Positions 1 through 64,000 of a DNA stretch of 64,000 bases are shown here, piece after piece. Each line of letters starts with the position of its first letter. The stretch's first letter is position 1. The stretch covers positions 44,726 to 108,725 of the forward strand of contig NZ_CAXPMC010000008.1 in assembly GCF_964218355.1 (NCBI RefSeq), written 5' to 3'. Origin of the DNA: Ferrovibrio sp. (lineage in GTDB: Bacteria; Pseudomonadota; Alphaproteobacteria; Ferrovibrionales; Ferrovibrionaceae). A program made the translations under genes and the position numbers. A model generated the notes under the pieces. It worked only from the letters and a program-made list of their open reading frames with translations. It had not been told where the DNA came from and made no database searches.

Positions 1-252
1 CTGGGCATCAACCGGGCCAATTTCGTCGCGCTGCTGGACGAGCTGGAATCCCGCAAGCTGGCCCGCCGCGCCCCGGCGCCCGGCGACCGGCGCTCCAACG
101 CCCTGTTCCTGACCGCGAAAGGCGAGACCTTTCTCGACGATGCCTTCCGCCATCTGCAGGCCCGGCACGAACGCCGTCTGGATGAAGCCCTGGGCAGCAG
201 CGAGAAACAGCACCTGCTGGCCCTGCTCGGCCGCCTTGCCGACCTGACCTGA
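1..252 (+). CDS. MarR-family transcriptional regulator, 3' part (CouR/FerC-like by context)
   Basis: Frame from base 1 reads LGINRANFVALLDELESRKLARRAPAPGDRRSNALFLTAKG...LLGRLADLT*; DRR motif of the MarR wing; convergent on the fcs operon. 5' end lies outside the window. Confidence 0.75.
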   Translation: MGINRANFVALLDELESRKLARRAPAPGDRRSNALFLTAKGETFLDDAFRHLQARHERRLDEALGSSEKQHLLALLGRLADLT

Positions 253-280
253 CCCGGCAGCCTGCCCCGCCTTCAGGGGA

Positions 281-1537
281 TCACTCCGCGCGGGCCGCCG
301 GATTCTCGACCAGCAGGGCGATGCCCTGGCCACCGCCGATGCAGGCCGAGGCAACACCGTAGCGCAGGCCGGATTTCTGCAGCTCGCGCGCCACCGTCAC
401 CGCCAGCCGAATCCCGGTGGCACCCAGCGGATGGCCGATGGCAATGGCACCGCCGTTGACATTCAGCTTCTCGCGCGGGATCGACAGCGCCCGCATGCAG
501 GCCATCACCTGGGCACCGAAGGCCTCGTTGATCTCGAACCGGTCGACATCCTCGATCCGGATGCCCGCCCTGGCACAGACCGACTGGATCGCCGGCACCG
601 GACCGATGCCCATCACCTCGGGGCGCACACCAACACTGGCACCGGCCACGATCCGGGCCAGCGGCGTCTTGCCCCTGGCACGCACGTAGTCGCCGCCCGC
701 AACAATGGCTGCCGCTGCCCCGTCGACCACACCGGAGGAATTGCCGCCGGTCTGCACGCCGCCGAAGGCCGGCCGGATCTTGGCCAGGACCTCCACCGGC
801 GACGGGCGCACATGGGTATCCTCGGTCACTTCCGGCGTCTTGCGGCTCAGCCTGATGCCGCGGGTGTTGTAGCCGGCAAACTCGAAGCTCTCGCTGGCAA
901 CCGGCGTGATCTCGCCCTTGAAATATCCCGCCTCGCGGGCCTTCACGGCGCGGTCGAAGCTTTCCGCCGCATAGGCATCCACTTCCTCGCGGCTGATCTG
1001 GTATTCGCGGGCCAGGTTTTCGGCGGTATCACCCATCATGATGCCGGGCGCGGTATCGATCAGCGCCTCCCAGAGGAAGTCCTTGAACTCCACCTGGCCC
1101 ATGCGGAAGCCGTTGCGATGGGTATAGGCCGCCACCGGATTGCGGCTCATCGATTCAGCGCCGACCACCAGGCCGACATCGGTCTGCCCCAGCCTGACCG
1201 CCGAGGCTGCCTGGATGATCGCCTCGATGCCGGTGCCGCAGACGCGCTGCACCAGATGCGCCGGCACCTCGATGGGGATGCCCGCATATAGGCCGACATG
1301 GCGCGGCAGCATATAGGCATCATAGGAAGCCTGCGCCATGTTGCCGGCGACCACGGTTCCGACATCCTCGGCCGGCGTGCCGCTTTTCTTCAGCACTTCA
1401 CGGGCGACCTTGATGCCGAGATCGATCGGCGAAACTTCGGCAAACGCTCCCATGTAATCGGCAAAAGGCGTGCGGACGCCGTCGACGAGCCAGATATCGT
1501 CGAAATCGACACTGAGGCCGGCAGGTTTACGCGACAT
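281..1537 (-). CDS. Acetyl-CoA C-acyltransferase (thiolase)
   Basis: QRVCGTG (catalytic Cys), NEAF, GGAIAIGHPLGATG and CIGGGQG thiolase motifs; start trimmed to ATG 1537 (SD GAGGA), overlapping the fcs stop. Confidence 0.93.
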   Translation of the reverse strand: MSRKPAGLSVDFDDIWLVDGVRTPFADYMGAFAEVSPIDLGIKVAREVLKKSGTPAEDVGTVVAGNMAQASYDAYMLPRHVGLYAGIPIEVPAHLVQRVCGTGIEAIIQAASAVRLGQTDVGLVVGAESMSRNPVAAYTHRNGFRMGQVEFKDFLWEALIDTAPGIMMGDTAENLAREYQISREEVDAYAAESFDRAVKAREAGYFKGEITPVASESFEFAGYNTRGIRLSRKTPEVTEDTHVRPSPVEVLAKIRPAFGGVQTGGNSSGVVDGAAAAIVAGGDYVRARGKTPLARIVAGASVGVRPEVMGIGPVPAIQSVCARAGIRIEDVDRFEINEAFGAQVMACMRALSIPREKLNVNGGAIAIGHPLGATGIRLAVTVARELQKSGLRYGVASACIGGGQGIALLVENPAARAE

Positions 1538-3392
1538 GGACAATCCTCGTGTTGGCGGAAAGGACGCGGCCGGATGGCCGCGCTGCATAAAGATCCTCGA
1601 CCATGGCCTTGCGGTGGCCGAGCACGGCACGCTGGTTGATCGAACCCTTGTCGGTCACCTCGCCGACATCCAGCGAAGGCAGTTCGTCGACCAGGATCAG
1701 CCGTCCGATCCGGTTGGCACTGCCGGTGGCCTGGCGGGCGAAGTCCGCCAGCATGACCTCGAACTGCGCCCGCACCCGCGGGTCGCCGACAATGGCGGCA
1801 ACATGGCTGCCGGGCGGCAGGTCCGGGCAGAGTCCGCGACAATTCTCGACATCGATGAAAACCAGCGCGCCCAGCTCGTCGCGATCATGCCCGGCAATCA
1901 CCACATCGCGCACATAGGGGGCGAAATGGGCAATGAAGCGGCCGCGCAGCGGGCCGACGCTGACCCAGGTGCCGCTGGTCAGCTTGAAGTCCTCGGAAAT
2001 GCGGCCATCGAACAGCAACCCGCGCCCCGGCTGTGCCGGATCGATGAAGGCTGCCGCATCGCCCATCATGTAATAGCCTTCGTCGTCGAAGGCTCCGGCG
2101 CTGACCTCCGGCATCCGCCAGTAACCCGGCGTGACGTTGGGACCGCGCACGCGCACTTCCAGCTTTTCGCCGTTGGGCACCAGTTTCAGTTCCTGGCCCG
2201 GCACCGGCAGGCCGATCACGCCCGAGCGGTCGACCGGCCAGTTGGCGCAGAGTGCGAAGGGCGCCGTCTCGGTGGCGCCGAGGCCGCTGATGATCGGAAT
2301 CCGCTCGCCGATCGTATCGACCGCGATTTCCTCCAGGGCCGACCAGACATGCTGCGGCAGGGCGGCACCGGCATAGAAGATCATCTTCAGGCGGCTGAAA
2401 AAGGTTTCCCGCAGGGCCCGCTCTGCCCGCAGATAGGGCAGCAGCATCTCGAAGCCTTTGGGCACGTTGAAATATACCGTCGGCGCGACCTCCCGCAGAT
2501 TCCGTACAGTCCGCTCGATCAGGGCCGGCACCGGCTTGCCGTCGTCGATATAGAGCGAGCCGCCATTGTAGAGCGTGATGCCGACATTGTGGTTGCCGCC
2601 AAAGGTGTGATTCCATGGCAGCCAGTCGATGAAGACCGGCGGTTCCTCGCCGAAAACCGGCAGCGACTGCAGGATCATCTGCTGGTTGCTGCACAGCATG
2701 CGCTGGGTGTTGATCACGCCTTTCGGCATGCCGGTCGAACCCGAGGTGAACAGGAATTTGGCGATGCTGTCCGGCCCGACCCGGCCATGGGCGGCCTCGA
2801 CCGCAGCCGTCGGCATGGTGGCGCGCAGATCGCCGAACAGGGTGGCCGGCCGGTCTGCCGGCGGATTGGCGCCGACGACCAGTTCGGCATCCGCCGGCAT
2901 GGCCGCGGCCAGCGCCCGGGCGAATTTCGCACCATCCGCTGCGAAGACCAGCCCCGGCCGCAGCATGTCGAGTACATGCCGCAGCTTGCCGAAATCGCTG
3001 GATACCAGGGCGTAAGCCGGCGAAATCGCCGCCGACGGCACACCGACATGCTGGGCCGCCAGGGCCAGCAGCGCGTGATCGGCATCGTTGTCGGACAGGA
3101 TGGCCACCGGCCGGTCCACGGAAAGCCGCCGGTCGAGCAGCGCCTGGCCGACAGCCCGCACGCCATGCAGGGCGTCGCGGTAGGAAACCTTCTGCCAGCC
3201 GCCTGCGGCATCGCGCTGGGCGATGAAGGTGCGGTCCGGCGCCGCCGACGCCCAGTGCACCAGCCGCTCCGTCAGGCGGTCAGGATAGGACCCGAGCGGT
3301 TCCGGCGACCGCATCAGGATGCTGCCATCGGCGCGGCGCGTCAGTTCGGTATCGGCGCGGCCGAAACGGACCTGACGGAATGGGTGGGTCAT
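1527..3392 (-). CDS. fcs: Feruloyl/p-coumaroyl-CoA synthase
   Basis: AMP-binding FTSGSTGMPKG, WLPWNHTFGG, GLGATET, FDGRISEDFKL and LDVGEVTDKGSINQRAVL are typical of feruloyl-CoA synthases; start trimmed to 3392. Confidence 0.85.
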   Translation of the reverse strand: MTHPFRQVRFGRADTELTRRADGSILMRSPEPLGSYPDRLTERLVHWASAAPDRTFIAQRDAAGGWQKVSYRDALHGVRAVGQALLDRRLSVDRPVAILSDNDADHALLALAAQHVGVPSAAISPAYALVSSDFGKLRHVLDMLRPGLVFAADGAKFARALAAAMPADAELVVGANPPADRPATLFGDLRATMPTAAVEAAHGRVGPDSIAKFLFTSGSTGMPKGVINTQRMLCSNQQMILQSLPVFGEEPPVFIDWLPWNHTFGGNHNVGITLYNGGSLYIDDGKPVPALIERTVRNLREVAPTVYFNVPKGFEMLLPYLRAERALRETFFSRLKMIFYAGAALPQHVWSALEEIAVDTIGERIPIISGLGATETAPFALCANWPVDRSGVIGLPVPGQELKLVPNGEKLEVRVRGPNVTPGYWRMPEVSAGAFDDEGYYMMGDAAAFIDPAQPGRGLLFDGRISEDFKLTSGTWVSVGPLRGRFIAHFAPYVRDVVIAGHDRDELGALVFIDVENCRGLCPDLPPGSHVAAIVGDPRVRAQFEVMLADFARQATGSANRIGRLILVDELPSLDVGEVTDKGSINQRAVLGHRKAMVEDLYAARPSGRVLSANTRIVHVA

Positions 3393-3425
3393 GCGTCTTC
3401 CTCCCGTATGTCCCGCGCCGGTAAC

Positions 3426-3487
3426 GGGCTGCCGGCTTCCGGACGGCAGCCCCGCGGGATGGCTCCGCCGCCCTTGCGGTCGGAGCC
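3426..3487. other. Two adjacent GC-rich hairpins in the ech-fcs spacer
   Basis: GGGCTGCCG(3426-3434)/CGGCAGCCC(3444-3452) and GGCTCCG(3461-3467)/CGGAGCC(3481-3487); no U-tract. Confidence 0.5.
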
Positions 3488-3504
3488 GGCAATCCTGGTG
3501 CCGG

Positions 3505-4317
3505 CTATTTGCCGACCTTGGCGGCACGCTTTTCGAGAAAATCGCGGATGCGGGTTTTCGCCTCGATATCCGCCTGGGCGATGGAGGAGATCATCGCCTC
3601 CATCATGTAGCCGGATTCGGGGCTGGTTTCCGCAATGCGCGGCAGCGCGTGCATCACCGCGAAATTGGTCATCGGGGCATTGCCGGCAATCTTCGCGGCC
3701 AGTTCCATGGCCTTCGTCATGCCCTCGCCGGCACCGACCAGATACTGCGACAGGCCGATGGCATGGCCCTCGGCGGCATCATAGACCCGGCCGGTCAGCA
3801 TCATGTCCATCATGCGTGCCACGCCGATCAGGCGCGGAATCCGCACCGAGCCCCCGCCACCGACGAAAATGCCGCGCTGCCCCTCGGGCAGGGCATAGAA
3901 GCTGGAGGGTTCGGCAATGCGGATATGGGTGGCCGCGGCCAGTTCGAGGCCGCCGCCGATCACCGCGCCATGCAGCACCGAGATGACGGGAACGCGGCCG
4001 AACTGGATATGCCGGAAAGCCTCATGCCACATCATGGAATGACCGACGCCCTCGGTGGCCGACTGTTCCTGCAGCGAGGAAAGGTCAAGGCCGGCGGAAA
4101 AATGCTCGCCCTGACCATCGATCACCACCACCTTCACCCCCGCCGGCGGCGCGGCAAAGAACCGGTGCAGGCCCATCACGGTTGCATTGTCGAGGGCATT
4201 GCGTTTCTCCGCCCGCATCAGGCGCAGCACCGCGATTTCGCCCTGCAGTTCGACCCCCAGGCTGGCTGGCAGGTCGAATGCGGGCGCGTCGTTTCGGTCG
4301 ATCGGATTCAGCTGCAT
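3505..4317 (-). CDS. Crotonase/enoyl-CoA hydratase family protein
   Basis: FSAGLDL, GAVIGGGLELA and FYALPEGQRGIFVGGGGS (two catalytic Glu); start trimmed to 4317. Confidence 0.9.
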   Translation of the reverse strand: MQLNPIDRNDAPAFDLPASLGVELQGEIAVLRLMRAEKRNALDNATVMGLHRFFAAPPAGVKVVVIDGQGEHFSAGLDLSSLQEQSATEGVGHSMMWHEAFRHIQFGRVPVISVLHGAVIGGGLELAAATHIRIAEPSSFYALPEGQRGIFVGGGGSVRIPRLIGVARMMDMMLTGRVYDAAEGHAIGLSQYLVGAGEGMTKAMELAAKIAGNAPMTNFAVMHALPRIAETSPESGYMMEAMISSIAQADIEAKTRIRDFLEKRAAKVGK

Positions 4318-4341
4318 CTTGGTTTTGCTTCCGGTGATAAT

Positions 4342-4358
4342 TGTTATGGAATATAACA
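4342..4358. promoter_or_regulatory. CouR/FerC-type MarR operator
   Basis: TGTTAT-GGAAT-ATAACA perfect inverted repeat 25 bp upstream of the ech start; matches the GTTAT-N5-ATAAC geometry recalled for CouR sites. Confidence 0.7.
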
Positions 4359-4441
4359 TTCATGCCGCTCTTGGCAAGCGCCAAAAGGCGAGCCGCCAGG
4401 CGGCGGGCGGACTCCTGGAATAAGCTGGTTTTCCGGTCTTT

Positions 4442-5353
4442 TCAGGCTGTTCGCCAATCCCCGGCAATCGCGATCTGCATGCTGCCGATCCCATCGATCC
4501 AGGCCTCCATGCGGTCGCCGGGATTGACCTGCGACACCCCTTCCGGCGTGCCGGTCATGATCACATCGCCAGGCTGCAGGGTGTAGAAGCGCGACGCATA
4601 TTCGATCAGCCTCTGCACATCGAAAATCAGGTAGCTGGTATTCGACTTCTGGCGGGTCTCGCCATTGACCGCGATGCTGAGGTCCAGCCGGTTCGGATCG
4701 GCAATCTCGTCGCGGGTGACGATCCACGGCCCCAGCACGGCGAATGTGTCCACGGATTTGCGGAAACCGGGGAATTCCGGCCCCCGGATCGTCATGTCCA
4801 GGCCGATGCTGTAGCCCAGAACGTGATCCAGCGCCTGTTCGCGCGGGATGAACCGGCCCTCCCTGCCGATGATCACCGCCAGTTCGACCTCATGGTCGTT
4901 GCGGCGGTCGGGAAAGCTGAGCTGCACCTCCTGTGCCGGCCCGATCAGGGCGGAATTCGCCTTGATGAACAGGCCGTACTGGTCGAGCGACGTGAAGGTC
5001 TTGCCGTGGTTGATCGCCGTATCGGCATTGGCCTCGTCGATATGGGCGCGGTAGTTGATCGGCGCCCCGATGATCTTGCCCGGATTGGCCACCGGGCTGT
5101 CCAGCCGCACCGCGGCCAGCGGCAGTGTGCTGCCGCCGGCTTTCGCCTGCGCCGCGATCTGCGGCAGCAGGGCCGGAATCTGCCGCACGATCCAGTCGCC
5201 GGGTGGCAGCGGCCAGGCCGGCTTCAGGTCGAACAGGGCGGTGACATCGTGGACCACATCGCCCGCGACGACACCGATACGGTTGCTGTTGAAGCGGCAG
5301 ATACGCATGACGGTTTCCATCCCGGCGCCGGATGCCGGGTCGGCATCGGTCAT
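4442..5353 (-). CDS. Fumarylacetoacetate hydrolase family protein
   Basis: DHEVELAVIIG, GYSIGLDMTIR, RKSVDTFAVLGPW and LQPGDVIMTGTPEGV FAH motifs; true start may be 5317 or 5305. Confidence 0.9.
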   Translation of the reverse strand: MTDADPASGAGMETVMRICRFNSNRIGVVAGDVVHDVTALFDLKPAWPLPPGDWIVRQIPALLPQIAAQAKAGGSTLPLAAVRLDSPVANPGKIIGAPINYRAHIDEANADTAINHGKTFTSLDQYGLFIKANSALIGPAQEVQLSFPDRRNDHEVELAVIIGREGRFIPREQALDHVLGYSIGLDMTIRGPEFPGFRKSVDTFAVLGPWIVTRDEIADPNRLDLSIAVNGETRQKSNTSYLIFDVQRLIEYASRFYTLQPGDVIMTGTPEGVSQVNPGDRMEAWIDGIGSMQIAIAGDWRTA

Positions 5354-5356
5354 ATC

Positions 5357-5375
5357 GTTTGTTTATATAACAATC
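5357..5375. promoter_or_regulatory. Degenerate CouR-like box upstream of the FAH gene
   Basis: GTTTGTTTATATAACAATC contains the same ATAACA half-site as 4353-4358 and a TTGTT-N5-AACAA inverted repeat. Confidence 0.45.
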
Positions 5376-5407
5376 GCCGGATAGTACAAGCCGCCGCCCG
5401 CGACACG

Positions 5408-6544
5408 TCAATCCTCTCCGGCCGGGATCAGATCGCTGTGCGACGGCGGCAGGTCGCCCAGCGGCCCCATCGCCGCCCGGTCGCGGGCGAATAACGGCTT
5501 GGACTGGACATACAGCGCCAGCAGCCGGGCCAGCGCCACCAGCGAATCCGCATGGCTGCGCTCGTAACCATGGGAGGCATCCAGCGCGAAGCAAACCAGC
5601 GCCGTGCGGATGTCGTTGCCGGCCTCGAGTGCCGAAGCCGCATCGCTGCGGTAATAGCGGAAAACGTCGCGGCTGTGCTCGATGCCGTGCTTGCCGCAGA
5701 TCTCCAGCAGCCGCCGGGTCAGGTGGCGGTCGAACGGGCCGCTGGAATCCTGCATGGCAATGGTCACGCCGAATTCGCTGGTATACTGCCCGGGTGCGAT
5801 GGTGCCGTTGTCGATGGAAACCAGCTCGGCCACATCGCCGTGCAGTACGGTCGAGGCGCCAACCCCGACCTCTTCGGCGATGGTGAAGATCAGGTGGCAA
5901 TCCATCGGCAGCCGCGCATCGGATTTGCAGATTGCCCGCGCGGCCGCCAGCATCGCCGCCACGCCGGCCTTGTCGTCGAGATGACGTGCCACCAGGAAGC
6001 CGTTGTCGAGGAATTCCGGCATCGGATCGATCGAGATCGTATCGCCGACATGGATGCCCAGCGCACGGATATCGGCCTCGCTGTCCACCTTCTCATCCAG
6101 GCGCAGCTCCAGATTATGCCAGCCGATCGGCTGGGTATCGATCTCCTCGTTGAAGGTATGGCCCGAGGCCTTGCGCGGCAGGATGCTGCCGCGATAGTGC
6201 GTGCCGTCATCGGTGTGCACCAGGCAGCGGGCACCCTCGGCAAAGCGCGCCGACCAGGTGCCGATCGGCACCACCTGCGGCCGGCCATTCTCCCAGAATC
6301 CCTTCACCATGGCGCCGAGCGTATCGAGATGGCCGACAATGGCGCGGTCCGGCGAGGATCGCGATCCCTTGAAATCGGCACGGATCGCACCGCGCCGGGT
6401 CAGCTCGTACGGGACCCCCATATCGTCCAGTTCGCCGCAGACGAAAGCCACCACCGCATCGGTCATGCCGCTGGGGCTGGGAATCGCCAGCAGGGTACGC
6501 AGGGTCTGCAGCAGGTAGTCGCGGTCGATCGTCAGGTCTTTCAT
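5408..6544 (-). CDS. Osmoprotectant NAGGN system M42-family peptidase
   Basis: VGHLDTLG, RHLDDKAG, FTIAEEVG and RYYRSDA; third gene of the asnO-ngg operon. Confidence 0.9.
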   Translation of the reverse strand: MKDLTIDRDYLLQTLRTLLAIPSPSGMTDAVVAFVCGELDDMGVPYELTRRGAIRADFKGSRSSPDRAIVGHLDTLGAMVKGFWENGRPQVVPIGTWSARFAEGARCLVHTDDGTHYRGSILPRKASGHTFNEEIDTQPIGWHNLELRLDEKVDSEADIRALGIHVGDTISIDPMPEFLDNGFLVARHLDDKAGVAAMLAAARAICKSDARLPMDCHLIFTIAEEVGVGASTVLHGDVAELVSIDNGTIAPGQYTSEFGVTIAMQDSSGPFDRHLTRRLLEICGKHGIEHSRDVFRYYRSDAASALEAGNDIRTALVCFALDASHGYERSHADSLVALARLLALYVQSKPLFARDRAAMGPLGDLPPSHSDLIPAGED

Positions 6545-6548
6545 GGTC

Positions 6549-8318
6549 TCAGCGCCCTCCGCGCGCCGGGCGCTTTGTCGCCCTGGTTTCCGGGAACAGG
6601 AAGTCGATGAATTTTTCGGCCGTCGGCTGCGGTTCGTGATTGGCCAGCCCCGGCCGCTCGTTCGCCTCGATGATGCGGTAATGCGGCTGGTCCGGCGACC
6701 GGACGATGAAATCGAAACCGACCAGAGGCATGTGCAGGACCTCTGCAGCCCGCACCGCCGCCGCGGCCAGCTCCGGATGCAGCACGGGCGTAACGTCGTG
6801 GATCGTGCCGCCGGTATGCAGGTTGGCGGTCTTGCGCACGGCGAGAGCTTCGCCCTGGGGCAGGATGTCGGTGAAGCCGAAGCCGGCCGCCCGCACGCAG
6901 CGCTCGGTTTCCTCGTCCAGCGGAATCCGGCTTTCGCCGCCGGTGGCCGCCGCCCGGCGGCGGCTCTGTTTCTCGATCAGTTCGATCACCGTATGCACGC
7001 CATCGCCGACAATCGTCGCCGGCCGCCGGATGGCTGCGGCGACAACCTCGCCATCGATGACGATGATGCGCAGATCCTCGCCGGAAACGAATTCCTCGGC
7101 GATCACCTGATCGGCGATCCGGCGGGCTGCCTCGTAGGCGACCAGCACCTCGCTGCGGCGACGCAGGTCGACGAAGACACCGCGCCCCTGTTCTCCGCGC
7201 GCCGGCTTGACCACGACGCGCCGGTGCTTTTCCAGGAATGTCACCGCATCTTCCGGTGCCGCCAGCGTTGTCTGGTCCGGCACGGAAAGACCGGCACGGT
7301 CCAGCAGCCGGCGGGTCAGCGCCTTGTCGTCGCAGCGGCTCATGGCGACAGCGGTGGTGAGGTCGCTGAGGCTTTCCCGGCAATGCACGCTGCGTGCGCC
7401 ATGGGTCAGGGTGAAAATGCCGGCAGCGGCATCCTCGACCTCGACCGCGATGCCGCGCCGCCGCGCCTCATCGACGATGATGCGGGCGTAGACATTCAGA
7501 CCGCCATCGGGCGATGGCCCGATATAGAGCTTCTGGTTGATCGAATTGCGCGTCTTGATGCAGTAGACCGGAATCTGCACGAAACCCAGCTGCCGGTAGA
7601 GGGCGATGGCCTGCTCGTTGTCATGCATCACCGAGAGATCCATGAAGCTGCGCCCGGCTGCCTGCATATGGCGGGCCAGACCCAGGGTCAGCGCGCGCCC
7701 GATGCCGGGCTGCGCCGCCTGCGGGTCGACAGAAAGCGCCCACAGGCTGCTGCCATTGTCGGGGTCGCGGAAGGCGGTGACATGGTCCACCCCCATCACG
7801 ACGCCGACCAGCTGCTGCGGCTCGCCGCCGGTTTCCGCCACCAGGATGTCCACCGCCGGATGCCGGTCCGCACAATACCCGTCGCGCAGCGGCACCATGC
7901 CACGGGATACATACAGCCGGTTGATCTCGCTTTCATCGGCCGGTGTCGCCGGCCGCACGGTCACGGCTGCATCGCCCTCGTCCGGCAGGGCCGCACTGAG
8001 GTCAAGCCTGAAGGCATGGGAAGGATCGAGGAACAGGGCCTGCGGCGCAATCGACAGGACCACATGCGGCTCGCGCACATAGAAAGCGATATCCCGCTCG
8101 CCGATGGTTTCCTCGACCAGACGGTCGGCCACCTGTTCCGGGCCGTCGCAGGTCTGGCCGAACAGCAGCCGGCCCCAGCCGCAATCCACTGTGGCGGCGC
8201 GGCGGCGCACGGCCCGGGGCGGGGCACCCCATTGCTGCAGTGACAGGCCTCCGGCCTCCGCGGCGGGCAGGCTGGCTTCCGGCGGGCTGCGGCCATAATC
8301 GGCAGCGATAGCAGTCAT
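6549..8318 (-). CDS. ngg: N-acetylglutaminylglutamine synthetase (GNAT + ATP-grasp)
   Basis: CGWGRLLFGQT N-terminus, GNAT (SLWALSVDPQAAQPGIG ... DLSVMHDN) and ATP-grasp (VVKPARGEQGRG, KTANLHTGG, IEANERPGLANHEPQPTAE). Confidence 0.92.
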   Translation of the reverse strand: MTAIAADYGRSPPEASLPAAEAGGLSLQQWGAPPRAVRRRAATVDCGWGRLLFGQTCDGPEQVADRLVEETIGERDIAFYVREPHVVLSIAPQALFLDPSHAFRLDLSAALPDEGDAAVTVRPATPADESEINRLYVSRGMVPLRDGYCADRHPAVDILVAETGGEPQQLVGVVMGVDHVTAFRDPDNGSSLWALSVDPQAAQPGIGRALTLGLARHMQAAGRSFMDLSVMHDNEQAIALYRQLGFVQIPVYCIKTRNSINQKLYIGPSPDGGLNVYARIIVDEARRRGIAVEVEDAAAGIFTLTHGARSVHCRESLSDLTTAVAMSRCDDKALTRRLLDRAGLSVPDQTTLAAPEDAVTFLEKHRRVVVKPARGEQGRGVFVDLRRRSEVLVAYEAARRIADQVIAEEFVSGEDLRIIVIDGEVVAAAIRRPATIVGDGVHTVIELIEKQSRRRAAATGGESRIPLDEETERCVRAAGFGFTDILPQGEALAVRKTANLHTGGTIHDVTPVLHPELAAAAVRAAEVLHMPLVGFDFIVRSPDQPHYRIIEANERPGLANHEPQPTAEKFIDFLFPETRATKRPARGGR

Positions 8319-8336
8319 GGCGTTACTCCCGGTGCG

Positions 8337-10109
8337 TTATATGTTGTGGTTCTGCAGCCACATTTCGAGCAGGGCGACCTGCCACAGCTTGGAACCGCGC
8401 AGTGGCGTGATATGCGTCTTCGGGTCCTGCAGCAGCATGTCGACATAATCGCGCCGGAACAGACCGCGCTCGCGCGCCGCCCTGCCGTTCAGCGTATCGC
8501 GCACCATGTCGAGATACGGACCTTCCAGATATTTCAGGGCCGGCACCGGGAAATACCCCTTCGGCCGGTCGATCACGGCATTGGGCAGAACCTCGCGTGC
8601 CACGGCTTTCAGCACGCCCTTGCCGCCATCCGACAGCTTGTGCTCCGGCGGAATGCGCGCCGCAAGTTCAACCAGCTCATGGTCGAGGAACGGCACCCGG
8701 GCCTCGAGGCCCCAGGCCATGGTCATGTTGTCGACGCGCTTGACCGGATCGTCGGCCAGCATCACCTGGGTATCGAGGCGGAGCGCCTTGTCGACGGCCC
8801 GGTCGGCACCCGGCAGGCCGAAATGGCCGGCCACGAAAGCGGTGCTGAAATCCTCGGTGAGATAATCGCCGCCGATGGCCTCGGCATATTCCGCATGGCG
8901 GCGGTCGAAAAAGACCTGCGCGTAATCGGCAACCGGATCATTCGAATCCAGCAGCGGCGGATACCAGTGATAGCCGCCGAAGATCTCGTCGGCCCCCTGC
9001 CCGCTCTGCACCACCTTCACATGCTCGGATACTTCCTGGGACAGCAGGTAGAAGCCGACATTGTCATACGACACCATCGGCTCGGACATGGCATCGATCA
9101 CCTTGGGCATGGCATCCAGCAGACGCCGCGACTTGACGAAGATCTTGTAATGCTCGGTGCCGAAATGCTTGGCGACCAGGTCGGAATAGACGAATTCGTC
9201 GCCCTTCTCGCCATTCGCCTCCTCGAAGCCGATCGAGAAGGTCTTCAGCCCCTTCTGGCCGGCTTCGGCCAGAAGGGCGACGATCAGGCTGGAATCGACG
9301 CCTCCCGAAAGCAGGACGCCCACCGGCACATCCGCCACCATCCGGCGCTCGACCGCGGTATCCAACGCGGCGCGCACCTGTGCCTGCCACTGGCTGGCCG
9401 GCATCTCGATATCGGCGGCACTGCGCTCGAAGCTGAGCGTCCAGTAGACGTGGTCGGTGCGCCGGCCATCCGGACCGAAGACGGCGATCGATGCCGGCTG
9501 CAGCTTCTTCACGCCATTGACCATGGTAAAGGGTGCCGGCACGACGGCGTGAAAGCTCATGTAATGGTGAATGGCGACAGGATCGAGCGAAGTGTCGAGA
9601 TCGCCGCCGGCCAGCAATGCCGGCAGGGACGAGGCGAACCGCAGGCGGCCGGCCTGTTCGGCAAGATAGAGCGGCTTGATGCCGAGCCGGTCGCGGCACA
9701 GGGCCAGCCGGCCGCTTTCCCGCTCATAAACGGCGAAGGCGAACATGCCGTGGAATTTCTTCGGCGCATCCAGGCCCCAGGCATGCCAGGCCTTCAGCAC
9801 GACTTCGGTGTCGCCGTCGGAAAAGAAGCGATAACCCTTGCCCTGCAGTTCCTGCCGCAATTCGCGGTAATTGTAGATGCAGCCGTTGAAGGCCAGCGTC
9901 AGCCCCAGTTCCGCATCCACCATCGGCTGCTGGGCACGCTCGGTCAGGTCGATGATCTTGAGCCGGCGATGGCCGAAGGCCATGCGGCTCTGCGCCTGGA
10001 TGCCGGCTGCATCGGGGCCGCGCGGGGCCATGCGCTCGGTCATCCGCGCCACCGCCGCGACATCGGCCAGACCGTTGTCGAAGCGGACCTCTCCGCTGAA
10101 GCCGCACAT
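8337..10109 (-). CDS. asnO: N-acetylglutaminylglutamine amidotransferase (asparagine synthase-like Ntn enzyme)
   Basis: MCG Ntn N-terminus at 10109, HRRLKIID, FNGCIYNY, LLSGGVDSS, SGQGADE and DDPVKRVDNMTMAWGLEARVPFLD. Confidence 0.92.
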   Translation of the reverse strand: MCGFSGEVRFDNGLADVAAVARMTERMAPRGPDAAGIQAQSRMAFGHRRLKIIDLTERAQQPMVDAELGLTLAFNGCIYNYRELRQELQGKGYRFFSDGDTEVVLKAWHAWGLDAPKKFHGMFAFAVYERESGRLALCRDRLGIKPLYLAEQAGRLRFASSLPALLAGGDLDTSLDPVAIHHYMSFHAVVPAPFTMVNGVKKLQPASIAVFGPDGRRTDHVYWTLSFERSAADIEMPASQWQAQVRAALDTAVERRMVADVPVGVLLSGGVDSSLIVALLAEAGQKGLKTFSIGFEEANGEKGDEFVYSDLVAKHFGTEHYKIFVKSRRLLDAMPKVIDAMSEPMVSYDNVGFYLLSQEVSEHVKVVQSGQGADEIFGGYHWYPPLLDSNDPVADYAQVFFDRRHAEYAEAIGGDYLTEDFSTAFVAGHFGLPGADRAVDKALRLDTQVMLADDPVKRVDNMTMAWGLEARVPFLDHELVELAARIPPEHKLSDGGKGVLKAVAREVLPNAVIDRPKGYFPVPALKYLEGPYLDMVRDTLNGRAARERGLFRRDYVDMLLQDPKTHITPLRGSKLWQVALLEMWLQNHNI

Positions 10110-10254
10110 CGTGAAATCCTCCGTGTTTGTTGCACTGCCGGCCACCGCCCGATGGCAGCGCCGATGCGCACGGAAACGAAAGGGGTCGCGGGATGCCTGC
10201 AGGCCGCAGCCTGACGGGATCCGGTATGGCCCGTTTCGTTTCCGTGCCCCATAA

Positions 10255-10293
10255 TAATTACACATCTTATATTTAGATGTCAAATGATTTGAC
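10255..10293 (-). promoter_or_regulatory. Sigma70 promoter of the NAGGN operon with overlapping palindromic operators
   Basis: Minus strand TTGACA(10283-10278)-N17-TAATTA(10260-10255); palindromes ACATCT-N7-AGATGT (10262-10280) and GTCAAAT-G-ATTTGAC (10279-10293). Confidence 0.65.
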
Positions 10294-10383
10294 CTGTAAT
10301 ATTAACGCGGCTAGACTGTGACAAAGCCCTCGGACATGGTTCTCCCGCCGATGCGGGGGTATCCGGTCGATTCGGACAGAGAA

Positions 10384-10887
10384 ATGAACAGCCAAGATGA
10401 CAAACTCCTCGGCTCACTCCGGCGGATTATCCGGGCGGTCGATCTGCACTCGAAGCGCCTGGAGCGCGAAACCGGCCTGACCACACCGCAGGTGCTGGTG
10501 CTGATGGCCATCCGCGAGCTGGGCGAGGTCACCACGGCGCGGATCGCCGCCCGGGTCAGCCTCAGCCAGGCCACGGTCACGACCATTGTGGACCGGCTGG
10601 TGGCCCGTGGCCTGATCGAGCGCTACCGCAACACCACCGACCGCCGCATCGTGCATTCACGACTGACCGCGACCGGCGAAGCCGCGCTGGCCAAGGCGCC
10701 GCCGTTGCTGGACACGATTTTCGTGACCGCCTTCCGCAGCCTGCCGGCCAGCGAGCGGGACGGCCTCGTGGCCGCACTGGAGCGCGTTGCCATGCTGATG
10801 GGGCCGGCGGCCAGTGCCGAGCCCGCACCGCTGATCGACCTCGGCGAGATCGCGCCGGCCCTGCCGGCGCAGCAGGACGTCGCCTAG
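10384..10887 (+). CDS. MarR-family regulator, EctR/CosR-like
   Basis: LRRIIRAVDLHSKRL...GLTTPQ...SLSQATVTTIVDRLVARGLIERYR...DRR...APPLL resembles osmolyte-linked MarR repressors; divergent from asnO; start trimmed to 10384. Confidence 0.8.
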   Translation: MNSQDDKLLGSLRRIIRAVDLHSKRLERETGLTTPQVLVLMAIRELGEVTTARIAARVSLSQATVTTIVDRLVARGLIERYRNTTDRRIVHSRLTATGEAALAKAPPLLDTIFVTAFRSLPASERDGLVAALERVAMLMGPAASAEPAPLIDLGEIAPALPAQQDVA

Positions 10888-11810
10888 AGCGGCGCCTTCA
10901 GGGCGGCAGCCGCGGCCTGCTCGACCATTCCGCGCAGCCAGATATGGGCCGGATCCTGCTGCATCCGGCGGTGCCAGGCCATGTACATCGGCAGGGTTGC
11001 GAAATCGCGGTCCGCCGCCGCCAGTGGCAGGGGCGCTGCAGCAAAGCCCCGCATCAGCTGGCCCTGCAGCAGGCTGGGCAGGCAGGCCAGCATGCGGCTG
11101 CCGCGCAGGAAGGCCGGCACGCCGGCAAAGCTGGGCACCGAGACCGCCACCTGGCGGTCGTAACCCGCGGCACCGAGCTGCTTGTCGAACTGCAGCCGCT
11201 CGTTGTCGCTGTAGACCACCGTGACATGCCGGGCAGCCAGGAATTCTGCGGCATCGGCCGGCGCCCCGCGCTCGGCCGCGTCGTAATAACAGACATAGCG
11301 GTCGACCAGCAGGCGCTTCTGCAGCACGTCCGTGCCGGCCGGCGGCAGCGGCGAGATCAGCAGGTCGCAATGACTGTCGCGTAGCAGATCGGCGGTCGGC
11401 ACCTGGGACGGGATCGCGCGCAGGCTGATGCTGCGGGTCCGCGCCTCCAGCAGACGGAACAGGGTCGGCAACAGCAGGTCGCGCTGGAAATCATTGGCCG
11501 CGATGGTCAGCGCCAGGTCGGCCTGCGACGGATCGAAATCGGCGCCGCTGGCAAAGGCCTGCATGCCATCCAGCAGCAGCCGCGCCTGTTCCGCCAGCGC
11601 CCGGGCATGGGCGGTGGCGATGATGCCGCGGCCGGACTTGACGAAAAGCGGATCGCGCAGGATGCGCCGCAGCTTCTGCAGGCTGTGGCTGACCGCCGAC
11701 TGGGTCTGGCCGAGCCGGGCGGCCGCGGCAGTCACCGACCCCTCCTCCAGCACCGCCAGAAACAGCCGCAGGGCATGGCCGTCGAGTTCCAAATGATCGA
11801 TATTACTCAT
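10884..11810 (-). CDS. LysR-family transcriptional regulator
   Basis: LRLFLAVLEEGSVTAAAARLGQTQSAVSHSLQKLR HTH; divergent from pcaHG. Confidence 0.93.
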   Translation of the reverse strand: MSNIDHLELDGHALRLFLAVLEEGSVTAAAARLGQTQSAVSHSLQKLRRILRDPLFVKSGRGIIATAHARALAEQARLLLDGMQAFASGADFDPSQADLALTIAANDFQRDLLLPTLFRLLEARTRSISLRAIPSQVPTADLLRDSHCDLLISPLPPAGTDVLQKRLLVDRYVCYYDAAERGAPADAAEFLAARHVTVVYSDNERLQFDKQLGAAGYDRQVAVSVPSFAGVPAFLRGSRMLACLPSLLQGQLMRGFAAAPLPLAAADRDFATLPMYMAWHRRMQQDPAHIWLRGMVEQAAAAALKAPL

Positions 11811-11821
11811 AGGTTGTATGA
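11807..11821. promoter_or_regulatory. Palindrome overlapping the LysR start codon (probable operator)
   Basis: TCATA-GGTTG-TATGA; on the minus strand TATCAT lies 7 nt before the ATG, suggesting a leaderless mRNA. Confidence 0.45.
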
Positions 11822-11828
11822 TAACTGA

Positions 11829-12644
<816 letters not shown>

Positions 12645-12647
12645 ACC

Positions 12648-13274
12648 ATGCCGCAGCCGATGAACTACCTGCGCGAAACCGCTTCGCAGACTGCCGGCCC
12701 CTATGTGCATATCGGCCTGGCGCCGCACCAGGCCGGCTTCGACATCTTCCAGCAGAATTTCAGCAACCAGCTGGCCGGACCGCTGACCCGGGGCGAGCGC
12801 ATCGCCATCGAGGGCCGGGTGATCGACGGCACCGGCACCCCGCTGAACGATGCGCTGCTGGAAATCTGGCAGGCCAATGCCGCCGGCCGCTACAGCCACC
12901 CGGCCGACAGCCAGGACAAGCCGCTCGATGCGGATTTCCGCGGCTGGGGCCGCACCGGTGCCGATTTCGATACCGGCATCTACCGGTTCGACACCATCAA
13001 GCCCGGTCCGGTGCCCGGCCGCCATGGCCGCATGATGGCGCCGCATGTCAATTTCTGGATCGTCGCGCGCGGCATCAATATCGGCCTCAGCACGCGGATG
13101 TATTTCGCCGACGAGGAAGCCGCCAATGCCGCCGATCCGGTGCTGAACCTGATCGAGCAGAAACAGCGCCGCAAGACGCTGATCGCCGCACGCGGCAGCC
13201 ACGACGGCAAGACGGTCTACACCTTCGATATCGTCCTGCAGGGCGAGAACGAAACGGTGTTCCTCGATATCTGA
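12648..13274 (+). CDS. pcaG: Protocatechuate 3,4-dioxygenase alpha subunit
   Basis: ETASQTAGPYVHIGL, WQANAAG, ARGINIGLSTRMYF and YTFDIVLQGENETVFLDI. Confidence 0.96.
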   Translation: MPQPMNYLRETASQTAGPYVHIGLAPHQAGFDIFQQNFSNQLAGPLTRGERIAIEGRVIDGTGTPLNDALLEIWQANAAGRYSHPADSQDKPLDADFRGWGRTGADFDTGIYRFDTIKPGPVPGRHGRMMAPHVNFWIVARGINIGLSTRMYFADEEAANAADPVLNLIEQKQRRKTLIAARGSHDGKTVYTFDIVLQGENETVFLDI

Positions 13275-13337
13275 AGTCTGCGCGCCGCAGCAAGGCTGCA
13301 GATGGCGGGGCGGCAATGCCCCGCCATTGCTTTTCGG

Positions 13338-14912
13338 TTACCAGACGCCGAACAGGATGCCGCGCGCCCTGGCATTGCCGGTGCGCCGCTCGACATCCTC
13401 GTTCGACATGGTGGTGCGGATGCGGCGCTGCTGCAGCCAGTCCAGCAGCCGCGCCGCCATCTCGGCCCGGATGCCGGCATGGGCCGGGCTCTCGCCGAGA
13501 TCCTCGAATTCGTCCGGATCAGCATCGAGATCGAACAGCTGCGACCGGAAGCCTTCATAGGCGATGTATTTCCAGCGGTCGGTACGCACCATCCAGCCGC
13601 GGGCGCGGTCCGGTGGCAGCTTCAGGATCTGCCGTGCCTCGCGGAAGGCATAGTCGAATTCGCTGAAAGCCGCATCGCGCCAGTCCGGCAGGGAGGCACC
13701 GGCCAGCAGCGGCAGCAGCGACACCCCTTCCAGCCGGTGCGACTGCGCCGCACCGCCGGCCGCCTCGAGAAAGGTCGGCACCAGGTCGATCGCCTCGACG
13801 AAACGGTGGTCGACCTGGCCCCGCGTGGCATCCATGGCGGCATCCGGGTGATACACGATCATCGGAATCCGCACGCTCTCCTCGTGGAACAGCTCCTTCT
13901 CGCCCAGCCAGTGATCGCCCAGATAATCGCCGTGGTCACTGGTCAGCACGATCAGCGTGTCGTCCATGCGGCCCTGCTGTTCGAGGAAGGCGAACAGCCG
14001 CCCGAGATGGTCGTCCAGCTGCTTCACCAGCCCCATATAGGCCGGGATCACCGTGTCGCGCACCTCGTCGCGACTGAAATTGACCGATTCCTCATGCTGC
14101 ATGAAAGCCGCCACCACCGGATGGGGCGCCTCGCGCTCGCGCGGATGTTTCCTCGCCGGCAGGATCTGGTTCGGTCCGTACATCGCGTGATACGGCGCCG
14201 GTGCGATATAGGGCCAGTGCGGCTTGATATAGCTGAGATGCAGGCACCAGGGCGTCTCGCCGCTGTCGCGGATGAAATCGATCGCCCGGTCGGTCATGTA
14301 TGGGGTTTCGGAATCGGCCTCGCGCACGCGGGCCGGCAGGCGCGCATGGCGCAGATACCAGCCGCTGAGGATTTCCCCGTCGGGGCCTTCCGCCGCATTG
14401 GCAAAGTCATGCCAGGGATTGTCGGAGACATAGCCCTTGCTGCGCAGGTAACGGTTATAGGCCAGGTCGGGATCGGTACTCTGGTCCGGATGCAGGCCGT
14501 CGTCGCGTTCATACGGCTCGAAACCGCATTGCCCGACCAGGACACCGAGGGATGATTGCGGATCGAGCCCCAGCCGGCGCATGCCCTCGTCGTCGCCCTT
14601 CATATGAGTCTTGCCGACCAGCGCCACCCGGTAGCCCAGCGGCCGCAGATAATCGCCCAGCGTCAGCTCGGTCGCCCGCAGCGGCACGTTGTTGTAGGTG
14701 GCGCCGTGGCTGGTCATGTAGCGGCCGGTATAGAAAGACATCCGCGACGGACCGCAGACCGGTGCCTGGCAATAGGCACGGTCGAACAGGACCCCGCGTT
14801 TCGCCAGCCCGTCGATATGCGGCGTCTGCAGGGTCGGGTGGCCGGCGCAGGAGAGATAATCCGCCCGCAGCTGGTCGGCCATGATGAACAGGATGTTGCG
14901 AACCTTGCCCAT
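13338..14912 (-). CDS. Sulfatase-family hydrolase (aryl sulfatase / phosphonate monoester hydrolase-like), cytoplasmic
   Basis: NILFIMADQLRAD, CxPxR motif CGPSRMSFYTGRY, GKTH, SYIKPHWP and TSDHG; no signal peptide; start trimmed to 14912. Confidence 0.88.
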   Translation of the reverse strand: MGKVRNILFIMADQLRADYLSCAGHPTLQTPHIDGLAKRGVLFDRAYCQAPVCGPSRMSFYTGRYMTSHGATYNNVPLRATELTLGDYLRPLGYRVALVGKTHMKGDDEGMRRLGLDPQSSLGVLVGQCGFEPYERDDGLHPDQSTDPDLAYNRYLRSKGYVSDNPWHDFANAAEGPDGEILSGWYLRHARLPARVREADSETPYMTDRAIDFIRDSGETPWCLHLSYIKPHWPYIAPAPYHAMYGPNQILPARKHPREREAPHPVVAAFMQHEESVNFSRDEVRDTVIPAYMGLVKQLDDHLGRLFAFLEQQGRMDDTLIVLTSDHGDYLGDHWLGEKELFHEESVRIPMIVYHPDAAMDATRGQVDHRFVEAIDLVPTFLEAAGGAAQSHRLEGVSLLPLLAGASLPDWRDAAFSEFDYAFREARQILKLPPDRARGWMVRTDRWKYIAYEGFRSQLFDLDADPDEFEDLGESPAHAGIRAEMAARLLDWLQQRRIRTTMSNEDVERRTGNARARGILFGVW

Positions 14913-14951
14913 GGGGTGTCCGTCTCGGGGAAGCTGACCTGAGGGAATGAA

Positions 14952-14984
14952 CGGCCGGGTGGCCCGGAAGGTGCCACCCGGCCG
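14952..14984 (-). terminator. Strong hairpin after the TAXI binding-protein gene (weak terminator or mRNA stabiliser)
   Basis: CGGCCGGGTGGC/GCCACCCGGCCG 12-bp perfect stem; poor U-tract. Confidence 0.5.
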
Positions 14985-14989
14985 CGACT

Positions 14990-16024
14990 TTACTGCGGCA
15001 TCAGGCCTGCGGGAATCGTCATTCCGACTTCCTTGTAGTAGCGAGCCGCACCGGGATGCAGCGGCATGTTCGACATCTCGCGAAAGACATTCTCGATCCT
15101 GACGGCCCGCAGCCACGGCGTCTTGTCGCGCTGCTTCGCCGCGCCTTCCCAGAAGGCCTTGGTCATCTTGTAGATCACCTCGTCCGGCATATCCTTGCGG
15201 GTGCCGATGCCGACAATCGATCCGATCGTCGTCACATCCTCCTTGTTCACCTGGTTTTCGCCGTAAATAGCCGCCGGAATCTGATCGAGCACCCCGCCGG
15301 GCCGCGAGCTGAAAGCCTTGAATTCGTCGGACGCCATCTGCTTCTCGGTCAGGCCCAGCAGGCGGATCTTGCTGGTCAGAGCGAATTGCTGGATCACCGG
15401 GCTCGGCGGCAGGGTCGGATTCATATAGACGTCAATATGCTTGTCCTGGAAAGACTGCGCGGCCGCTTCCCAGCCAAGGTTGATCTGTTCGAAATCCTTG
15501 CCCGGCTCGTAGCCGGTGGTCAGCTTCATCAGCTGCGCCATGGTGTTGGTTGCGCCACCGCCGGGCGGCCCGAGGAACACGCGCTTGCCCTTTATCTGCT
15601 CAAGGTTGGTGATGCCGGAATCGGCATAGACAACGATGTGATAATAGCCGAGCGGGAAATTGAAGACGCTGCGCAGGTTTTTCGATAGTTCCGGTGCGTC
15701 GGTGATCTTGGCATACATCGCCGTGCCTTCGATCATGAAGCCCTGCACAGTCGGCGACGACATGAAGAAATCCATCTTCCCGCGGGCGGTTTCCAGGGCA
15801 TGGGCGGTGGCGGCACCGGTGGCATTCACCTGCACTTCCATGTCCGGATGGGCCTGGTTGACGATGTTGGCGAAGGTCGACATCACCAGATAAGGCGAAC
15901 TGCCGGGCCCGAGGGTCGACAGCTTGTAGTAATCCTTGGCCCCGGCCGGCCCGGCGGACAGGCCGGCAAGCACTGCCGTGGATATGGCCGCCATGACAAT
16001 GCGGCGCGATACGGATGTGGTCAT
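14990..16024 (-). CDS. TAXI-family TRAP transporter solute-binding protein
   Basis: Signal peptide (SRR...AGPAGA), LKGKR-like IKGKRVFLGPPGGG, and PLHPGAARYYKE C-terminal TAXI motif. Confidence 0.92.
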   Translation of the reverse strand: MTTSVSRRIVMAAISTAVLAGLSAGPAGAKDYYKLSTLGPGSSPYLVMSTFANIVNQAHPDMEVQVNATGAATAHALETARGKMDFFMSSPTVQGFMIEGTAMYAKITDAPELSKNLRSVFNFPLGYYHIVVYADSGITNLEQIKGKRVFLGPPGGGATNTMAQLMKLTTGYEPGKDFEQINLGWEAAAQSFQDKHIDVYMNPTLPPSPVIQQFALTSKIRLLGLTEKQMASDEFKAFSSRPGGVLDQIPAAIYGENQVNKEDVTTIGSIVGIGTRKDMPDEVIYKMTKAFWEGAAKQRDKTPWLRAVRIENVFREMSNMPLHPGAARYYKEVGMTIPAGLMPQ

Positions 16025-16056
16025 TGTTTCCTCCCTCTTTCTTTCCTGCAAACCAG

Positions 16057-17982
16057 TCACGCCTGCCGCCAGCCGAGGCGGGCGGCGAGTGCTGCCAGAC
16101 CCGGCGGCGAGCCGGCCAGGCCCCGCCGCCAGTCGACCGCCAGCATCGCCAGGGCGGCGACGAAGGCAGCGGTTTCGATGATCTCTCCCGGCATCAGCAT
16201 GAGGATGCCGGTGGCCGTACGCACCAGGCGGGACGGCCAGTCGAGGCGGGCCCGGTCCTGGCCGCCAAGCCCGCTGGCCAGCACCCAGATCGCCAGGGCC
16301 AGACGCAGGCAGGCCCAGAGGAATTCCGGCCAGGCAAAATCCACCATCAGCGTCAGCGACGGGTTGTAGACAAAGACAAAGGGAATGATGAAGCCGATCA
16401 CCGCCACCTTCACGGATTCCACCGCCGTCGCCATCGGGCTGGCGCCGCAGATCGGCGCCGCAGCGAAGGCGGCCAGAGCCACCGGCGGCGTGATCGATGA
16501 CAGCACGCCGAAATAGACCACGAACAGATGTGCCACCAGGGTCGGCACGCCGAGGCCCTCGATGGCCGGGCCCATTGCCAGCACGATGATCAGGTAGGCC
16601 GGCACCGTCGGCATGCCCATGCCGAGCACCAGGCAGCCGGCCATGGTCAGCAACAGGGCAAGGAACAGGGAATCGCTCGACAATGCGAGGATCACATTGG
16701 CAAAGCGGATGCCGAGCCCGGTCATGTTCATCACGCCGATGATCATGCCGACCGCACCCACCGCGATCAGGATGGTGGCACCGGCCCGCCCGGCCTGGGC
16801 CAGTGCCGCCAGCAGCCGCTGCGGTCTGCGGCGCAGGTCCGGATTGAGCAGCAGCCCCAGCGCTACCGCCGACAGCGCGGCCCAGAAGCCCGCTGCGGCC
16901 GGCGACCGGCCGGCAATCAGCAGCACAACGATCACCAGCAGCGGCAGCACGAAGGTCAGCGACATCACCCAGTCCTGCCGGGTCATCGACTGCCGCTCGG
17001 CATCCGGGATCGGCTGGATGCCAAGGCGGGCGGCACTGACCGCCACCGAGGCAAACAGGCTTGCATAATAGAACAGCGCCGGCACCAGCGCGGCGACGCA
17101 GATGGTGAGATAGGGAATGCCGGTCACATCGGCCATGATGAAGGCCACCGCCCCCATCACCGGCGGCGTGAACTGGCCGCCCGACGAGGCCGCCGATTCA
17201 ACGGCACCGGCAAATTTCGCCGGAAAGCCACGCTGCTTGATCATCGGCATGGTGAAGACGCCGGTACCGACCACATTGCCGGCAACGCTGCCGGACATGG
17301 TGCCGAACAGGGCGCTGGCAACGATCGCGGCGTGGGCCGGCCCGCCGCGCAGCCGGGCCGTCACGCTGAAAGCGAGCTTCAGCAGCACCGGGCCGGCCCC
17401 GATTCCCTCCAGCAGCACGCCGAACACCACGAAGATCAGGATCAGGCTGGTGACCACGGCAACCGGGCCGCCGAAAACCCCGTCGAAACTGTACCAGACC
17501 GTGCGCAGGGTTTCGTAATAGGGGAACCCGGCATGCCGGAATATCCAGGGCAGATGATGGCCATAGAGCGCGTAGACCAGCGCCAGTGCGCAGACGATCA
17601 CCAGCGGCCAGCCGAAAATCCGTCGCGTCAGTTCCAGCAGCAGCAGCATTGCGAAGCCGCCGAGCCACAGGTCGCTGACGGTGAAATCGTAGAGACCGAT
17701 TTCCAGCGCGGCACCGATCTCGAAATACCGCCAGAAGGCGGCCATGCCGAGCAGCAGCAGCAGGATATCGGCAGCGCGGCCGATCCGGCCCGGTAGCGGA
17801 AAGGCCAGCAGGCCAAGCGCCATGGCCACCGCCAGCGTCCCGACCCGCGACACCGTCTCGTCGAAGACGCCGACCCCGGCGGTGTAAAACGCCACCAGGC
17901 TGATGCCGATGCCAAGCAGCACCACCGCCGCCTGGTCCGGTCCGGCCAGAATCGCAGTCACGGCCGCGCGCAGCTGGCGCAT
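16057..17982 (-). CDS. TRAP transporter fused 4TM/12TM permease
   Basis: GGPAHAAIVASALFGTMSGS, GAVESAASSGGQFTPPVMG, LGMGMPTVPAY and FGVLSSITPPVALAAFAAA; start trimmed to 17982. Confidence 0.92.
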   Translation of the reverse strand: MRQLRAAVTAILAGPDQAAVVLLGIGISLVAFYTAGVGVFDETVSRVGTLAVAMALGLLAFPLPGRIGRAADILLLLLGMAAFWRYFEIGAALEIGLYDFTVSDLWLGGFAMLLLLELTRRIFGWPLVIVCALALVYALYGHHLPWIFRHAGFPYYETLRTVWYSFDGVFGGPVAVVTSLILIFVVFGVLLEGIGAGPVLLKLAFSVTARLRGGPAHAAIVASALFGTMSGSVAGNVVGTGVFTMPMIKQRGFPAKFAGAVESAASSGGQFTPPVMGAVAFIMADVTGIPYLTICVAALVPALFYYASLFASVAVSAARLGIQPIPDAERQSMTRQDWVMSLTFVLPLLVIVVLLIAGRSPAAAGFWAALSAVALGLLLNPDLRRRPQRLLAALAQAGRAGATILIAVGAVGMIIGVMNMTGLGIRFANVILALSSDSLFLALLLTMAGCLVLGMGMPTVPAYLIIVLAMGPAIEGLGVPTLVAHLFVVYFGVLSSITPPVALAAFAAAPICGASPMATAVESVKVAVIGFIIPFVFVYNPSLTLMVDFAWPEFLWACLRLALAIWVLASGLGGQDRARLDWPSRLVRTATGILMLMPGEIIETAAFVAALAMLAVDWRRGLAGSPPGLAALAARLGWRQA

Positions 17983-18113
17983 CCGCCGCCTCCCCTTGCT
18001 GTTTCCCTCCGTGGCAGCCTGCCGGCTGTCCTGATTGGCAGTAACCGTTATCCGTCCGGTCGCCGGCAGCAAAGTCCGATTGACCGGCGTTTCACCTGGT
18101 GTAACCTTGGCCC

Positions 18114-18923
18114 ATGACCGCCATAACCCTGCCGCAGGTCAAATCCATCCGCGCACTCGCCCGCGGCCTCGATGTGCTGAAGGCCCTGCAGGACCGTCCC
18201 GCCACCAGCCTGCAGGACCTGCATGGCGACACCGGGCTGTCGAAACCGACCCTGCTGCGCATCCTGAAGACACTGGAAGAGGCCGGCATGGTGCATCGCG
18301 CCATCGGCGATGGCCGCTACCGCGTCAGCGCCCGGGTGCGGTTCCTCGGCCGCGATCTCGGCGTCCACGATGCCATTGCCGAACTGGCCGCGCCGGTGCT
18401 CGACCGGCTGTGCCGCCATGTGCTGTGGCCATCCGACATCGCCGTCTACAAGGACGGGGCCATGGAGATCCTCGAAACCAGCCGGCAGCAGACGCCGTTC
18501 CTGGTCAATCGCGCCCGCATGGGCTACCGCGTGCACATGCTGATGAGCGCCATGGGCCGCGCCTATCTCGCCTTCTGCACGGAGGATGAGCGCACCGCGA
18601 TCCTCGGCCGTCTGCAGCGGTCGGACGATCCTTATGACCGCAAGGCCCGCAACCGGCCGGCCGTGCAGACGATGCTCGGCGAGGACCGGGCCCGCGGCTA
18701 TGCGACGCGCGAGCCGGGTTACGGATACTGGGGGACCGACCGCAGCCAGGCCGCGGCGATCGCCGTGCCGGTGCGGCGCGGCAATCGCGTGTTCGCCAGC
18801 ATCAACCTGTGCTGGGTGGCCGGCGCCGTGCCGACCGACGAGATGGTTCGTCTGCATCTGGCCGACCTGCAGCAGGCTGCAGACGAAATCGCCCGTGGCG
18901 TCGCCGACGAAGACGCCGCCTGA
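18114..18923 (+). CDS. IclR-family regulator (MhpR-like)
   Basis: SIRALARGLDVLKAL...TGLSKPTLLRILKTL HTH and SAMGRAYLAF; TAACCT 6 nt before the ATG suggests a leaderless mRNA. Confidence 0.9.
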   Translation: MTAITLPQVKSIRALARGLDVLKALQDRPATSLQDLHGDTGLSKPTLLRILKTLEEAGMVHRAIGDGRYRVSARVRFLGRDLGVHDAIAELAAPVLDRLCRHVLWPSDIAVYKDGAMEILETSRQQTPFLVNRARMGYRVHMLMSAMGRAYLAFCTEDERTAILGRLQRSDDPYDRKARNRPAVQTMLGEDRARGYATREPGYGYWGTDRSQAAAIAVPVRRGNRVFASINLCWVAGAVPTDEMVRLHLADLQQAADEIARGVADEDAA

Positions 18924-18936
18924 CCAGGAGCCCTGC

Positions 18937-19593
18937 ATGCATCTTCTTGTTTCCGGTGGAACCGGACTGATCGGCAGCCTCGCGCTGCGCCACGCCATCG
19001 GGCATGGCGGCATCGACCGGATCACGGCGCTGGGCCGCCGGCCGGCCTCGCTCGACAGCCCGCAACTGAGCCAGATCGCCTGCGATTTCGCCAGTCTCGA
19101 TGCGGTGGCCGACCAGATTCAGCCGGCTGACGCGGCCATCTGCGCGCTGGGCACGACCATGCGGCAGGCCGGCTCGCGGCAGGCCTTCCATGCCGTCGAC
19201 CACGACGCCGTGATCGCCTTTGCAAGGCTGGTAAAAACGAAGGGTGTCCGGCGGTTCGCGATTGTCTCCTCGGTCGGTGCGTCCAGCCGGTCCGGCAGCT
19301 TTTATCTCGCCACCAAGGGCCGTGCGGAAGACCGGCTCGGGACCATCGGTTTCGAACGGCTGGTTATCCTGCAGCCAAGCTTCCTGCTGGGCGACCGCAG
19401 CGAGAAGCGGTTTGGCGAGGGCTACGCCACTGCCCTTGCGCAACTGCTCAGCCCGCTGCTGGCAGGACCGCTGCGCCGTTACCGCCCGATCGAAGCCGAT
19501 CTCGTCGCACGGGCCCTGCTGCGCGCCGTCACCGATGACGGGGCCGCCGCCGGCCGCTTCGACTATGACGGCATCCGCAGGCTGGCGGCATAG
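18937..19593 (+). CDS. NAD(P)-binding oxidoreductase (TIP30/YraR-like)
   Basis: GGTGLIGS Rossmann motif, CALGTTMRQAGS...F.AVDHD, SSVGA and FYLATKG; start at ATG 18937 inside the longer listed ORF. Confidence 0.85.
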   Translation: MHLLVSGGTGLIGSLALRHAIGHGGIDRITALGRRPASLDSPQLSQIACDFASLDAVADQIQPADAAICALGTTMRQAGSRQAFHAVDHDAVIAFARLVKTKGVRRFAIVSSVGASSRSGSFYLATKGRAEDRLGTIGFERLVILQPSFLLGDRSEKRFGEGYATALAQLLSPLLAGPLRRYRPIEADLVARALLRAVTDDGAAAGRFDYDGIRRLAA

Positions 19594-20744
19594 GCCAGCA
19601 GGGCCTCGTCCTGGCCGGCACCCGCCAGCACGGACAGCCCGAGCGGGCAGCCGTCCAGTTCGGCCAGCGGCAGGCTGAGCGCCGGCAGGCCCGCATGACC
19701 CGCCACCGACGTCAGGGCCAGCGCCGCCGCATAAAAGTCGCGCGCAGCGGCATCGCGCAGGAAACGACGCGGTGCAATGCCGGGCGTGGTCGGCAGCAGC
19801 AGCAACGTGCCGGGCGGCAGCATGTCGCGGATACGGCCGGCAGCCGTCTGCCGCCAGTGACGCCAGCGCAACACGTCATCCGTTGTCACACTGAGGGCAT
19901 CGGCAAAGCGCGGCGCAATGGTCTCGCCGAAGACCGGCCGCCGCTGCCGGATCCAGTCGCCCAGCGCCGTCGCGATCTCCGCGCCCTGCAGCACGCGATA
20001 GGCCTCGCGGAAATCGGCCGCCGCTCCCCCGTAGATATCGGCATCTTCCGCCGCGCCGAGCCCTTCGGCAGCTCCGCGCAGAACGAGGGCGGCGGCAGGA
20101 TCTACCAGCGCGAAGGCGTCCCGCGCCAGCAGAAGGCGGCGGGGCGCGGCAGCCGTGCCGGCATCCTCCAGCAGGCAGCGGCCTGCCTTTTCCAGCAGCG
20201 CGCCGTCACGCGCGAACAGGCCGACCGTGTCGTAACTCGGTGCGAAGGGGATGACGCCATCGAGCGGCACCCGGCCATGGCTCGGGCGGAAGCCGAAGAT
20301 GCCGCAGAAGCCGGCCGGCACACGCACCGAACCGCCGGTATCGGTGCCGAGCGCCAGGTCGGCCAGGCCGGCAGCAACCGCCACCGCCGATCCGCTCGAT
20401 GAACCGCCCGGGAGGCGGCCGGGGGCGCGCGGATTGACCGGCGTGCCGGTATGGACATTCTCGCCTTCCAGGCTGAAGGCCAGTTCGTCGGTCACCGTCT
20501 TGCCCGCCAGCGCCGCGCCGGCTTCCAGCAGGCGCTGCACAGCCGGCGCCGAATCCGCGGCCGGATGCTGCCCGCTGCGCCAGTCGGGATTGCCGCCGCC
20601 GGTGATCTCGCCGGCCACGTCGATCAGATCCTTTACCGCGAAGGCCAGGCCATCGAGCGGCCCGGATGCCAGCGGGGCAAGCCGGCAGCGATGGCCGGGA
20701 ACGAAGGCACCGAAATCATCCGGCGCCGCGGCCATGGCGGTCAC
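19563..20744 (-). CDS. Amidase-signature family amidase (~393 aa)
   Basis: [17 protein letters not shown] and [12 protein letters not shown] (Ser-cisSer-Lys triad); GTG start 20744 overlaps the upstream TGA (GTGA coupling). Confidence 0.9.
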
Positions 20745-21403
20745 GTCAGGGCTTGGACGATGGTGTCGGTCGGCGCCGTCCAGCCGACAATCCCGCCCTG
20801 CGCCCGGATCATTGCCAGCGTCGCCGCCTTGAATTCCGGGAAGTAGCTCTCGGTCGCATCCTCGGCAAGGATACATTCATAGCCGCGGTCATTGGCCTCG
20901 CGCATCGTGGTCTGCACGCAGACCTCGGTGGTCACGCCGGCAAAAACCAGGTGGCCGATCCCCTGCCGAAGCAGCAGGTCGCCGAGCGGCGTGGCGTAGA
21001 AGGCACCCTTGCCCGGTTTCACGATCACCGTTTCCCCCGGCAGGGCCGCCAGTTCCGGCACGAAATCGTTGCCCGGCTCGCCATCCACCAGGATGCGCCC
21101 CATCGGACCGGCATCGCCGATGGCCAGCGCCCCGCCGCCGCGTGCGCGTTTGGCCGGCGGACAATCCGAAAGATCCGGTTTGTGCCCCTCCCGGGTATGG
21201 ATCACCGGCAGGCCGGCGGCGCGGAAACCGTCGATCAGCCGGCGTACCGTCGGCACGATGGCGGCCAGCGGTCGCACATCGTTGCCCAGTACCGAACCGA
21301 AGCCGCCTTCCTCGATGAAGTCGCGCTGCATGTCGATCACGACCAGGGCGAGCCGGCCGGCCGGAAAGCTGTAGTCGTAAGGCTGGGCGGCAATCACGGG
21401 CAT
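20741..21403 (-). CDS. trtA: Triuret hydrolase (isochorismatase-like cysteine hydrolase)
   Basis: Catalytic D24-K129-C162 plus F35, L39, N41, E160, Y187 and I205, the residues recalled as distinguishing TrtA from BiuH, at identical numbering. Confidence 0.85.
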
Positions 21404-21412
21404 GGCAGCACC

Positions 21413-22333
21413 TCACTTGCCGCGCTGGAATGGCAGGGTCAGCGCCGTCGGCGGCTCCAGCCGGCCGACGATGCCGGCCACCGCCAGCAGAGCCAGCAGA
21501 TAGGGCAGCATCAGCAGGAAGGCCGTGGGCACGTTGATGCCCATGGCCGGCAACTGGAACTGCAGGGCGGTGGCCGCCCCGAACAGCAGGCAGGCGCCGA
21601 TGGTGCGGCCGATATTCCAGCCGCCGAAGATCACTGCCGCCAGAGCGAGATATCCGGCGCCGTTGGTCATGTTCTCGGTGAAGGTGTTGATATCGGCCAC
21701 CGACAGGAAAGAACCTGCCAGCCCCGCCATGGCGCCGGTGATCAGCACCGCCTGCCAGCGCGTGCGGGCAACCGCGATACCGGCCTTGTCGGCCGCACGC
21801 GGCTCATCGCCCACCGCCCGCACCGCCAGCCCGAAGGATGTGTATTTCAGCATCGCCCAGAGGCCGGCCACGATCGCCAGCCCGACATAGACGAAGACCG
21901 ACTGCTGCAGGAAGGCCGTGCCGATGAAAGGCAGGTCGCTGATGCCCGGAATGTCGAGCTTCGCCAGCCCCGGAATCTCCTCGCGCGACAGGCCTCCGAA
22001 GATGATCCGGTACAGCAGCGTGGTGGCGCCGAGCGCGAGGATGTTGAAGCCGATCCCCACCACCAGCTGGTTGGCACGCAGGTTGACGCTGAGCAGGGCC
22101 TGCAGGGCTGCAACAGCCACCGCCGCCAGCACCGCGCAGAGAATGCCGAGCACCGGCTGGCCGGTTCCCCAGGAACCGAGCGCGCCGAAGAAGGCTGCGG
22201 TCAGCATCATGCCTTCGAGGCTGAGATTGAGCACGCCGGAGCGTTCCGAAACCAGCTCGCCGCTGGCCGCGAGGATCAGCGGCATCGACAGGCGCAGGGT
22301 GGAGGCAATGAAGATCGCCAGTGTCTCTTCCAT
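21413..22333 (-). CDS. ABC transporter permease (nucleoside/BMP type)
   Basis: ERSGVLNLSLEGMML, GLAVRAVGDEPRAADKAGI and GAGYLALAAVIFGGW. Confidence 0.92.
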   Translation of the reverse strand: MEETLAIFIASTLRLSMPLILAASGELVSERSGVLNLSLEGMMLTAAFFGALGSWGTGQPVLGILCAVLAAVAVAALQALLSVNLRANQLVVGIGFNILALGATTLLYRIIFGGLSREEIPGLAKLDIPGISDLPFIGTAFLQQSVFVYVGLAIVAGLWAMLKYTSFGLAVRAVGDEPRAADKAGIAVARTRWQAVLITGAMAGLAGSFLSVADINTFTENMTNGAGYLALAAVIFGGWNIGRTIGACLLFGAATALQFQLPAMGINVPTAFLLMLPYLLALLAVAGIVGRLEPPTALTLPFQRGK

Positions 22334-23415
22334 CAGCGTGCCCCCTTTTCCAGCTTCTCGACCAGGATCACCGAACCGGCCACGGCGATGACGATCAGGC
22401 CCTGGATCACCAGGGTCAGCGCCGCCGGCACGCCGGCCATGATTTCCATGGAAATGCCGCCCGAACGCAGAAAGCCGAAGAACAGCGCACCGGCCAGCAC
22501 GCCGGTAGCCGAGCCCCGCGACAGCAGGCCGACCACGAGGCCATCAAAGCCATAGCCCGAAGAGAAGCCGGTCTTCAGATAATACTGTTCGCCCTGCAGC
22601 ATGATGGTGCCGGCGAGACCGCCGAAAGCACCGGCCATCGCCAGCGCACCGACCAGCAGAATACCGCCCGGCATGCCGGCGCGGCGCGCCGCCAGTTCGT
22701 TGAGGCCGATGGCGCGCAGCCGCAGCCCGAAGGTCGAGCGCTGCAGCACGATGGCGGTAGCCACCGCCAGCAGAATGCAGATCACCAGGCCGATATGCAG
22801 CGGCGATTCCGCATCGCCGGTCAGGCCGGGCAGCCGGGTCGGCACCGGAATCTGCAGCGATTCCGGCAGCGTCGCCGAGGAGGTCTGCGGCTGGCGCAGC
22901 AGCGCCGTCGACTGCACCGACCAGTAGACCATCAGCAAGGCAACAAAGCCCAGCAGCAGGGTGCTGATCACCTCGTTGGTGCCGAATCGCACCTTGAGGA
23001 TGCCGGCAATGGCGCCCCAGACAGCACCGGCAACAGTGCCGGCCAGCATCGGCAGCAGCATCGCCAGGCCGAGCGGCAGGCCGTCGACATGGCCATAGAG
23101 CGCGACCGCGGTGGCGGCGATGCCGCCCACCGCGATCTGCCCCTCCCCCCCGACATTGGTGAGATTGGCGCGGAACGCGAAGATGAAACCGAGCCCGACC
23201 AGCGACAGCGCCACCGCCCGGTTCACCGAAGCGCCGAAGGCGAAGGCCGAGCCGAAGGCGCCATCCAGGAATGCCTCGATGGCATCGGGCACCGAGCGCC
23301 CGCTGATCGCGATCAGCAGCAGGCTGACCAGCAGCGAAGCGGCCACCGCCGCCAGCGGAATGGCAATCCGCGCAAGTCGCCGCCAGTCCGGCAGGGAGGC
23401 CGCCAGCGCCGTCAC
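22333..23415 (-). CDS. ABC transporter permease (nucleoside/BMP type)
   Basis: NVGGEGQIAVG, GTNEVISTLLL, FGLRLRAIGLN and GYGFDGLVVGLL. Confidence 0.92.
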   Translation of the reverse strand: MTALAASLPDWRRLARIAIPLAAVAASLLVSLLLIAISGRSVPDAIEAFLDGAFGSAFAFGASVNRAVALSLVGLGFIFAFRANLTNVGGEGQIAVGGIAATAVALYGHVDGLPLGLAMLLPMLAGTVAGAVWGAIAGILKVRFGTNEVISTLLLGFVALLMVYWSVQSTALLRQPQTSSATLPESLQIPVPTRLPGLTGDAESPLHIGLVICILLAVATAIVLQRSTFGLRLRAIGLNELAARRAGMPGGILLVGALAMAGAFGGLAGTIMLQGEQYYLKTGFSSGYGFDGLVVGLLSRGSATGVLAGALFFGFLRSGGISMEIMAGVPAALTLVIQGLIVIAVAGSVILVEKLEKGAR

Positions 23416-24995
23416 AGGCCATGCCCCGACATCAGGGCGCCGATGGCGGCGCGTTCGCCGGGCTCAGCCGGCCGTTCTCCGACCAGCCGGCCGCGATACA
23501 GCACGACGATGCGGTCGGCCACCGCGATCAGTTCATCCAGTTCGCTGGAGATCAGCAGCACGCCGACACCGCGCCGGGCGGCCGCCCGGATCTGCCGGTA
23601 GACCGCCTCGACGGCATTGATGTCGAGGCCGCGGGTCGGCTGCGCCGCCACCAGGGCGACCAGCGGATCGAGCGTGAGTTCGCGGGCCAGCACGGCCTTC
23701 TGCTGGTTGCCGCCGGACAGGCCTGAGAAGGCGACATCGGCACCAGCGGCGCGCACGTCGAATTCCTGCATCAGGCCGCGTGCCGCCTGGTTCAGCGCAT
23801 TGCGGCGCAGCAGGCCGAAGCGGGTGAAACGGTCCAGCTTGTTGAGATACATGTTCTCGGCCACCGACATCGCCGTGACGCAGGCGACAGCGTGGCGATC
23901 CTCCGGCACGATGCCTCCGCCCGCCGCCGTCACCGCCGCCGGGCCGGCCTCGGTCAGCTCGGTTTCGCCGATGAAAAACCGGCCGGCCGCCGGCCGCTGC
24001 AGGCCGGCCAGCACCATGCCGAGCTCGCTCTGGCCGTTGCCTTCGACACCGGCGAGCCCGACGATCTCGCCGGCGCGAATCTCCAGGGTGAAATTGTCGA
24101 GCCGGACGGCATCATGGCGATCCTTCACGGTGATGCCGTCGCAGACCAGGGCGCGCGGGCGCGGAGCATCGCCGGCAGAAACCGGCGGCGCAGATGCCGC
24201 GCCGGATTCGGACAGCGCCACATCCAGCGACTTCACCTCGCGGCCGACCATGGCGCGGACCAGCGCACCCATATCGGCGGTCGCCATTTCCGCCTTCGCC
24301 ACCACGCGGCCGCCGCGCAGCACGGCGACACGATCGGCCACTTTCGCGATCTCGGCCAGCTTGTGGGTGACAAGGATCACCGCGCGACCGCTGTCGGCGA
24401 CGCGGCGGCAGATATCGAGCAGCGAACCGATCTCGTCGGGCGGCAGCACGGCAGTCGGCTCGTCGAGCACCAGCAGCCGCGGCTCGCGCATCAGGCATTT
24501 GACGATCTCGGCGCGCTGGCGCTCGCCGACCGACAGCTCGCCGACCACCGCCTCGGGGTCGAGGCTGAAGCCGAAACTTTCGGCGATGCTGCGGATCTTT
24601 GCCGCAAAAGCCCGGTGCTGCAGCAGGCCGCGGCTCTGGCCCAGCATCAGGTTCTCGACCACGGTCATGCGTGGCACCAGACTGAAATGCTGGTGCACCA
24701 TGGCAATGCCGCTGTCGAGCGCCTCGGCCGGGCCGGCCGGCACCCATTCACGGCCGGCGAAGCGCATCAGCCCGTCATCGGGCCGGTATACGCCGAAGAT
24801 CAGGTTGCACAGGGTCGACTTGCCGGCACCGTTCTCGCCCAGCAGGCATTGCACCTCGCCGACCCGGAAATCGAGCGAGACATCCTGCAGGGCCTGCAGG
24901 CTGCCGAAGCGCTTGCCGAGATTCTCCAGCGCCAGCAGCGGCCGCGTCTGCGACGCGACCGCCTCCGCCGGCAGCTGGCTGGCAACCTGGTGCAC
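23412..24995 (-). CDS. ABC transporter ATP-binding protein (tandem NBD, sugar/nucleoside type)
   Basis: GENGAGKST, LSVGERQ, LDEPT, GVEGNGQSEL, LSGGNQQK and QPTRGLD. Confidence 0.95.
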   Translation of the reverse strand: MHQVASQLPAEAVASQTRPLLALENLGKRFGSLQALQDVSLDFRVGEVQCLLGENGAGKSTLCNLIFGVYRPDDGLMRFAGREWVPAGPAEALDSGIAMVHQHFSLVPRMTVVENLMLGQSRGLLQHRAFAAKIRSIAESFGFSLDPEAVVGELSVGERQRAEIVKCLMREPRLLVLDEPTAVLPPDEIGSLLDICRRVADSGRAVILVTHKLAEIAKVADRVAVLRGGRVVAKAEMATADMGALVRAMVGREVKSLDVALSESGAASAPPVSAGDAPRPRALVCDGITVKDRHDAVRLDNFTLEIRAGEIVGLAGVEGNGQSELGMVLAGLQRPAAGRFFIGETELTEAGPAAVTAAGGGIVPEDRHAVACVTAMSVAENMYLNKLDRFTRFGLLRRNALNQAARGLMQEFDVRAAGADVAFSGLSGGNQQKAVLARELTLDPLVALVAAQPTRGLDINAVEAVYRQIRAAARRGVGVLLISSELDELIAVADRIVVLYRGRLVGERPAEPGERAAIGALMSGHGL

Positions 24996-25007
24996 GGGGC
25001 GCCCGGA

Positions 25008-26000
25008 TCAGGCGTCGAGCACCTTGATCTTGCCCGACAGCAGGTCCTTCTTGATCTCCTCCAGCTTGGCCTTCATCGCCGGCGTGGCGCCGGTGCAGAT
25101 CACCATGTCGGAGGATTTCGGCCCCATGGCGAGGCCGAAGGGCTTGAATTCCGGCTTCCAGCTGCCGGCTGCCGCCTGCTCGATGGCATATTCGACCTGG
25201 AAACCGACGCCGGTGATGGAATAGGCGATATAGAGCGGGTCGGTGCCGCAGCGATCGGTGTAGCTGCCGATGATGTGGGTGCCCTTCTCGCGTGCCGCCT
25301 GCTCCATGCCGCGCAGACCGAGATTGAGGATGTGGTAGTGGATATCGGCGCCCTGGGCGATGGCGGCCAGCGTGGCTTCCTTCGACTTGGCGACGTCGTC
25401 GAAATCGCCGGTGTAGTTCTCGAAATACTTGATGCCCGGGTTGATGTAGCGGGCGCCGTTGCCGAATTCCTTGCCGGTATTGACGATGGCCGGGATTTCC
25501 AGGCCGCCGACGTAAGACACCGCGCCGGTCTTCGACAGCATCGCGGCGGCCGCGCCGGCGACGAAGCCGATCTCGGCCTGGCGCACGTCATAGCCCGACA
25601 CGTTGGCCGGCTTCGCCGCATCGGCATTGCCGCCGACGATGGCGAATTTCACCTTCGGGAAACGCGGCGCCACCTTGAAGACCGAGGCCTGGGTCTGGCC
25701 GCCGACGCCGATCACCAGCTCGTGCTTGCCGGCCAGCGCGACCAGCACCTGCTCCATGTCGCCGAACTTGACATTCTCGATGTATTTGACGGCGATCTTG
25801 CTGCCGAGCTTCTTCTCGGCGGCCTTCAGGCCGTCATAGCCGGATTCCATCCAGCCCTTGTCGGATTTCGAACCCGGGATCAGCACGCCGACCGTCAGCG
25901 GACCGGCCGCCCGCGCCGGCGCGGCCTGGCCGCCCAGCATCACAAGGCCGGCGGCGCCGGCCGTACCCATCAGAAATCCACGGCGATCGATCTGCATCAT
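25008..26000 (-). CDS. BMP-family ABC substrate-binding protein with twin-arginine signal
   Basis: IDRRGFL Tat motif; PGSKSDKGW, GFVAGAAAAMLSKTG and GDFDDVAKSKE...IAQGAD typical of BMP/PnrA proteins. Confidence 0.9.
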   Translation of the reverse strand: MMQIDRRGFLMGTAGAAGLVMLGGQAAPARAAGPLTVGVLIPGSKSDKGWMESGYDGLKAAEKKLGSKIAVKYIENVKFGDMEQVLVALAGKHELVIGVGGQTQASVFKVAPRFPKVKFAIVGGNADAAKPANVSGYDVRQAEIGFVAGAAAAMLSKTGAVSYVGGLEIPAIVNTGKEFGNGARYINPGIKYFENYTGDFDDVAKSKEATLAAIAQGADIHYHILNLGLRGMEQAAREKGTHIIGSYTDRCGTDPLYIAYSITGVGFQVEYAIEQAAAGSWKPEFKPFGLAMGPKSSDMVICTGATPAMKAKLEEIKKDLLSGKIKVLDA

Positions 26001-26046
26001 TGTCCTGCTCCCCGTCTGGCGGATCGTTTATGTCCGCGGAAGGAAC

Positions 26047-26062
26047 AGCAATCGCCGTGCCA
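26047..26062 (-). promoter_or_regulatory. Sigma54 (-24/-12) promoter of the ABC-trtA-amidase operon
   Basis: Minus strand TGGCACG-GCGA-TTGCT matches the sigma54 consensus, 46 bp upstream of the BMP start. Confidence 0.85.
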
Positions 26063-26147
26063 GCCTGTCATGCCCGGCCAACCCTCTGGAATCCCTCCGG
26101 CATCCGGGCAACGGCCGGGCCGGTGGAGGAATTCTCCCTGCACAGAT

Positions 26148-26184
26148 TGCATACAACTGGTCTTGGCTGCCTGTTTTATGGGCT
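26148..26184. promoter_or_regulatory. Two NtrC-like enhancer sites between the divergent sigma54 promoters
   Basis: TGCATACAACTGGTCTT (26148-26164) and TGCCTGTTTTATGGGCT (26168-26184) are partial matches to TGCACCA-N3-TGGTGCA. Confidence 0.45.
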
Positions 26185-26224
26185 GCCGGGCAGTCCGCAA
26201 CCGGCGGAACCAAGGGCTTAGCCA

Positions 26225-26240
26225 TGGCAGGAAACTTGCT
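26225..26240 (+). promoter_or_regulatory. Sigma54 (-24/-12) promoter of the divergent cysteine hydrolase
   Basis: TGGCAGGAAACTTGCT has exact GG-N10-GC spacing, 32 bp upstream of ATG 26273. Confidence 0.75.
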
Positions 26241-26272
26241 ACATGCGGGCAGCAACCCGCGATGAGGACGCC

Positions 26273-27073
26273 ATGAGCAAAACCGGGAAAAAGACCGCCA
26301 AAGCCGCACTGACGCCGCTGGGTTCACCGCAGGCCGGTTTCGCCTGGGGGGCCAGCGCCGGCCATATCGACATGGCCACGCCGCCGGCGAAGCCGAAACC
26401 GCTGACCATCGCCGCGGCACCGCAGACGGTGACCATCGACCTGAAACGCAGCGCCCTCATCGTCATCGACATGCAGAACGACTTCTGCACCAAGGGCGGC
26501 TGGGTCGACCATATCGGCGGCGACTACCGGCCCGACCGCAAGCCGATCAGGCCGCTGCAGAAGCTGCTGCCGGCTCTGCGCAAGGCCGGCATGCCGGTGA
26601 TCTGGGTGAACTGGGGCAACCGGCCCGACCTTGCCAACATGCCGCCGAACCAGATCCATCTCTACAAGCCATCCGGCAAAGGCACGGGCCTCGGCGATCC
26701 GCTGCCGGGCAGCGGCGCGCCGGTTCTGCAGAAGGACAGCTGGGCCGCCGCCGTGGTCGACGAGCTGGAACAGAAGCCGCAGGACATCAAGGTGGACAAA
26801 TACCGCATCAGCGGATTCTGGGACACGCCGCTTGACAGCATCCTGCGCAATCTCGGCATCCGCACCGTGCTGTTCACCGGCGTGAATACCGACCAGTGCG
26901 TTCTGCACAGCCTGACCGATGCCAATTTCCTCGGCTATGGCTGCGTGCTGGTGGAAGACTGCTGCGCCACCAGCTCGCCGGATTTCTGCACCGAGGCGAC
27001 GGTCTGGAACGTCAAGAAATGCTTCGGCTTCGTCACGGACTCCGGAAAGATCCTCAAGGCGCTGAAAGCCTGA
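26273..27073 (+). CDS. Isochorismatase-family cysteine hydrolase, substrate unknown
   Basis: VIDMQNDF, DKYRISGFW and GVNTDQCV (Asp-Lys-Cys triad); SD GAGGA; lacks the BiuH/TrtA KPGKG and MREANDRG motifs. Confidence 0.88.
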   Translation: MSKTGKKTAKAALTPLGSPQAGFAWGASAGHIDMATPPAKPKPLTIAAAPQTVTIDLKRSALIVIDMQNDFCTKGGWVDHIGGDYRPDRKPIRPLQKLLPALRKAGMPVIWVNWGNRPDLANMPPNQIHLYKPSGKGTGLGDPLPGSGAPVLQKDSWAAAVVDELEQKPQDIKVDKYRISGFWDTPLDSILRNLGIRTVLFTGVNTDQCVLHSLTDANFLGYGCVLVEDCCATSSPDFCTEATVWNVKKCFGFVTDSGKILKALKA

Positions 27074-27076
27074 CGC

Positions 27077-27835
27077 CTATTCGGCTGCCGCCACCGCGCC
27101 GGGGAAGACCTGGTCGACGAAACGCGGATAGGTCTCGGCCAGCTCGGCGGCAATCTGCGTGCGCAGCAGCTGCAGGGTCGCGGCATCCGGTGCTTCGGTC
27201 TGCGGCACGCTGGCCGGGCAGTCGAAATCGAAACCGGTATGGTCGCGCACTTCCTCGACGCTGTGCCCCGGATGCACACTGGCCAGCCGGAAACGCAGCG
27301 TCGCGCGGTCGAAGGTGAACCAGCACAGGCTGGTCAGCAGACCGAGTGGTCCGCCGGGGCGATGCGTGCCGTCGTTGCGCGGCCCGGCGGCCGATACGAA
27401 ATCCACCTGCGGCACCAGCACGCGGCGCGAATGCTCCTCGCGGAACAGGATCACGCGCGGCACCAGATAATAGAGATAGCCGGAACCGAACGAACCCGGC
27501 CAGCGCACATTGGTCTGCGGATACTCGCCGCCGGCACCGACCAGGTTGATATTGGCGTGGCCGTCGATCTGGCCGCCGCCCAGGAAGAAGGCCTCCAGGC
27601 GCCCCTGCCCGGCCAGGTCGAACAGCTCGACGCCGCCATCGCAGAGAAAGTCGTTGCGGATGCTGCCCAGCACGTTGACGCGCATCCGTCCGCCGGACTG
27701 TGCCCGCGCCAGCAGCGCACCGGCACCCGGGATCGGCGAGGAGGCACCGGTCGCCACCAGGCGGCAGCCCTGCAGCAGCCGGGCGATCACGGCAATCAGC
27801 AGTTCCTGCCGGCTGAATTCCATCGTGCCGCCCAT
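27077..27835 (-). CDS. Family I CoA-transferase beta-subunit-like protein (GctB/PcaJ-like)
   Basis: FFLGGGQIDGHANIN, RWPGSFGS, QVDFVSAAG, and LASVHPGHSVEEVRDHTGF. Confidence 0.82.
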   Translation of the reverse strand: MGGTMEFSRQELLIAVIARLLQGCRLVATGASSPIPGAGALLARAQSGGRMRVNVLGSIRNDFLCDGGVELFDLAGQGRLEAFFLGGGQIDGHANINLVGAGGEYPQTNVRWPGSFGSGYLYYLVPRVILFREEHSRRVLVPQVDFVSAAGPRNDGTHRPGGPLGLLTSLCWFTFDRATLRFRLASVHPGHSVEEVRDHTGFDFDCPASVPQTEAPDAATLQLLRTQIAAELAETYPRFVDQVFPGAVAAAE

Positions 27836-27838
27836 GAC

Positions 27839-28687
27839 CTACTCCGCCGCCTGCCGGCTGTCCTGCACATGCTCGGTGAGATAGCGGGCGAAACCATCCT
27901 CGCTGCGCGCCGCCTCGCAGTAGAGCCGGATATGCGCCTCGTCATAATCGTAGATGTCCCACAGTTTCAACGGCCAGGCGCCGCGCGGCGCCTCGGCAAT
28001 GCCGCCGATATAGGCGGCGGTCAGCGTGCCGGCCGCCGTTTCTTCCGAAGCCAGCAGGTCGACATCGCGGATTTCCTCGACGGTGACCAGCGATTCCCGG
28101 CTGGCATGGGCCATCGCCACCAGTTCGCGGCGGCGGCCGATGAAGACATTGCCGTTGCGGTCGGCATAGGGCGCATGAAACACCGCGAAATCCGGCCGGA
28201 TCGCCGGCAGCAGCACGATCGGGTCGCCGCCATCGGCAAAGGGATTGTCGATCACCTTCCAGTCGGGCCGGTTCTTCAGCAGGTCAGAGCCGAGCAGGCC
28301 GCGCAGCGGCATGAAGGGCAGGCCCTTGCCCGCGGCCTGGATCGCCGCATGCACGGCCGGGCAGGTTGCATCCAGCATGCGGAAATCGCCGCGTTTCAGT
28401 GCCGCTGCGAAACGATACGCCGTGCCGTATTCCCCGAGCGTGACGGCGGAGGTCTCCAGCGTGCCGACGCAGCCGGCGCCGATCAGCATCTCCGCCTGCA
28501 GTCCCGAGACCGGCACGCAGACCAGATGCAGCCCGTGCGGGCGGCGGCGGATCAGGGCCCGCGTCAGTTCCATCGCCACGCCGGAATAATCCGGCGGCAC
28601 GGCGACCTTGGCCCCATCATGAATCTGTGCTGCCAGCGCGGCGACGGACTGGACGAGGCCCGAGGCCTGCAGTGTCTTGATCGACAT
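27839..28687 (-). CDS. Family I CoA-transferase alpha-subunit-like protein (GctA/PcaI-like)
   Basis: AAGKGLPFMPLRGLLGSDL, PAIRPDFAVFHAPYADRNGN and LVTVEEI. Confidence 0.82.
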   Translation of the reverse strand: MSIKTLQASGLVQSVAALAAQIHDGAKVAVPPDYSGVAMELTRALIRRRPHGLHLVCVPVSGLQAEMLIGAGCVGTLETSAVTLGEYGTAYRFAAALKRGDFRMLDATCPAVHAAIQAAGKGLPFMPLRGLLGSDLLKNRPDWKVIDNPFADGGDPIVLLPAIRPDFAVFHAPYADRNGNVFIGRRRELVAMAHASRESLVTVEEIRDVDLLASEETAAGTLTAAYIGGIAEAPRGAWPLKLWDIYDYDEAHIRLYCEAARSEDGFARYLTEHVQDSRQAAE

Positions 28688-28760
28688 GGGCGCAATCCTC
28701 CCGGGATGGCTGTTGCCGGCATCATCGCCCGGAAGCGGCCGTCAGGCAACGGAGGATCGG

Positions 28761-28847
28761 TGGTGCCCCAGGCCGGACTTGAACCAGCACGCCCTTGCGG
28801 GCAACGGATTTTGAGTCCGTCGCGTCTACCAATTTCACCACTGGGGC
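28761..28847 (-). tRNA. tRNA-Leu(CAA)
   Basis: Reverse complement GCCCCAGTGGTGAAATTGGTAGACGCGACGGACTCAAAATCCGTTGCCCGCAAGGGCGTGCTGGTTCAAGTCCGGCCTGGGGCACCA: 87 nt, long variable arm, GTTCAA T-loop, encoded CCA; upstream TTGCGC-N16-TAATAT promoter. Confidence 0.97.
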
Positions 28848-29001
28848 AGTGAAAGCGGCCGGATATTAGCCAAGCCGGCCGGCCGCGCAACCCCCCCGCC
28901 CCGCCGCCGGCGGTTTCCGCCGCCTGCGACCGCCCGGCGCATGGACAAGGCCGCGGCCCTCCGGCATACACGCGGGGCCCTGTTCCGGAGGATGCCGTCC
29001 C

Positions 29002-29583
29002 GTGCTGCGCCCGCTTTACGACTGGACCATGCGCCAGGCCGCCCGCCCGAAGGCCGGCCGCGCGCTGGCGGTAATCTCCTTCCTGGAAAGCTCGGTCTTC
29101 CCGATCCCACCCGACGTGATGCTGATCCCGATGTGCCTGGCCAATCGCGCCCGCGCCTTCCAGTATGCCCTCGTCTGCTCCATTGCTTCCGTGCTGGGCG
29201 GCGCTTTCGGCTACGCCATCGGCTATTTCTTCATCGAGACCATCGGCCAGGCGATCATCGACTTCTACGGCTATGCCGAGAAATGGAATGCCTTCGAGGC
29301 CGCCTACGACAAGTATGGCGCCTGGGTGGTGCTGCTGATGGGCTTCTCGCCCCTGCCCTACAAGGTGGCAACCATCGCCAGCGGCGCCACGCATTTCGCC
29401 TTCGCGGTCTTCATCGTCTCGTCGGTGGTGTCGCGCAGCGCGCGCTTTTTCCTGGTCGCCGGCCTGCTGTGGAAATTCGGCCCGCCGATCCGCGATTTCA
29501 TCGAGCGCCGCCTGGTGATCCTGATGTGGATCTTTGTGATCGGGCTCATAGGCGGCTTCGTCGTCATCAAGTATCTGGTCTAG
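29002..29583 (+). CDS. YqaA/DedA-family membrane protein
   Basis: SFLESSVFPIPPDVMLIPM, GGAFGYAIG, SPLPYKV and SRSARFF; GTG start. Confidence 0.9.
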   Translation: MLRPLYDWTMRQAARPKAGRALAVISFLESSVFPIPPDVMLIPMCLANRARAFQYALVCSIASVLGGAFGYAIGYFFIETIGQAIIDFYGYAEKWNAFEAAYDKYGAWVVLLMGFSPLPYKVATIASGATHFAFAVFIVSSVVSRSARFFLVAGLLWKFGPPIRDFIERRLVILMWIFVIGLIGGFVVIKYLV

Positions 29584-29586
29584 GCC

Positions 29587-30081
29587 ATGACTGCACTGCC
29601 GACCGCCCTGCTGAATCCGCACCGCTCAGGTCTCGTCGTCGCGCTGGCCAGCGCCATCACGCTGGGGCTGGTCTTCGTTTCGCAATACGGCTTCGGCCTC
29701 GCACCCTGCGAGCTGTGCCTGTGGCAGCGCTGGCCCCATGCCGCGGCCATCCTGCTGGGCCTCGCCGCCCTGCTGCTGCCCCGTTTCAGGGTTGCGCTGC
29801 TGGCGCTGGCGGCGCTGAGCCTTGCCGTCGGCGGCGGCATCGGGGTGTTCCATGTCGGCGTCGAACAGAAATGGTGGCAGGGGCTCGCCAGCTGCTCCGG
29901 CGCCCCGACGCCCGACAGTATCGACGCGCTGCGGGCCCAGCTGCTGGCAGCACCGGTCGTCCGCTGCGACGAGGTGGCCTTCCGGTTCCTCGGCCTGTCG
30001 ATGGCCGGCTGGAACGTGCTATGGTCGGCCCTGCTCGCCCTCTTCGCCGGCCTTGCCGCGAAGCGCGCCGTCACGGAGTAG
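29587..30081 (+). CDS. dsbB: Disulfide bond formation protein DsbB family
   Basis: PCELCLWQRW (CxxC), second Cys pair ASC...VRCDE, and FLGLSMAGWN. Confidence 0.9.
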   Translation: MTALPTALLNPHRSGLVVALASAITLGLVFVSQYGFGLAPCELCLWQRWPHAAAILLGLAALLLPRFRVALLALAALSLAVGGGIGVFHVGVEQKWWQGLASCSGAPTPDSIDALRAQLLAAPVVRCDEVAFRFLGLSMAGWNVLWSALLALFAGLAAKRAVTE

Positions 30082-30091
30082 CCTGCAACTC

Positions 30092-30652
30092 ATGAACCAG
30101 CCGATGCAGAAACGCCGTCTTGCCGGAGACCCGAACCCGCGCCAGCTGCTGGAACGGATTCTGCGCGTCGACCATGCCGGCGAATACGGTGCCAAGCGCA
30201 TCTATGACGGCCAGCTGGCGGTGCTGGGCCGCCGCGGTACCTCCTCGGCGCCAGCCATCCGCCAGATGGCTGCGCAGGAGCAGAAGCATCTCGATGCCTT
30301 CGACCGGCTGCTGCCCGAGCGCCGGGTGCGGCCGACCCTGCTGTCGCCCTTGTGGCATGTCGGTGGCTTCGCGCTCGGCGCTGCCACCGCGCTGATGGGC
30401 GAGAAGGCGGCGATGGCCTGCACGGAGGCGGTCGAGGATGTGATCGACCGGCATTATGCCGCGCAGATCGAGACTCTGGGCGAAGCCGAACCCGAACTGC
30501 GCGGGCTGATCGAGGAATTCCGCCAGGAAGAGATCGAGCATCGCGACACCGCCCGCGCGCAGGGTGCCGAAGAGGCGCCGGCCTATCCCCTGCTCAGCCG
30601 CGGCATCCGCGCCATCACCCGCGGCGCCATCTGGCTGTCGGAACGGGTCTGA
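30092..30652 (+). CDS. coq7: Demethoxyubiquinone hydroxylase (di-iron Coq7)
   Basis: RVDHAGEYGAKRIYDGQ, EQKH, MACTEAVEDVIDRHY and EEIEH di-iron motifs; start 30092. Confidence 0.92.
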   Translation: MNQPMQKRRLAGDPNPRQLLERILRVDHAGEYGAKRIYDGQLAVLGRRGTSSAPAIRQMAAQEQKHLDAFDRLLPERRVRPTLLSPLWHVGGFALGAATALMGEKAAMACTEAVEDVIDRHYAAQIETLGEAEPELRGLIEEFRQEEIEHRDTARAQGAEEAPAYPLLSRGIRAITRGAIWLSERV

Positions 30653-30658
30653 CCGACA

Positions 30659-32023
30659 TCAGAGCAGCCGCCGCACCGCGCGGCGGCGCCAGACCAGCAT
30701 GAAATACAGCCCCTGCAGCAGCGGCGTCGCCACGAAACAGGCGGCATAGCCGATCCAGACTGCCGGCAGGCCAAGCTGCGGTTCCAGCAGCCAGGCCAGG
30801 GGAATCTCGATTCCGAGGATGGCAAACATCGACAGGCCGGCCGGCCACAGCACGGTGCCGGTGCCGCGCATGATGCCGCTGAGCAGGCTGGCCGCACCCA
30901 TCAGCACCAGACTCCACAACATCAGGCGCATCAGTCCGGCAGCCATGGCAGCCACCGCCACGTCATCGAGGAACAGGCCCAGCACCGGCCGCGCGAACAG
31001 ATGAACCAGCAGCACGATCGCGCCGGTCGAGGCGAGGTTGAGCCACAGGCCGGCGCGCAGGATCGCGCCGATCCGCTCGGGCCGGCCGGCACCCACGGCC
31101 TGCGCCGTCAGGATCGACGCGGTGATGCTCAGCGACATGATCGGGAACTGCACCCAGCTCATCACCAGGTTGATCGCGCCATAGCTGGCGGTGCCATCCG
31201 GACCATGGCGGTTGACCAGCCCGATCAGCGCGATTTCGGCCACCGCCATCGCCATCATCTGCAGCGCCGTGGGCACGCCCATGCGCAGGATCAGCGCGGC
31301 CAGCCGCCGCTCGAAGCGGAAAGCGGCCAGGCCGCGCAGCGACGGCGCCAGCGGGTGCCCCCGATGGCGCCAGTACAGGGCCAGCCACAGCAGTCCGGCC
31401 AGTGCGGCAACCAGTGTTGACAGCGCCGAACCGACGACGCCGAGCCGTGGCAGGCCGGCCCAGCCGAGGATCAGCGCCGGCGTCAGGAACAGCGAGCACA
31501 CTGTCATGATGGCGAGCGCCGCCAGCGGCGTGACGGCATCGCCGGTGCCCCGGCTGATCGAGGTGACCAGCCACAGCACGAAGATTGCCGGCATCACCAT
31601 CAGCATCGCCTGTGCATAGGCTGTAGCGGTCGCCTGCACTTCCGCCGGCGTGCCGAGCCATCGCATCAGATCGGCAGCCACCAGCGCGCCGCCGCAGCCG
31701 AGCACAAGTCCGGCCGCCAGCATCATCGCCAGCGCCGTGCCGGCGATGGCCCGCACACGGTCGCGGCCGCCGGCGCCCCAGGCCTGTCCGACCAGAACGG
31801 TGGCACCGCTGCTGAGCCCGATGGCGACCGACAGCAGCAGGAACATCACCGGGAAGAAGGCGGAAACGGCCGCGATCGCATCCACGCCGAGCAGCTGGCC
31901 GATATAGGCGCGGTCAATGGCGCCCGACGCCGATTGCAGCATGTTGGTCAGGATCATCGGCAGCAGCAGGGCAAGATAGGCCTGCCACACCGGACGGGGC
32001 GGTTTCGGAAGGGGCTGGATCAT
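30659..32023 (-). CDS. MATE-family efflux transporter
   Basis: LLPMILTNMLQSASGAID, VGQAWGAG, RGTGDAVTP, PRLGVVGSA and AQAVGAGR; 12 predicted TM segments. Confidence 0.92.
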   Translation of the reverse strand: MIQPLPKPPRPVWQAYLALLLPMILTNMLQSASGAIDRAYIGQLLGVDAIAAVSAFFPVMFLLLSVAIGLSSGATVLVGQAWGAGGRDRVRAIAGTALAMMLAAGLVLGCGGALVAADLMRWLGTPAEVQATATAYAQAMLMVMPAIFVLWLVTSISRGTGDAVTPLAALAIMTVCSLFLTPALILGWAGLPRLGVVGSALSTLVAALAGLLWLALYWRHRGHPLAPSLRGLAAFRFERRLAALILRMGVPTALQMMAMAVAEIALIGLVNRHGPDGTASYGAINLVMSWVQFPIMSLSITASILTAQAVGAGRPERIGAILRAGLWLNLASTGAIVLLVHLFARPVLGLFLDDVAVAAMAAGLMRLMLWSLVLMGAASLLSGIMRGTGTVLWPAGLSMFAILGIEIPLAWLLEPQLGLPAVWIGYAACFVATPLLQGLYFMLVWRRRAVRRLL

Positions 32024-32030
32024 GGCGCCG

Positions 32031-32582
32031 TCAGTAGCTGCGGAAGGCCAGCGTCGTTACGAAATTTGCCACGTCGTGAGGCCAGCCCTCGATGCTCCGG
32101 GCAAAGCCGGTGCGGTCGTCGGCAAACAGCGCACGGATGGCTTCCTCATAGCCGGGCTGGTCGCCGGCCAGCGCGGTCATCGCCCGATAGGCGGCTTCCT
32201 GCGCGGCCCGGCGCGTTTGTTTGCCGCCGTCGCTGCGCATGGCCTGCTCGACCAGTTTGCGCAACGCCACCGAGGCACCGCCGGACTGCGCCGCCAGCCA
32301 GTCCCAGTGCCTGGGCAGCAGGGTGACCTCGCGCGGCACGACGCCGAGCTTCGGCCGGCCGCGGCCGCGCGGCGCAGGCTCTGCCGGCGGCGCCAGCCGG
32401 GCGAGGATGTCGGCATCGCTGCCGCGCAGGTCGAGATCGATCACCCGGCCGGTCGCATCCTCGAAGACCAGCGCATCGCCGCCGGCCGCCTTCACGGCCA
32501 GCGCGACATCGGCCAGAGGGCCGGCCGCCAGCAGGCGGTCGCCGGCAAAGGCGGTGCAGGGAAGGGTTCGGTGGTCGCTCAT
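32031..32582 (-). CDS. DUF2239 family protein (possible ribbon-helix-helix regulator)
   Basis: FEDATGRVIDLDLRG, GRPKLGVVPREVTLLPRHWDWL, GGASVALRKLV and AGDQPGYEEAIRALFA. Confidence 0.88.
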   Translation of the reverse strand: MSDHRTLPCTAFAGDRLLAAGPLADVALAVKAAGGDALVFEDATGRVIDLDLRGSDADILARLAPPAEPAPRGRGRPKLGVVPREVTLLPRHWDWLAAQSGGASVALRKLVEQAMRSDGGKQTRRAAQEAAYRAMTALAGDQPGYEEAIRALFADDRTGFARSIEGWPHDVANFVTTLAFRSY

Positions 32583-32591
32583 GGGCAGCTT

Positions 32592-32636
32592 TTACCCGGA
32601 TAATATTCTGCTTGTCAATATTACCCGGATAATATT
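32592..32636. promoter_or_regulatory. Tandem identical operator boxes flanking the DUF2239 -35 element
   Basis: TTACCCGGATAATATT at 32592-32607 and 32621-32636; minus-strand TTGACA at 32618-32613 lies between them. Confidence 0.75.
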
Positions 32637-32664
32637 ATGAAGGCGCCGGCAAAGGAGACCCGTC

Positions 32665-32997
32665 ATGCAGCAGCAGGACCGCCGGGCGGCGGTGGCCGCC
32701 TACAAGAAACGCAAACCGGCAGCCGGCATCTACGTCGTGCGCTGCGCCGCCGGTGGCGTCTGGGTCGGCCAGAGCCAGAGCCTGGACACGGTGCAGAACC
32801 GGATCTGGTTCGCGCTGCGGATGGGCAGCAGTCCCTGCCGCAGCCTGCAGGCCGCCTGGCAGACCCATGGCGCGGACAGCTTCCGGTTCGAGATCCTGGA
32901 ACGGCTGGCCGAGGAGGAGACGGATTACATCCGCAATGCGCAGCTGAAAGCCCGGCTGGCGCACTGGCGCGCCGCGCTCGGCGCGCAGACGATCTGA
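32665..32997 (+). CDS. Small GIY-YIG nuclease-family protein
   Basis: AGIYVVRC...VWVGQS...NRIWF, LQAAWQTHG and FRFEILE; SD AAGGAG. Confidence 0.8.
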   Translation: MQQQDRRAAVAAYKKRKPAAGIYVVRCAAGGVWVGQSQSLDTVQNRIWFALRMGSSPCRSLQAAWQTHGADSFRFEILERLAEEETDYIRNAQLKARLAHWRAALGAQTI

Positions 32998-33007
32998 TGC
33001 CGCGGCC

Positions 33008-33553
33008 TTACGGCTCCAGCTCGCTGTCCCAGTAGAGGAAGTCGCGCCAGCTCTCGTGCAAATAATTGGGCGGGAAAGCCCGCCCGTTCTGTTGCAATTC
33101 CTGCACGCTCGGCATGTGCGGTTTCATTCTGGGATGCATGTGGCATTCATGCGGCATGCGGCCACCCTTGCGCAGGTTGCAGGGGGCGCAGGCCGCCACC
33201 ACGTTGTCCCAGCGGGTCAGGCCGCCGAGCGAACGCGGCACCACATGGTCGAAGGTCAGTTCATGCCGGCTGCCGCAATACTGGCAGCTGAAGCGGTCGC
33301 GCAGGAACAGGTTGAACCGGGTGAAGGCGGGCCGGCGGGCCGGGGCGATGTAGCGTTTCAGCGCCACCACGCTGGGCAGCCGCATGCGGAAACTGGGCGA
33401 GCGGATTTCCTGATCGTATTCGGAGAGGATGGTGACCCGGTCCATGCAGACCGCCTTCACCACTTCCTGCCAGGGCCAGAGCGACAGCGGGAAGTAGGAC
33501 AGCGGCTGGTAATCCGCATTCAACACCAACGCCGGACAACTCTCAGGGTTCAT
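33008..33553 (-). CDS. HNH endonuclease (conserved alphaproteobacterial type)
   Basis: LVLNADYQPLS, FTRFNLFLRDRFSCQYCG, LTFDHVVPRSLGG and ACAPCNLRKG; start trimmed to 33553. Confidence 0.92.
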   Translation of the reverse strand: MNPESCPALVLNADYQPLSYFPLSLWPWQEVVKAVCMDRVTILSEYDQEIRSPSFRMRLPSVVALKRYIAPARRPAFTRFNLFLRDRFSCQYCGSRHELTFDHVVPRSLGGLTRWDNVVAACAPCNLRKGGRMPHECHMHPRMKPHMPSVQELQQNGRAFPPNYLHESWRDFLYWDSELEP

Positions 33554-33645
33554 CTTGTCCCCAGACCCAGTTGCGTGTGTATTATCCTTACCATATGCGG
33601 GGTTACCGCATCGTGACAACTACCTTATTTAGTCGCGCTGCCGGC

Positions 33646-33654
33646 TTATCCACA
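33646..33654 (+). promoter_or_regulatory. Consensus DnaA box
   Basis: TTATCCACA, a perfect 9-mer in the HNH-esterase intergenic region. Confidence 0.4.
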
Positions 33655-33672
33655 GACTGCCGGGCGCCGCCA

Positions 33673-34401
33673 TCATACTGCGCCGCCGGCCGCGGCGGAA
33701 AAGGATTCGGCAAGAAAGCCGCCGCCCAGTTCCAGCCCGTCCATGGCGATGCCATGGCCGAGGCCGGGACTGACATGGAACCGCGCCGGACAGCCTGCCT
33801 CGCCCAGCCGGTTCAGCGCCGCATGCATGGCCTCCACCGGCACGATGTCGTCGGCATCGCCATGGATCAGCAGTACCGGCGGGCGGCCGCGGATGTCCTG
33901 CTCCAGCCCGGCGCCGAGCAGGGCGCCGGAATAGCCGAGGATGGCCGCCGGCGCCGGACTGCGCCGCAGGCCGACATGCAGCGCCATCATGGTGCCCTGG
34001 CTGAAGCCGACCAGGGCCAGCCGGTTTCCCGGCAGATCGTGTTTCGCCAGTTCAGCATCGAGAAAGGCATCCAGGATCGCCGCAGATGGCAGGGCGGCGT
34101 CGCGCATCTGCGCATAGATGGCCGCCGTCTGGTGCGGATCGCGCCGCAGCAGGTCGGGATCGTAGGCATCGAGGGCGAACCACTGCCGGCCGCCGCCCAT
34201 GCCGGGCGGGAATCCCGGAATGCGGCCCGGCGCATGCGGCGCGACGAAAGCCGCATCGGGCAGCAGCCGGCGCCATTGCATGCCCAGCTCGATCAGGTCG
34301 TTGCCGTCGGCGCCGTAGCCGTGCAGCAGCACCACCAGTTTCTGCGCCCTGCCGGTGGCGGCCGGCAGCCGCGGGCCATCGAGTGTCTGCATCTGCGTCA
34401 T
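33673..34401 (-). CDS. Phospholipase/carboxylesterase (alpha/beta hydrolase)
   Basis: LLHGYGADG, GFSQG nucleophile, HGDADD and GLGHGI; start trimmed to 34401. Confidence 0.9.
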   Translation of the reverse strand: MTQMQTLDGPRLPAATGRAQKLVVLLHGYGADGNDLIELGMQWRRLLPDAAFVAPHAPGRIPGFPPGMGGGRQWFALDAYDPDLLRRDPHQTAAIYAQMRDAALPSAAILDAFLDAELAKHDLPGNRLALVGFSQGTMMALHVGLRRSPAPAAILGYSGALLGAGLEQDIRGRPPVLLIHGDADDIVPVEAMHAALNRLGEAGCPARFHVSPGLGHGIAMDGLELGGGFLAESFSAAAGGAV

Positions 34402-35147
34402 GCTCCCGCGTTGTCGGCGCCGGCATCGGTGGTCAGGCGCTGCTGCGTCACCGCATAGTAGCGCCACAGCAGCCGCGCGGCGACGCTGCGATAGGGCCGC
34501 CAGCTTTCCGCCAGTGCATCCATGCGTTTCACGTCGGGCCGCGCCTTCAGTCCGAACAGCCGCTTCATCGCTTCCTGCAGGGCCACGTCATGGGCCGGCC
34601 AGACATCGCCGCGGTCGAGCAGGAACATCAGGCAGATCTCCGCCGTCCAGCGGCCGACGCCCTTCACGGCGGTGAGCATCTCGGTGGCGGCGTGATCGTC
34701 CAGTTTCGGCAGCAGCGCGAGATCGACGGCGCCGGATTTCACCGCCTGTGCCAGATGCCGCACATACCTGATTTTCGGCCCGCTGAGGCCGCAGGCCCGC
34801 AGGCGCGGTTCGCTCAGTTTCAGCAGCCGCTCGGCCGAGAACACGCCATTGGCGCGCCCCGTGACCGCGGCTTCCAGCCGGCCCCAGATGGTGGCGGCGG
34901 CGGCCACCGAAATCTGCTGCTCGACGATAATGCGGCACAGGTTGGAGAAATCCGCCGGCCGCCGCCGGTCGGCAACGAACCCGACCGCCGACAGCGCGGC
35001 AGCGAAACGCGGCTCGCGCGCGCACAGCGCGTCGATGGCGGCCAGCGTCTGCCGGCGGCGGTCCGGCCGCACCCGCGGCTGCATGATCGCGGGCGGTTTT
35101 GCTGCAATCGGGGCTGCGGGCTTTTTCTTTGCGGGTGACTTTGTCAT
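34398..35147 (-). CDS. DNA-3-methyladenine glycosylase II (AlkA/HhH-GPD family)
   Basis: IVEQQISVAAA, LRACGLSGPK, VKGVGRWTAE, WPAHDVAL and WRPYRSVAARLLW. Confidence 0.92.
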   Translation of the reverse strand: MTKSPAKKKPAAPIAAKPPAIMQPRVRPDRRRQTLAAIDALCAREPRFAAALSAVGFVADRRRPADFSNLCRIIVEQQISVAAAATIWGRLEAAVTGRANGVFSAERLLKLSEPRLRACGLSGPKIRYVRHLAQAVKSGAVDLALLPKLDDHAATEMLTAVKGVGRWTAEICLMFLLDRGDVWPAHDVALQEAMKRLFGLKARPDVKRMDALAESWRPYRSVAARLLWRYYAVTQQRLTTDAGADNAGA

Positions 35148-35170
35148 AAGCTGGCGGGCAGGAATCGATC

Positions 35171-36094
35171 ATGCAGTCTGGCATCGTTACCCGCTTCGCG
35201 CCAAGCCCGACCGGCTGGCTGCATCCCGGCCATGCCCTGTCGGCCGGGATCGCGGCCCTGCATGCCCGTGCGGCAGGCGGACGTTTCCTGCTGCGCATCG
35301 AGGATATCGACACCACCCGCTGCCGCCCGGAATACAGCGACGCGATTCTCGCGGACCTGGCCTGGCTCGGCCTGCACTGGGAACAGCCGGTGCGCCGCCA
35401 GTCGCAGCATTTTGCCGCCTATGCCACGGCCCTGGACGATCTGAAGCAGCGCGGCCTGCTCTATCCCTGCTTCTGCACGCGCAGGCAGATCCAGGCCGAG
35501 ATCGCGGCGGCCGGCGGCGCGCCGCATGGTTTCGACGGCGCCCTCTATCCCGGCACCTGCCGCGGTCTCGCCGAAAGCGCACGGCAGGACCGCATCGCCG
35601 CCGGCGGGAATTACGCCCTGCGGCTGGATATGGCCGCCGCCTGCCGGCAGGTCGCCGGCTGGCCGTTGCGGTGGCAGGACGGAACGGCCGGGCCACAGGC
35701 GGTGACAGCCGACCTGCTGCTGGCCGGCTTCGGCGATGTGGTGCTGGCACGCAAGGATATCCCGGCCAGCTATCATCTCTGCGTCACCCATGACGATGCC
35801 CTGCAGGGGATTACCCTGGTCACCCGCGGACAAGACCTGTTCCCGGCCACCCATCTGCACCGGCTGCTGCAGGCGCTGTTCGGCTGGCCGGTGCCGGCCT
35901 ATGCCCATCACCGTCTGCTGGCCGACGAAAGCGGCGAGCGGCTGGCCAAGCGCAGGGGCGCCGCCAGCCTGCGCGACCTGCGCATGGCCGGTGCCAGCCC
36001 GGCCGCGGTCTGGCGGCAGGTCGGCCTCGATCCCGCGGATATGGAAAAAATGGCGGAAAGTGTTTCACGTGAAACACCCCGCGAACGATCATAG
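35171..36094 (+). CDS. gluQ: Glutamyl-queuosine tRNA(Asp) synthetase
   Basis: TRFAPSPTGWLHPGH, LLRIEDID, YPCFCTR, YPGTCR, VTHDDALQGITLVTRGQDL and RLAKR; lacks the GluRS anticodon domain. Confidence 0.92.
   Translation: MQSGIVTRFAPSPTGWLHPGHALSAGIAALHARAAGGRFLLRIEDIDTTRCRPEYSDAILADLAWLGLHWEQPVRRQSQHFAAYATALDDLKQRGLLYPCFCTRRQIQAEIAAAGGAPHGFDGALYPGTCRGLAESARQDRIAAGGNYALRLDMAAACRQVAGWPLRWQDGTAGPQAVTADLLLAGFGDVVLARKDIPASYHLCVTHDDALQGITLVTRGQDLFPATHLHRLLQALFGWPVPAYAHHRLLADESGERLAKRRGAASLRDLRMAGASPAAVWRQVGLDPADMEKMAESVSRETPRERS
36061..36076. other. parS: parS centromere-like site (perfect)
   Basis: TGTTTCACGTGAAACA, within the last codons of gluQ (VSRET). Confidence 0.85.
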
Positions 36095-36181
36095 ATGCAA
36101 CCGATTGATCTGCAAGGATTCAGATCAATGAGCGCCCAGGATCGGGTATATTGTCCTGAATATCAGCGCATGTTCGATGGG

Positions 36182-36197
36182 TGTTTCACGTGAAACA
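36182..36197. other. parS: parS centromere-like site (perfect)
   Basis: TGTTTCACGTGAAACA inside a 22-bp palindrome (36179-36200), 121 bp from the first copy. Confidence 0.88.
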
Positions 36198-36226
36198 CCC
36201 CCTCCCGCCGGACCGGCCAGGTGGAC

Positions 36227-36736
36227 CTATTTGCCCCGGCCGAGCGGAATCGCGTAGGTGATGGCCACGGTCTCGGTGCCGGGATTGCGGTCGTAGATGC
36301 CGGCATTGGAGATGTGGTTGAAGCTGAGGCCGAGCCGCGAACGGTCGTCGAAACGGTAGCTCAGTTCGATCTGCGAGCGGAATTCGATCGGCCCGCCGAT
36401 ATCCTTGCCGTCACCCTCGTAATAATAGCCGGGGGCAAAACTGGGGGTCAGCACCCAGCGACGGCCGAAATAGATATCGACCAGCACGCCGGCAAAGGCA
36501 TGAATGGTCGTATCCGAAGTGCCCATGAGCCCGGCAAACGGCTTGAATATCCAGAATTTCTTGTCATGCCGGTATTCGATGCGGCCCTCGAAGGCATCGT
36601 GATCGGTATCGATGGTATCGAAATAGCCGGCCGACAGGGCCACGAAGGCCGGATCATCGGCCCGCGCCGCGCCGGCGAAACCCAGCGCCAGCAATGCCGC
36701 AGCCGCAGCACCCAGCCACCCACGCACATACCGCAT
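36227..36736 (-). CDS. Acyloxyacyl hydrolase / PagL-like outer-membrane beta-barrel
   Basis: Signal peptide, LTPSFAPGYY, GGPIEFRSQIELSYRF and FNHISNAGIYDRNPG (His-Ser dyad of the lipid A 3-O-deacylase family). Confidence 0.85.
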   Translation of the reverse strand: MRYVRGWLGAAAAALLALGFAGAARADDPAFVALSAGYFDTIDTDHDAFEGRIEYRHDKKFWIFKPFAGLMGTSDTTIHAFAGVLVDIYFGRRWVLTPSFAPGYYYEGDGKDIGGPIEFRSQIELSYRFDDRSRLGLSFNHISNAGIYDRNPGTETVAITYAIPLGRGK

Positions 36737-36881
36737 GATTGCCCCCTGATATTTCCCACCCGCCCGGCCGTAACGGCCTGAGCCGGCGGAATATTACCCA
36801 CAGGGGGAATGATTCGCCAATACCTGCCGCCCGCCCGGACCCGCTGTATTCTCGCCATATTTCCGTCGCATAAGCCCGGCC

Positions 36882-37571
36882 ATGCGCAGTCTGAAACGGT
36901 TTGTCCTGATCCTGCCGCTGGCCCTGCTGGCGGTGCCCGCCCTGTATGGCCTGGCGGCCTGGACCCTGGGCAGCGTCACCGCACCGCACCGCGAGCCGCA
37001 GCCGGATACCCCCACCCTGCCGGTCTATCTGCTGTCCAACGGCTGGCATGTCTGGCTGGCCCTGCCGCTGCGGCCGGACGGCGCCGAAACCGCCCCGGAG
37101 GCCGACTGGAGCGGCTGGCTGCCGGCCGGCGACTTTGCCGGCAATGTCGAGGCCCTGCCCTACATTGCCTTCGGCTGGGGCGACCGCGACTTTTACCTGG
37201 CCACCCGGCAGCTGCAGGATATCCGCCCCGGCCCGGCCATCGGCGCCCTGCTCGGCCGCGGGCCGGCCGCCATGCATGTAATGCGGCTGGCGGCACCTGA
37301 CCCGGCCGCCCCGGATGTGCGCCGGATCGACGCCGACCCGCTGCAGTACCATGCCCTGGTCGCCTATATCCGCCGCGGCTTCGCCACCGGGCCGGACGGA
37401 CGGCCGCAACCGATCGCCGGCGCCGCCTATGGCCCCCGGGATGCCTTCTACGAGGCGACCGGCCGCTACAGCCCGCTTCGCACCTGCAACGAGTGGATCG
37501 GGGCCGGATTGCGCGCCGCCGCCCTGCCGGCCGGCCTGTGGACGCCGCTGCCCTTCACCCTGATGCGCTGA
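36882..37571 (+). CDS. TIGR02117/DUF2459 family protein
   Basis: YLLSNGWH, YIAFGWGDRDFY, YGPRDAFYEATGRYS and TCNEW. Confidence 0.8.
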   Translation: MRSLKRFVLILPLALLAVPALYGLAAWTLGSVTAPHREPQPDTPTLPVYLLSNGWHVWLALPLRPDGAETAPEADWSGWLPAGDFAGNVEALPYIAFGWGDRDFYLATRQLQDIRPGPAIGALLGRGPAAMHVMRLAAPDPAAPDVRRIDADPLQYHALVAYIRRGFATGPDGRPQPIAGAAYGPRDAFYEATGRYSPLRTCNEWIGAGLRAAALPAGLWTPLPFTLMR

Positions 37572-37723
37572 CACGTGAAACAGTGCAGGAACAGCCATGC
37601 CGTTATCCCGGCAGTCGCCTTGCGACTCAGGGCCAAAAACGGTAAACCCAGCCCCCGAAAAAGGGGTGTCCCCGGCGCCGGGCGCCAGGCCTCTCGCCAA
37701 GCTTTCCACTGGAGAAAAAGATC

Positions 37724-38728
37724 ATGACGGTACGCGTTGCGATTAACGGTTTCGGACGCATCGGCCGCAATGTCCTGCGCGCCATCATCGAGAGCGGCCG
37801 CACCGACATCGAGGTGGTCGGCATCAACGATCTCGGCCCGGTCGAAACCAACGCGCATCTGTTCCGCTATGACAGCGTGCATGGCCGCTTCAACGGCAGC
37901 GTGACCGTGAAGGGCGACAGCATCGATGTGGGCCGCGGCCCGATCAAGGTGACCGCCGAGCGCGATCCGGCCAAGCTGCCCTGGAAGGACCTGAAGGTCG
38001 ACATCGCGCTGGAATGCACCGGCATCTTCACCGACAAGGACAAGGCCGCGCTGCACCTGACCGCCGGCGCCCGCAAGGTGCTGGTCTCCGCCCCGGCGAC
38101 CAACGCCGATCTCACCGTCGTCTATGGCGTGAACCACGACCAGCTGAAGCCCGAGCATACCGTGGTCTCGAATGCGTCGTGCACCACCAACTGCCTGGCG
38201 CCGGTCGCCTTCGTGCTCGATGCCGCCATCGGCATCGAGAAGGGCTACATGACCACGATCCATGCCTATACCGGCGACCAGCCGACCCTGGACACCATGC
38301 ACAAGGATCTGTACCGCGCCCGCGCCGCGGCGCTGTCGATGATCCCGACCACCACCGGCGCCGCCAAGGCCGTCGGCCTGGTGCTGCCGTCGCTGAAAGG
38401 CAAGCTGGACGGTTCGTCGATCCGCGTGCCCACCCCGAACGTGTCGCTGATCGACTTCAAGTTCATCGCCAGGAAGAACACCACCGTCGAGGAGGTGAAC
38501 GAGGCGATGAAGCGCGCCGCCGCCAACCAGCTGAAGGGCATCCTCGACATCAACGACCAGCCGCTGGTTTCCAGCGACTTCAACCACAATCCGGCCAGCT
38601 CGACCTTCGACCTGAAGCAGACCCAGGTGATGGAAGGCAATCTGGTGCGCGTGGTGTCGTGGTACGACAACGAATGGGGCTTCTCCAACCGCATGTCGGA
38701 TACTGCGGTGGCGATGGCCAAACTGTAA
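37724..38728 (+). CDS. gap: Glyceraldehyde-3-phosphate dehydrogenase type I
   Basis: [21 protein letters not shown] and WYDNEWGFS. Confidence 0.98.
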
Positions 38729-38750
38729 GCGGCAGGAAGGAACCGCCATC

Positions 38751-39947
38751 GTGGCCCGCTTCCACACCCTCGACGATGTCGATGTTTCCGGCAAGGTGGT
38801 GCTGACCCGCGTCGACCTGAACGTCCCGATGAAGGACGGCCGGATCACCGACGACCTGCGCATCAGCCGCATCCTGCCCACCCTGCACGAACTGTCGCGC
38901 AAGGGCGCCAAGGTGGTGGTGCTGTCGCATTTCGGCCGGCCCGACGGCAAGCCGGTGCCGGAAATGTCGCTGAAGCCGGTGGCGGCCGCACTCGCCACGG
39001 CACTCGGCGCTCCGGTCGGCTTCGCCGAGGACTGCATCGGCGATACCGCCCGGGCGGCCATCGACAAACTGAAGCCCGGCGGCGTCGTGCTGCTGGAAAA
39101 CACCCGCTTCCATGCCGCCGAAGAGAAGAACGACAGCGCCTTTGCCAAGTCGCTGGCGGCACTGGGCGATCTTTATGTCAACGATGCCTTCTCCTGCGCC
39201 CATCGCGCCCATGTCTCGACCGAAGCGCTGGCGCATCTGCTGCCGGCCTGCGCCGGCCGCAACATGGAAGTCGAACTGAAGCATCTCGAAGCCGCCCTGA
39301 TCGCACCGGACAAGCCGGTGGCCGCGGTGATCGGCGGCGCCAAGGTCTCGACCAAGCTGGAACTGCTCGGCAACCTGCTCGGCAAGGTCGACAGGATCAT
39401 CATCGGCGGCGGCATGGCCAACACCTTCCTGTTCGCCCAGGGCCGCGAGGTCGGCAAGAGCCTGTGCGAAAAGAACATGGCCGATACCGCCCGCGACATC
39501 CTGCGCGATGCCGTGGCCCGCGGCTGCGCGGTGATCCTGCCCGACGACGTGGTGGTGGCCCGCGAATTCCGCGCCGGCGCCCCCAGCAAGGTGGTGCCGG
39601 CCGACCGCTGCCCGGCCGACCAGATGATCCTCGATATCGGCCCGGTGGCCGCGGCCCGGCTCGGCACCATCCTGGCCGACTGCCGCACGCTGGTCTGGAA
39701 CGGCCCGCTCGGCGCCTTCGAAACGCCGCCCTTCGATGCCGGCACCGTCACCGTGGCGCGCACCGCGGCGGCGCTGACGGCAGCGGGGCGCCTGCTGAGC
39801 GTGGCTGGCGGCGGCGACACCGTCGCCGCCCTGCGCCATGCCGGCGTGGCCGAGGAGTTTTCCTATGTGTCGACCGCCGGCGGCGCCTTCCTCGAATGGC
39901 TGGAAGGCAAGGAGCTGCCCGGTGTGGCCGCACTGGCCGCCAAGTGA
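38751..39947 (+). CDS. pgk: Phosphoglycerate kinase
   Basis: [43 protein letters not shown] and [18 protein letters not shown]. Confidence 0.98.
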
Positions 39948-39961
39948 ATGCATGATACAAT

Positions 39962-39991
39962 CCGGCCCCGAAATGCAGGGGCCGGTTTTTT
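39962..39991 (+). terminator. Intrinsic terminator between pgk and fba
   Basis: CCGGCCCC/GGGGCCGG stem followed by T6. Confidence 0.7.
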
Positions 39992-40034
39992 CGTTTCAAC
40001 GACCTGACATGAGACGTATCGGGAGCAGACTGCA

Positions 40035-41072
40035 ATGAACCTCAAGGAACTCAACAAGATCGCGGAAGCGATGGTCGCGCCGGGCAAGGGCATCCTGGCC
40101 GCCGACGAGAGCACCTCGACGATCGAAAAGCGCCTGTCCAGCATCAACGTGCCCTCGACCGAGGAAAACCGCCGCGATTACCGCGAGATGCTGTTCACCA
40201 CCGACGGCGCCGAGCAATACATCTCCGGCGTCATCCTCTACGACGAGACGCTGCGCCAGAAGGGCAAGGACGGCACCCCGCTGGTCGACATCCTGAACAA
40301 GCGCGGCATCATTCCGGGCATCAAGGTCGACAAGGGCGTGCAGCCCCTGCAGGGCAGCGACGGCGAGAAGATCACCGAAGGCCTGGACGGTCTGGGCAAG
40401 CGCATGGCGGAATACCACCAGCTCGGCGCCCGCTTCGCCAAATGGCGCGCGGTGCTGACCATCGACGCCGCCACCGGCAAGCCGAGCCGCCAGGCGCTGG
40501 TTGCCAATGCCGAGGCGCTGGCCCGCTATGCCGGAATCTGCCAGGCCAACGGCATCGTGCCGATCGTCGAGCCGGAAATCCTGATGGATGGCGACCACGA
40601 TCTCGCCACCAGCTTCGCCGCCACCGAGCGCACGCTGCACACCGTCTTCGAATATCTGGCGATCCACAATGTCGCCTTCGAGGGCATGATCCTGAAGCCG
40701 GGCATGGTGATCCAGGGCGAGAAGGCGAAGAAGGCCGCCAGCATCGACGAAGTCGCCGATGCCACCGTGCAGGTTCTGAAGCGCTGCGTGCCTTCGGCCG
40801 TGCCGGGCATCGCCTTCCTGTCGGGCGGCCAGTCGGACGAACTGGCCTCGGCCCATCTCGGCGCCATGAATGCCCGCCACCCGAACCTGCCCTGGAAGCT
40901 GACCTTCTCCTATGGTCGCGCCCTGCAGGCCCTGCCGCTGAAGCTGTGGGGCGGCAAGGCCGCCAATGTGGCGAATGCGCAGAAGGGCTATCTGCACCGC
41001 GCCAGGCTCAACGGCATGGCGGCACTGGGCAAATACGAAGCAAAGCTGGAAAGCGAGTTCAAGGCCGCGTAA
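40035..41072 (+). CDS. fba: Fructose-bisphosphate aldolase class I
   Basis: GKGILAADES, IPGIKVDKG, RFAKWR, VPIVEPE, Schiff-base Lys in ILKPGM, FLSGGQS and TFSYGRALQ. Confidence 0.97.
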   Translation: MNLKELNKIAEAMVAPGKGILAADESTSTIEKRLSSINVPSTEENRRDYREMLFTTDGAEQYISGVILYDETLRQKGKDGTPLVDILNKRGIIPGIKVDKGVQPLQGSDGEKITEGLDGLGKRMAEYHQLGARFAKWRAVLTIDAATGKPSRQALVANAEALARYAGICQANGIVPIVEPEILMDGDHDLATSFAATERTLHTVFEYLAIHNVAFEGMILKPGMVIQGEKAKKAASIDEVADATVQVLKRCVPSAVPGIAFLSGGQSDELASAHLGAMNARHPNLPWKLTFSYGRALQALPLKLWGGKAANVANAQKGYLHRARLNGMAALGKYEAKLESEFKAA

Positions 41073-41097
41073 GCGCCGCCTGAAAGCAGCGACCGCA

Positions 41098-41125
41098 ACG
41101 GCCCCGGCAGCAATGCCGGGGCCGT
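41098..41125. terminator. Hairpin between the convergent fba and M48 genes
   Basis: ACGGCCCCGGCA-GCAA-TGCCGGGGCCGT, a 12-bp perfect stem. Confidence 0.65.
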
Positions 41126-41144
41126 CTGCGTTCAGGCAGCCGCC

Positions 41145-42245
41145 TCAGCTGCGGCAGATGTCTTTCAGCGCCTGCCATTCGGCCGGCGCCAGCAGCGGGG
41201 ATGCCGGCTGCGCGGCGGCGGCGAAACGGGCGGCGCGGATGGCCGTATCCGGATGGGTGCTGAGCAAAGCCGGCATCCCCTCGCCCGCCTTGCCGGCAAG
41301 CCGGCGGAAGAATGCGGCCATGCCTGCCGGATCGATGCCGGACTGCCGCAGGCGCTGCAAGGCCAGATGGTCGGCCTCGTCCTCCAGGTCGCGGGTATAG
41401 GCGGCATGCAGCAGGTGTTCCGCCACGGTGACCGAGCCGATGCCGCCGACCACATCGCCGAACAGCAGGCCGACCAGCAGGCCGGTGGCGCCGCTGCGTA
41501 TCGCGGCAGCCATCGCATGGCCGGCATCGACATGGCCGATTTCATGGGCGATCACCCCGGCCAGTTCGCCGTCGCTGCCGACAAACCGCAGCAGGCCCTC
41601 GGTCAGCACGATATAGCCGCCGGGCAGGGCGAAAGCGTTGATCATGCCGTGGCGGATCACCCGCACCTGCAGCGGCAGCCGCGGCGGTGGCTGCGACAGC
41701 CGGGCCACCAGCCGCTGCAGCGCGGCCTGGCCGGCCGCCGTCTCGCAGACCGCCCCCCGGCCGCCGCGGGCGGCGGCGACCTGCTCGAAGCCGGCAAAGA
41801 CCCGGCTGCCGAAGGCCTGCTCGGTGTCGGGCGAAATGCTGCGGGCGATCACGGCGGATGCCCAGGGCAGCAGCAGGAAGGTGACGGCAAGGCCGGCCAG
41901 GGCAGCCAGCGACCACCACAGCACCAGGCGCCGGCCGCGCCGGTCGGCCGTGGTCGGGGCGCGCAGCGCGGTGCAGCGCCGCCGCAATTCGGCCAGCGCC
42001 GCCCCCGACAGGCGCAGGCGTGCCGGACTGTCATCGGCCAGCGCCAGGCTCAGCCAGTCGCTGCCGACGGATCCGTCCAGCAGGCGGATCTCGCCATAGG
42101 GCCAGGTAACGGCCTGGCTGCCGTCCGTGAAGGCAAGACCGCCATCGGTGAAGGCGGCATGGCCCTGATACACCGCGCCGCTTCTGCCATCCATATAGCG
42201 GGCGGCGTAATCCGCCGGGGCAGACGCTGCCGTCGGCTCAGACAA
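41145..42245 (-). CDS. M48-family zinc metallopeptidase
   Basis: INAFALPGG, VIAHEIGHV (HExxH), YTRDLEDEAD and LSTHP; probable TTG start 42245 overlapping the DUF898 stop. Confidence 0.88.
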   Translation of the reverse strand: MSEPTAASAPADYAARYMDGRSGAVYQGHAAFTDGGLAFTDGSQAVTWPYGEIRLLDGSVGSDWLSLALADDSPARLRLSGAALAELRRRCTALRAPTTADRRGRRLVLWWSLAALAGLAVTFLLLPWASAVIARSISPDTEQAFGSRVFAGFEQVAAARGGRGAVCETAAGQAALQRLVARLSQPPPRLPLQVRVIRHGMINAFALPGGYIVLTEGLLRFVGSDGELAGVIAHEIGHVDAGHAMAAAIRSGATGLLVGLLFGDVVGGIGSVTVAEHLLHAAYTRDLEDEADHLALQRLRQSGIDPAGMAAFFRRLAGKAGEGMPALLSTHPDTAIRAARFAAAAQPASPLLAPAEWQALKDICRS

Positions 42246-43512
42246 TGCCGATCTCGAAACTGTCGGCCAGCCCCTCGCCGAACCGCATCTGCGGCTGCAG
42301 CGACTGCTGCGCTTCGGCGGCCGCGGCAACATTCTGCACGGTGATCGCCGTGATGACCGTGCGCAGCACCGGCGTGTAGACCGTCAGCATCACCAGAACG
42401 CGCAGGCCGCCCAGGGCAAGCAGCGCAAAGACAACGATGAGGATGCCGGCCAGCAGCTTGCTGAACTCTTCTGTCGCCTGAACCGCCACGACGCCGGCGA
42501 CCGTGATCGCCGCCAGGAAAGCGATCGGCAGGATCACCAGCAGAATGCCGTAGAGAAACAGGTCGCGCAGGCGCAGGCTGCTGGCAAAATGCAGCGGCCC
42601 GATCCGGGTGTGGCCGACATACCAGCGCTGCCAGCGCACCAGGAAATAGCCATACAGCACCGGTCCGGCCAGCACGGTCAGCAGCAATGCCGCGGAAAGC
42701 CAGCCGCCGGCCCGGGCCGTGGCACCGGCAAGCTGCTGCGGGCCTGCCGCAGGCGACAGCGTCGACCAGCCGGCCTGCAGGACAGCCCCGGCAAGACAGA
42801 CCAGCAGCGGCAGCACCAGCAGCACCATCACCAGCAGCCAGGGTCTCAGCAGGCCGCGTCCGGTGCCGCTGAAGGTGCCGCGGAACTGACCCCAGGTGGT
42901 ATGGACGATGCGGTAACGGGCAAGGTCGGCCAGGGCCCAGGGCATGGCGAGGCCGAGGCTGAGCGGCACCAGCAGCAACCACAAGGCCGCCTTGCCGATA
43001 TAGGCCCAGGTCGAGCCGTCCTGCCCGGCCCGGATGCCGCGCCACAGGGTGCGCGCCAGCCGGTAGCGCCGGGCCCGCCAGGTCGCCGCGTTGATCAGCA
43101 GATAAAGCACCAGTGCATAGGCGAGGCTGAGGATGCCGGCGGCCACGGCATTGTCCAGCAGCATGGTCTGCAGGGCGGAATAGCCGACCGACAGCGGCAC
43201 GAAGATCGCCATCACGATCAGGAAGCCGATCAGCAGTTCACGGGCGCGGCCGGTATATTCCAGCGGCTCGCCGCCGATTCCGACCGAGGCCCAGAAGAAA
43301 CGCCGCAGGTTGGTCTTGGCCCAGAAGCGGTAGATGCCCAGCGTCAGGAAGCCGAACAGCATGTTGCGGACCAGCAGCGCCGGCAGGCCGGGCCGGCTCG
43401 CGAACTGCAGGGCGCCGTCTTCCGCCGGAGCGGAATCCGCGACCGGCCCTTCGACCGGATGCCCGGGGGCGGGGCCCGTCCGCAGGGGCGGAGGGTCGTT
43501 GAACACGGTCAT
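42238..43512 (-). CDS. DUF898/YjgN-family membrane protein
   Basis: LTLGIYRFWAKT.LRRFFW, PLEYTG and RYRLARTLWRGIR; usual partner of an M48 peptidase. Confidence 0.9.
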   Translation of the reverse strand: MTVFNDPPPLRTGPAPGHPVEGPVADSAPAEDGALQFASRPGLPALLVRNMLFGFLTLGIYRFWAKTNLRRFFWASVGIGGEPLEYTGRARELLIGFLIVMAIFVPLSVGYSALQTMLLDNAVAAGILSLAYALVLYLLINAATWRARRYRLARTLWRGIRAGQDGSTWAYIGKAALWLLLVPLSLGLAMPWALADLARYRIVHTTWGQFRGTFSGTGRGLLRPWLLVMVLLVLPLLVCLAGAVLQAGWSTLSPAAGPQQLAGATARAGGWLSAALLLTVLAGPVLYGYFLVRWQRWYVGHTRIGPLHFASSLRLRDLFLYGILLVILPIAFLAAITVAGVVAVQATEEFSKLLAGILIVVFALLALGGLRVLVMLTVYTPVLRTVITAITVQNVAAAAEAQQSLQPQMRFGEGLADSFEIGIV

Positions 43513-43579
43513 GGGGGGGAACGGCCTTCTGCAGCTTCTGGTCTATATATGCTGGCTTTCGCTCCCCTCCGGCAAGATG

Positions 43580-43608
43580 AAAAAGCCCGGGCAGTTGCCT
43601 GCCCGGGC
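43580..43608 (-). terminator. Intrinsic terminator of ibpA
   Basis: Minus strand GCCCGGGCAG-GCAA-CTGCCCGGGC followed by T5. Confidence 0.8.
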
Positions 43609-43650
43609 CGGTTCCGAGGTTGTGTTGTTTCAATTGCAGCCGGGCGGTGC

Positions 43651-44148
43651 TTACGCCGCCTTGGGCTGGGCGTCGATCACCGCGCCCGACACGGCCGGGG
43701 TGGCGATCGCGATCTGCCGCGGCTTCTTGGCTTCGGGGATTTCGCGTTTCAGCGCGATATGCAGCAGGCCGTCCTTCAGTTCGGCGCCGGTCACCTTCAC
43801 GGTATCGGCCAGCTCGAAGCGGCGCTCGAAGGCGCGGCGCGCGATGCCGCGATGCAGGAAGGTAACGCCGGGCTGCGCGCCGGCCTCGGCATTGGCCGCC
43901 TCGGCCGTCTCGACCGCCTTGCCGGTCACCAGCAGGCTGTTCTCCTTCACCGTCACATCGAGTTCGTCGGCGCGGAAGCCGGCCACCGCCATGGTGATGC
44001 GGTAGGCATCCTCGCCATGCTTCTCGATGTTGTACGGCGGATAGCTGGTCGCGGTCTCATCGAGACGGCTGGCCAGGTCGAACAGGCGGTTCACATGATC
44101 GAAGCCGATGCTGGAACGCAGCAGCGGGGAAATGTCGAAAGCACGCAT
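43651..44148 (-). CDS. ibpA: Small heat-shock protein Hsp20
   Basis: FDISPLLRSSIGFD, SYPPYNIE, YRITMAVAGF, FLHRGIARRAFERRFELAD and IPEAKKPRQIAI; start 44148. Confidence 0.95.
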   Translation of the reverse strand: MRAFDISPLLRSSIGFDHVNRLFDLASRLDETATSYPPYNIEKHGEDAYRITMAVAGFRADELDVTVKENSLLVTGKAVETAEAANAEAGAQPGVTFLHRGIARRAFERRFELADTVKVTGAELKDGLLHIALKREIPEAKKPRQIAIATPAVSGAVIDAQPKAA

Positions 44149-44291
44149 GGTTTCATCCTCCTGAAGCGATGAGTCCGTTGCGCGGCCCGCGAAACGCCGG
44201 TCCCGGGGATGCAGCTGCATCCTGCGGGCAACCAGAAGGCGCCAGTGCCGGGCCGCCGTGGCTGCCGGGTCCCGCTCGGGCCCCCGGCTCG
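44149..44291 (-). ncRNA. ROSE-like RNA thermometer in the ibpA 5' UTR
   Basis: Final hairpin CAUC-GCUUCAGGAG-GAUG places UCGCU opposite the AGGAG SD; several upstream GC-rich hairpins over ~140 nt. Confidence 0.6.
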
Positions 44292-44297
44292 ACAGGG

Positions 44298-44326
44298 ATG
44301 TAGGAAGCCCCGGCTGGGCCTTCAAG
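44298..44326 (-). promoter_or_regulatory. Sigma32 (RpoH) promoter of ibpA
   Basis: Minus strand CTTGAA(44326-44321)-N16-CCTACAT(44304-44298), close to the alphaproteobacterial RpoH consensus CTTGAA-N15/16-CCTATAT. Confidence 0.75.
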
Positions 44327-44341
44327 AGGGGGGCGGCGCCG

Positions 44342-44608
44342 TCAGCCGACCGAGACCGGGTACCATTTGAATTCGGCCAGCGCCCGGCCGCGCAGGAAAT
44401 CGACCGCATGTTTCGGGCCGACGAATTCCGGCGCCAGGTTCACCCCCTGGGCAGCCAGCACCACGGTGGAATTCTTGAACAGCGGCTTCATCGCCGCCAG
44501 CGAGCGCGACGCCATCTGGTCGGTGGCGATGGCGGCATAGGAGACATAGATCAGCGTGATGATCTCGTTGCCGAGCTTGATCGATGCCGATTGGTAGACC
44601 TGTGCCAT
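44342..44608 (-). CDS. Hypothetical small protein (88 aa)
   Basis: MAQVYQSASIKLGNEIITLIYV...FKWYPVSVG; G/C-ending codons like the neighbouring genes; fills the ibpA-rpmE gap; weak SD. Confidence 0.55.
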   Translation of the reverse strand: MAQVYQSASIKLGNEIITLIYVSYAAIATDQMASRSLAAMKPLFKNSTVVLAAQGVNLAPEFVGPKHAVDFLRGRALAEFKWYPVSVG

Positions 44609-44809
44609 TGTTCGGCGTCTGCTTTTTGCCACCCCGATTCGAATCATCGGATGGCGCGGCCGCCCTGCCAAGAGGATAAATGACCGCCGCCGGCGCCGGC
44701 CGGAATCCACCGCATACAGAAAAAGGGCCGCATACGGAAAAGGCGGCACCGGTTGTCCGGGCCGCCCTGCCGCCCCGGGCCGCGCGGCCCGGGCAAACCG
44801 GAAACAGGC

Positions 44810-45040
44810 TTACTTCTTGAGGCCGAAGCCGGCGAAGCGCTTGTTGAACTTGGCGACCTGGCCACCCTGGTCATTGAGGCGGGCGGGGCCGCCGGTCCAG
44901 GCCGGATGCGAGGTCGAGTCGATATCGAGCATCATGGTGTCGCCCGGCTTCCCCCAGGTCGACCGGGTGGAATAGACGGTGCCGTCGGTCATCTGGACCT
45001 TGATCTCGTGGTAGTCGGGATGGATATCGGCCTTCATCAC
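44810..45040 (-). CDS. rpmE: 50S ribosomal protein L31 (no Zn-binding Cys)
   Basis: [10 protein letters not shown]...[14 protein letters not shown]...[10 protein letters not shown]; upstream TTGCGG-N17-TATAAC promoter (45125-45097). Confidence 0.96.
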
Positions 45041-45246
45041 TGCTTCTCCTGGGCGTCCGGCAGCCGGATACCCGCAAAATTGCTCAATCGGCGGGGGTTA
45101 TAGCCAGAACCGCCCCCCGCCGCAAGGGCGAAAGCCGGCTGGCCGGCGGCTCTCACAACCGTGGAAACGCGGTTTTCCGGCAATTCCTATCCGGGCGCCG
45201 GAAGCGGGGACAATTGTTCGGGCGCCCGGGTTCTGGCGACTGGCTA

Positions 45247-46638
45247 CTAACGACTGGCGCCGGCATCCGTCCGGCGGCGCGGCTCCGCGGCATCCACCAG
45301 TTCGAGGCCGAGATGCCGCAGCCCGTCGAGAATCGGGATGAAGCCATTCAGGCCGGTATTCATGCCCGGGCTGCGCCGGTCGGCAGCCCAGCCGAGCGCG
45401 GCGATGCCGACCACATTGCCATGCCGGTCGAGCAGCGGCCCGCCGCTGTTGCCGCCATGGATCGCCACATCGGCCTGGATGAAGTCCAGCCGGTCCGGCG
45501 GCATTGCCGGACGGACCGCACTGATGATGCCGCGCGTCACCGTCCACCCCAGCTCGGTGAAATGCGGGGCGCCAACGGCATAGACCTCCTCACCGACCTG
45601 CGCCGGCATTTCGCGGATCGGCAGCACCGGGTAGGCATTCCCGGGCAGCTTGATCACGGCAACGTCCCTGCGCCGGTCCCGCTGCAGCACCTCGCCGACC
45701 TCCACGCTGCCCGACAGATGGCGGACGCGCACAAACCGCTGTCCGCCGACAACATGATGATTGGTGATCAGCAAGCCATCCGGCCTGACAATGAAGCCGG
45801 AACCGTGGCCGGCTTCGCTGACCTCGACGAGCACCGTGGCCGCGCGAACCTGATCGGCATGGGCCGCGAAGGCCATTCGGAAATTTTCCTGTCGGGGAAT
45901 CTGCTGCATTTCCCGCTTGCCGTCAGCCTGCGGCGATACAGGTCCCGCCCCGCCGGAAACAAGCGCCCGGAGATCGGCATCGACTGCCAGCCTGTTGGCC
46001 GCATCGGCAAAAGCCTGGTGGATCAGAACGTCGTAGCCCCCGGCCAGCGGGTCGGAAATCTGGAACTTCCCTTCGATTTCCCTATGCAGGATCACCCTGC
46101 GCTGCAGCACGTCGTAGATTTGCCAGTTAACGGTAACCAGGACGGTCCCCGACAATGTCCCCAGCAGATGTCCGTACCAAGGGTCGATATGGCGGCACAG
46201 ATTGCCGCTGACCTTCACGATATTCGCGCCAACCAGATAATCGGCCGATTCCGGTTCTGCCTCCCGGAACAGCGTGTTGGGGTTGCTGGCCACCGGGTAG
46301 CCATGACCGCTGAATACGCGAAAGAAGATGTCGCCGTATGCCGTGGTGTTGAGCAGTTTCCGGTCGTCATCGTAGAGAAGTTTCGAGTCGTTGTAGCACC
46401 GCATTGGCTGCAGGTAAGCATCGCCGATGATGGCGCCACGCTGGATGCTGGTCTGCACCCGCCGGAAAGCGATCTTGCGGGCGCCCGGACCGGCCCAGTC
46501 CTGTTGCGGCTGGACCTGGGAACCATCCGGCCGGACGACAGCTTTGGCCTTGATGACGGGCGGGTTGACGGGCTGTTGGCCGGCACAAGCGGTGCAAACC
46601 AGGCCAAGCATGGCAGGAAACCAGAAGCGTCGAAGCAT
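45247..46638 (-). CDS. Lipoprotein with a C-terminal trypsin-like (S1) serine protease domain
   Basis: Lipobox-like VCTAC; GSGFIV, ITNHHVV (His), RDVAVIKL (Asp) and HGGNSGGPL (Ser); N-terminal ~250 aa unassigned. Confidence 0.85.
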   Translation of the reverse strand: MLRRFWFPAMLGLVCTACAGQQPVNPPVIKAKAVVRPDGSQVQPQQDWAGPGARKIAFRRVQTSIQRGAIIGDAYLQPMRCYNDSKLLYDDDRKLLNTTAYGDIFFRVFSGHGYPVASNPNTLFREAEPESADYLVGANIVKVSGNLCRHIDPWYGHLLGTLSGTVLVTVNWQIYDVLQRRVILHREIEGKFQISDPLAGGYDVLIHQAFADAANRLAVDADLRALVSGGAGPVSPQADGKREMQQIPRQENFRMAFAAHADQVRAATVLVEVSEAGHGSGFIVRPDGLLITNHHVVGGQRFVRVRHLSGSVEVGEVLQRDRRRDVAVIKLPGNAYPVLPIREMPAQVGEEVYAVGAPHFTELGWTVTRGIISAVRPAMPPDRLDFIQADVAIHGGNSGGPLLDRHGNVVGIAALGWAADRRSPGMNTGLNGFIPILDGLRHLGLELVDAAEPRRRTDAGASR

Positions 46639-46749
46639 CTCTTCCCCCTGGACGGCAATCTCGGCGGCAATCTACATGAATAAAGATGGAACAAAAAGAA
46701 AATAATAAATGAACATATTGGCGTATTCATGTCGCCCTTCCCGCGCGAC

Positions 46750-46780
46750 CCAGTGTCACGTTGTGCCAGTGTCACGTTGT
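46750..46780. repeat. 15-bp direct repeat with 16-bp period in the ABC exporter promoter
   Basis: CCAGTGTCACGTTGT at 46750-46764 and 46766-46780, just upstream of TTGTTT-N17-TATAAC. Confidence 0.8.
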
Positions 46781-46835
46781 TTACAGCGCGGACGGCCGGT
46801 ATAACCGGCCGGTCTTCCGTTCTGTCCGGGATCCG

Positions 46836-48620
46836 ATGTCCGCCGCCACCGATACCAAGCGCCCCGCCCTCGGCGCCCTGCGCCTCGTTTTCGGTTTTCT
46901 TGCTCCCCATCGCTGGATGGCGGTGGGCGCCGCTATTGCCCTGGTGGTGGCCGCCGGCGCCGTGCTCGGCATCGGCCAGGCGATCCGCCGCGTCATCGAT
47001 GTCGGCTTCGGCATGGGCAACGGCAGCTATCTCGACCTCTATTTCGCCGCGCTGTTCGGTGTCGTCGCCGTGCTGGCGGTGGCCACCTTCGCCCGCTTCT
47101 ACTGCGTGACCTGGCTGGGCGAGCGGGTGGTGGCCGATATCCGCAAGGCGGTCTACGGCCATGTGCTGCGGCTGAGCCCCACCTTCTTCGAAAGCACCCG
47201 CACCGGCGAGGTGCTGTCGCGCCTGACCACCGATACCGAGGTGATCCAGACCCTGGTCGGCTCGTCGGTCTCGGTGGCCCTGCGCAACCTGCTGCTGTTC
47301 TTCGGCAGTGCCGTGCTGCTGGTGATCACCTCGCCGCGCCTGACCCTGCTGGTGGCGCTGGTGATCCCGCTGGTGGTGCTGCCGATCGTGATCCTCGGCC
47401 GCCGCCTGCGCCGGCTGTCGCGGGAGAGCCAGGACCGCATCGCCGATCTCTCTGCCCAGGCGGGCGAAACCCTGAATGCCATCACCACCGTGCAGGCCTA
47501 TACCAGCGAAGCGCGCGAACAGGCGCAGTTCGCCGGCCGCGCGGAGAATGCCTTCATGACCGCGGTGCGCCGCACCCGGGCCCGGGCCTGGCTGACCGCG
47601 CTGGTGATGCTGCTGGTCTTCGGGGCGGTGAACACGGTGATGTGGATCGGTGGCAAGGCGGTCTTTGCCGGCGAGATGTCGGCCGGCGAACTCAGCGCCT
47701 TTGTCTTCTATGCGGTGATCGGTGCCTCGGCGGTCGGCGCCCTGTCGGAAATCTGGGGCGATGTGCAGCGCGCCGCCGGTGCCGCCGAACGGCTGATGCA
47801 GCTGCTGGCGACCGAGCCGGGCGTGCGCGCGCCGGCCGAGCCGCTGGCCCTGCCCGCCCGCCCGGCCGGCCGGCTCGAATTCGACGCCCTGCGCTTCCGC
47901 TATCCGGCCCGGCCGCAGACCCCGGCACTGGACGGCCTGAGCCTGCAGGTTGCCGCCGGCGAAACGGTGGCCATCGTCGGCCCGTCGGGTGCCGGCAAGA
48001 CCACGCTGTTCCAGCTGCTGCTGCGCTTCTACGACCCGGAAGCGGGCAGCATCCGCTTTGACGGCATCGCCATCGACCGCCTCGACCCGGTCGGCCTGCG
48101 CCGCCATATCGGCCTGGTGGCGCAGGACCCGGTGATCTTCGGCGCTTCGGTGGCCGACAATATCCGCTATGGACGGCCGGAGGCGAGCGATGCCGAGGTG
48201 CGGGAAGCCGCCGAGGCCGCGGCGGCCCATGGCTTCATCGAGGCCCTGCCGGAAGGCTACGGGACATATCTCGGCGAGCGCGGCGTCCGCCTGTCGGGCG
48301 GCCAGCGCCAGCGCATTGCCATTGCCCGCGCCCTGCTGCGCGATCCGCCGGTCCTGCTGCTGGACGAGGCGACCTCGTCGCTGGATGCCGAATCCGAACG
48401 CAAGGTGCAGGCCGCGCTGGAGCGCCTGATGGAAGGCCGCACCACGCTGGTGATCGCCCACCGGCTGGCCACCGTGCAGAAGGCCGACCGCATCGTGGTG
48501 ATGGATCACGGCCGCATCGTCGCCGCCGGCCGCCACGACAGCCTGATGGCGGAGAACGGACTCTATGCCCGCCTCGCCCGCCTGCAGTTCATGACCGGCA
48601 GCGCCGATGCCGCCGCGTAA
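46836..48620 (+). CDS. ABC exporter, fused TMD-NBD (MsbA/ABCB-like)
   Basis: GERVVADIRK, RTGEVLSRLTTDT, GPSGAGKTT, LSGGQRQR and LLLDEATSSLD; start trimmed to 46836. Confidence 0.95.
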   Translation: MSAATDTKRPALGALRLVFGFLAPHRWMAVGAAIALVVAAGAVLGIGQAIRRVIDVGFGMGNGSYLDLYFAALFGVVAVLAVATFARFYCVTWLGERVVADIRKAVYGHVLRLSPTFFESTRTGEVLSRLTTDTEVIQTLVGSSVSVALRNLLLFFGSAVLLVITSPRLTLLVALVIPLVVLPIVILGRRLRRLSRESQDRIADLSAQAGETLNAITTVQAYTSEAREQAQFAGRAENAFMTAVRRTRARAWLTALVMLLVFGAVNTVMWIGGKAVFAGEMSAGELSAFVFYAVIGASAVGALSEIWGDVQRAAGAAERLMQLLATEPGVRAPAEPLALPARPAGRLEFDALRFRYPARPQTPALDGLSLQVAAGETVAIVGPSGAGKTTLFQLLLRFYDPEAGSIRFDGIAIDRLDPVGLRRHIGLVAQDPVIFGASVADNIRYGRPEASDAEVREAAEAAAAHGFIEALPEGYGTYLGERGVRLSGGQRQRIAIARALLRDPPVLLLDEATSSLDAESERKVQAALERLMEGRTTLVIAHRLATVQKADRIVVMDHGRIVAAGRHDSLMAENGLYARLARLQFMTGSADAAA

Positions 48621-49722
48621 GTCGCGCAGCGGCACCGGCGGCAGCCGCCTCCTGCGCCTGTGGTGGCGGCTGTTTGCCGTCGCCGCGATCGCCTGGATCG
48701 GCTACACGGTCTGGAGCAGCGGCGCCTGGCGCAGCACCGATTCCTTCGCGGCCGGGCAATGCATCGCCATCGACGCGCCGCCGGGCCCCGAAGATATCGT
48801 GATGCTGCCCGATGGCAGCGGCGCCATCGTCTCCAGCCAGGACCGGCGCGACCGCGAGGCCCGCGGCGGCCTGTTCTTCTACGATCTGTCCGCTGCGCCC
48901 GGCCGTTTCCTGCCGCTGCCGGTGCCGCCTGCCCTGCCCTTCCATCCGCATGGCATCAGCCTGTTCCGCGCGGAAGACGGCCGCCTGTTCCTGCAGGTGA
49001 TCAACCATCGCAGCGCGGACCGCCACACCGTCGAGATTTTCATTCTCGATGGCGATGCCGCCGGCGGTTTCCGCCTGCATCACCGCGGCAGCGTCGCCAG
49101 CAGCCTGTTCGTGCATCCGAACGGCATCGCCGCTGCCGGGCCGGAAGCCTTCTACCTGACCAACGACCGCGGCAGCGGTCCGCGCTGGATGCATATGGTG
49201 GAAAACCTGCTGCAGCTGAGCCGGTCCACCGTGGTCTATCACGACGGCCGCGGCGTGCGCGAAGTTGCCCGCGACATCGCCTTTGCCAACGGCATCGCGC
49301 TGAGTGCCGATGGCGGCACATTGCTGGTCGGCTCGACCCTGTGGCGGATGATCCTGACCTATACCCGCGATCCGGCCAGCGGCGCGCTGTACCGCAGCGG
49401 CAGCCTGACGCTGCCCGGCGGCGTCGATAACATCCACCGCGACAATCTCGGCGATTTCTGGCTGACCGTGCATCCCAATGCCGCCGCCACCATCGGCCAT
49501 GCCGTCAATCCGGAAAAGACCGCGCCCAGCATGGCCCTGCGCATCAGCACCACCGGCGGCGCCCTCGCCCGGGTCGCCGAGGCCTTCGGCGATCCCGGCA
49601 CTGCCATTTCGGCAGCCAGCGTCGCCGTGCAGCAGAATGGCCGTCTGCTGATCGGCGCCGGGTTCAGCAGCCGGATGATGGATTGCCGGATCGAGGATGC
49701 CCGCCTGAAGCCGGTCGAGTGA
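48607..49722 (+). CDS. Paraoxonase/arylesterase-like six-bladed beta-propeller lactonase
   Basis: GPEDI, PHGISLF, VINH, PNGI...FYLTND, FANGI, VDNI and VHPN align in order with the PON1 catalytic motifs; N-terminal TM anchor. Confidence 0.8.
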   Translation: MPPRKSRSGTGGSRLLRLWWRLFAVAAIAWIGYTVWSSGAWRSTDSFAAGQCIAIDAPPGPEDIVMLPDGSGAIVSSQDRRDREARGGLFFYDLSAAPGRFLPLPVPPALPFHPHGISLFRAEDGRLFLQVINHRSADRHTVEIFILDGDAAGGFRLHHRGSVASSLFVHPNGIAAAGPEAFYLTNDRGSGPRWMHMVENLLQLSRSTVVYHDGRGVREVARDIAFANGIALSADGGTLLVGSTLWRMILTYTRDPASGALYRSGSLTLPGGVDNIHRDNLGDFWLTVHPNAAATIGHAVNPEKTAPSMALRISTTGGALARVAEAFGDPGTAISAASVAVQQNGRLLIGAGFSSRMMDCRIEDARLKPVE

Positions 49723-49737
49723 CGGCCGCCGCCGCGG

Positions 49738-50808
49738 TCAGCGTTCGGTCAGCTTCAGTTCGATGCGCCGGTTGCGGCGCAGCGCGATCTCGTCATTGCC
49801 GCTGTCGATCGGCTGGAATTCGCCGAAGCCGGTGGCAGCCAGCCGGTCGGCCGGAATGCCCTGGCTGGTCAGATATTTCACCACCGAGATCGCCCGCGCG
49901 GTCGACAATTCCCAGTTCGAGGGGAACTGCGCGGTGTTGATCGGCACCCGGTCGGTATGGCCATCCACCCGCAGCACCCAGGGCAGGTCGGTCGGGATCT
50001 TCGCCATCAGCTCGCTCAGCGTCCGCGCCAGCCGGCCGAGCTGTTCGCGTCCCTGTGGCTTCAGTTCGGCGGAGCCGGAATCGAACAGCACCTCGGACTG
50101 GAAGACGAAGCGGTCGCCGACGATCTGGACATCGCGGCGGTTGCCGATGATCTGGCGCAGCCGGCCGAAGAATTCCGAACGGTAGCTCTGCAGCTCGTCG
50201 ACCTTGCGGGCCAGGGCGGCATTGAGACGCTTGCCGAGATCGGCGATCTGCGCCTCGCTGGCCCTCTCCTTGGCCTCGCTTTCCTTGAGGATGCGGTCGA
50301 GTTCGGCCATCTGCTGACGCAGCGCGAGGATCTGCCGGTTCAGCAGGTCGACCTGGCTGCGCGCCTCGGCCGTCATCTTCCTTTCCTGCTCAAGCTGGGC
50401 GGCACCGGAAACCAGCTTGCCCTGCAGATCGACGATGATCTGCTGCCGGTCCTGCAGCCGCTTCTCGGCCTCGTCGGCGCGGGCCTGGGCATCGGCCAGC
50501 ACGGCGGCGAGCTGGTCGCGTTCCGCATTCGCCGACTGCAGGGTCGACTGCAGCTGGCCGACATCCAGGCGCAGCTGGGCGCTGGTGCGTTTTTCCAGCG
50601 CCAGCTGCTCGACCAGGCCGGCAATCTCGCCGCGCAGCTCGGCCAGTGCCTTGTCGCGCCCGGAAATCGCGTTGGCGAGGAAAAACTGCACCAGGATGAA
50701 CACCGCCAGGACGAAGACAATGACCATCAGCAGGGTCGACAGCACGTCGACATAACCGGGCCACGGGCCGGAGCCCTGTCCTTCGTTGCGGCGGCGGGCG
50801 AATGCCAC
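49738..50808 (-). CDS. MotB/OmpA-family peptidoglycan-binding protein with coiled-coil stalk
   Basis: WPGYVDVLSTLL TM segment with the conserved Asp, long heptad region, FQSEVLFDSGS, RVDGHTD, NWELSTARA and RNRRIE; GTG start 50808. Confidence 0.9.
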   Translation of the reverse strand: MAFARRRNEGQGSGPWPGYVDVLSTLLMVIVFVLAVFILVQFFLANAISGRDKALAELRGEIAGLVEQLALEKRTSAQLRLDVGQLQSTLQSANAERDQLAAVLADAQARADEAEKRLQDRQQIIVDLQGKLVSGAAQLEQERKMTAEARSQVDLLNRQILALRQQMAELDRILKESEAKERASEAQIADLGKRLNAALARKVDELQSYRSEFFGRLRQIIGNRRDVQIVGDRFVFQSEVLFDSGSAELKPQGREQLGRLARTLSELMAKIPTDLPWVLRVDGHTDRVPINTAQFPSNWELSTARAISVVKYLTSQGIPADRLAATGFGEFQPIDSGNDEIALRRNRRIELKLTER

Positions 50809-50830
50809 GGTCAGCTCCGCATCCCGGCGC

Positions 50831-51988
50831 TCACGAGCGCCGCTGGGTGTCGGCCATGGCGGCGATGGTGCGCGACAGCAGCTTGATTTCGGCGCGCATC
50901 TCGTCGACCAGTTTGGCGCGGCCCTGCGCTCCGTCGTCGAGCAGGCGGGCCAGCAGGATGTCCATGTTGCGCAGATGGCCGCGGCTGGCGGCATCGAAGC
51001 TGCCGCTTTCGGCGCCCTGTGCCAGCTTGGCCAGGATCGGCTTCATCTCGATCTGGTGTTCGGTCAGCTTCAGCAGCAGTCCCTGCTCGGCGCGCATCTG
51101 CTCGGTCAGCAGGCTCAGCTTCTCGTTCAGCTGCATCAGCGCGGCGCCGGTGGAATTGCGGCTGTCTTCGCCGCGCGCCATCGTGCGCTGCAGGTTGTCG
51201 AGGCTGTCGGCGGTCTGCTCGAGCAGGGCCTGCACATAGGCGGGCACCGACTGGTCGCCCTCGACCAGGCCGCCGCCGGTGACCCGGGTGAACCCGGCCA
51301 GCCATTCCTCGAGATCATTGTAGAAACGGTTCTGCGCCTGGCTGGCCTGCAGGTCGAGAAAGCCCAGAACCAGCGAACCGGCCAGACCCATCAGCGAGGT
51401 CGAGAAGGCGATGCCCATGCCGCTGAGCGGATGCTCCAGCCCGCCCTTCAGCTTTTCGAACAGGCCGTTGATGTCGTCGCTGCTGCTCAGCGACAGCGAG
51501 GCGATGGTATCGCTGACCGAACTGATCGTCTCGAGCAGGCCCCAGAAGGTGCCGAGCAGGCCGAGGAAGACCATCAGGCCGATCAGGTAGCGCGAGATGT
51601 CGCGCGCCTCGTCGAGGCGGGAGCCGACGGAATCGAGCAGGGCGCGGGTGGCCGCCGCCGACAGCGAGCCGCGCGGGCCGCGGTTCTCCAGCATCTTGGC
51701 CAGCGGTGCCAGCAGGTTCGACGGTTCGCCGACATTCGCGGCGGTGGCGCCATGCTGCGCCTTCTGCCAGTCCTCGACCCAGCGCGCCTCGCTGCCCAGC
51801 ATCAGGACCTGGCGGAAGGTGTAGAGAATGCCAAGCACGAGGACGGCAACGATCAGGCTGTTCAGCGCAGGATTGGCCATGAAGGCCCGCACCAGCGGCG
51901 CGTGCAGCACGCCCACCACCGCGCCCACGGCGATCAGGAAGACCACCATGCGAAACAGGAAACGGCCGGGCTTGGTCATGCGTTCCAT
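50831..51988 (-). CDS. MotA/TolQ/ExbB-family proton-channel protein
   Basis: YLIGLMVFLGLLGTFWGL, GMGIAFSTSLMGL and GSLVLGFLDLQ, followed by a ~130-aa helical tail. Confidence 0.88.
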   Translation of the reverse strand: MERMTKPGRFLFRMVVFLIAVGAVVGVLHAPLVRAFMANPALNSLIVAVLVLGILYTFRQVLMLGSEARWVEDWQKAQHGATAANVGEPSNLLAPLAKMLENRGPRGSLSAAATRALLDSVGSRLDEARDISRYLIGLMVFLGLLGTFWGLLETISSVSDTIASLSLSSSDDINGLFEKLKGGLEHPLSGMGIAFSTSLMGLAGSLVLGFLDLQASQAQNRFYNDLEEWLAGFTRVTGGGLVEGDQSVPAYVQALLEQTADSLDNLQRTMARGEDSRNSTGAALMQLNEKLSLLTEQMRAEQGLLLKLTEHQIEMKPILAKLAQGAESGSFDAASRGHLRNMDILLARLLDDGAQGRAKLVDEMRAEIKLLSRTIAAMADTQRRS

Positions 51989-52168
51989 CCTCCGGCTTCT
52001 GGCCTAAGCAGCGAATACGGCATTTTCACGGCGCCTGCCGGGCCGCACTGCCCGTGCGGGCGGCAGGACGAATCACCACACTGTTCCGGAAGCATCGCCC
52101 GGACCGGCAGGCAAGATCAACGGCGGAAGCCCCGGCTGCCAGCCGGCAACCGGATCGCGGGCGACGGC

Positions 52169-53239
52169 TCAGCGGCCGACCGGCGCGATTTCCACCCGGT
52201 CGGAGGGGCTGCCGTCGGTGGGCGTGCCGAGCGCACGGACATCGATGCGGGTGCTGCGGATGCCCTTGTCGATCAGGTAGGCGCGCACGGCGAGCGCACG
52301 GCTGAGCGACAGGCGGCGGGCGCCGCTGCCGCCATCGGTGCCGGTGCTGGCAGCATAGGCGCGGATCTGCACGCGATCCTCGGTGCCGGCAAGCTGCTGG
52401 GCGAGCGTGTCGAGCGCGGAGACATTGCCCTGCGGCAGCTCGGCCTGCTCGGCGGCAAACGGAATGCTGACGACGCCGCCCTGCATGCTGGGGGCCGGCG
52501 CGGGCTTCGGTGCCACCATGGCGCTCTGCTGGCTGGCCGGGTTGGCCGGGGCCGGCTTCGGCGCAGCCGGCGCGGCCGCCATCTGCTGCGGCGCCGGGTT
52601 CGCCACTGGGGCAGGGGCAGACGCAGCGGGAGCGGCCGGAGCCGCGGTGGGGGCCGCCGGGGCAGGAGCCGGAGCCGGGGTGGCAGCCGCCACGGCCGGC
52701 GGCGTGGTCGACATCGGCTGGCCGGCCGGTGCAGGCGGCTGGGCGACCGGCTGGGCCGGCGGTGCCGCCGTGGTGCCGGTCGCAGCCGGTGCCGCAGGGA
52801 GCGCCGGTTCGGCGGCCTTCGGCTTCGGCATCGCCATCTCGGTCTTCGGGGCCGGGGCCGGCTTTTTCACCGGAGCCGGTTCGGCCGGGGCCACGGCCAC
52901 GGCCGGGCTGCTCTCGCGGGCCGGGCGGCGGCGCTCGGCCGCGGCAGCGGACCGGCCGCCGGTCTCGCCCAGCAGCGGCCGCGGCGGCATCGCCTCGCCA
53001 GGCAGCGGCGGGCGGCCGGAAATGGCGGGGTAGCCGCCGGCCACGGCTCCGCGGCCGGCCGGGGCGGCATAGCCGTCAAGCTGGTTGAGGGCGTCGAGAT
53101 TGACCTGGACGCTGCCATTGCTCTGGCCGCCGATCACGGTCTGGGCCGCGGCGGGCATGGCCGCGACGGCACCGGCCAGCAGGCCGGCCGTCAGCAGCAC
53201 AAGGTGGGTCAGCGAAAACGCTTGCGGCCTGGCAGCCAT
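52169..53239 (-). CDS. OmpA-family exported protein with a long Pro/Ala-rich linker
   Basis: Signal peptide, PA-rich low-complexity middle, and C-terminal RVQIRAYA...ARRLSLSRALAVRAYLIDKGI...DRVEI. Confidence 0.85.
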   Translation of the reverse strand: MAARPQAFSLTHLVLLTAGLLAGAVAAMPAAAQTVIGGQSNGSVQVNLDALNQLDGYAAPAGRGAVAGGYPAISGRPPLPGEAMPPRPLLGETGGRSAAAAERRRPARESSPAVAVAPAEPAPVKKPAPAPKTEMAMPKPKAAEPALPAAPAATGTTAAPPAQPVAQPPAPAGQPMSTTPPAVAAATPAPAPAPAAPTAAPAAPAASAPAPVANPAPQQMAAAPAAPKPAPANPASQQSAMVAPKPAPAPSMQGGVVSIPFAAEQAELPQGNVSALDTLAQQLAGTEDRVQIRAYAASTGTDGGSGARRLSLSRALAVRAYLIDKGIRSTRIDVRALGTPTDGSPSDRVEIAPVGR

Positions 53240-53338
53240 GGAAGTTCCCCCGTTACGCGTCGGCGCTGCGAACGATAGCGGAGGCCGCCCGGCCCGACAA
53301 CCCGCCAAACAAGCGGATTGTCGGTCCGGTACAACCCA

Positions 53339-53733
53339 TTAGCTCTTCTTCTTCAGCAGGACGTGGGTCACTTCGGTGTATTTGTTGTCGGAGCCCGTGG
53401 CCGAATCAATGGCCCAGCCGATGCCGCCGCCCAGGATGAGGTTGCCGAAGGTCATGGCCGCCGCATCGGATTTCAGGTTCACCAGTTCGCTCTGGTACCC
53501 GTCCTTGGCGCAGGTCACTTCGATATCATGCTTGGTTTTTTCGACCCGGATCGCGCCGGGCGTGACCAGTTTGCCGATCTGGACCCCGTTGCGCATAAGT
53601 TTGCATTCGGCCCCGTCCGGGTCGCTGCTGAAGGTCAGCGTCTGGCTGCTGCCTTCGGTGATGGTGGAACAGCCGGCCAGCACTGCCAGCAGACCGGCAG
53701 ACCGGCAGTCGCAATCAATCTGCAGATTTTCAT
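53339..53733 (-). pseudogene. Lipoprotein gene frameshifted in its signal peptide by an 8-bp tandem duplication
   Basis: ATG 53733 (GGGGG SD) is out of frame with the LAGC... body; removing one ACCGGCAG copy (53693-53708) restores MKICRLIATAGLLAVLAGC-STITEG, 128 aa. Confidence 0.75.
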
Positions 53734-53816
53734 TTTTCCCCCATGGATTGAGCCTGCTTCCAGGCCCGGTAAATCTAATGGGGTCAAATCTGCCGGATCA
53801 ACACTTTCTGCGGGAA

Positions 53817-54605
53817 TTATTTTGCCAGCAATTTGCGCAGGGGGGTGTGCAGGGCATCATTGGCGGCAATGACGCCGCCGGTTTCCAGCATCCTGTCGCT
53901 GCCGGCCAGGTCGGTGACCAGGCCGCCGGCCTCGCGGACGATGACGATGCCGGCGGCAATATCCCAGGGCGACAGGCCCGCTTCCCAGAAACCGTCATAG
54001 CGGCCCGCCGCCACATAGGCGAGGTCGAGGGCCGCGGCGCCCATGCGGCGGATGCCGGCCACCTCGCCCATCACGCTGGAAATCTCCTTCAGGAAGGGGG
54101 CATGGCCCGGCTTGCCGTTGAAGGGGATGCCGGTGGCGAACAGCGCCTCGGGCAGCTGGCGGCGGGCGGAGACGCGCAGCCGGCGATCGTTCAGGAAGGC
54201 GCCGCCGCCCTTCTCGGCCCAGAACATCTCGTCGCGCACGACATCGAGGATGACGCCGGCAATCAGGTCGTCCTCGCGCTTCACGCCGATCGAGATGGCG
54301 AAATGCGGGATGCCGTGCAGGAAATTGGTGGTGCCGTCCAGCGGATCGATGATCCAGTAATGCTTGCCGTCCTTCGCCTCGATGCGGCCGCCCTCTTCCA
54401 TGACGAAGCCGAAATCGGGACGCAGCTTGGCCAGTTCCTGATGCAGGACCTTCTCCGCCTTGCGGTCGGCGGCGGACACGAAGTCGGACGGGCCCTTCTT
54501 CGAGACCTGGAGGTTCTCGACCTCGTTGAAGTCGCGGATCAGGCTGCGCTGCGCTTTGCGCGCCGCATTCGCCATCGCATTGATCAGGGCGGAACGGAGG
54601 GCCAT
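53817..54605 (-). CDS. suhB: Inositol monophosphatase family protein
   Basis: DFVSAAD, WIIDPLDGTTNFLHG, RRMGAAALDLAYVAAGRYDGFWE and PWDIAAG. Confidence 0.95.
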   Translation of the reverse strand: MALRSALINAMANAARKAQRSLIRDFNEVENLQVSKKGPSDFVSAADRKAEKVLHQELAKLRPDFGFVMEEGGRIEAKDGKHYWIIDPLDGTTNFLHGIPHFAISIGVKREDDLIAGVILDVVRDEMFWAEKGGGAFLNDRRLRVSARRQLPEALFATGIPFNGKPGHAPFLKEISSVMGEVAGIRRMGAAALDLAYVAAGRYDGFWEAGLSPWDIAAGIVIVREAGGLVTDLAGSDRMLETGGVIAANDALHTPLRKLLAK

Positions 54606-54648
54606 CGGATTATTGGTCTTTTAGGGGCGGGAAAGGCGGCGGACCCTA

Positions 54649-55317
54649 TCAGCCGCACGCATGCTTGGCAATCGCCCGGCAGAAGCCGGACACCGCCGCC
54701 GCAGGCCCTTCAGGATGCTGCCAGATTCCGGCCGAGACGGCGAGGAAATCGGCACCGGCGGCAACCAGCGGGGCGCAGTTTTCCACCGTGATCCCGCCGA
54801 TGGCGACGCAGGGGATTTCCATCAGCCCCGACCACCATTCGAGGATTTCCGGCTCGGCCCGGGTCTTCGGCTGCTTGGTGCCGGTGGGGAAAAACGCTCC
54901 GAAGGCGACATAGTCGGCACCCGCCTCGCCGGCCTCCATGGCCAGGTGGCGGGAATTGTGACAGGTAACGCCGACGATGCGGTCGGGGCCGAGGATCCGG
55001 CGGGCCTCCGCATAGGGCGCGTCCTCCTGGCCGACATGCACGCCATCGGCGCCCAGCTTGATGGCCAGATCGGGCCGGTCATTGATCAGCAGGGCGACGT
55101 CATGGTCGTGGCAGACCGGCAGCACGGCCTCGGCGGCACGACGGAAAGCGTTGTCGGAAGCCGTGCGCTCGCCATCCTTCAGCCGCAGCTGCAGGCAGGC
55201 GACGTCACCGGCGCCCAGCGCCGCCTTCAGGGCTTCCGCGAAGGCGGCCGGCTCGATGACCGGCGGCGAGATCAGGTACAGGCGTTGCGCAGGCATGGCG
55301 GCAGCGGCACTTGGCAT
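54649..55317 (-). CDS. thiE: Thiamine-phosphate synthase family protein
   Basis: [41 protein letters not shown] and PCVAIGGI. Confidence 0.88.
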
Positions 55318-55321
55318 GGGG

Positions 55322-56116
55322 TTATCCGGCAATGAAATCCTTCAGGGCATCCAGTGTCTCGTCAGGCCGCTCGCCCATCATCAGATGGCCGCAGCCGGGC
55401 AGCACGTCGATCCGGCCCTGGCGGAATTCCTGTGCCCAGCCGCGCGCGGCACGCAGCGGCGTCATGATATCGCGTTCGCCGGCGATGATCTGCGCCGGGC
55501 AGGCGGCAGCGGCCACCGCCGCCTTGCCGCCCTGATAGGCGTTGCAGGCGCGGAAACCCAGCGCCAGCGCCGTGCGCGGTGCGCGGTCGACCAGCCGGAT
55601 CGCGCCGGCCAGCAGATACTGGCCCGGCACCCGGTTGCCGCCGATCTGGTTGCTTTTCGCGATCATCCAGTCGTTCATCAGTTCGACCACCGTGTAGGCG
55701 CCGCTGTCGGCCAGGGCCTGCAGTTCCGGATTCACCGCCATCGGGAAGGCGAAGCCGAGCAGCGAGATTCTCGAAACCCGGTCGGGATGGCGTGCGGCGG
55801 TTTCCAGCGCGATCAGGGCGCCCATGGAATGGCCGACCAGCACAGCCTGCTTCACGCCGGCGGCATCCAGCAGTTTCGGCATCCAGTCGGCGAAAGCCTC
55901 GACACTGTCGGGCATCGGGCCTTCCGAACGGCCGTTGCCCGGCAGGTCCAGCGCCAGCACCGAATATCCGTGATACGCGAACCAGCGGGTCTGCAGGGCC
56001 CAGACGGTATGGTCGCAGGCATTGCCGTGGATGAACACCACGACCGGCTGCCCTGCATCGAATTCCCGGCCGCCGGTGGCGGCAAAAACCTTCCGCCCCT
56101 CTACTTCAAGCCACAT
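55322..56116 (-). CDS. Alpha/beta-fold hydrolase
   Basis: [21 protein letters not shown] nucleophile, GERDIMTP and GCGHLMMGE. Confidence 0.9.
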
Positions 56117-56137
56117 CTGCGTTTCCCCGTCCTGTCG

Positions 56138-57451
56138 TTATTCCGCCGCCGCCTTGACCGCCTTCGCCGCGGCGCGCAGGGCCTGGTTAAGATCGTCGGT
56201 CAGGTCCTGCACGTCCTCGAGGCCGACCGACAGCCGCACCAGGTCCTCGCCGATCCCGGCCGCCTTCAGCTCGGCGGCGCTCATCTGCTGGTGAGTGGTG
56301 CTGGCCGGATGGATCACCAGCGACTTGGCGTCGCCGACATTGGCCAGGTGCGAGAAAATCTGCAGATTCTCGATCAGCGCCCGGCCGGCCGCACGGCCGC
56401 CCTTGACGCCGAAACTGAAAATCGCACCGCAGCCCCTGGGCAGCAGTTTCTGCGCCAGCGCATGGTCGGGATGTTCGGGCAGGTCCGGATACGACACCCA
56501 GCCCACGGCCGGATGCGCCTTCAGGAAGTCGACCACCTTCCGCGCATTCGCGACATGGCGTTCCATGCGCAGATGCAGGGTCTCGACGCCCTGCAGGATG
56601 TTGAAGGCGTTGGTCGGCGACAGGCAGGCACCGAAATCGCGCAGGCCTTCGGCGCGCGCGCGCATGATGAAGGCGGCGGGGCCAAACTCCTCGGCGAAAT
56701 CGAGGCCATGGTAACCTGCGTAAGGCTCGGTCAGGGTCGGGAACTTGCCAGACGCCTCCCAGTCGAAACGGCCCGAGTCAATCAGCGCGCCGCCGATGGC
56801 GACGCCATGGCCGCCGAGGAACTTGGTCGCCGAATGCATCACCAGATCGGCACCGTGCTCGAAGCCGCGGAACAGGTAGGGCGTGGCAAAGGTGCAGTCC
56901 AGCATCAGCGGCAGGCCGGCATCGTGGGCAATCTGCGCCACCGCCGGCACATCCAGGACCTCGAGGCCGGGATTTCCGAGAATCTCGCCGAAGACCAGCC
57001 GCGTCTCGGGCCGGATCGCCGCCTTCCAGGCCGCGTGATCGCGCGGATCGACGAAGCTGGTGGTGATGCCGAAGCGCGGCAGGGTATGGACGAGGATGTT
57101 GTAGCTGCCGCCATAGATGTTGCGCGAGGCAACGATATGGCCGCCCTGCCCCATCAGCGTGGCGATGGCGAGATGCAGGGCCGCCTGGCCGGAACTGGTA
57201 CAGACCGCGCCGACGCCGCCTTCCAGTGCCGCCAGCCGCTCCTCCAGCACCGCCACCGTCGGGTTGGAGATGCGCGAATAGATATGGCCGCCGCGTTCGA
57301 GGTTGAACAGGGCCGCCGCATGGTCGGTATCGCGGAAGACATAGGAGGTGGTCTGGTAGATCGGCACGGCGCGCGCGCCGGTGGCCGGATCGGGCTGCTG
57401 GCCCGCATGCAGGCTGAGCGTGTCGAAGCGGTGGAATTTCGGTTCCAGCAT
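56138..57451 (-). CDS. metY: O-acetylhomoserine aminocarboxypropyltransferase (sulfhydrylase)
   Basis: [38 protein letters not shown] (PLP Lys), [20 protein letters not shown] and RLSVGLE. Confidence 0.92.
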
Positions 57452-57543
57452 GGCGTCTGCTCCCTGCCCGGCCGGATGCTTCGCGGATCGTTGCCGGGCC
57501 GGCGGGCTGACTGAAGATCGTACCGGGTGTCTCCGGGCCGGGC

Positions 57544-57584
57544 AAAAAAAGTGGGCCGTTCCGTCCGACTGGATGGAACGACCC
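57544..57584 (-). terminator. Intrinsic terminator inside the metY upstream region
   Basis: Minus strand GGGTCGTTCCATCC-AGTC-GGACGGAACGGCCC (14-bp stem, one mismatch) followed by T7, 92 nt before the metY ATG. Confidence 0.8.
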
Positions 57585-57616
57585 CGACATCTGCCTCAAC
57601 CTCGAAACTCCCGCGA

Positions 57617-57645
57617 TTAATCCATGCCGGGAGTACCCTAGTCAA
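57617..57645 (-). promoter_or_regulatory. Sigma70-like promoter upstream of the metY leader
   Basis: TTGACT(57645-57640)-N17-GATTAA(57622-57617). Confidence 0.5.
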
Positions 57646-57674
57646 GCAGGTGTAACAATCTGTTTCCATCCCGC

Positions 57675-57750
57675 AAAAAGAGCGGCCGTCGGGATGACCC
57701 GACGGCCGAGGTCAAACACAACAGGGAGGAAACCATTGACCGGGCCGAGT
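57675..57750 (-). ncRNA. Alpha-r8 / MmgR / Rfam suhB-like small RNA (5' end approximate)
   Basis: UUUCCUCCCU decamer (57732-57723) followed by an 11-bp perfect stem CGGCCGTCGGG/CCCGACGGCCG and a U-tract; no ORF. Confidence 0.7.
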
Positions 57751-57844
57751 ATGCCGATCACGGCTTAAAAAACCGTGAAATGCCGGGCTCCGGCGCGCCC
57801 GGCGGCAGGATGGACAGGCCGGGGCGATGCTGTATGGTCGCGCC

Positions 57845-58483
57845 ATGATCCCGCGCAAAGCCATCGCCGCCGCCGAAGCCGGGGCCAGCTCCGCCGGAGC
57901 GGCCCCGCAGGAGCCGGTGCAGGACCGCCTGCTGGATGCGGCGCTGACCTGTTTCCGCCGCATGGGCGGTAAGCGCACGCGGATCGAGGATATTGCCGCT
58001 GAAGCCGGTCTGGCCCGGACGGCGATCTATCGCTACTACCCCAACAAACGGGCCATCATCGCGGCCCTGGCGACCCGCTGGCTGGCCGCCGATGAGGCCC
58101 GCCTCGCCGATATCGCCCGCGACAGCGGCCGCAGTCCGGCCGCCCGGCTGCAGGCCTTCCTGCTCGCCGATGCCGAAAACACCCGGCATTACCTGGCGGA
58201 TCCCTGTCTGGTCGAGGTTCTCGACGAGGTGATGCGCAATATCGCCGTCGTCATGCGGCAGCACCGCTCGCATGTCCGCCGCCATCTGGCGGGCCTGCTG
58301 GCCGAGGGCCGCGAGGCCGGGGCGTTCCGGGTCGGTGCCGCCGATGCCCAGGCACTGGCGATCGACGACCTGATGGCCAGCTTCCATGCGCCGCAGCTTG
58401 CGGCGATGTTCGACAGAGATTCCTGGCGCGCACGCGCCGAAACGGCCGTCGACATGATCCTGCGGGCTGTCCGTAGCCGCTAG
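57845..58483 (+). CDS. TetR-family transcriptional regulator
   Basis: LLDAALTCFRRMG...TRIEDIAAEAGLARTAIYRYYPNK HTH. Confidence 0.92.
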   Translation: MIPRKAIAAAEAGASSAGAAPQEPVQDRLLDAALTCFRRMGGKRTRIEDIAAEAGLARTAIYRYYPNKRAIIAALATRWLAADEARLADIARDSGRSPAARLQAFLLADAENTRHYLADPCLVEVLDEVMRNIAVVMRQHRSHVRRHLAGLLAEGREAGAFRVGAADAQALAIDDLMASFHAPQLAAMFDRDSWRARAETAVDMILRAVRSR

Positions 58484-58502
58484 CTGGCCGGCATCGCAGT
58501 TT

Positions 58503-58529
58503 GACATTTGACATATTTTGTCTTATGTC
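58503..58529. promoter_or_regulatory. Nested palindromic operator
   Basis: GACAT-TT-GACA-TATTT-TGTC-TT-ATGTC, overlapping TTGACA copies 7 bp before ATG 58536. Confidence 0.6.
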
Positions 58530-58535
58530 TTGGAA

Positions 58536-59039
58536 ATGTCCCCGCTGCAGAAAGCCGTTATCCGCCGGACCATGTCTGCGCTGCTGACCATATCGGCGGC
58601 CCTTGCGATGCATCCTGCCCTGGGCGGTGCCAGCTTTGCCTGGTCGCGGCTGCTGGCAGCGCTGGCCACGAGAACAAAGCGGATCGGTCCGGCGACCGGC
58701 CTGCCGGCGCTCGGTGCCGCCTGGCAGCGCGGCTTCGCCAGCCCGAAACAGGTGCCGGTGACCGCCGTGACCGCCGACACCGTCCTGGCCCGGATCGATA
58801 CTCCCTGCCCGCTGCGCGGCACCGGCCGCACGGCTGCCTGCTGGCGGATGATGGAATACGACCGGGCCGTGGCGGCGGCGGCCGGCGGCCAGTTCGTGGT
58901 GCTGGAAAGCCAGGCCGAGCCGGGCGTCACCGCCTGCCGGGTTGCCCTGCGCCTGGCCGGGCAGCCCATGGACGACCTGGTTCCGGCGCATATCCGCGCG
59001 CCGGAGGCCGGGCTGCGGGGCCGAGCCCTCAGGTCTTGA
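58536..59039 (+). CDS. Hypothetical protein with a three-Cys V4R/ATC-hydrolase-like pattern
   Basis: TPCPLRGTGRTAACWRMMEYDR...ESQAEPGVTACRV. Confidence 0.7.
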   Translation: MSPLQKAVIRRTMSALLTISAALAMHPALGGASFAWSRLLAALATRTKRIGPATGLPALGAAWQRGFASPKQVPVTAVTADTVLARIDTPCPLRGTGRTAACWRMMEYDRAVAAAAGGQFVVLESQAEPGVTACRVALRLAGQPMDDLVPAHIRAPEAGLRGRALRS

Positions 59040-59205
59040 AGAAGCCCGCCGCGGTGCCGCGCGCGGCCTGCTTGGCCCTGATCACCTCGCGGATCGTGGC
59101 AATTTCCGCCTCCAGTTCGGCGATACGGCCCTCGAGATCCTCGATCGACATCACGTCGTATTTCGGTGCCGCCGGCCGGCGTGTCGTAGCCTCGTCCCAG
59201 TCCAT
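59029..59205 (-). CDS. DUF1192 family small coiled-coil protein (58 aa, not in the ORF track)
   Basis: MDWDE...MSIEDLEGRIAELEAEIATIREVIRAKQAARGTAAGFFKT; SD GGGAGGA. Confidence 0.85.
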   Translation of the reverse strand: MDWDEATTRRPAAPKYDVMSIEDLEGRIAELEAEIATIREVIRAKQAARGTAAGFFKT

Positions 59206-59357
59206 GTCGTCCTCCCGTCGCGGCGCCCGTTTCCCGGCGGTCCGAGACTAGCGGCATTGCGGCGCCCCGCTCAATCCCGGCCGCCACCAAATCCTGCTAT
59301 ACTCCGCGATCCGCCGCCCTAATCTTGGGCGTGCCTCCCTTCCCGCCCCGAGTTCCC

Positions 59358-60569
59358 ATGCCCGAAAACAATTCTGCCGCGCCGGCCGCCGAAGCCCCGG
59401 CGATGACCGGCTTTCTGACCTTCGTCTTTGCCGCCGCCTGCGGCCTGGTGGCCGCCAATCTCTATTACGCCCAGCCGCTGATCGGCCTGATTGCGCCGGA
59501 TATCGGCCTGAGCGACACGCTGGCCGGCTTCGTGGTGACGGTCACGCAGATCGGCTATGGCATCGCGCTGCTGCTGATCGCGCCGCTGGGCGACAAGCTG
59601 GAAAACCGCCGGCTTATCCTGGTCACGCTGATCGCCGCCGGCATTGCCCTCGCCGGCATGGCGTTCACTGCTCATCCGCTGCCCTTCCTGACGGCCGCCT
59701 TCCTGATCGGGCTGACTTCGGTCGGCGCCCAGCTGCTGGTGCCCTTCGCTGCCCATCTGGCACCCGACCACCGGCGCGGCCGCATCATCGGCAACATCAT
59801 GGCAGGTCTGATGCTCGGCATCCTGCTGGCGCGGCCACTGTCGAGCCTGCTGACCGACCTGTTCGGCTGGCGCGCGGTGTTCGGCATCATGGCCGGCGCC
59901 ATGCTGCTGCTGGCGGGGCTGCTCGCGTTGCTGCTGCCCCGGCGGCAGCCGCAGACGCAGCTGTCCTACGGTCGCATCCTGCACTCGCTGTTCGGCCTGC
60001 TGCGCGGCAATGCGGTGCTGCGGCGGCGGGCGGCCTATCATGTGCCGCTGTTTGCCGCCTTCAGCCTGTTCTGGACTGCCGTGCCGCTGCTGCTGGCGGG
60101 GCCGGATTTCGGCCTCAGCCAGCGCGGCATCGCGCTGTTCGCACTGGCCGGCGCCTCGGGGGCCGTGGCGGCGCCGCTTGCCGGCCGCTGGGCCGATCGC
60201 GGCTGGGGCCGCTTCACCACCGGACTGGCGATGGTGCTGGTGGCGCTCAGTTTCCCGGCGGCCTGGTTCGGGGCCGAACTGCGGATGCTGCCCCTGCTCG
60301 TGCTGGCGGCGATTGCGCTGGATTTCGGCGTACAGGCCAATCTGGTCACCGGCCAGCGCGCGCTGTTTGCCCAGGCCCCCGAGGCCCGCAACCGCCTGAA
60401 CGGCCTGTATATCGCCAGTTTCTTCTTCGGCGGTGCCGCCGGTTCGGTGCTGGCCAGCGTCAGCTACACCCATGGCGGCTGGACCGCCACCGCACTGACC
60501 GGCCTGGCCCTGCCGCTGCTGTCGCTGCTGGCCTTTGCCGGCGAATTCCGGCGCGCCCCGGCGGACTGA
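59358..60569 (+). CDS. MFS transporter
   Basis: ANLYYAQPLI, TQIGYGIALLLIAPLGDKLENRRL, GNIMAGLMLGILLARP and ARNRLNGLY. Confidence 0.93.
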   Translation: MPENNSAAPAAEAPAMTGFLTFVFAAACGLVAANLYYAQPLIGLIAPDIGLSDTLAGFVVTVTQIGYGIALLLIAPLGDKLENRRLILVTLIAAGIALAGMAFTAHPLPFLTAAFLIGLTSVGAQLLVPFAAHLAPDHRRGRIIGNIMAGLMLGILLARPLSSLLTDLFGWRAVFGIMAGAMLLLAGLLALLLPRRQPQTQLSYGRILHSLFGLLRGNAVLRRRAAYHVPLFAAFSLFWTAVPLLLAGPDFGLSQRGIALFALAGASGAVAAPLAGRWADRGWGRFTTGLAMVLVALSFPAAWFGAELRMLPLLVLAAIALDFGVQANLVTGQRALFAQAPEARNRLNGLYIASFFFGGAAGSVLASVSYTHGGWTATALTGLALPLLSLLAFAGEFRRAPAD

Positions 60570-60646
60570 GCGCCGCATGCTTGCCGGATCGCGCCCGGGC
60601 CGTTAGATCACGAAGACCATTCAGAAAGCGCACCGGAGGAAACCGC

Positions 60647-61642
60647 ATGCTGCCGCAGGAGATGACCGTCATCGAGATCAGCCAGCCGGGCGGGCCCGAG
60701 GTGCTGAAGCCGGCGCCGCGGCCGATGGCGCAGCCGGCGGCCGGCGAGGTGCTGATCAGGGTGGCCGCAGCCGGCGTGAACCGCCCCGACGTGCTGCAGC
60801 GCCAGGGCATGTATCCGCCGCCGCCCGATGCGCCCGACTATCCGGGCCTGGAAGTGGCCGGCGAGATCGTTGCGCTGGGCCGCGACGTGGCGCGCTGGAA
60901 GGTCGGCGACCGGGTCTGCGCGCTGGTCGCCGGCGGCGGCTATGCCACCTACTGCGTCGCCCCTGCCGAGCAATGCCTGCCGGTACCGGCCGGGCTGGGC
61001 ATGGCGGAGGCGGCCGCCCTGCCGGAGAACTGGTTCACCGTGTGGACCAACATCGCCGACCGCGGCCGGCTGGCTGCCGGCGAGAGCATCCTGATCCATG
61101 GCGGCGCCTCCGGCATCGGCGTGGCGGCGATCCAGCTGGCGAAGCTGCTGGGGGCCGGAAAGATCTACGTCACCGCCGGCACCGACGAGAAATGCCGCTA
61201 CTGCGAGGAACTGGGCGCCGATGCCGCCATCAACTACAAGACCGGGGATTTCGCCGCCCGCATCGGCGAACTGACCGGCGGCCGCGGCGTCGACGTCATT
61301 CTCGACATGGTGGGCGGCAAGTATTTCACCCCCAATATCAAGAGCCTGGCGGAAGAGGGCCGGCTGGTGATCATTGCCGTGCAGGGCGGCCCCAAGGGCG
61401 AGGGCGACCTGAGCCTGGTGATGCGCCGGCGGCTGACGGTGACCGGCTCGACCCTGCGGCCCCGGCCGGTGGCCTTCAAGGGTGCGATCGCCCGGGCGCT
61501 GGAGGAAAAGGTCTGGCCGGCCCTGGCCGACGGCCGGGTGCGGGCCATCATCGACTCCCGCTTCCCGCTGGAGCAGGCGGCGGCGGCCCATGCCCGGATC
61601 GATCATGGCGACCATGTCGGCAAAGTGCTTCTAATTGTTTGA
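60647..61642 (+). CDS. NAD(P)H-quinone oxidoreductase (zeta-crystallin/PIG3 type)
   Basis: GVNRPDVLQRQGMYPPP, PGLEVAG, LIHGGASGIG, ILDMVGG, TGSTLRPR and HVGKVLL. Confidence 0.94.
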   Translation: MLPQEMTVIEISQPGGPEVLKPAPRPMAQPAAGEVLIRVAAAGVNRPDVLQRQGMYPPPPDAPDYPGLEVAGEIVALGRDVARWKVGDRVCALVAGGGYATYCVAPAEQCLPVPAGLGMAEAAALPENWFTVWTNIADRGRLAAGESILIHGGASGIGVAAIQLAKLLGAGKIYVTAGTDEKCRYCEELGADAAINYKTGDFAARIGELTGGRGVDVILDMVGGKYFTPNIKSLAEEGRLVIIAVQGGPKGEGDLSLVMRRRLTVTGSTLRPRPVAFKGAIARALEEKVWPALADGRVRAIIDSRFPLEQAAAAHARIDHGDHVGKVLLIV

Positions 61643-61772
61643 TAGTAATACTAAAATATAAAAAACCGGGTGGTTGCGCCCCCGCCCGGTTCCACTATAT
61701 TGTCGCCCGATTTTTCCGCTCACGCGGCCGACCGCTGACTAGCCGGCCGGCCGCACCAGGAGGATTTTACCC

Positions 61773-62516
61773 ATGGCATTGCCCTTGATGCCCAAAGCCA
61801 CCGCCGTGTGGCTGATCGACAATACCAAGCTGACCTTCGACCAGATCGCCCGCTTCTGCGGCCTGCATCCGCTCGAGGTGAAGGGTATTGCCGATGGCGA
61901 GGTGGCCGTGGGCATCGTCGGGCTCGATCCGGTCGCCAACAGCCAGGTCGCGGCCGAGGAAATCGCCCGCTGCGAGGCCGATGCCGCCGCCGACCTGAAG
62001 CTGCTGGCGCCGACCGTGCCGGTCCAGCGCCAGAAGACCAAGGGCGCGAAATACACGCCGCTGTCGAAGCGCCAGGATCGCCCCGATGCCATCGCCTGGC
62101 TGCTGAAGTATCATCCGGAAGTGCCCGATGCGCAGGTCCAGAAGCTGCTCGGCACCACCAAGGCGACCATCGATTCCGTGCGCAACCGCACGCACTGGAA
62201 CCATGCCAACATCAAGCCGCGCGATCCGGTCAGCCTCGGCATCTGCAGCCAGGCCGAACTCGACCGCACGCTGATCCTGGCCGCCAAGCGCAGGGAAAAC
62301 CGCGAGAAGCGCGAGGCCCGCGCCGCCCGCAAGGCGAATGCCGAGGCCGGCGCCGGCGCGATGCCCGCCGCTGAAATCCCTGCCGCCGAAATCCCCGCTG
62401 CCGACCTGCCGGAAAGTGCGGCAGCCGCAGCCCCGCAGTCCGAGCCGACCATTGCCGATGTGTTCGGCACCGGTCCCGCCGATGACGGCGACAGCGACAG
62501 CGACCGCCGGGACTGA
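61773..62516 (+). CDS. trcR: DUF1013 cell-cycle transcription regulator TrcR
   Basis: MPKATAVWLIDNTKLTFDQIARFCGLHPLEVKGIADGEV, YTPLSKRQDRPDAI and RTHWN; upstream TTGCGC-N16-TATATT. Confidence 0.9.
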   Translation: MALPLMPKATAVWLIDNTKLTFDQIARFCGLHPLEVKGIADGEVAVGIVGLDPVANSQVAAEEIARCEADAAADLKLLAPTVPVQRQKTKGAKYTPLSKRQDRPDAIAWLLKYHPEVPDAQVQKLLGTTKATIDSVRNRTHWNHANIKPRDPVSLGICSQAELDRTLILAAKRRENREKREARAARKANAEAGAGAMPAAEIPAAEIPAADLPESAAAAAPQSEPTIADVFGTGPADDGDSDSDRRD

Positions 62517-62656
62517 ACCGAACCATCCATGCCGATTGGTGCGCCCGGGAACGGGCCTAGGCGCCGCGTTCGCTTTCCGCTATAGCCTTTGGCGGGAGAA
62601 AAGCCCGCGCAAGAGGCAGCTCGCATTTTATCCAGAATCTGGCAGGGGTCCGGGGG

Positions 62657-63631
62657 ATGCTGGTCTTTATCATTCGGCGGCTCATGCAGGCGGTGCTGGT
62701 CCTCGCCGTCATGTCCGTGCTGGTCTTCGTCGGCATCTACATGATCGGCGATCCGCTGGCGATCCTGGCCAGCCCGGAAGCCACCGAGCTTGACCGCGAG
62801 GCGATCGCCCGCGCGCTCGGCCTCGACCTGCCGCTCTGGGAACAGTATCTGCGCTTCCTCGGCGCCGCCCTGACCGGCGATTTCGGCAAATCCTTCGTGT
62901 TCGGCCAGCCGGCCATGCGGCTGGTGCTGGAGCGCATGCCGGCCACCATGGAACTGGCGATCACCGCCACGGTGATGGCGCTGGTGATCGGCGTGCCGCT
63001 CGGCCTCTATGCCGGGCTGCGCCACCAGACGGCGCTGGCCCGCGGCATCATGGCGGGCTCGGTGCTCGGCTTCAGCCTGCCCAATTTCTGGGTCGGCCTG
63101 ATGCTGATCATGATCTTCGCCGTGCAGCTCGGCTGGCTGCCCGCTTCCGGCCGCGGCGAAACGGTCGGCGTGTTCGGCATCCAGCTCAGCATCTTCACCG
63201 CCGATGGCTGGAGCCATATCGTCCTGCCCGCGATCACGCTGGGCCTGTCGAAATGCGCACTGATCGTCCGCCTGGCCCGGGCCACGGCGCGCGAGGTGAT
63301 GCTGATGGATTTCGTCAAGTTCGCCCGCGCCAAGGGCCTGAACGAAAAGCGCGTCATCGGCGTCCACATCCTGAAGAACATCATGGTGCCGATTACCACC
63401 GTCACCGGCCTCGAGCTTGGCACCCTGATCGCCTTTGCGGTGATCACCGAAACCATCTTCTCCTGGCCCGGCATGGGCAAGCTGCTGATCGATTCCATCA
63501 TCCATCTCGACCGCCCGGTCGTCGTCGCCTACCTGCTGACCGTCGTGCTGCTGCTGGTGCTGATCAACCTGGTGGTCGACATCCTGTATTCCGTGCTCGA
63601 TCCGCGCGTGCGGCTCGGCAACGCCAAGTGA
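62657..63631 (+). CDS. Peptide/nickel ABC transporter permease (DppB-like)
   Basis: LGLDLPLWEQY, GDFGKSF, RMPATMELA, PNFWVG, FARAKGL and ITETIFSWPGMGKL. Confidence 0.94.
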   Translation: MLVFIIRRLMQAVLVLAVMSVLVFVGIYMIGDPLAILASPEATELDREAIARALGLDLPLWEQYLRFLGAALTGDFGKSFVFGQPAMRLVLERMPATMELAITATVMALVIGVPLGLYAGLRHQTALARGIMAGSVLGFSLPNFWVGLMLIMIFAVQLGWLPASGRGETVGVFGIQLSIFTADGWSHIVLPAITLGLSKCALIVRLARATAREVMLMDFVKFARAKGLNEKRVIGVHILKNIMVPITTVTGLELGTLIAFAVITETIFSWPGMGKLLIDSIIHLDRPVVVAYLLTVVLLLVLINLVVDILYSVLDPRVRLGNAK

Positions 63632-63647
63632 TCCGGGAGGAGGCGCC

Positions 63648-64000
63648 ATGACCGACACCGCCCTGCCCGCCGCCGCGCCCGCCCCGACGGAATCGCCGCT
63701 GCGGCGCATCATTGCCGAATTCGCCGAGAGCCGCCTGGCCCTGCTCGGCGTCGCCATGCTGGTCCTGTTCGTCGGAGCCGCACTGCTGGCGCCGCTGCTG
63801 GTGCCGCAGGATCCCTACGACCTCGCCACCCTGGACATCCTCGATGCCCGGCTGCCGCCCGGCGAGGTTTCCGGCACCGGACTGGTCTTCATGCTGGGCA
63901 GCGACGGCCAGGGCCGCGACATGCTGAGCGCCATGCTCTACGGCCTGCGCATCAGCCTGTTCGTCGGCGTCACCGCCGTGGCGCTGGCACTGGCGATCGG
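63648..64000 (+). CDS. Peptide/nickel ABC transporter permease (DppC-like), 5' part
   Basis: SD GGAGGAGG; MTDT...LGSDGQGRDMLSAMLYGLRISLFVG; runs off the window. Confidence 0.9.
   Translation, partial: MTDTALPAAAPAPTESPLRRIIAEFAESRLALLGVAMLVLFVGAALLAPLLVPQDPYDLATLDILDARLPPGEVSGTGLVFMLGSDGQGRDMLSAMLYGLRISLFVGVTAVALALAI

Follow-up and report, generated by a model that had tools for sequence, protein, structure and literature searches.

Positions 19563–27073 of the window (the whole 64-kb stretch of DNA that was analysed) hold a divergon of two operons facing apart, each with one conserved, predicted sigma54 promoter. An earlier note on this DNA had described an importer, TrtA and an amidase on one side and a cysteine hydrolase on the other, and every one of those parts lies where it had been placed:

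19563..20744, minus strand: short amidase-signature amidase (PF01425; PRK08310 family), 393 aa from a GTG or 390 aa from the ATG at 20735
20741..21403, minus strand: triuret hydrolase TrtA, 220 aa (predicted from signature residues and placement in the TrtA clade)
21413..22333, minus strand: ABC permease 1, 306 aa (PF02653, BPD_transp_2, 131 bits)
22333..23415, minus strand: ABC permease 2, 360 aa (PF02653, BPD_transp_2, 113 bits)
23412..24995, minus strand: fused double ABC ATPase, 527 aa (PF00005, two stretches)
25008..26000, minus strand: BMP/PnrA-family periplasmic binding protein, 330 aa (PF02608, 131 bits)
26047..26062, minus strand: predicted sigma54 −24/−12 promoter of the ABC-trtA-amidase operon, TGGCACGGCGATTGCT (perfect consensus; 46 nt before the binding-protein ATG)
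26139..26156, no strand: candidate operator or enhancer for both operons, TGCACAGATTGCATACAA (halfway from one promoter to the other; rare 10-mer)
26225..26240, plus strand: predicted sigma54 −24/−12 promoter of IHL2, TGGCAGGAAACTTGCT (one mismatch; 32 nt before the ATG at 26273)
26273..27073, plus strand: IHL2, an isochorismatase-like cysteine hydrolase, 266 aa (PF00857, 146 bits)

The six minus-strand genes are spaced by no more than 12 nt or overlap (GTGA, TGATG) and therefore form one operon; the amidase start overlaps the trtA stop in the GTGA. The start of IHL2 was corrected to the ATG at 26273, the ATG at 26243 being only 3 nt past the −12 element.

The TrtA protein is approximately 70% identical to the crystallised enzyme, scores 305 bits against the Herbaspirillum TrtA structure (6XIX) and 195–207 bits against BiuH structures, and is nested within the TrtA clade (support 99/93). 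It carries the Asp-Lys-Cys triad of the isochorismatase-like fold (D24/K129/C162) and the cis-peptide residues V157-T158, and D24, F29, K129, K132, C162 and Q202 are all present. Six residues (F35, N41, A134, E160, Y187 and I205) separate TrtA from BiuH (PMC7948467); all six are TrtA-type in the window protein, where the BiuH rows read Y, Y, S, D, T and V. What had been described as a TrtA-signature hydrolase can be taken, by score, residues and clade, as a genuine triuret hydrolase; the product known for TrtA is 1-carboxybiuret.

The importer is of the BMP/PnrA type, its binding protein falling in PF02608 and both permeases in PF02653, with a double ATPase fused into one chain. The binding protein has a Tat-type leader (MMQIDRRGFLMG, with an RRGFL motif), and the best NCBIfam match of the ATPase is to a putative B6 ABC ATPase (431 bits against a cut-off of 670). 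Relative to their counterparts in modules that lack TrtA, the binding protein is 70–75% identical and permease 1 is 60–64% identical; because the binding protein is equally conserved there, its ligand need not be triuret.

Neither a BiuH-signature protein nor an allophanate hydrolase of ~600 aa was found in the 64-kb window, so that profile scores bear out the absence of both that the earlier note had asserted. IHL2 (triad D66/K176/C209) belongs to an uncharacterised family of more than 6000 members, in which each of the top 120 shows 75% identity or more. In the tree IHL2 has a clade to itself, split from BiuH/TrtA with 100/98 support and distinct from E. coli RutB as well as from the RutB that this genome encodes on contig C18, a true RutB with 70% identity to that of E. 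coli. RutB and the rut operon are under NtrC and sigma54 control. The best solved relative of IHL2 is E. coli RutB (PDB 8BKD, 144 bits), which has the K-x-R-x-S-G-F motif too and, like IHL2, sigma54 control of the nitrogen type; unlike RutB, IHL2 has F, W and I at RutB Y29, Y35 and Y136, an N-terminal extension of ~45 aa and no rut partners. Its assignment as RutB was rejected (157 bits against the TIGR03614 cut-off of 378 bits, and no rut genes adjacent), as was its assignment as BiuH (138 bits against the NF050097 cut-off of 370 bits, an Ile in the column of TrtA K132 (BiuH Lys145) and a gap at TrtA Q202 (BiuH Gln215)). The lack of the Lys132 and Gln202 equivalents, together with the closeness to RutB, counts against IHL2 as a BiuH substitute.

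The short amidase (PF01425, 206 bits) exceeds the cut-off of the PRK08310 family (NF006169, 451.9 bits against 391) and has the Ser-cisSer-Lys triad (K38/S115/S139). This family is likewise uncharacterised, so that both of the extra hydrolases singled out in the earlier note fall into uncharacterised families. As an allophanate hydrolase (AtzF) the protein was rejected both on its model scores (154 bits where the cut-off is 511, and 168 where it is 487) and on its length, the chain stopping at the amidase domain with the ~150-aa C-domain missing. In the Granulibacter allophanate hydrolase, Tyr299 and Arg307 reportedly specify the substrate, as Lin and St Maurice are said to have found in 2013. 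Where allophanate hydrolase rows read LYxxxxxAER, four residues are deleted in the amidase family, and the Tyr299 and Arg307 columns hold Gln and Ile/Val/Trp. Its candidacy as AtzE was also rejected (192 bits against the NF006631 cut-off of 461, with AtzG and AtzH genes not in the locus).

Putative sigma54 promoters were judged by the GG-N10-GC core, the TGGCAC-N5-TTGCW consensus, placement, conservation and the presence of rpoN. The only matches in the 64-kb window with no more than one mismatch to TGGCAC-N5-TTGCW are 26047–26062(−), with none, and 26225–26240(+), with one; both lie within the 272-bp gap between the operons, each aimed at its own operon, and the former is among the 6 perfect sites found upstream of an ORF genome-wide. 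Matches with up to two mismatches show no overall enrichment in the window (37 observed against 33 expected), so that the case for the promoters is built on where the sites lie and on their conservation. Ferrovibrio xuzhouensis, five loci of Reyranella and one Bradyrhizobium-type locus retain both sites; the 26047–26062 promoter is found in L016, L018–L021, L023 and L096, and the IHL2 promoter in the same loci. No sigma70-like promoter was found in 19000–27600. With consensus, placement and conservation all in agreement, and rpoN in the genome, we read the two elements as real sigma54-dependent promoters.

The genome encodes, besides rpoN, NtrC (720 bits) and only six activators, none of the six on this contig. 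No convincing match to the NtrC site TGCACC-N5-GGTGCA was found at the divergon, and no activator gene is adjacent. The promoters and the NtrC gene thus uphold part of the earlier 'Sigma54/NtrC-type' description, but its 'NtrC-type' half stays inferential, with NtrC a presumed activator of the divergon. In Reyranella the two promoters stand back-to-back with their −24 elements 2–4 nt apart, which leaves no space for an enhancer between them. TGCACAGATTGCATACAA, which lies 77 and 69 bp from the two −24 elements, is a candidate for an operator or enhancer shared by both operons. The 10-mer TTGCATACAA has only two copies in the 4.24-Mb genome, one at the divergon and the other on contig C16, in the interval that separates atzF from the atzGEH operon; it is kept in the divergon of F. 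xuzhouensis and also precedes atzF in Ferrovibrio and in two genomes of Reyranella.

The earlier note had proposed a genome-wide profile search for biuH and atzF, and the two genes gave opposite answers: no protein exceeds the NF050097 cut-off for BiuH in the whole genome (100% complete), but atzF is present on contig C16 (about 760 bits). That contig holds a complete atzD/atzG-E-H/atzF set, each gene over its curated cut-off:

contig C16: AtzD (NF052395, 483 bits against 360)
contig C16: AtzG (PF13318, 49 bits against 24)
contig C16: AtzE (NF006631, 730 bits against 461)
contig C16: AtzH (NF033625, 210 bits against 135)
contig C16: AtzF (TIGR02713, 761 bits against 511)

A conserved sigma54 promoter precedes the atzGEH operon, which is driven in this way in four genomes. 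All five proteins of the atzDGEHF cyanuric acid operon of Pseudomonas sp. ADP, whose atz route takes 1-carboxybiuret to ammonia without BiuH (Esquirol et al. 2018, PMC6219798), are thus encoded here, at a separate locus outside the window with an Opp-type ABC transporter; unlike the ADP AtzE, the window amidase is far below the AtzE cut-off and has no AtzG/AtzH partner. The nitrogen-recovery pathway had been called self-contained, a claim that is not borne out given the presence on C16 of a known, ADP-type route that consumes the TrtA product, and with that full route nothing forces IHL2 or the amidase onto TrtA products. The locus represents a variant of a known pathway, in which a real TrtA is joined to an importer and two uncharacterised hydrolases, with a known alternative route elsewhere in the genome.

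The arrangement of IHL2 divergent from a BMP-ABC-TrtA-amidase operon is kept in L016–L023; in the remaining 72 TrtA loci the layout is the canonical one with BiuH. No protein over the BiuH cut-off occurs in five of the eight relatives with the same cluster, and BiuH is present in the other three, the latter arguing against substitution. AtzE and AtzF occur in all eight; AtzE also occurs in relatives that lack TrtA (G395, G119), which makes its presence alongside the cluster unspecific. Bradyrhizobium-like genomes contain modules without TrtA that have an orthologous ABC importer, IHL2 (76–80% identical) and the amidase (56–61%), the latter two translationally coupled. The importer, IHL2 and the amidase appear from these comparisons to be an older, widespread, highly conserved and unnamed module, onto which trtA was grafted in Ferrovibrio/Reyranella, between the permease and amidase genes. 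The description as a triuret locus is accordingly right about TrtA, but the existence of the older module without it means that the locus is not primarily a triuret locus.

Two further genomes (G108, G390) have an IHL2-GntR-Opp ABC-AtzF-TrtA-like cluster and BiuH nowhere in either genome, a second and independent association of IHL2 with a TrtA-type hydrolase; their congener G272 has BiuH and TrtA, with only a 49%-identical IHL2 paralogue. Within a 401-genome class sample, genomes with a TrtA-type hydrolase and no BiuH, defined as having only sub-cut-off matches to the BiuH model (not all of them confirmed TrtA), made up 5 of the 7 with a close IHL2 against 19 of the 394 others (odds ratio 49, p=1e-5, Fisher test, the five including two congeners). 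This enrichment supports the proposed displacement of BiuH by IHL2, with an amidase that would act on N-carboxy-ureides. Homologues of IHL2 elsewhere adjoin TrtA-like/AtzF genes, HpxW/Y/Z-like genes, AllF/G with carbamate kinase, and AtzD-like genes, such co-location with acyl-urea or ureide genes having at least five independent arrangements.

Like the trtA-biuH-atzF clusters of Herbaspirillum sp. (PMC7948467), the window locus has an orthologous TrtA that keeps every specificity residue, places a BMP-type ABC importer in one operon with trtA, follows trtA immediately with an amidase-signature gene and includes a second isochorismatase-like hydrolase. Unlike those clusters, the window locus is without BiuH and AtzF, its second hydrolase falls in a separate, RutB-proximal clade, its amidase is a 393-aa PRK08310-type protein with no AtzF C-domain, and the sigma54 divergon architecture is its own feature; the ABC components are only 27–40% identical between the window and canonical trtA clusters. 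Ammonia-oxidising archaea have clusters of biuH, a 'gatA-like' amidase and bmpA-nupABC, sometimes by allFGHK (PMC12625717), which match the present locus by gene type (cysteine hydrolase, uncharacterised amidase replacing AtzF, BMP ABC importer); their cysteine hydrolase is BiuH-like, IHL2 is of a different clade, and the window also has a bona fide TrtA. The likeness to the oxalurate/oxamate genes hpxWXYZ of Klebsiella and allFGHK of E. coli (PMC11326118) is via IHL2 homologues that lie within or beside HpxW/Y/Z-like and AllF/G plus carbamate kinase clusters in other genomes; none of those genes is in the window, and the link is one of association of homologues only.

The reading that we favour, and to which we would give an even chance, is of a divergon, dependent on sigma54, that would scavenge nitrogen from small acyl-ureas and in which IHL2 would replace BiuH and the amidase would take the N-carboxy-ureide. 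The substrates that we infer for IHL2, the amidase and the transporter are as follows. The importer would bring triuret and related acyl-ureas into the cell, and TrtA would convert triuret to 1-carboxybiuret and one ammonia. In place of the missing BiuH, IHL2 would act on biuret and/or 1-carboxybiuret, and the short amidase would cleave the resulting N-carboxy-ureide (allophanate and/or 1-carboxybiuret), as AtzF and AtzE do. The atzG-E-H and atzF genes on the other contig would drain 1-carboxybiuret and allophanate in parallel, by a route that is already known. The earlier suggestion that the extra hydrolases replace the BiuH and AtzF steps fares unevenly, since the genome comparisons speak for IHL2 in the role of BiuH but the amidase fails the tests for an allophanate hydrolase; its companion, a substrate range extended toward other purine or urate oxidation products, gains from the genomic neighbours that link IHL2 to genes for urate- or ureide-derived acyl-ureas.

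A possible, if doubtful, alternative is that the locus is a mosaic in which TrtA would pass 1-carboxybiuret to AtzEG-AtzH-AtzF on C16 while IHL2, the amidase and the importer serve another ureide (for example oxalurate, or a urate or pyrimidine breakdown product), with only regulation, and perhaps the transporter, shared with TrtA. The complete C16 set, the presence of AtzE and AtzF in all eight cluster-bearing relatives, the sigma54-driven atzGEH and the TTGCATACAA that it has in common with the divergon are consistent with this, as are an IHL2 that is RutB-like rather than BiuH-like, a module that occurs without TrtA, and the HpxW/Y/Z-like and AllF/G neighbours. However, the co-occurrence of AtzE is unspecific, and such a mosaic leaves unexplained the enrichment of IHL2 where there is a TrtA-type hydrolase but no BiuH, its place in one operon with TrtA-like and AtzF genes in G108 and G390, and the translational coupling of amidase and trtA.

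That coupling would be accommodated by another reading, which we consider unlikely, in which the amidase rather than IHL2 follows TrtA as an AtzG-independent analogue of AtzE, hydrolysing 1-carboxybiuret before its decarboxylation to dead-end biuret, and IHL2 is a separately used ureidohydrolase. The GTGA overlap suggests consecutive steps, the best named NCBIfam matches of the amidase after its own family are AtzE models (192 and 182 bits), and it has the GENxHxG motif in common with AtzE, that of AtzF being different; yet 192 bits is far under the AtzE cut-off, neither AtzG nor AtzH has a counterpart beside the amidase gene, modules lacking TrtA couple this amidase to IHL2, and a true AtzEG is already in the genome. 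It is very improbable that the substrate of IHL2 and the amidase is an amide outside the ureides (for example nicotinamide-like or an arylacetamide) and that the link to TrtA is a regulatory or positional accident: relatives of IHL2 are labelled 'nicotinamidase-related amidase' in sources, and the amidase, which we take to resemble plant AMI1-type amidases, has malonamidase E2 as its best full-length PDB relative (127 bits), but PncA models match IHL2 very weakly (43 bits), IHL2 stands repeatedly beside acyl-urea and ureide genes, and both operons are under nitrogen-type sigma54 control.

The region at 19563-27073 contains every part that the earlier note had described for it, arranged as two back-to-back operons (a divergon) that carry a second isochorismatase-like cysteine hydrolase (IHL2) on one side and an importer, a triuret hydrolase (TrtA) and a short amidase on the other:

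26273-27073, plus strand: IHL2
25008-26000, minus strand: BMP/PnrA-family binding protein with a Tat-type RRGFL leader
23412-24995, minus strand: fused double ABC ATPase
22333-23415, minus strand: BPD_transp_2 permease
21413-22333, minus strand: BPD_transp_2 permease
20741-21403, minus strand: TrtA, an isochorismatase-like hydrolase
19563-20744, minus strand: amidase-signature protein

The junctions between the minus-strand genes, read from binding protein to amidase (12 nt, GTGA, TGATG, 9 nt and GTGA), are so tight that we assign all six genes to a single operon, from which IHL2 is separated by 272 bp. The true start of IHL2 is the ATG at 26273, since the one at 26243 follows the -12 element by only 3 nt. 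The 3' end of the amidase gene overlaps a convergent NAD_binding_10 gene (18886-19593, plus strand) by about 31 nt; a terminator scan returned nothing meaningful, and no terminator at this convergent overlap.

Sequence comparison identifies the first hydrolase (20741-21403) as a genuine TrtA, in agreement with the signature reported for it earlier. Its score against 6XIX, the crystallised enzyme of Herbaspirillum (which has the same residue numbering), is 305 bits, versus 195-207 bits against BiuH (biuret hydrolase) structures; it carries D24, F29, K129, K132, C162 and Q202 together with all six TrtA/BiuH discriminators of Tassoulas et al. (F35, N41, A134, E160, Y187 and I205), and is placed inside the TrtA clade in our tree.

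The other two hydrolases belong to families that public sources label just 'cysteine hydrolase/nicotinamidase-related amidase' and 'amidase'. IHL2 has the triad D66/K176/C209 and a RutB-like K-x-R motif, is without equivalents of K132 and Q202, and forms a well-supported clade of its own. It was rejected both as RutB (157 bits; cut-off 378) and as BiuH (138 bits; cut-off 370), with signature columns and tree against each assignment. The amidase has the triad K38/S115/S139 and passes a single NCBIfam model, the unnamed PRK08310 (452 bits; cut-off 391), while scoring far under the cut-offs for AtzE (1-carboxybiuret hydrolase) and AtzF (allophanate hydrolase). At the malonamidase-type carboxylate-binding Arg158 it has an ordinary GGSVRVP motif, which is uninformative. 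Membership in the allophanate hydrolase family was rejected on its scores, its lack of a C-domain and a four-residue deletion at the position of the Tyr/Arg pair of those enzymes, which is not conserved (the pair reportedly identified by Lin and St Maurice in 2013). Among the papers searched, none deals with the IHL2 clade and none places PRK08310 amidases in ureide metabolism.

To our knowledge, a single lower pathway has been described for triuret, in which BiuH is followed by AtzF. The published arrangement (BMP, permeases, BiuH, ATPase and TrtA, often then an AtzF-like gene) is found at 72 of the best 80 TrtA loci from reference genomes. Only the eight closest, from Ferrovibrio, Reyranella and allied MAGs (TrtA 86-94% identical), are arranged as in the window, whose transporter shares just 27-40% identity with its counterpart in the canonical clusters. 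Bradyrhizobium-like contigs and others carry the importer, IHL2 and amidase as a module that lacks TrtA (binding protein 70-75%, IHL2 76-80% and amidase 56-61% identical), in which BMP-ABC genes diverge from IHL2-amidase-TetR and IHL2 and amidase are translationally coupled. This recurrence marks the core as an older module onto which trtA was later added. Its distribution is patchy: in the class, 12 of 401 genomes have the module, and two further species of this genus lack it. Two CoA-transferase subunit genes (27077-28687, minus strand) are convergent with IHL2; they adjoin the cluster in F. xuzhouensis too (84-91% identical) but not in Reyranella, and therefore probably lie outside the module.

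The earlier note regarded the locus as self-contained. It cannot be called so, because a known route from 1-carboxybiuret is encoded on another contig of the same genome (C16), where a complete ADP-type cyanuric acid set occupies C16:219517-230390:

atzF (761 bits), divergent from an Opp-type ABC operon
Opp-type ABC operon, ending in atzG (PF13318), atzE (730 bits) and atzH/hpxZ (210 bits)
atzD (483 bits), on the opposite strand
C16:221625, sigma54-like promoter before the ABC-atzGEH operon
C16:230624, sigma54-like promoter beside atzD, before a glyoxalase-family gene and an NMT1-type ABC

This is the pathway of Pseudomonas sp. ADP, in which AtzEG, AtzH and AtzF carry 1-carboxybiuret, the product of TrtA, to ammonia without BiuH (PMC6219798). 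AtzE and AtzF are about 7 kb apart in all eight relatives with the cluster; both are also found in relatives without TrtA, and their link to the cluster is therefore not specific.

A search of the whole genome (100% complete) for the two enzymes found missing from the window thus recovered a canonical atzF, on C16, and no biuH, so that the reported absence of BiuH extends to the entire genome. BiuH is likewise absent from five of the eight relatives carrying the cluster, and accompanies it in the other three. Two further genomes (G108, locus L116:538-10391, and G390, locus L117) have BiuH nowhere and encode IHL2, AtzF and a TrtA-like hydrolase in one operon (IHL2-GntR-Opp ABC-AtzF-TrtA-like); the latter protein belongs to a sister clade of TrtA (56-58% identical) and keeps all TrtA signature residues. 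In G272, a congener of theirs, BiuH and TrtA form the canonical pair, and IHL2 is represented by no more than a distant paralogue. In an unbiased sample of 401 genomes, 7 have a close IHL2, sharing 60% identity or more; in 5 of these the only BiuH-model hits were below cut-off, compared with 19 of the remaining 394 (odds ratio 49, p = 1e-5). Not every sub-cut-off hit is a confirmed TrtA, and the positive genomes include two congeners. These observations on BiuH-less genomes favour IHL2 as a substitute for BiuH. The proposal that the two extra hydrolases replace the missing steps therefore holds up in part: co-occurrence speaks for IHL2, and the amidase falls outside the allophanate hydrolase family.

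Other homologues of IHL2 adjoin AllF/AllG and carbamate kinase genes (L100), or an AtzD-like gene, AllG and a BMP ABC (L127). At L120 (9087-15026, genome G206) IHL2 is part of an expanded oxalurate-type cluster, an operon encoding a creatininase-family amidohydrolase, an HpxW-like GGT, an AtzE/HpxY-like amidase, an AtzH/HpxZ-like protein, IHL2 and a cupin. These contexts, with L116 and L117, are all acyl-urea or ureide.

We consider the chances about even that the locus is a sigma54-controlled acyl-urea scavenging divergon in which TrtA would open triuret, IHL2 would act in BiuH's place on biuret and/or 1-carboxybiuret, the amidase would hydrolyse an N-carboxy-ureide and the atz genes would form a parallel sink. 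It is possible, if somewhat doubtful, that the product of TrtA goes to the atz route alone and that the IHL2 module serves a different ureide such as oxalurate; the L120 operon and the TrtA-less modules are consistent with this, and the co-occurrence in BiuH-less genomes points to the BiuH substitution. That the amidase performs an AtzE-like step following TrtA is unlikely: it immediately follows trtA, and its AtzE score is low. A non-ureide substrate for the module, whose enzymes bear only generic labels, is very improbable given the homologue contexts.

A more specific and rather improbable proposal, drawn by analogy, is that IHL2 has a new activity, a RutB-like carbamoyl cleavage of anionic acyl-ureas (1-carboxybiuret to carbamate and allophanate, oxalurate to carbamate and oxamate), with the PRK08310 amidase finishing the released amide. 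1-Carboxybiuret (H2N-CO-NH-CO-NH-COO-) is isosteric with the RutB substrate (Z)-3-ureidoacrylate (H2N-CO-NH-CH=CH-COO-). If true, triuret, cyanurate and the products of urate oxidation would have a third, so far undescribed route, shared by thousands of bacteria from soil and water, and the TrtA genomes without BiuH would be accounted for. A third isochorismatase-like hydrolase of this genome, at C18:62762-63532 on a further contig, is 70% identical to E. coli RutB and is preceded by a sigma54-like site, TGGCACGCATCCTGCT (compare the NtrC-controlled E. coli rut operon).

Matches to TGGCAC-N5-TTGCW with at most one mismatch occur in the whole window only at 26047-26062 (minus strand) and 26225-26240 (plus strand), each 30-50 nt ahead of its own operon; matches with up to two mismatches show no overall enrichment in the window. 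Perfect sites preceding an ORF number only six in the 4.24-Mb genome, and the orthologues of this locus in Ferrovibrio xuzhouensis, in five genomes of Reyranella and on one Bradyrhizobium-type contig keep both divergon sites. No sigma70-like promoter was found in the cluster region. Besides a single rpoN, the genome encodes six activators of sigma54 (NtrC, NtrX, FlbD, one of PAS type and two of response-regulator type); the whole contig, window included, carries no activator gene. NtrC (720 bits) is a plausible activator of the divergon; the spacer, read by eye for the NtrC consensus, contains only a weak TGCAC...TGCAT resemblance, and no site was identified. In the IHL2/BMP gap of Reyranella loci L018-L023 the divergent sigma54 promoters lie back to back with -24 elements 2-4 nt apart (for example GCAAGTTCCCTGCCAGTTGGCACGCTGATTGC), leaving no room for an enhancer between them, so that there the activator would have to bind elsewhere or act from solution.

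The 10-mer TTGCATACAA has just two copies in the genome, at the divergon centre and between atzF and the atzGEH operon, both within sigma54 promoter regions of acyl-urea loci; the 18-mers bearing it (window 26139-26156 and C16:221397-221414) are identical at 15 of 18 positions. It is kept upstream of atzF in Ferrovibrio and two Reyranella genomes, and the element, written TGCACAGATTGCATACAA, is a candidate regulatory element of the divergon promoters. This shared 10-mer and the atzGEH sigma54 promoter, which is kept in four genomes, indicate that the divergon and the C16 atz locus are probably co-regulated.

Both triuret and biuret arise by oxidation of urate and occur as impurities in fertiliser. 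Neither the pathway type nor TrtA is new, and sigma54 control of nitrogen scavenging is likewise known. What is new is that TrtA is paired here with an amidase family and with a hydrolase clade that is distinct, very conserved and unnamed, and that the evidence places this IHL2 clade where BiuH is missing. Together with an ABC importer of their own, the two families form a large, highly conserved pair that lies repeatedly beside acyl-urea or ureide genes. If they process biuret, 1-carboxybiuret or oxalurate, thousands of generic annotations would gain a function and estimates of the microbes mineralising these nitrogen compounds would change. A 2025 study described archaeal clusters of a cysteine hydrolase and an uncharacterised amidase with BMP transporters (PMC12625717).

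Beyond the NAD_binding_10 gene, 13338-18923 contains a sulfatase-family gene, a TAXI-type (NMT1_3) binding protein and a fused DctM-type TRAP permease, divergent from an IclR regulator, with protocatechuate 3,4-dioxygenase genes (11841-13274) just upstream. In a sequencing-run search, the runs containing the locus sequence were DNA and metagenome runs only; near-identical sequence to 19563-27073 (word share up to 0.99) was present in marine and estuary metagenomes, which suggests a saline or estuarine aquatic habitat for the organism rather than fertilised soil.

Follow-up and report, generated by a model that had tools for sequence, protein, structure and literature searches.

Triuret, a widespread contaminant of urea fertiliser, also arises when urate is oxidised. 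To our knowledge, no enzyme other than TrtA is known to open this molecule, and a TrtA is expected to convert it to carboxybiuret while disfavouring biuret about 10^4-fold.

The TrtA of Herbaspirillum sp. BH-1 acts on triuret with a kcat/Km of 6x10^5 M-1 s-1 and has a specificity ratio for biuret of 1.7x10^-5; its identity to the biuret hydrolase BiuH is 48% (PMC7948467). The catalytic residues of this enzyme are D24, K129 and C162, and the roles of the substrate ligands F29, E72, K132 and Q202 have been described. Positions F35, N41, E160, Y187, I205 and A134 discriminate TrtA from BiuH, and short N-terminal strands are kept in the former and lost in the latter (PMC7948467). The specificity of TrtA depends on subtle influences of the second shell and the backbone, for which single mutations do not account, and single TrtA-to-BiuH substitutions yielded no biuret activity (PMC7948467). 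The reaction yields 1-carboxybiuret, which loses CO2 spontaneously to give biuret (half-life about 20 min) and which is also hydrolysed by AtzEG (PMC7948467). In canonical clusters, both published (PMC12625717) and among the loci compared here, a Bmp-type ABC transporter is as a rule found beside trtA.

The window analysed here is a stretch of 64,000 nucleotides from a Ferrovibrio sp. genome. At the trtA interval given in Table 1 it holds a single coding-like ORF, whose product, judged from its sequence, is most likely a triuret-specific hydrolase. The GC3 of this ORF (0.82) is similar to that of the adjacent genes, and a GAGGTG motif lies 7 nt ahead of its ATG. Generic resources say little about the protein. 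It reaches 144.7 bits against PF00857 (cut-off 27), a match for which Pfam yields 'Isochorismatase' alone, and among NCBIfam models the closest to it is the BiuH equivalog NF050097, at 246.2 bits and below the curated cut-off of 370. Homologs are named 'cysteine hydrolase' by NCBI and 'nicotinamidase-related amidase' or 'biuret amidohydrolase' by JGI. The preliminary description had anticipated that an automatic pipeline would label the protein only as a cysteine hydrolase, and this is indeed what NCBI calls near-identical proteins.

The best match among PDB sequences is the Herbaspirillum sp. BH-1 TrtA 6XIX (E 2.7e-90, 305 bits), followed by the BiuH structures of Rhodococcus (207 bits) and Rhizobium (195 bits). 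Identity to 6XIX is 142/208 (68%) with no gaps. HMMER and BLASTP alignments to 6XIX and 6XJE are ungapped across 208-210 residues, with the deposited chain shifted by +3 throughout, which we take to be a tag remnant; therefore the published numbering (D24/K129/C162) is also that of the window protein. The alignment to the TrtA structure sequence that had been proposed as a check thus gave one shared numbering. Direct indexing then finds D24, F35, L39, N41, K129, E160, C162, Y187 and I205, together with F29, E72, K132, A134, V157, T158 and Q202. This accounts for the catalytic triad Asp24-Lys129-Cys162, the V157-T158 pair (which would form the cis-peptide) and the ligands F29, E72, K132 and Q202, which are invariant in 81/81 proteins of the TrtA clade.

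The earlier placement of F35, L39, N41, E160, Y187 and I205 and of the triad at TrtA positions is borne out by both indexing and alignment, and the residues that had been given for BiuH at the six sites (Y35/M39/Y41/D160/T187/V205) are seen in the aligned 6AZO and 6XJM. The wording "six TrtA specificity residues" holds for F35, N41, E160, Y187 and I205. L39 is absent from the text of the original paper, where A134 is the sixth; with this correction, 6/6 published discriminators are present in the window protein. Such a match is not due to chance, because overall identity to the characterised TrtA is 68%. Residue identity is nonetheless strong evidence of specificity rather than proof of it, because specificity depends on the second-shell and backbone effects described above.

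The AlphaFold2 model of the protein (pLDDT 95.4, pTM 0.92) adopts the isochorismatase-like fold and matches TrtA structures with TM 0.95-0.97. Its best PDB match is the triuret-bound TrtA 6XJE_B (TM 0.97, rmsd 1.1 Å over 220 columns); BiuH structures come next, with TM 0.95 and longer alignments of 224-228 columns. The short N-terminal strands appear in the model as a two-strand sheet that superposes with that of TrtA.

From 80 genome loci that encode relatives of the protein, we extracted 81 TrtA-like and 61 adjacent BiuH proteins. The residues F35, L39, N41, E160, Y187 and I205 occur in 81/81 TrtA-like proteins, and Y35, Y41, D160, T187 and V205 in 61/61 BiuH proteins. Position 39 is less clean: it is L in 81/81 TrtA, M in 59/61 BiuH and L in 2/61 BiuH. 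The combination F35/N41/E160/Y187/I205 splits TrtA from BiuH in 142/142 sequences, and L39 does so in all but two. Position 134 is A in 75/81 TrtA and S in 56/61 BiuH.

In a maximum-likelihood tree rooted on a divergent RutB-like paralog, the TrtA-like proteins and 6XIX form one clade of 82 rows (SH-aLRT 100), which a stem of 1.12 with 100% support separates from BiuH. The window protein lies in a subclade nested within the TrtA clade (99% support), together with proteins of Ferrovibrio xuzhouensis (94% identical), Reyranella soli (89%) and a Rhodospirillales MAG; its sister group consists of cyanobacterial, Sorangium and Nitrospirota TrtAs. PDB scores, residues, clade membership and best structural match all support the TrtA-type reading of the preliminary description. 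The tree left out the 50%-identity representatives, since that search gave mostly fused or fragmentary proteins. The best of these representatives, P0123-P0131, are 500-640 aa long with two matched stretches, and appear to be tandem TrtA/BiuH-like fusions or fusions with other domains.

Table 1. Features of the trtA locus and of its divergent neighbour (positions in the window)
Feature	Coordinates	Strand	Basis and remarks
trtA ortholog, 220-aa isochorismatase-like cysteine hydrolase	20741..21403	-	ORF, residues, PF00857, 6XIX alignment, tree, AF2 model
Short amidase-signature amidase, PRK08310 type	19563..20744	-	390 aa from ATG 20735, or 393 aa from GTG 20744
ABC permease (BPD_transp_2)	21413..22333	-	PF02653 131 bits; 9 nt upstream of trtA; synteny in loci L014-L016 and L094
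ABC permease (BPD_transp_2)	22333..23415	-	PF02653 113 bits
Two-domain ABC ATPase	23412..24995	-	PF00005, two stretches
Bmp/PnrA-family substrate-binding protein (SBP), first gene of the operon	25008..26000	-	PF02608 131 bits
Sigma-54 type -24/-12 box TGGCACGGCGATTGCT	26047..26062	-	Motif; faces the SBP-...-trtA-amidase operon
Second sigma-54 type box TGGCAGGAAACTTGCT	26225..26240	+	Motif; faces the divergent hydrolase gene
Divergent isochorismatase-like cysteine hydrolase IHL2, RutB-like	26273..27073	+	RutB model 157 bits, BiuH model 138 bits

On the minus strand, trtA occupies fifth place in a tightly packed operon of six genes that reads SBP, ATPase, permease, permease, trtA, amidase (Table 1). 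The amidase closes the operon with an ATG 5 nt past the trtA stop, or with an alternative GTG that overlaps this stop as GTGA. It scores 451.9 bits against NCBIfam NF006169 (cut-off 391) and far below the cut-offs of the AtzE and AtzF models, and its nearest structures are the probable amidase 2DC0, malonamidase E2 and AtzE. Its triad motifs (Lys35/Ser112/Ser136) are preserved, and it carries the GGSVRVPA motif typical of the family, with a Val aligned to Arg158 of malonamidase E2, a putative carboxylate ligand. A homolog search returned the generic name 'amidase' only. The amidase gene adjoins trtA in three related loci (L014-L016) and in 6/9 genomes of the genus that carry this trtA type; the remaining three have it at another place or lack it. 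Among metagenomic contigs, 18 lengths occur in both the TrtA and the amidase homolog list, which suggests that the pairing is widely conserved there.

Two boxes of sigma-54 type lie in the region between the operon and the divergent gene. The one facing the operon is the sole match without mismatch to TGGCAC-N5-TTGCW in the 64 kb, and the one facing the divergent gene is the sole match with one mismatch. Both are conserved in L014, L015, L016 and L094, the former with its GG/GC elements in place. The first box may accordingly be read by its motif as a functional sigma-54 promoter element.

The divergent gene encodes the orphan hydrolase IHL2, whose scores against the RutB and BiuH models are far below their cut-offs and whose best PDB match is RutB. 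It keeps its position across from the operon in L014-L016 and L094, and its counterparts at this place in Ferrovibrio and Reyranella loci are 86-97% identical to it. The protein keeps the D/K/C triad and has W, I and V at the positions of E72, K132 and Q202. We considered IHL2 as a substitute for BiuH and rejected it: RutB-like and without equivalents of these three ligands, it does not qualify as a BiuH under the known mode of binding, and by sequence it is predicted to be neither BiuH nor TrtA. Elsewhere in the window, and unrelated to the trtA operon, the interval 13338-18923 holds a TAXI-TRAP transporter with a fused permease (16057-18072) and a binding protein (14990-16060), a hydrolase of the sulfatase family (13338-15116) and an IclR regulator that is divergent (18114-18923).

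This organisation is not the common one. About 60 of the 80 loci read SBP, permease, permease, biuH, ATPase, trtA, after which comes either atzF or the pair atzE and atzH, an arrangement that agrees with published descriptions and is found in Alpha- and Betaproteobacteria, Cyanobacteria, Nitrospirota, Sorangium and Methylomirabilota. In seven of the canonical loci (L037, L055, L078, L079, L085, L086 and L092) homologs of atzE and atzH stand behind trtA, either instead of atzF or in addition to it, which suggests that a link from TrtA to AtzEG is widespread. The window and L014-L016 share the order given above and have no biuH. Ferrovibrio xuzhouensis KCTC 42182 and Reyranella soli NBRC 108950 are among the strains with this operon. 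The typical context, in which trtA is clustered with biuH and atzF, is thus not seen here: biuH is absent from the locus as well as from the genome, and atzF lies on another contig (C16). A search of the organism's own genome (4.24 Mb, 100% complete) for BiuH found no protein above the cut-off, the best match being the window TrtA itself. Within the genus, 9 genomes carry the window type of trtA and no BiuH, 5 carry a trtA of the canonical kind (74-75% identical) and have biuH upstream of it at a distance of about 2 kb, and 10 have neither trtA nor BiuH.

Since the genome has no BiuH, carboxybiuret is most likely consumed by AtzEG, AtzH and AtzF encoded on the other contig. There (L013, C16:216000-234000) we find atzF, an Opp-type ABC transporter, an AtzG-like ORF (62 aa, PF13318 49 bits), atzE (729 bits, cut-off 461), an AtzH-like gene and atzD (479 bits, cut-off 360). 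All five Atz proteins of the genome (AtzD, AtzG-like, AtzE, AtzH-like and AtzF) score above their family cut-offs. Across the genus, AtzE is present in 14/14 TrtA-bearing genomes and in 3/10 others (Fisher p 3e-4, uncorrected for relatedness), and AtzF in 14/14 and 2/10 (Fisher p 6e-5, likewise uncorrected for relatedness). In the relative G022 (L094, contig C79:1-19000), the Ferrovibrio-type transporter-trtA operon, without the short amidase, abuts atzF...atzE-atzH. The trtA operon and the atz cluster, separate loci in the window genome, are joined in this relative.

Taken jointly, these observations are best explained by a functional TrtA ortholog, expressed from a sigma-54 operon, whose carboxybiuret is passed on through AtzEG, AtzH and AtzF, and we regard this combined reading as very probable. 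By analogy with the characterised enzyme, Cys162, activated by Lys129 and Asp24, would attack a terminal carbonyl of triuret; ammonia would depart, and hydrolysis of the thioester would free 1-carboxybiuret. The Q202 of the partner subunit, positioned by N41, E160 and I205, and the lid residues F35 and Y187 would set the length of the pocket for triuret, and the pocket so shaped would bar the productive binding of biuret. The operon would probably be run from the sigma-54 promoter, which suggests expression under nitrogen limitation. Carboxybiuret would then probably be converted to 1,3-dicarboxyurea by AtzEG, to allophanate by AtzH and to ammonia and CO2 by AtzF, and the co-transcribed amidase may act on a carboxylated or plain ureide.

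Could the subclade have left triuret behind? It is unlikely, in our view, that the Ferrovibrio/Reyranella proteins have shifted to another acyl-urea or ureide, brought in by a distinct Bmp transporter and processed by the amidase and the RutB-like hydrolase in a pathway unrelated to triuret. Several features would fit such a shift: the transporter proteins of the window and L014-L016 share just about 25-38% identity with their canonical counterparts (about 25-31% for the window SBP when compared to that of canonical trtA-biuH clusters), gene order and partner enzymes differ, IHL2 and the amidase belong to uncharacterised families, and the subclade sits on a branch of its own (length 0.23). However, a comparison of 108 subclade and 78 canonical TrtAs found no subclade-specific substitution that would hint at a functional shift. 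None of the columns differs in conservation between the two groups, at least 98% invariance in both is seen at 78 positions, and the active-site and second-shell set is identical to that of TrtA. The G022 operon, which lacks the amidase, is moreover joined to an atzF/atzGEH cluster that handles the TrtA product, and within the genus TrtA strictly co-occurs with AtzE and AtzF. Still, the operon departs from all trtA contexts that have been characterised, and the missing biuH, a transporter of about 30% identity and a different order with a different amidase leave room for a related but different ureide.

A second reading, which we hold to be very unlikely, is that of a generalist acting on both triuret and biuret and making up for the missing BiuH, in the opposite direction to RhdBiuH of Rhodococcus. 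The window genome and 8 congeners with the same trtA type do lack any BiuH, the TrtA paper suggests that single-copy organisms may select for generalists (PMC7948467), and the 20-min half-life of carboxybiuret means that some biuret needs handling. Yet no residue conserved in those canonical TrtAs that are accompanied by BiuH is altered in the window subclade, and all second-shell residues that hold Q202 in the 'triuret' position are retained. The failure of single substitutions to confer biuret activity on TrtA also speaks against a generalist, and the AtzEG route would bypass biuret. As for the protein being a BiuH, as its best NCBIfam match (the BiuH equivalog) and the JGI name 'biuret amidohydrolase' of some close homologs would have it, we reject this extremely improbable identity on the family cut-off (246 bits being far under 370), on the residues, with none of Y35/Y41/D160/T187/V205 present, and on the tree, where the long and fully supported TrtA stem stands in between.

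A functional TrtA ortholog feeding the Atz enzymes thus remains the preferred reading. Beyond it, it is possible, if somewhat doubtful in this full form, that Ferrovibrio and Reyranella carry out a BiuH-independent mineralisation of triuret, in which a sigma-54-controlled Bmp-type importer supplies the substrate and carboxybiuret is captured before its decarboxylation by AtzEG/AtzH/AtzF and/or by the short amidase, which would in the latter case be a new carboxybiuret, biuret or allophanate amidase.

As an enzyme the protein is no surprise, because TrtA clusters are common in the literature; it belongs to a known family, and its discovery is incremental. At the level of the pathway, the BiuH-less and sigma-54-linked operon with its uncharacterised amidase represents a moderate variant, and this context points to the link between TrtA and AtzEG as well as to the amidase. 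For annotation, the name TrtA would replace the uninformative 'cysteine hydrolase' or the wrong 'biuret amidohydrolase' for many proteins of Ferrovibrio and Reyranella (this analysis turned up 108 close homologs), and the five-residue signature F35/N41/E160/Y187/I205 is directly usable to this end.

Altogether, three described systems frame this locus. With the TrtA of Herbaspirillum sp. BH-1 (6XIX, 6XJE, 6XJ4; Tassoulas, Elias & Wackett 2021, PMC7948467) the window protein shares triad, ligands, the six published discriminators and the numbering, and a Bmp-type ABC transporter adjoins the gene in both. In contrast to Herbaspirillum, the window genome has no biuH/trtB at the locus or elsewhere and its atzF lies on another contig; the order SBP-permease-permease-biuH-ATPase-trtA is replaced by SBP-ATPase-permease-permease-trtA, a short PRK08310-type amidase takes the place of atzF, and a promoter of sigma-54 type is indicated by its motif.

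The BiuH proteins of Rhizobium leguminosarum bv. viciae 3841 (6AZO) and Rhodococcus sp. Mel (RhdBiuH, 6XJM) have the fold, the triad and the first-shell ligands in common with the window protein, at an identity of about 44-51%. They differ from it in carrying Y35/M39/Y41/D160/T187/V205 and usually S134, where the window protein has F, L, N, E, Y and I with A134, and they form a separate clade, the window protein falling below the NCBIfam BiuH cut-off. Finally, the atzDGEHF genes of the cyanuric-acid pathway of Pseudomonas sp. ADP, whose AtzEG acts on the 1-carboxybiuret that TrtA produces, have their counterpart in the single cluster of atzD, atzG-like, atzE, atzH-like and atzF of the window genome, a complete lower pathway of the ADP type in which an Opp-type transporter lies between atzF and atzG. 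This cluster is set apart from trtA on its own contig, and the co-occurrence in the genus and the juxtaposition in G022 point to a probable link between the two.
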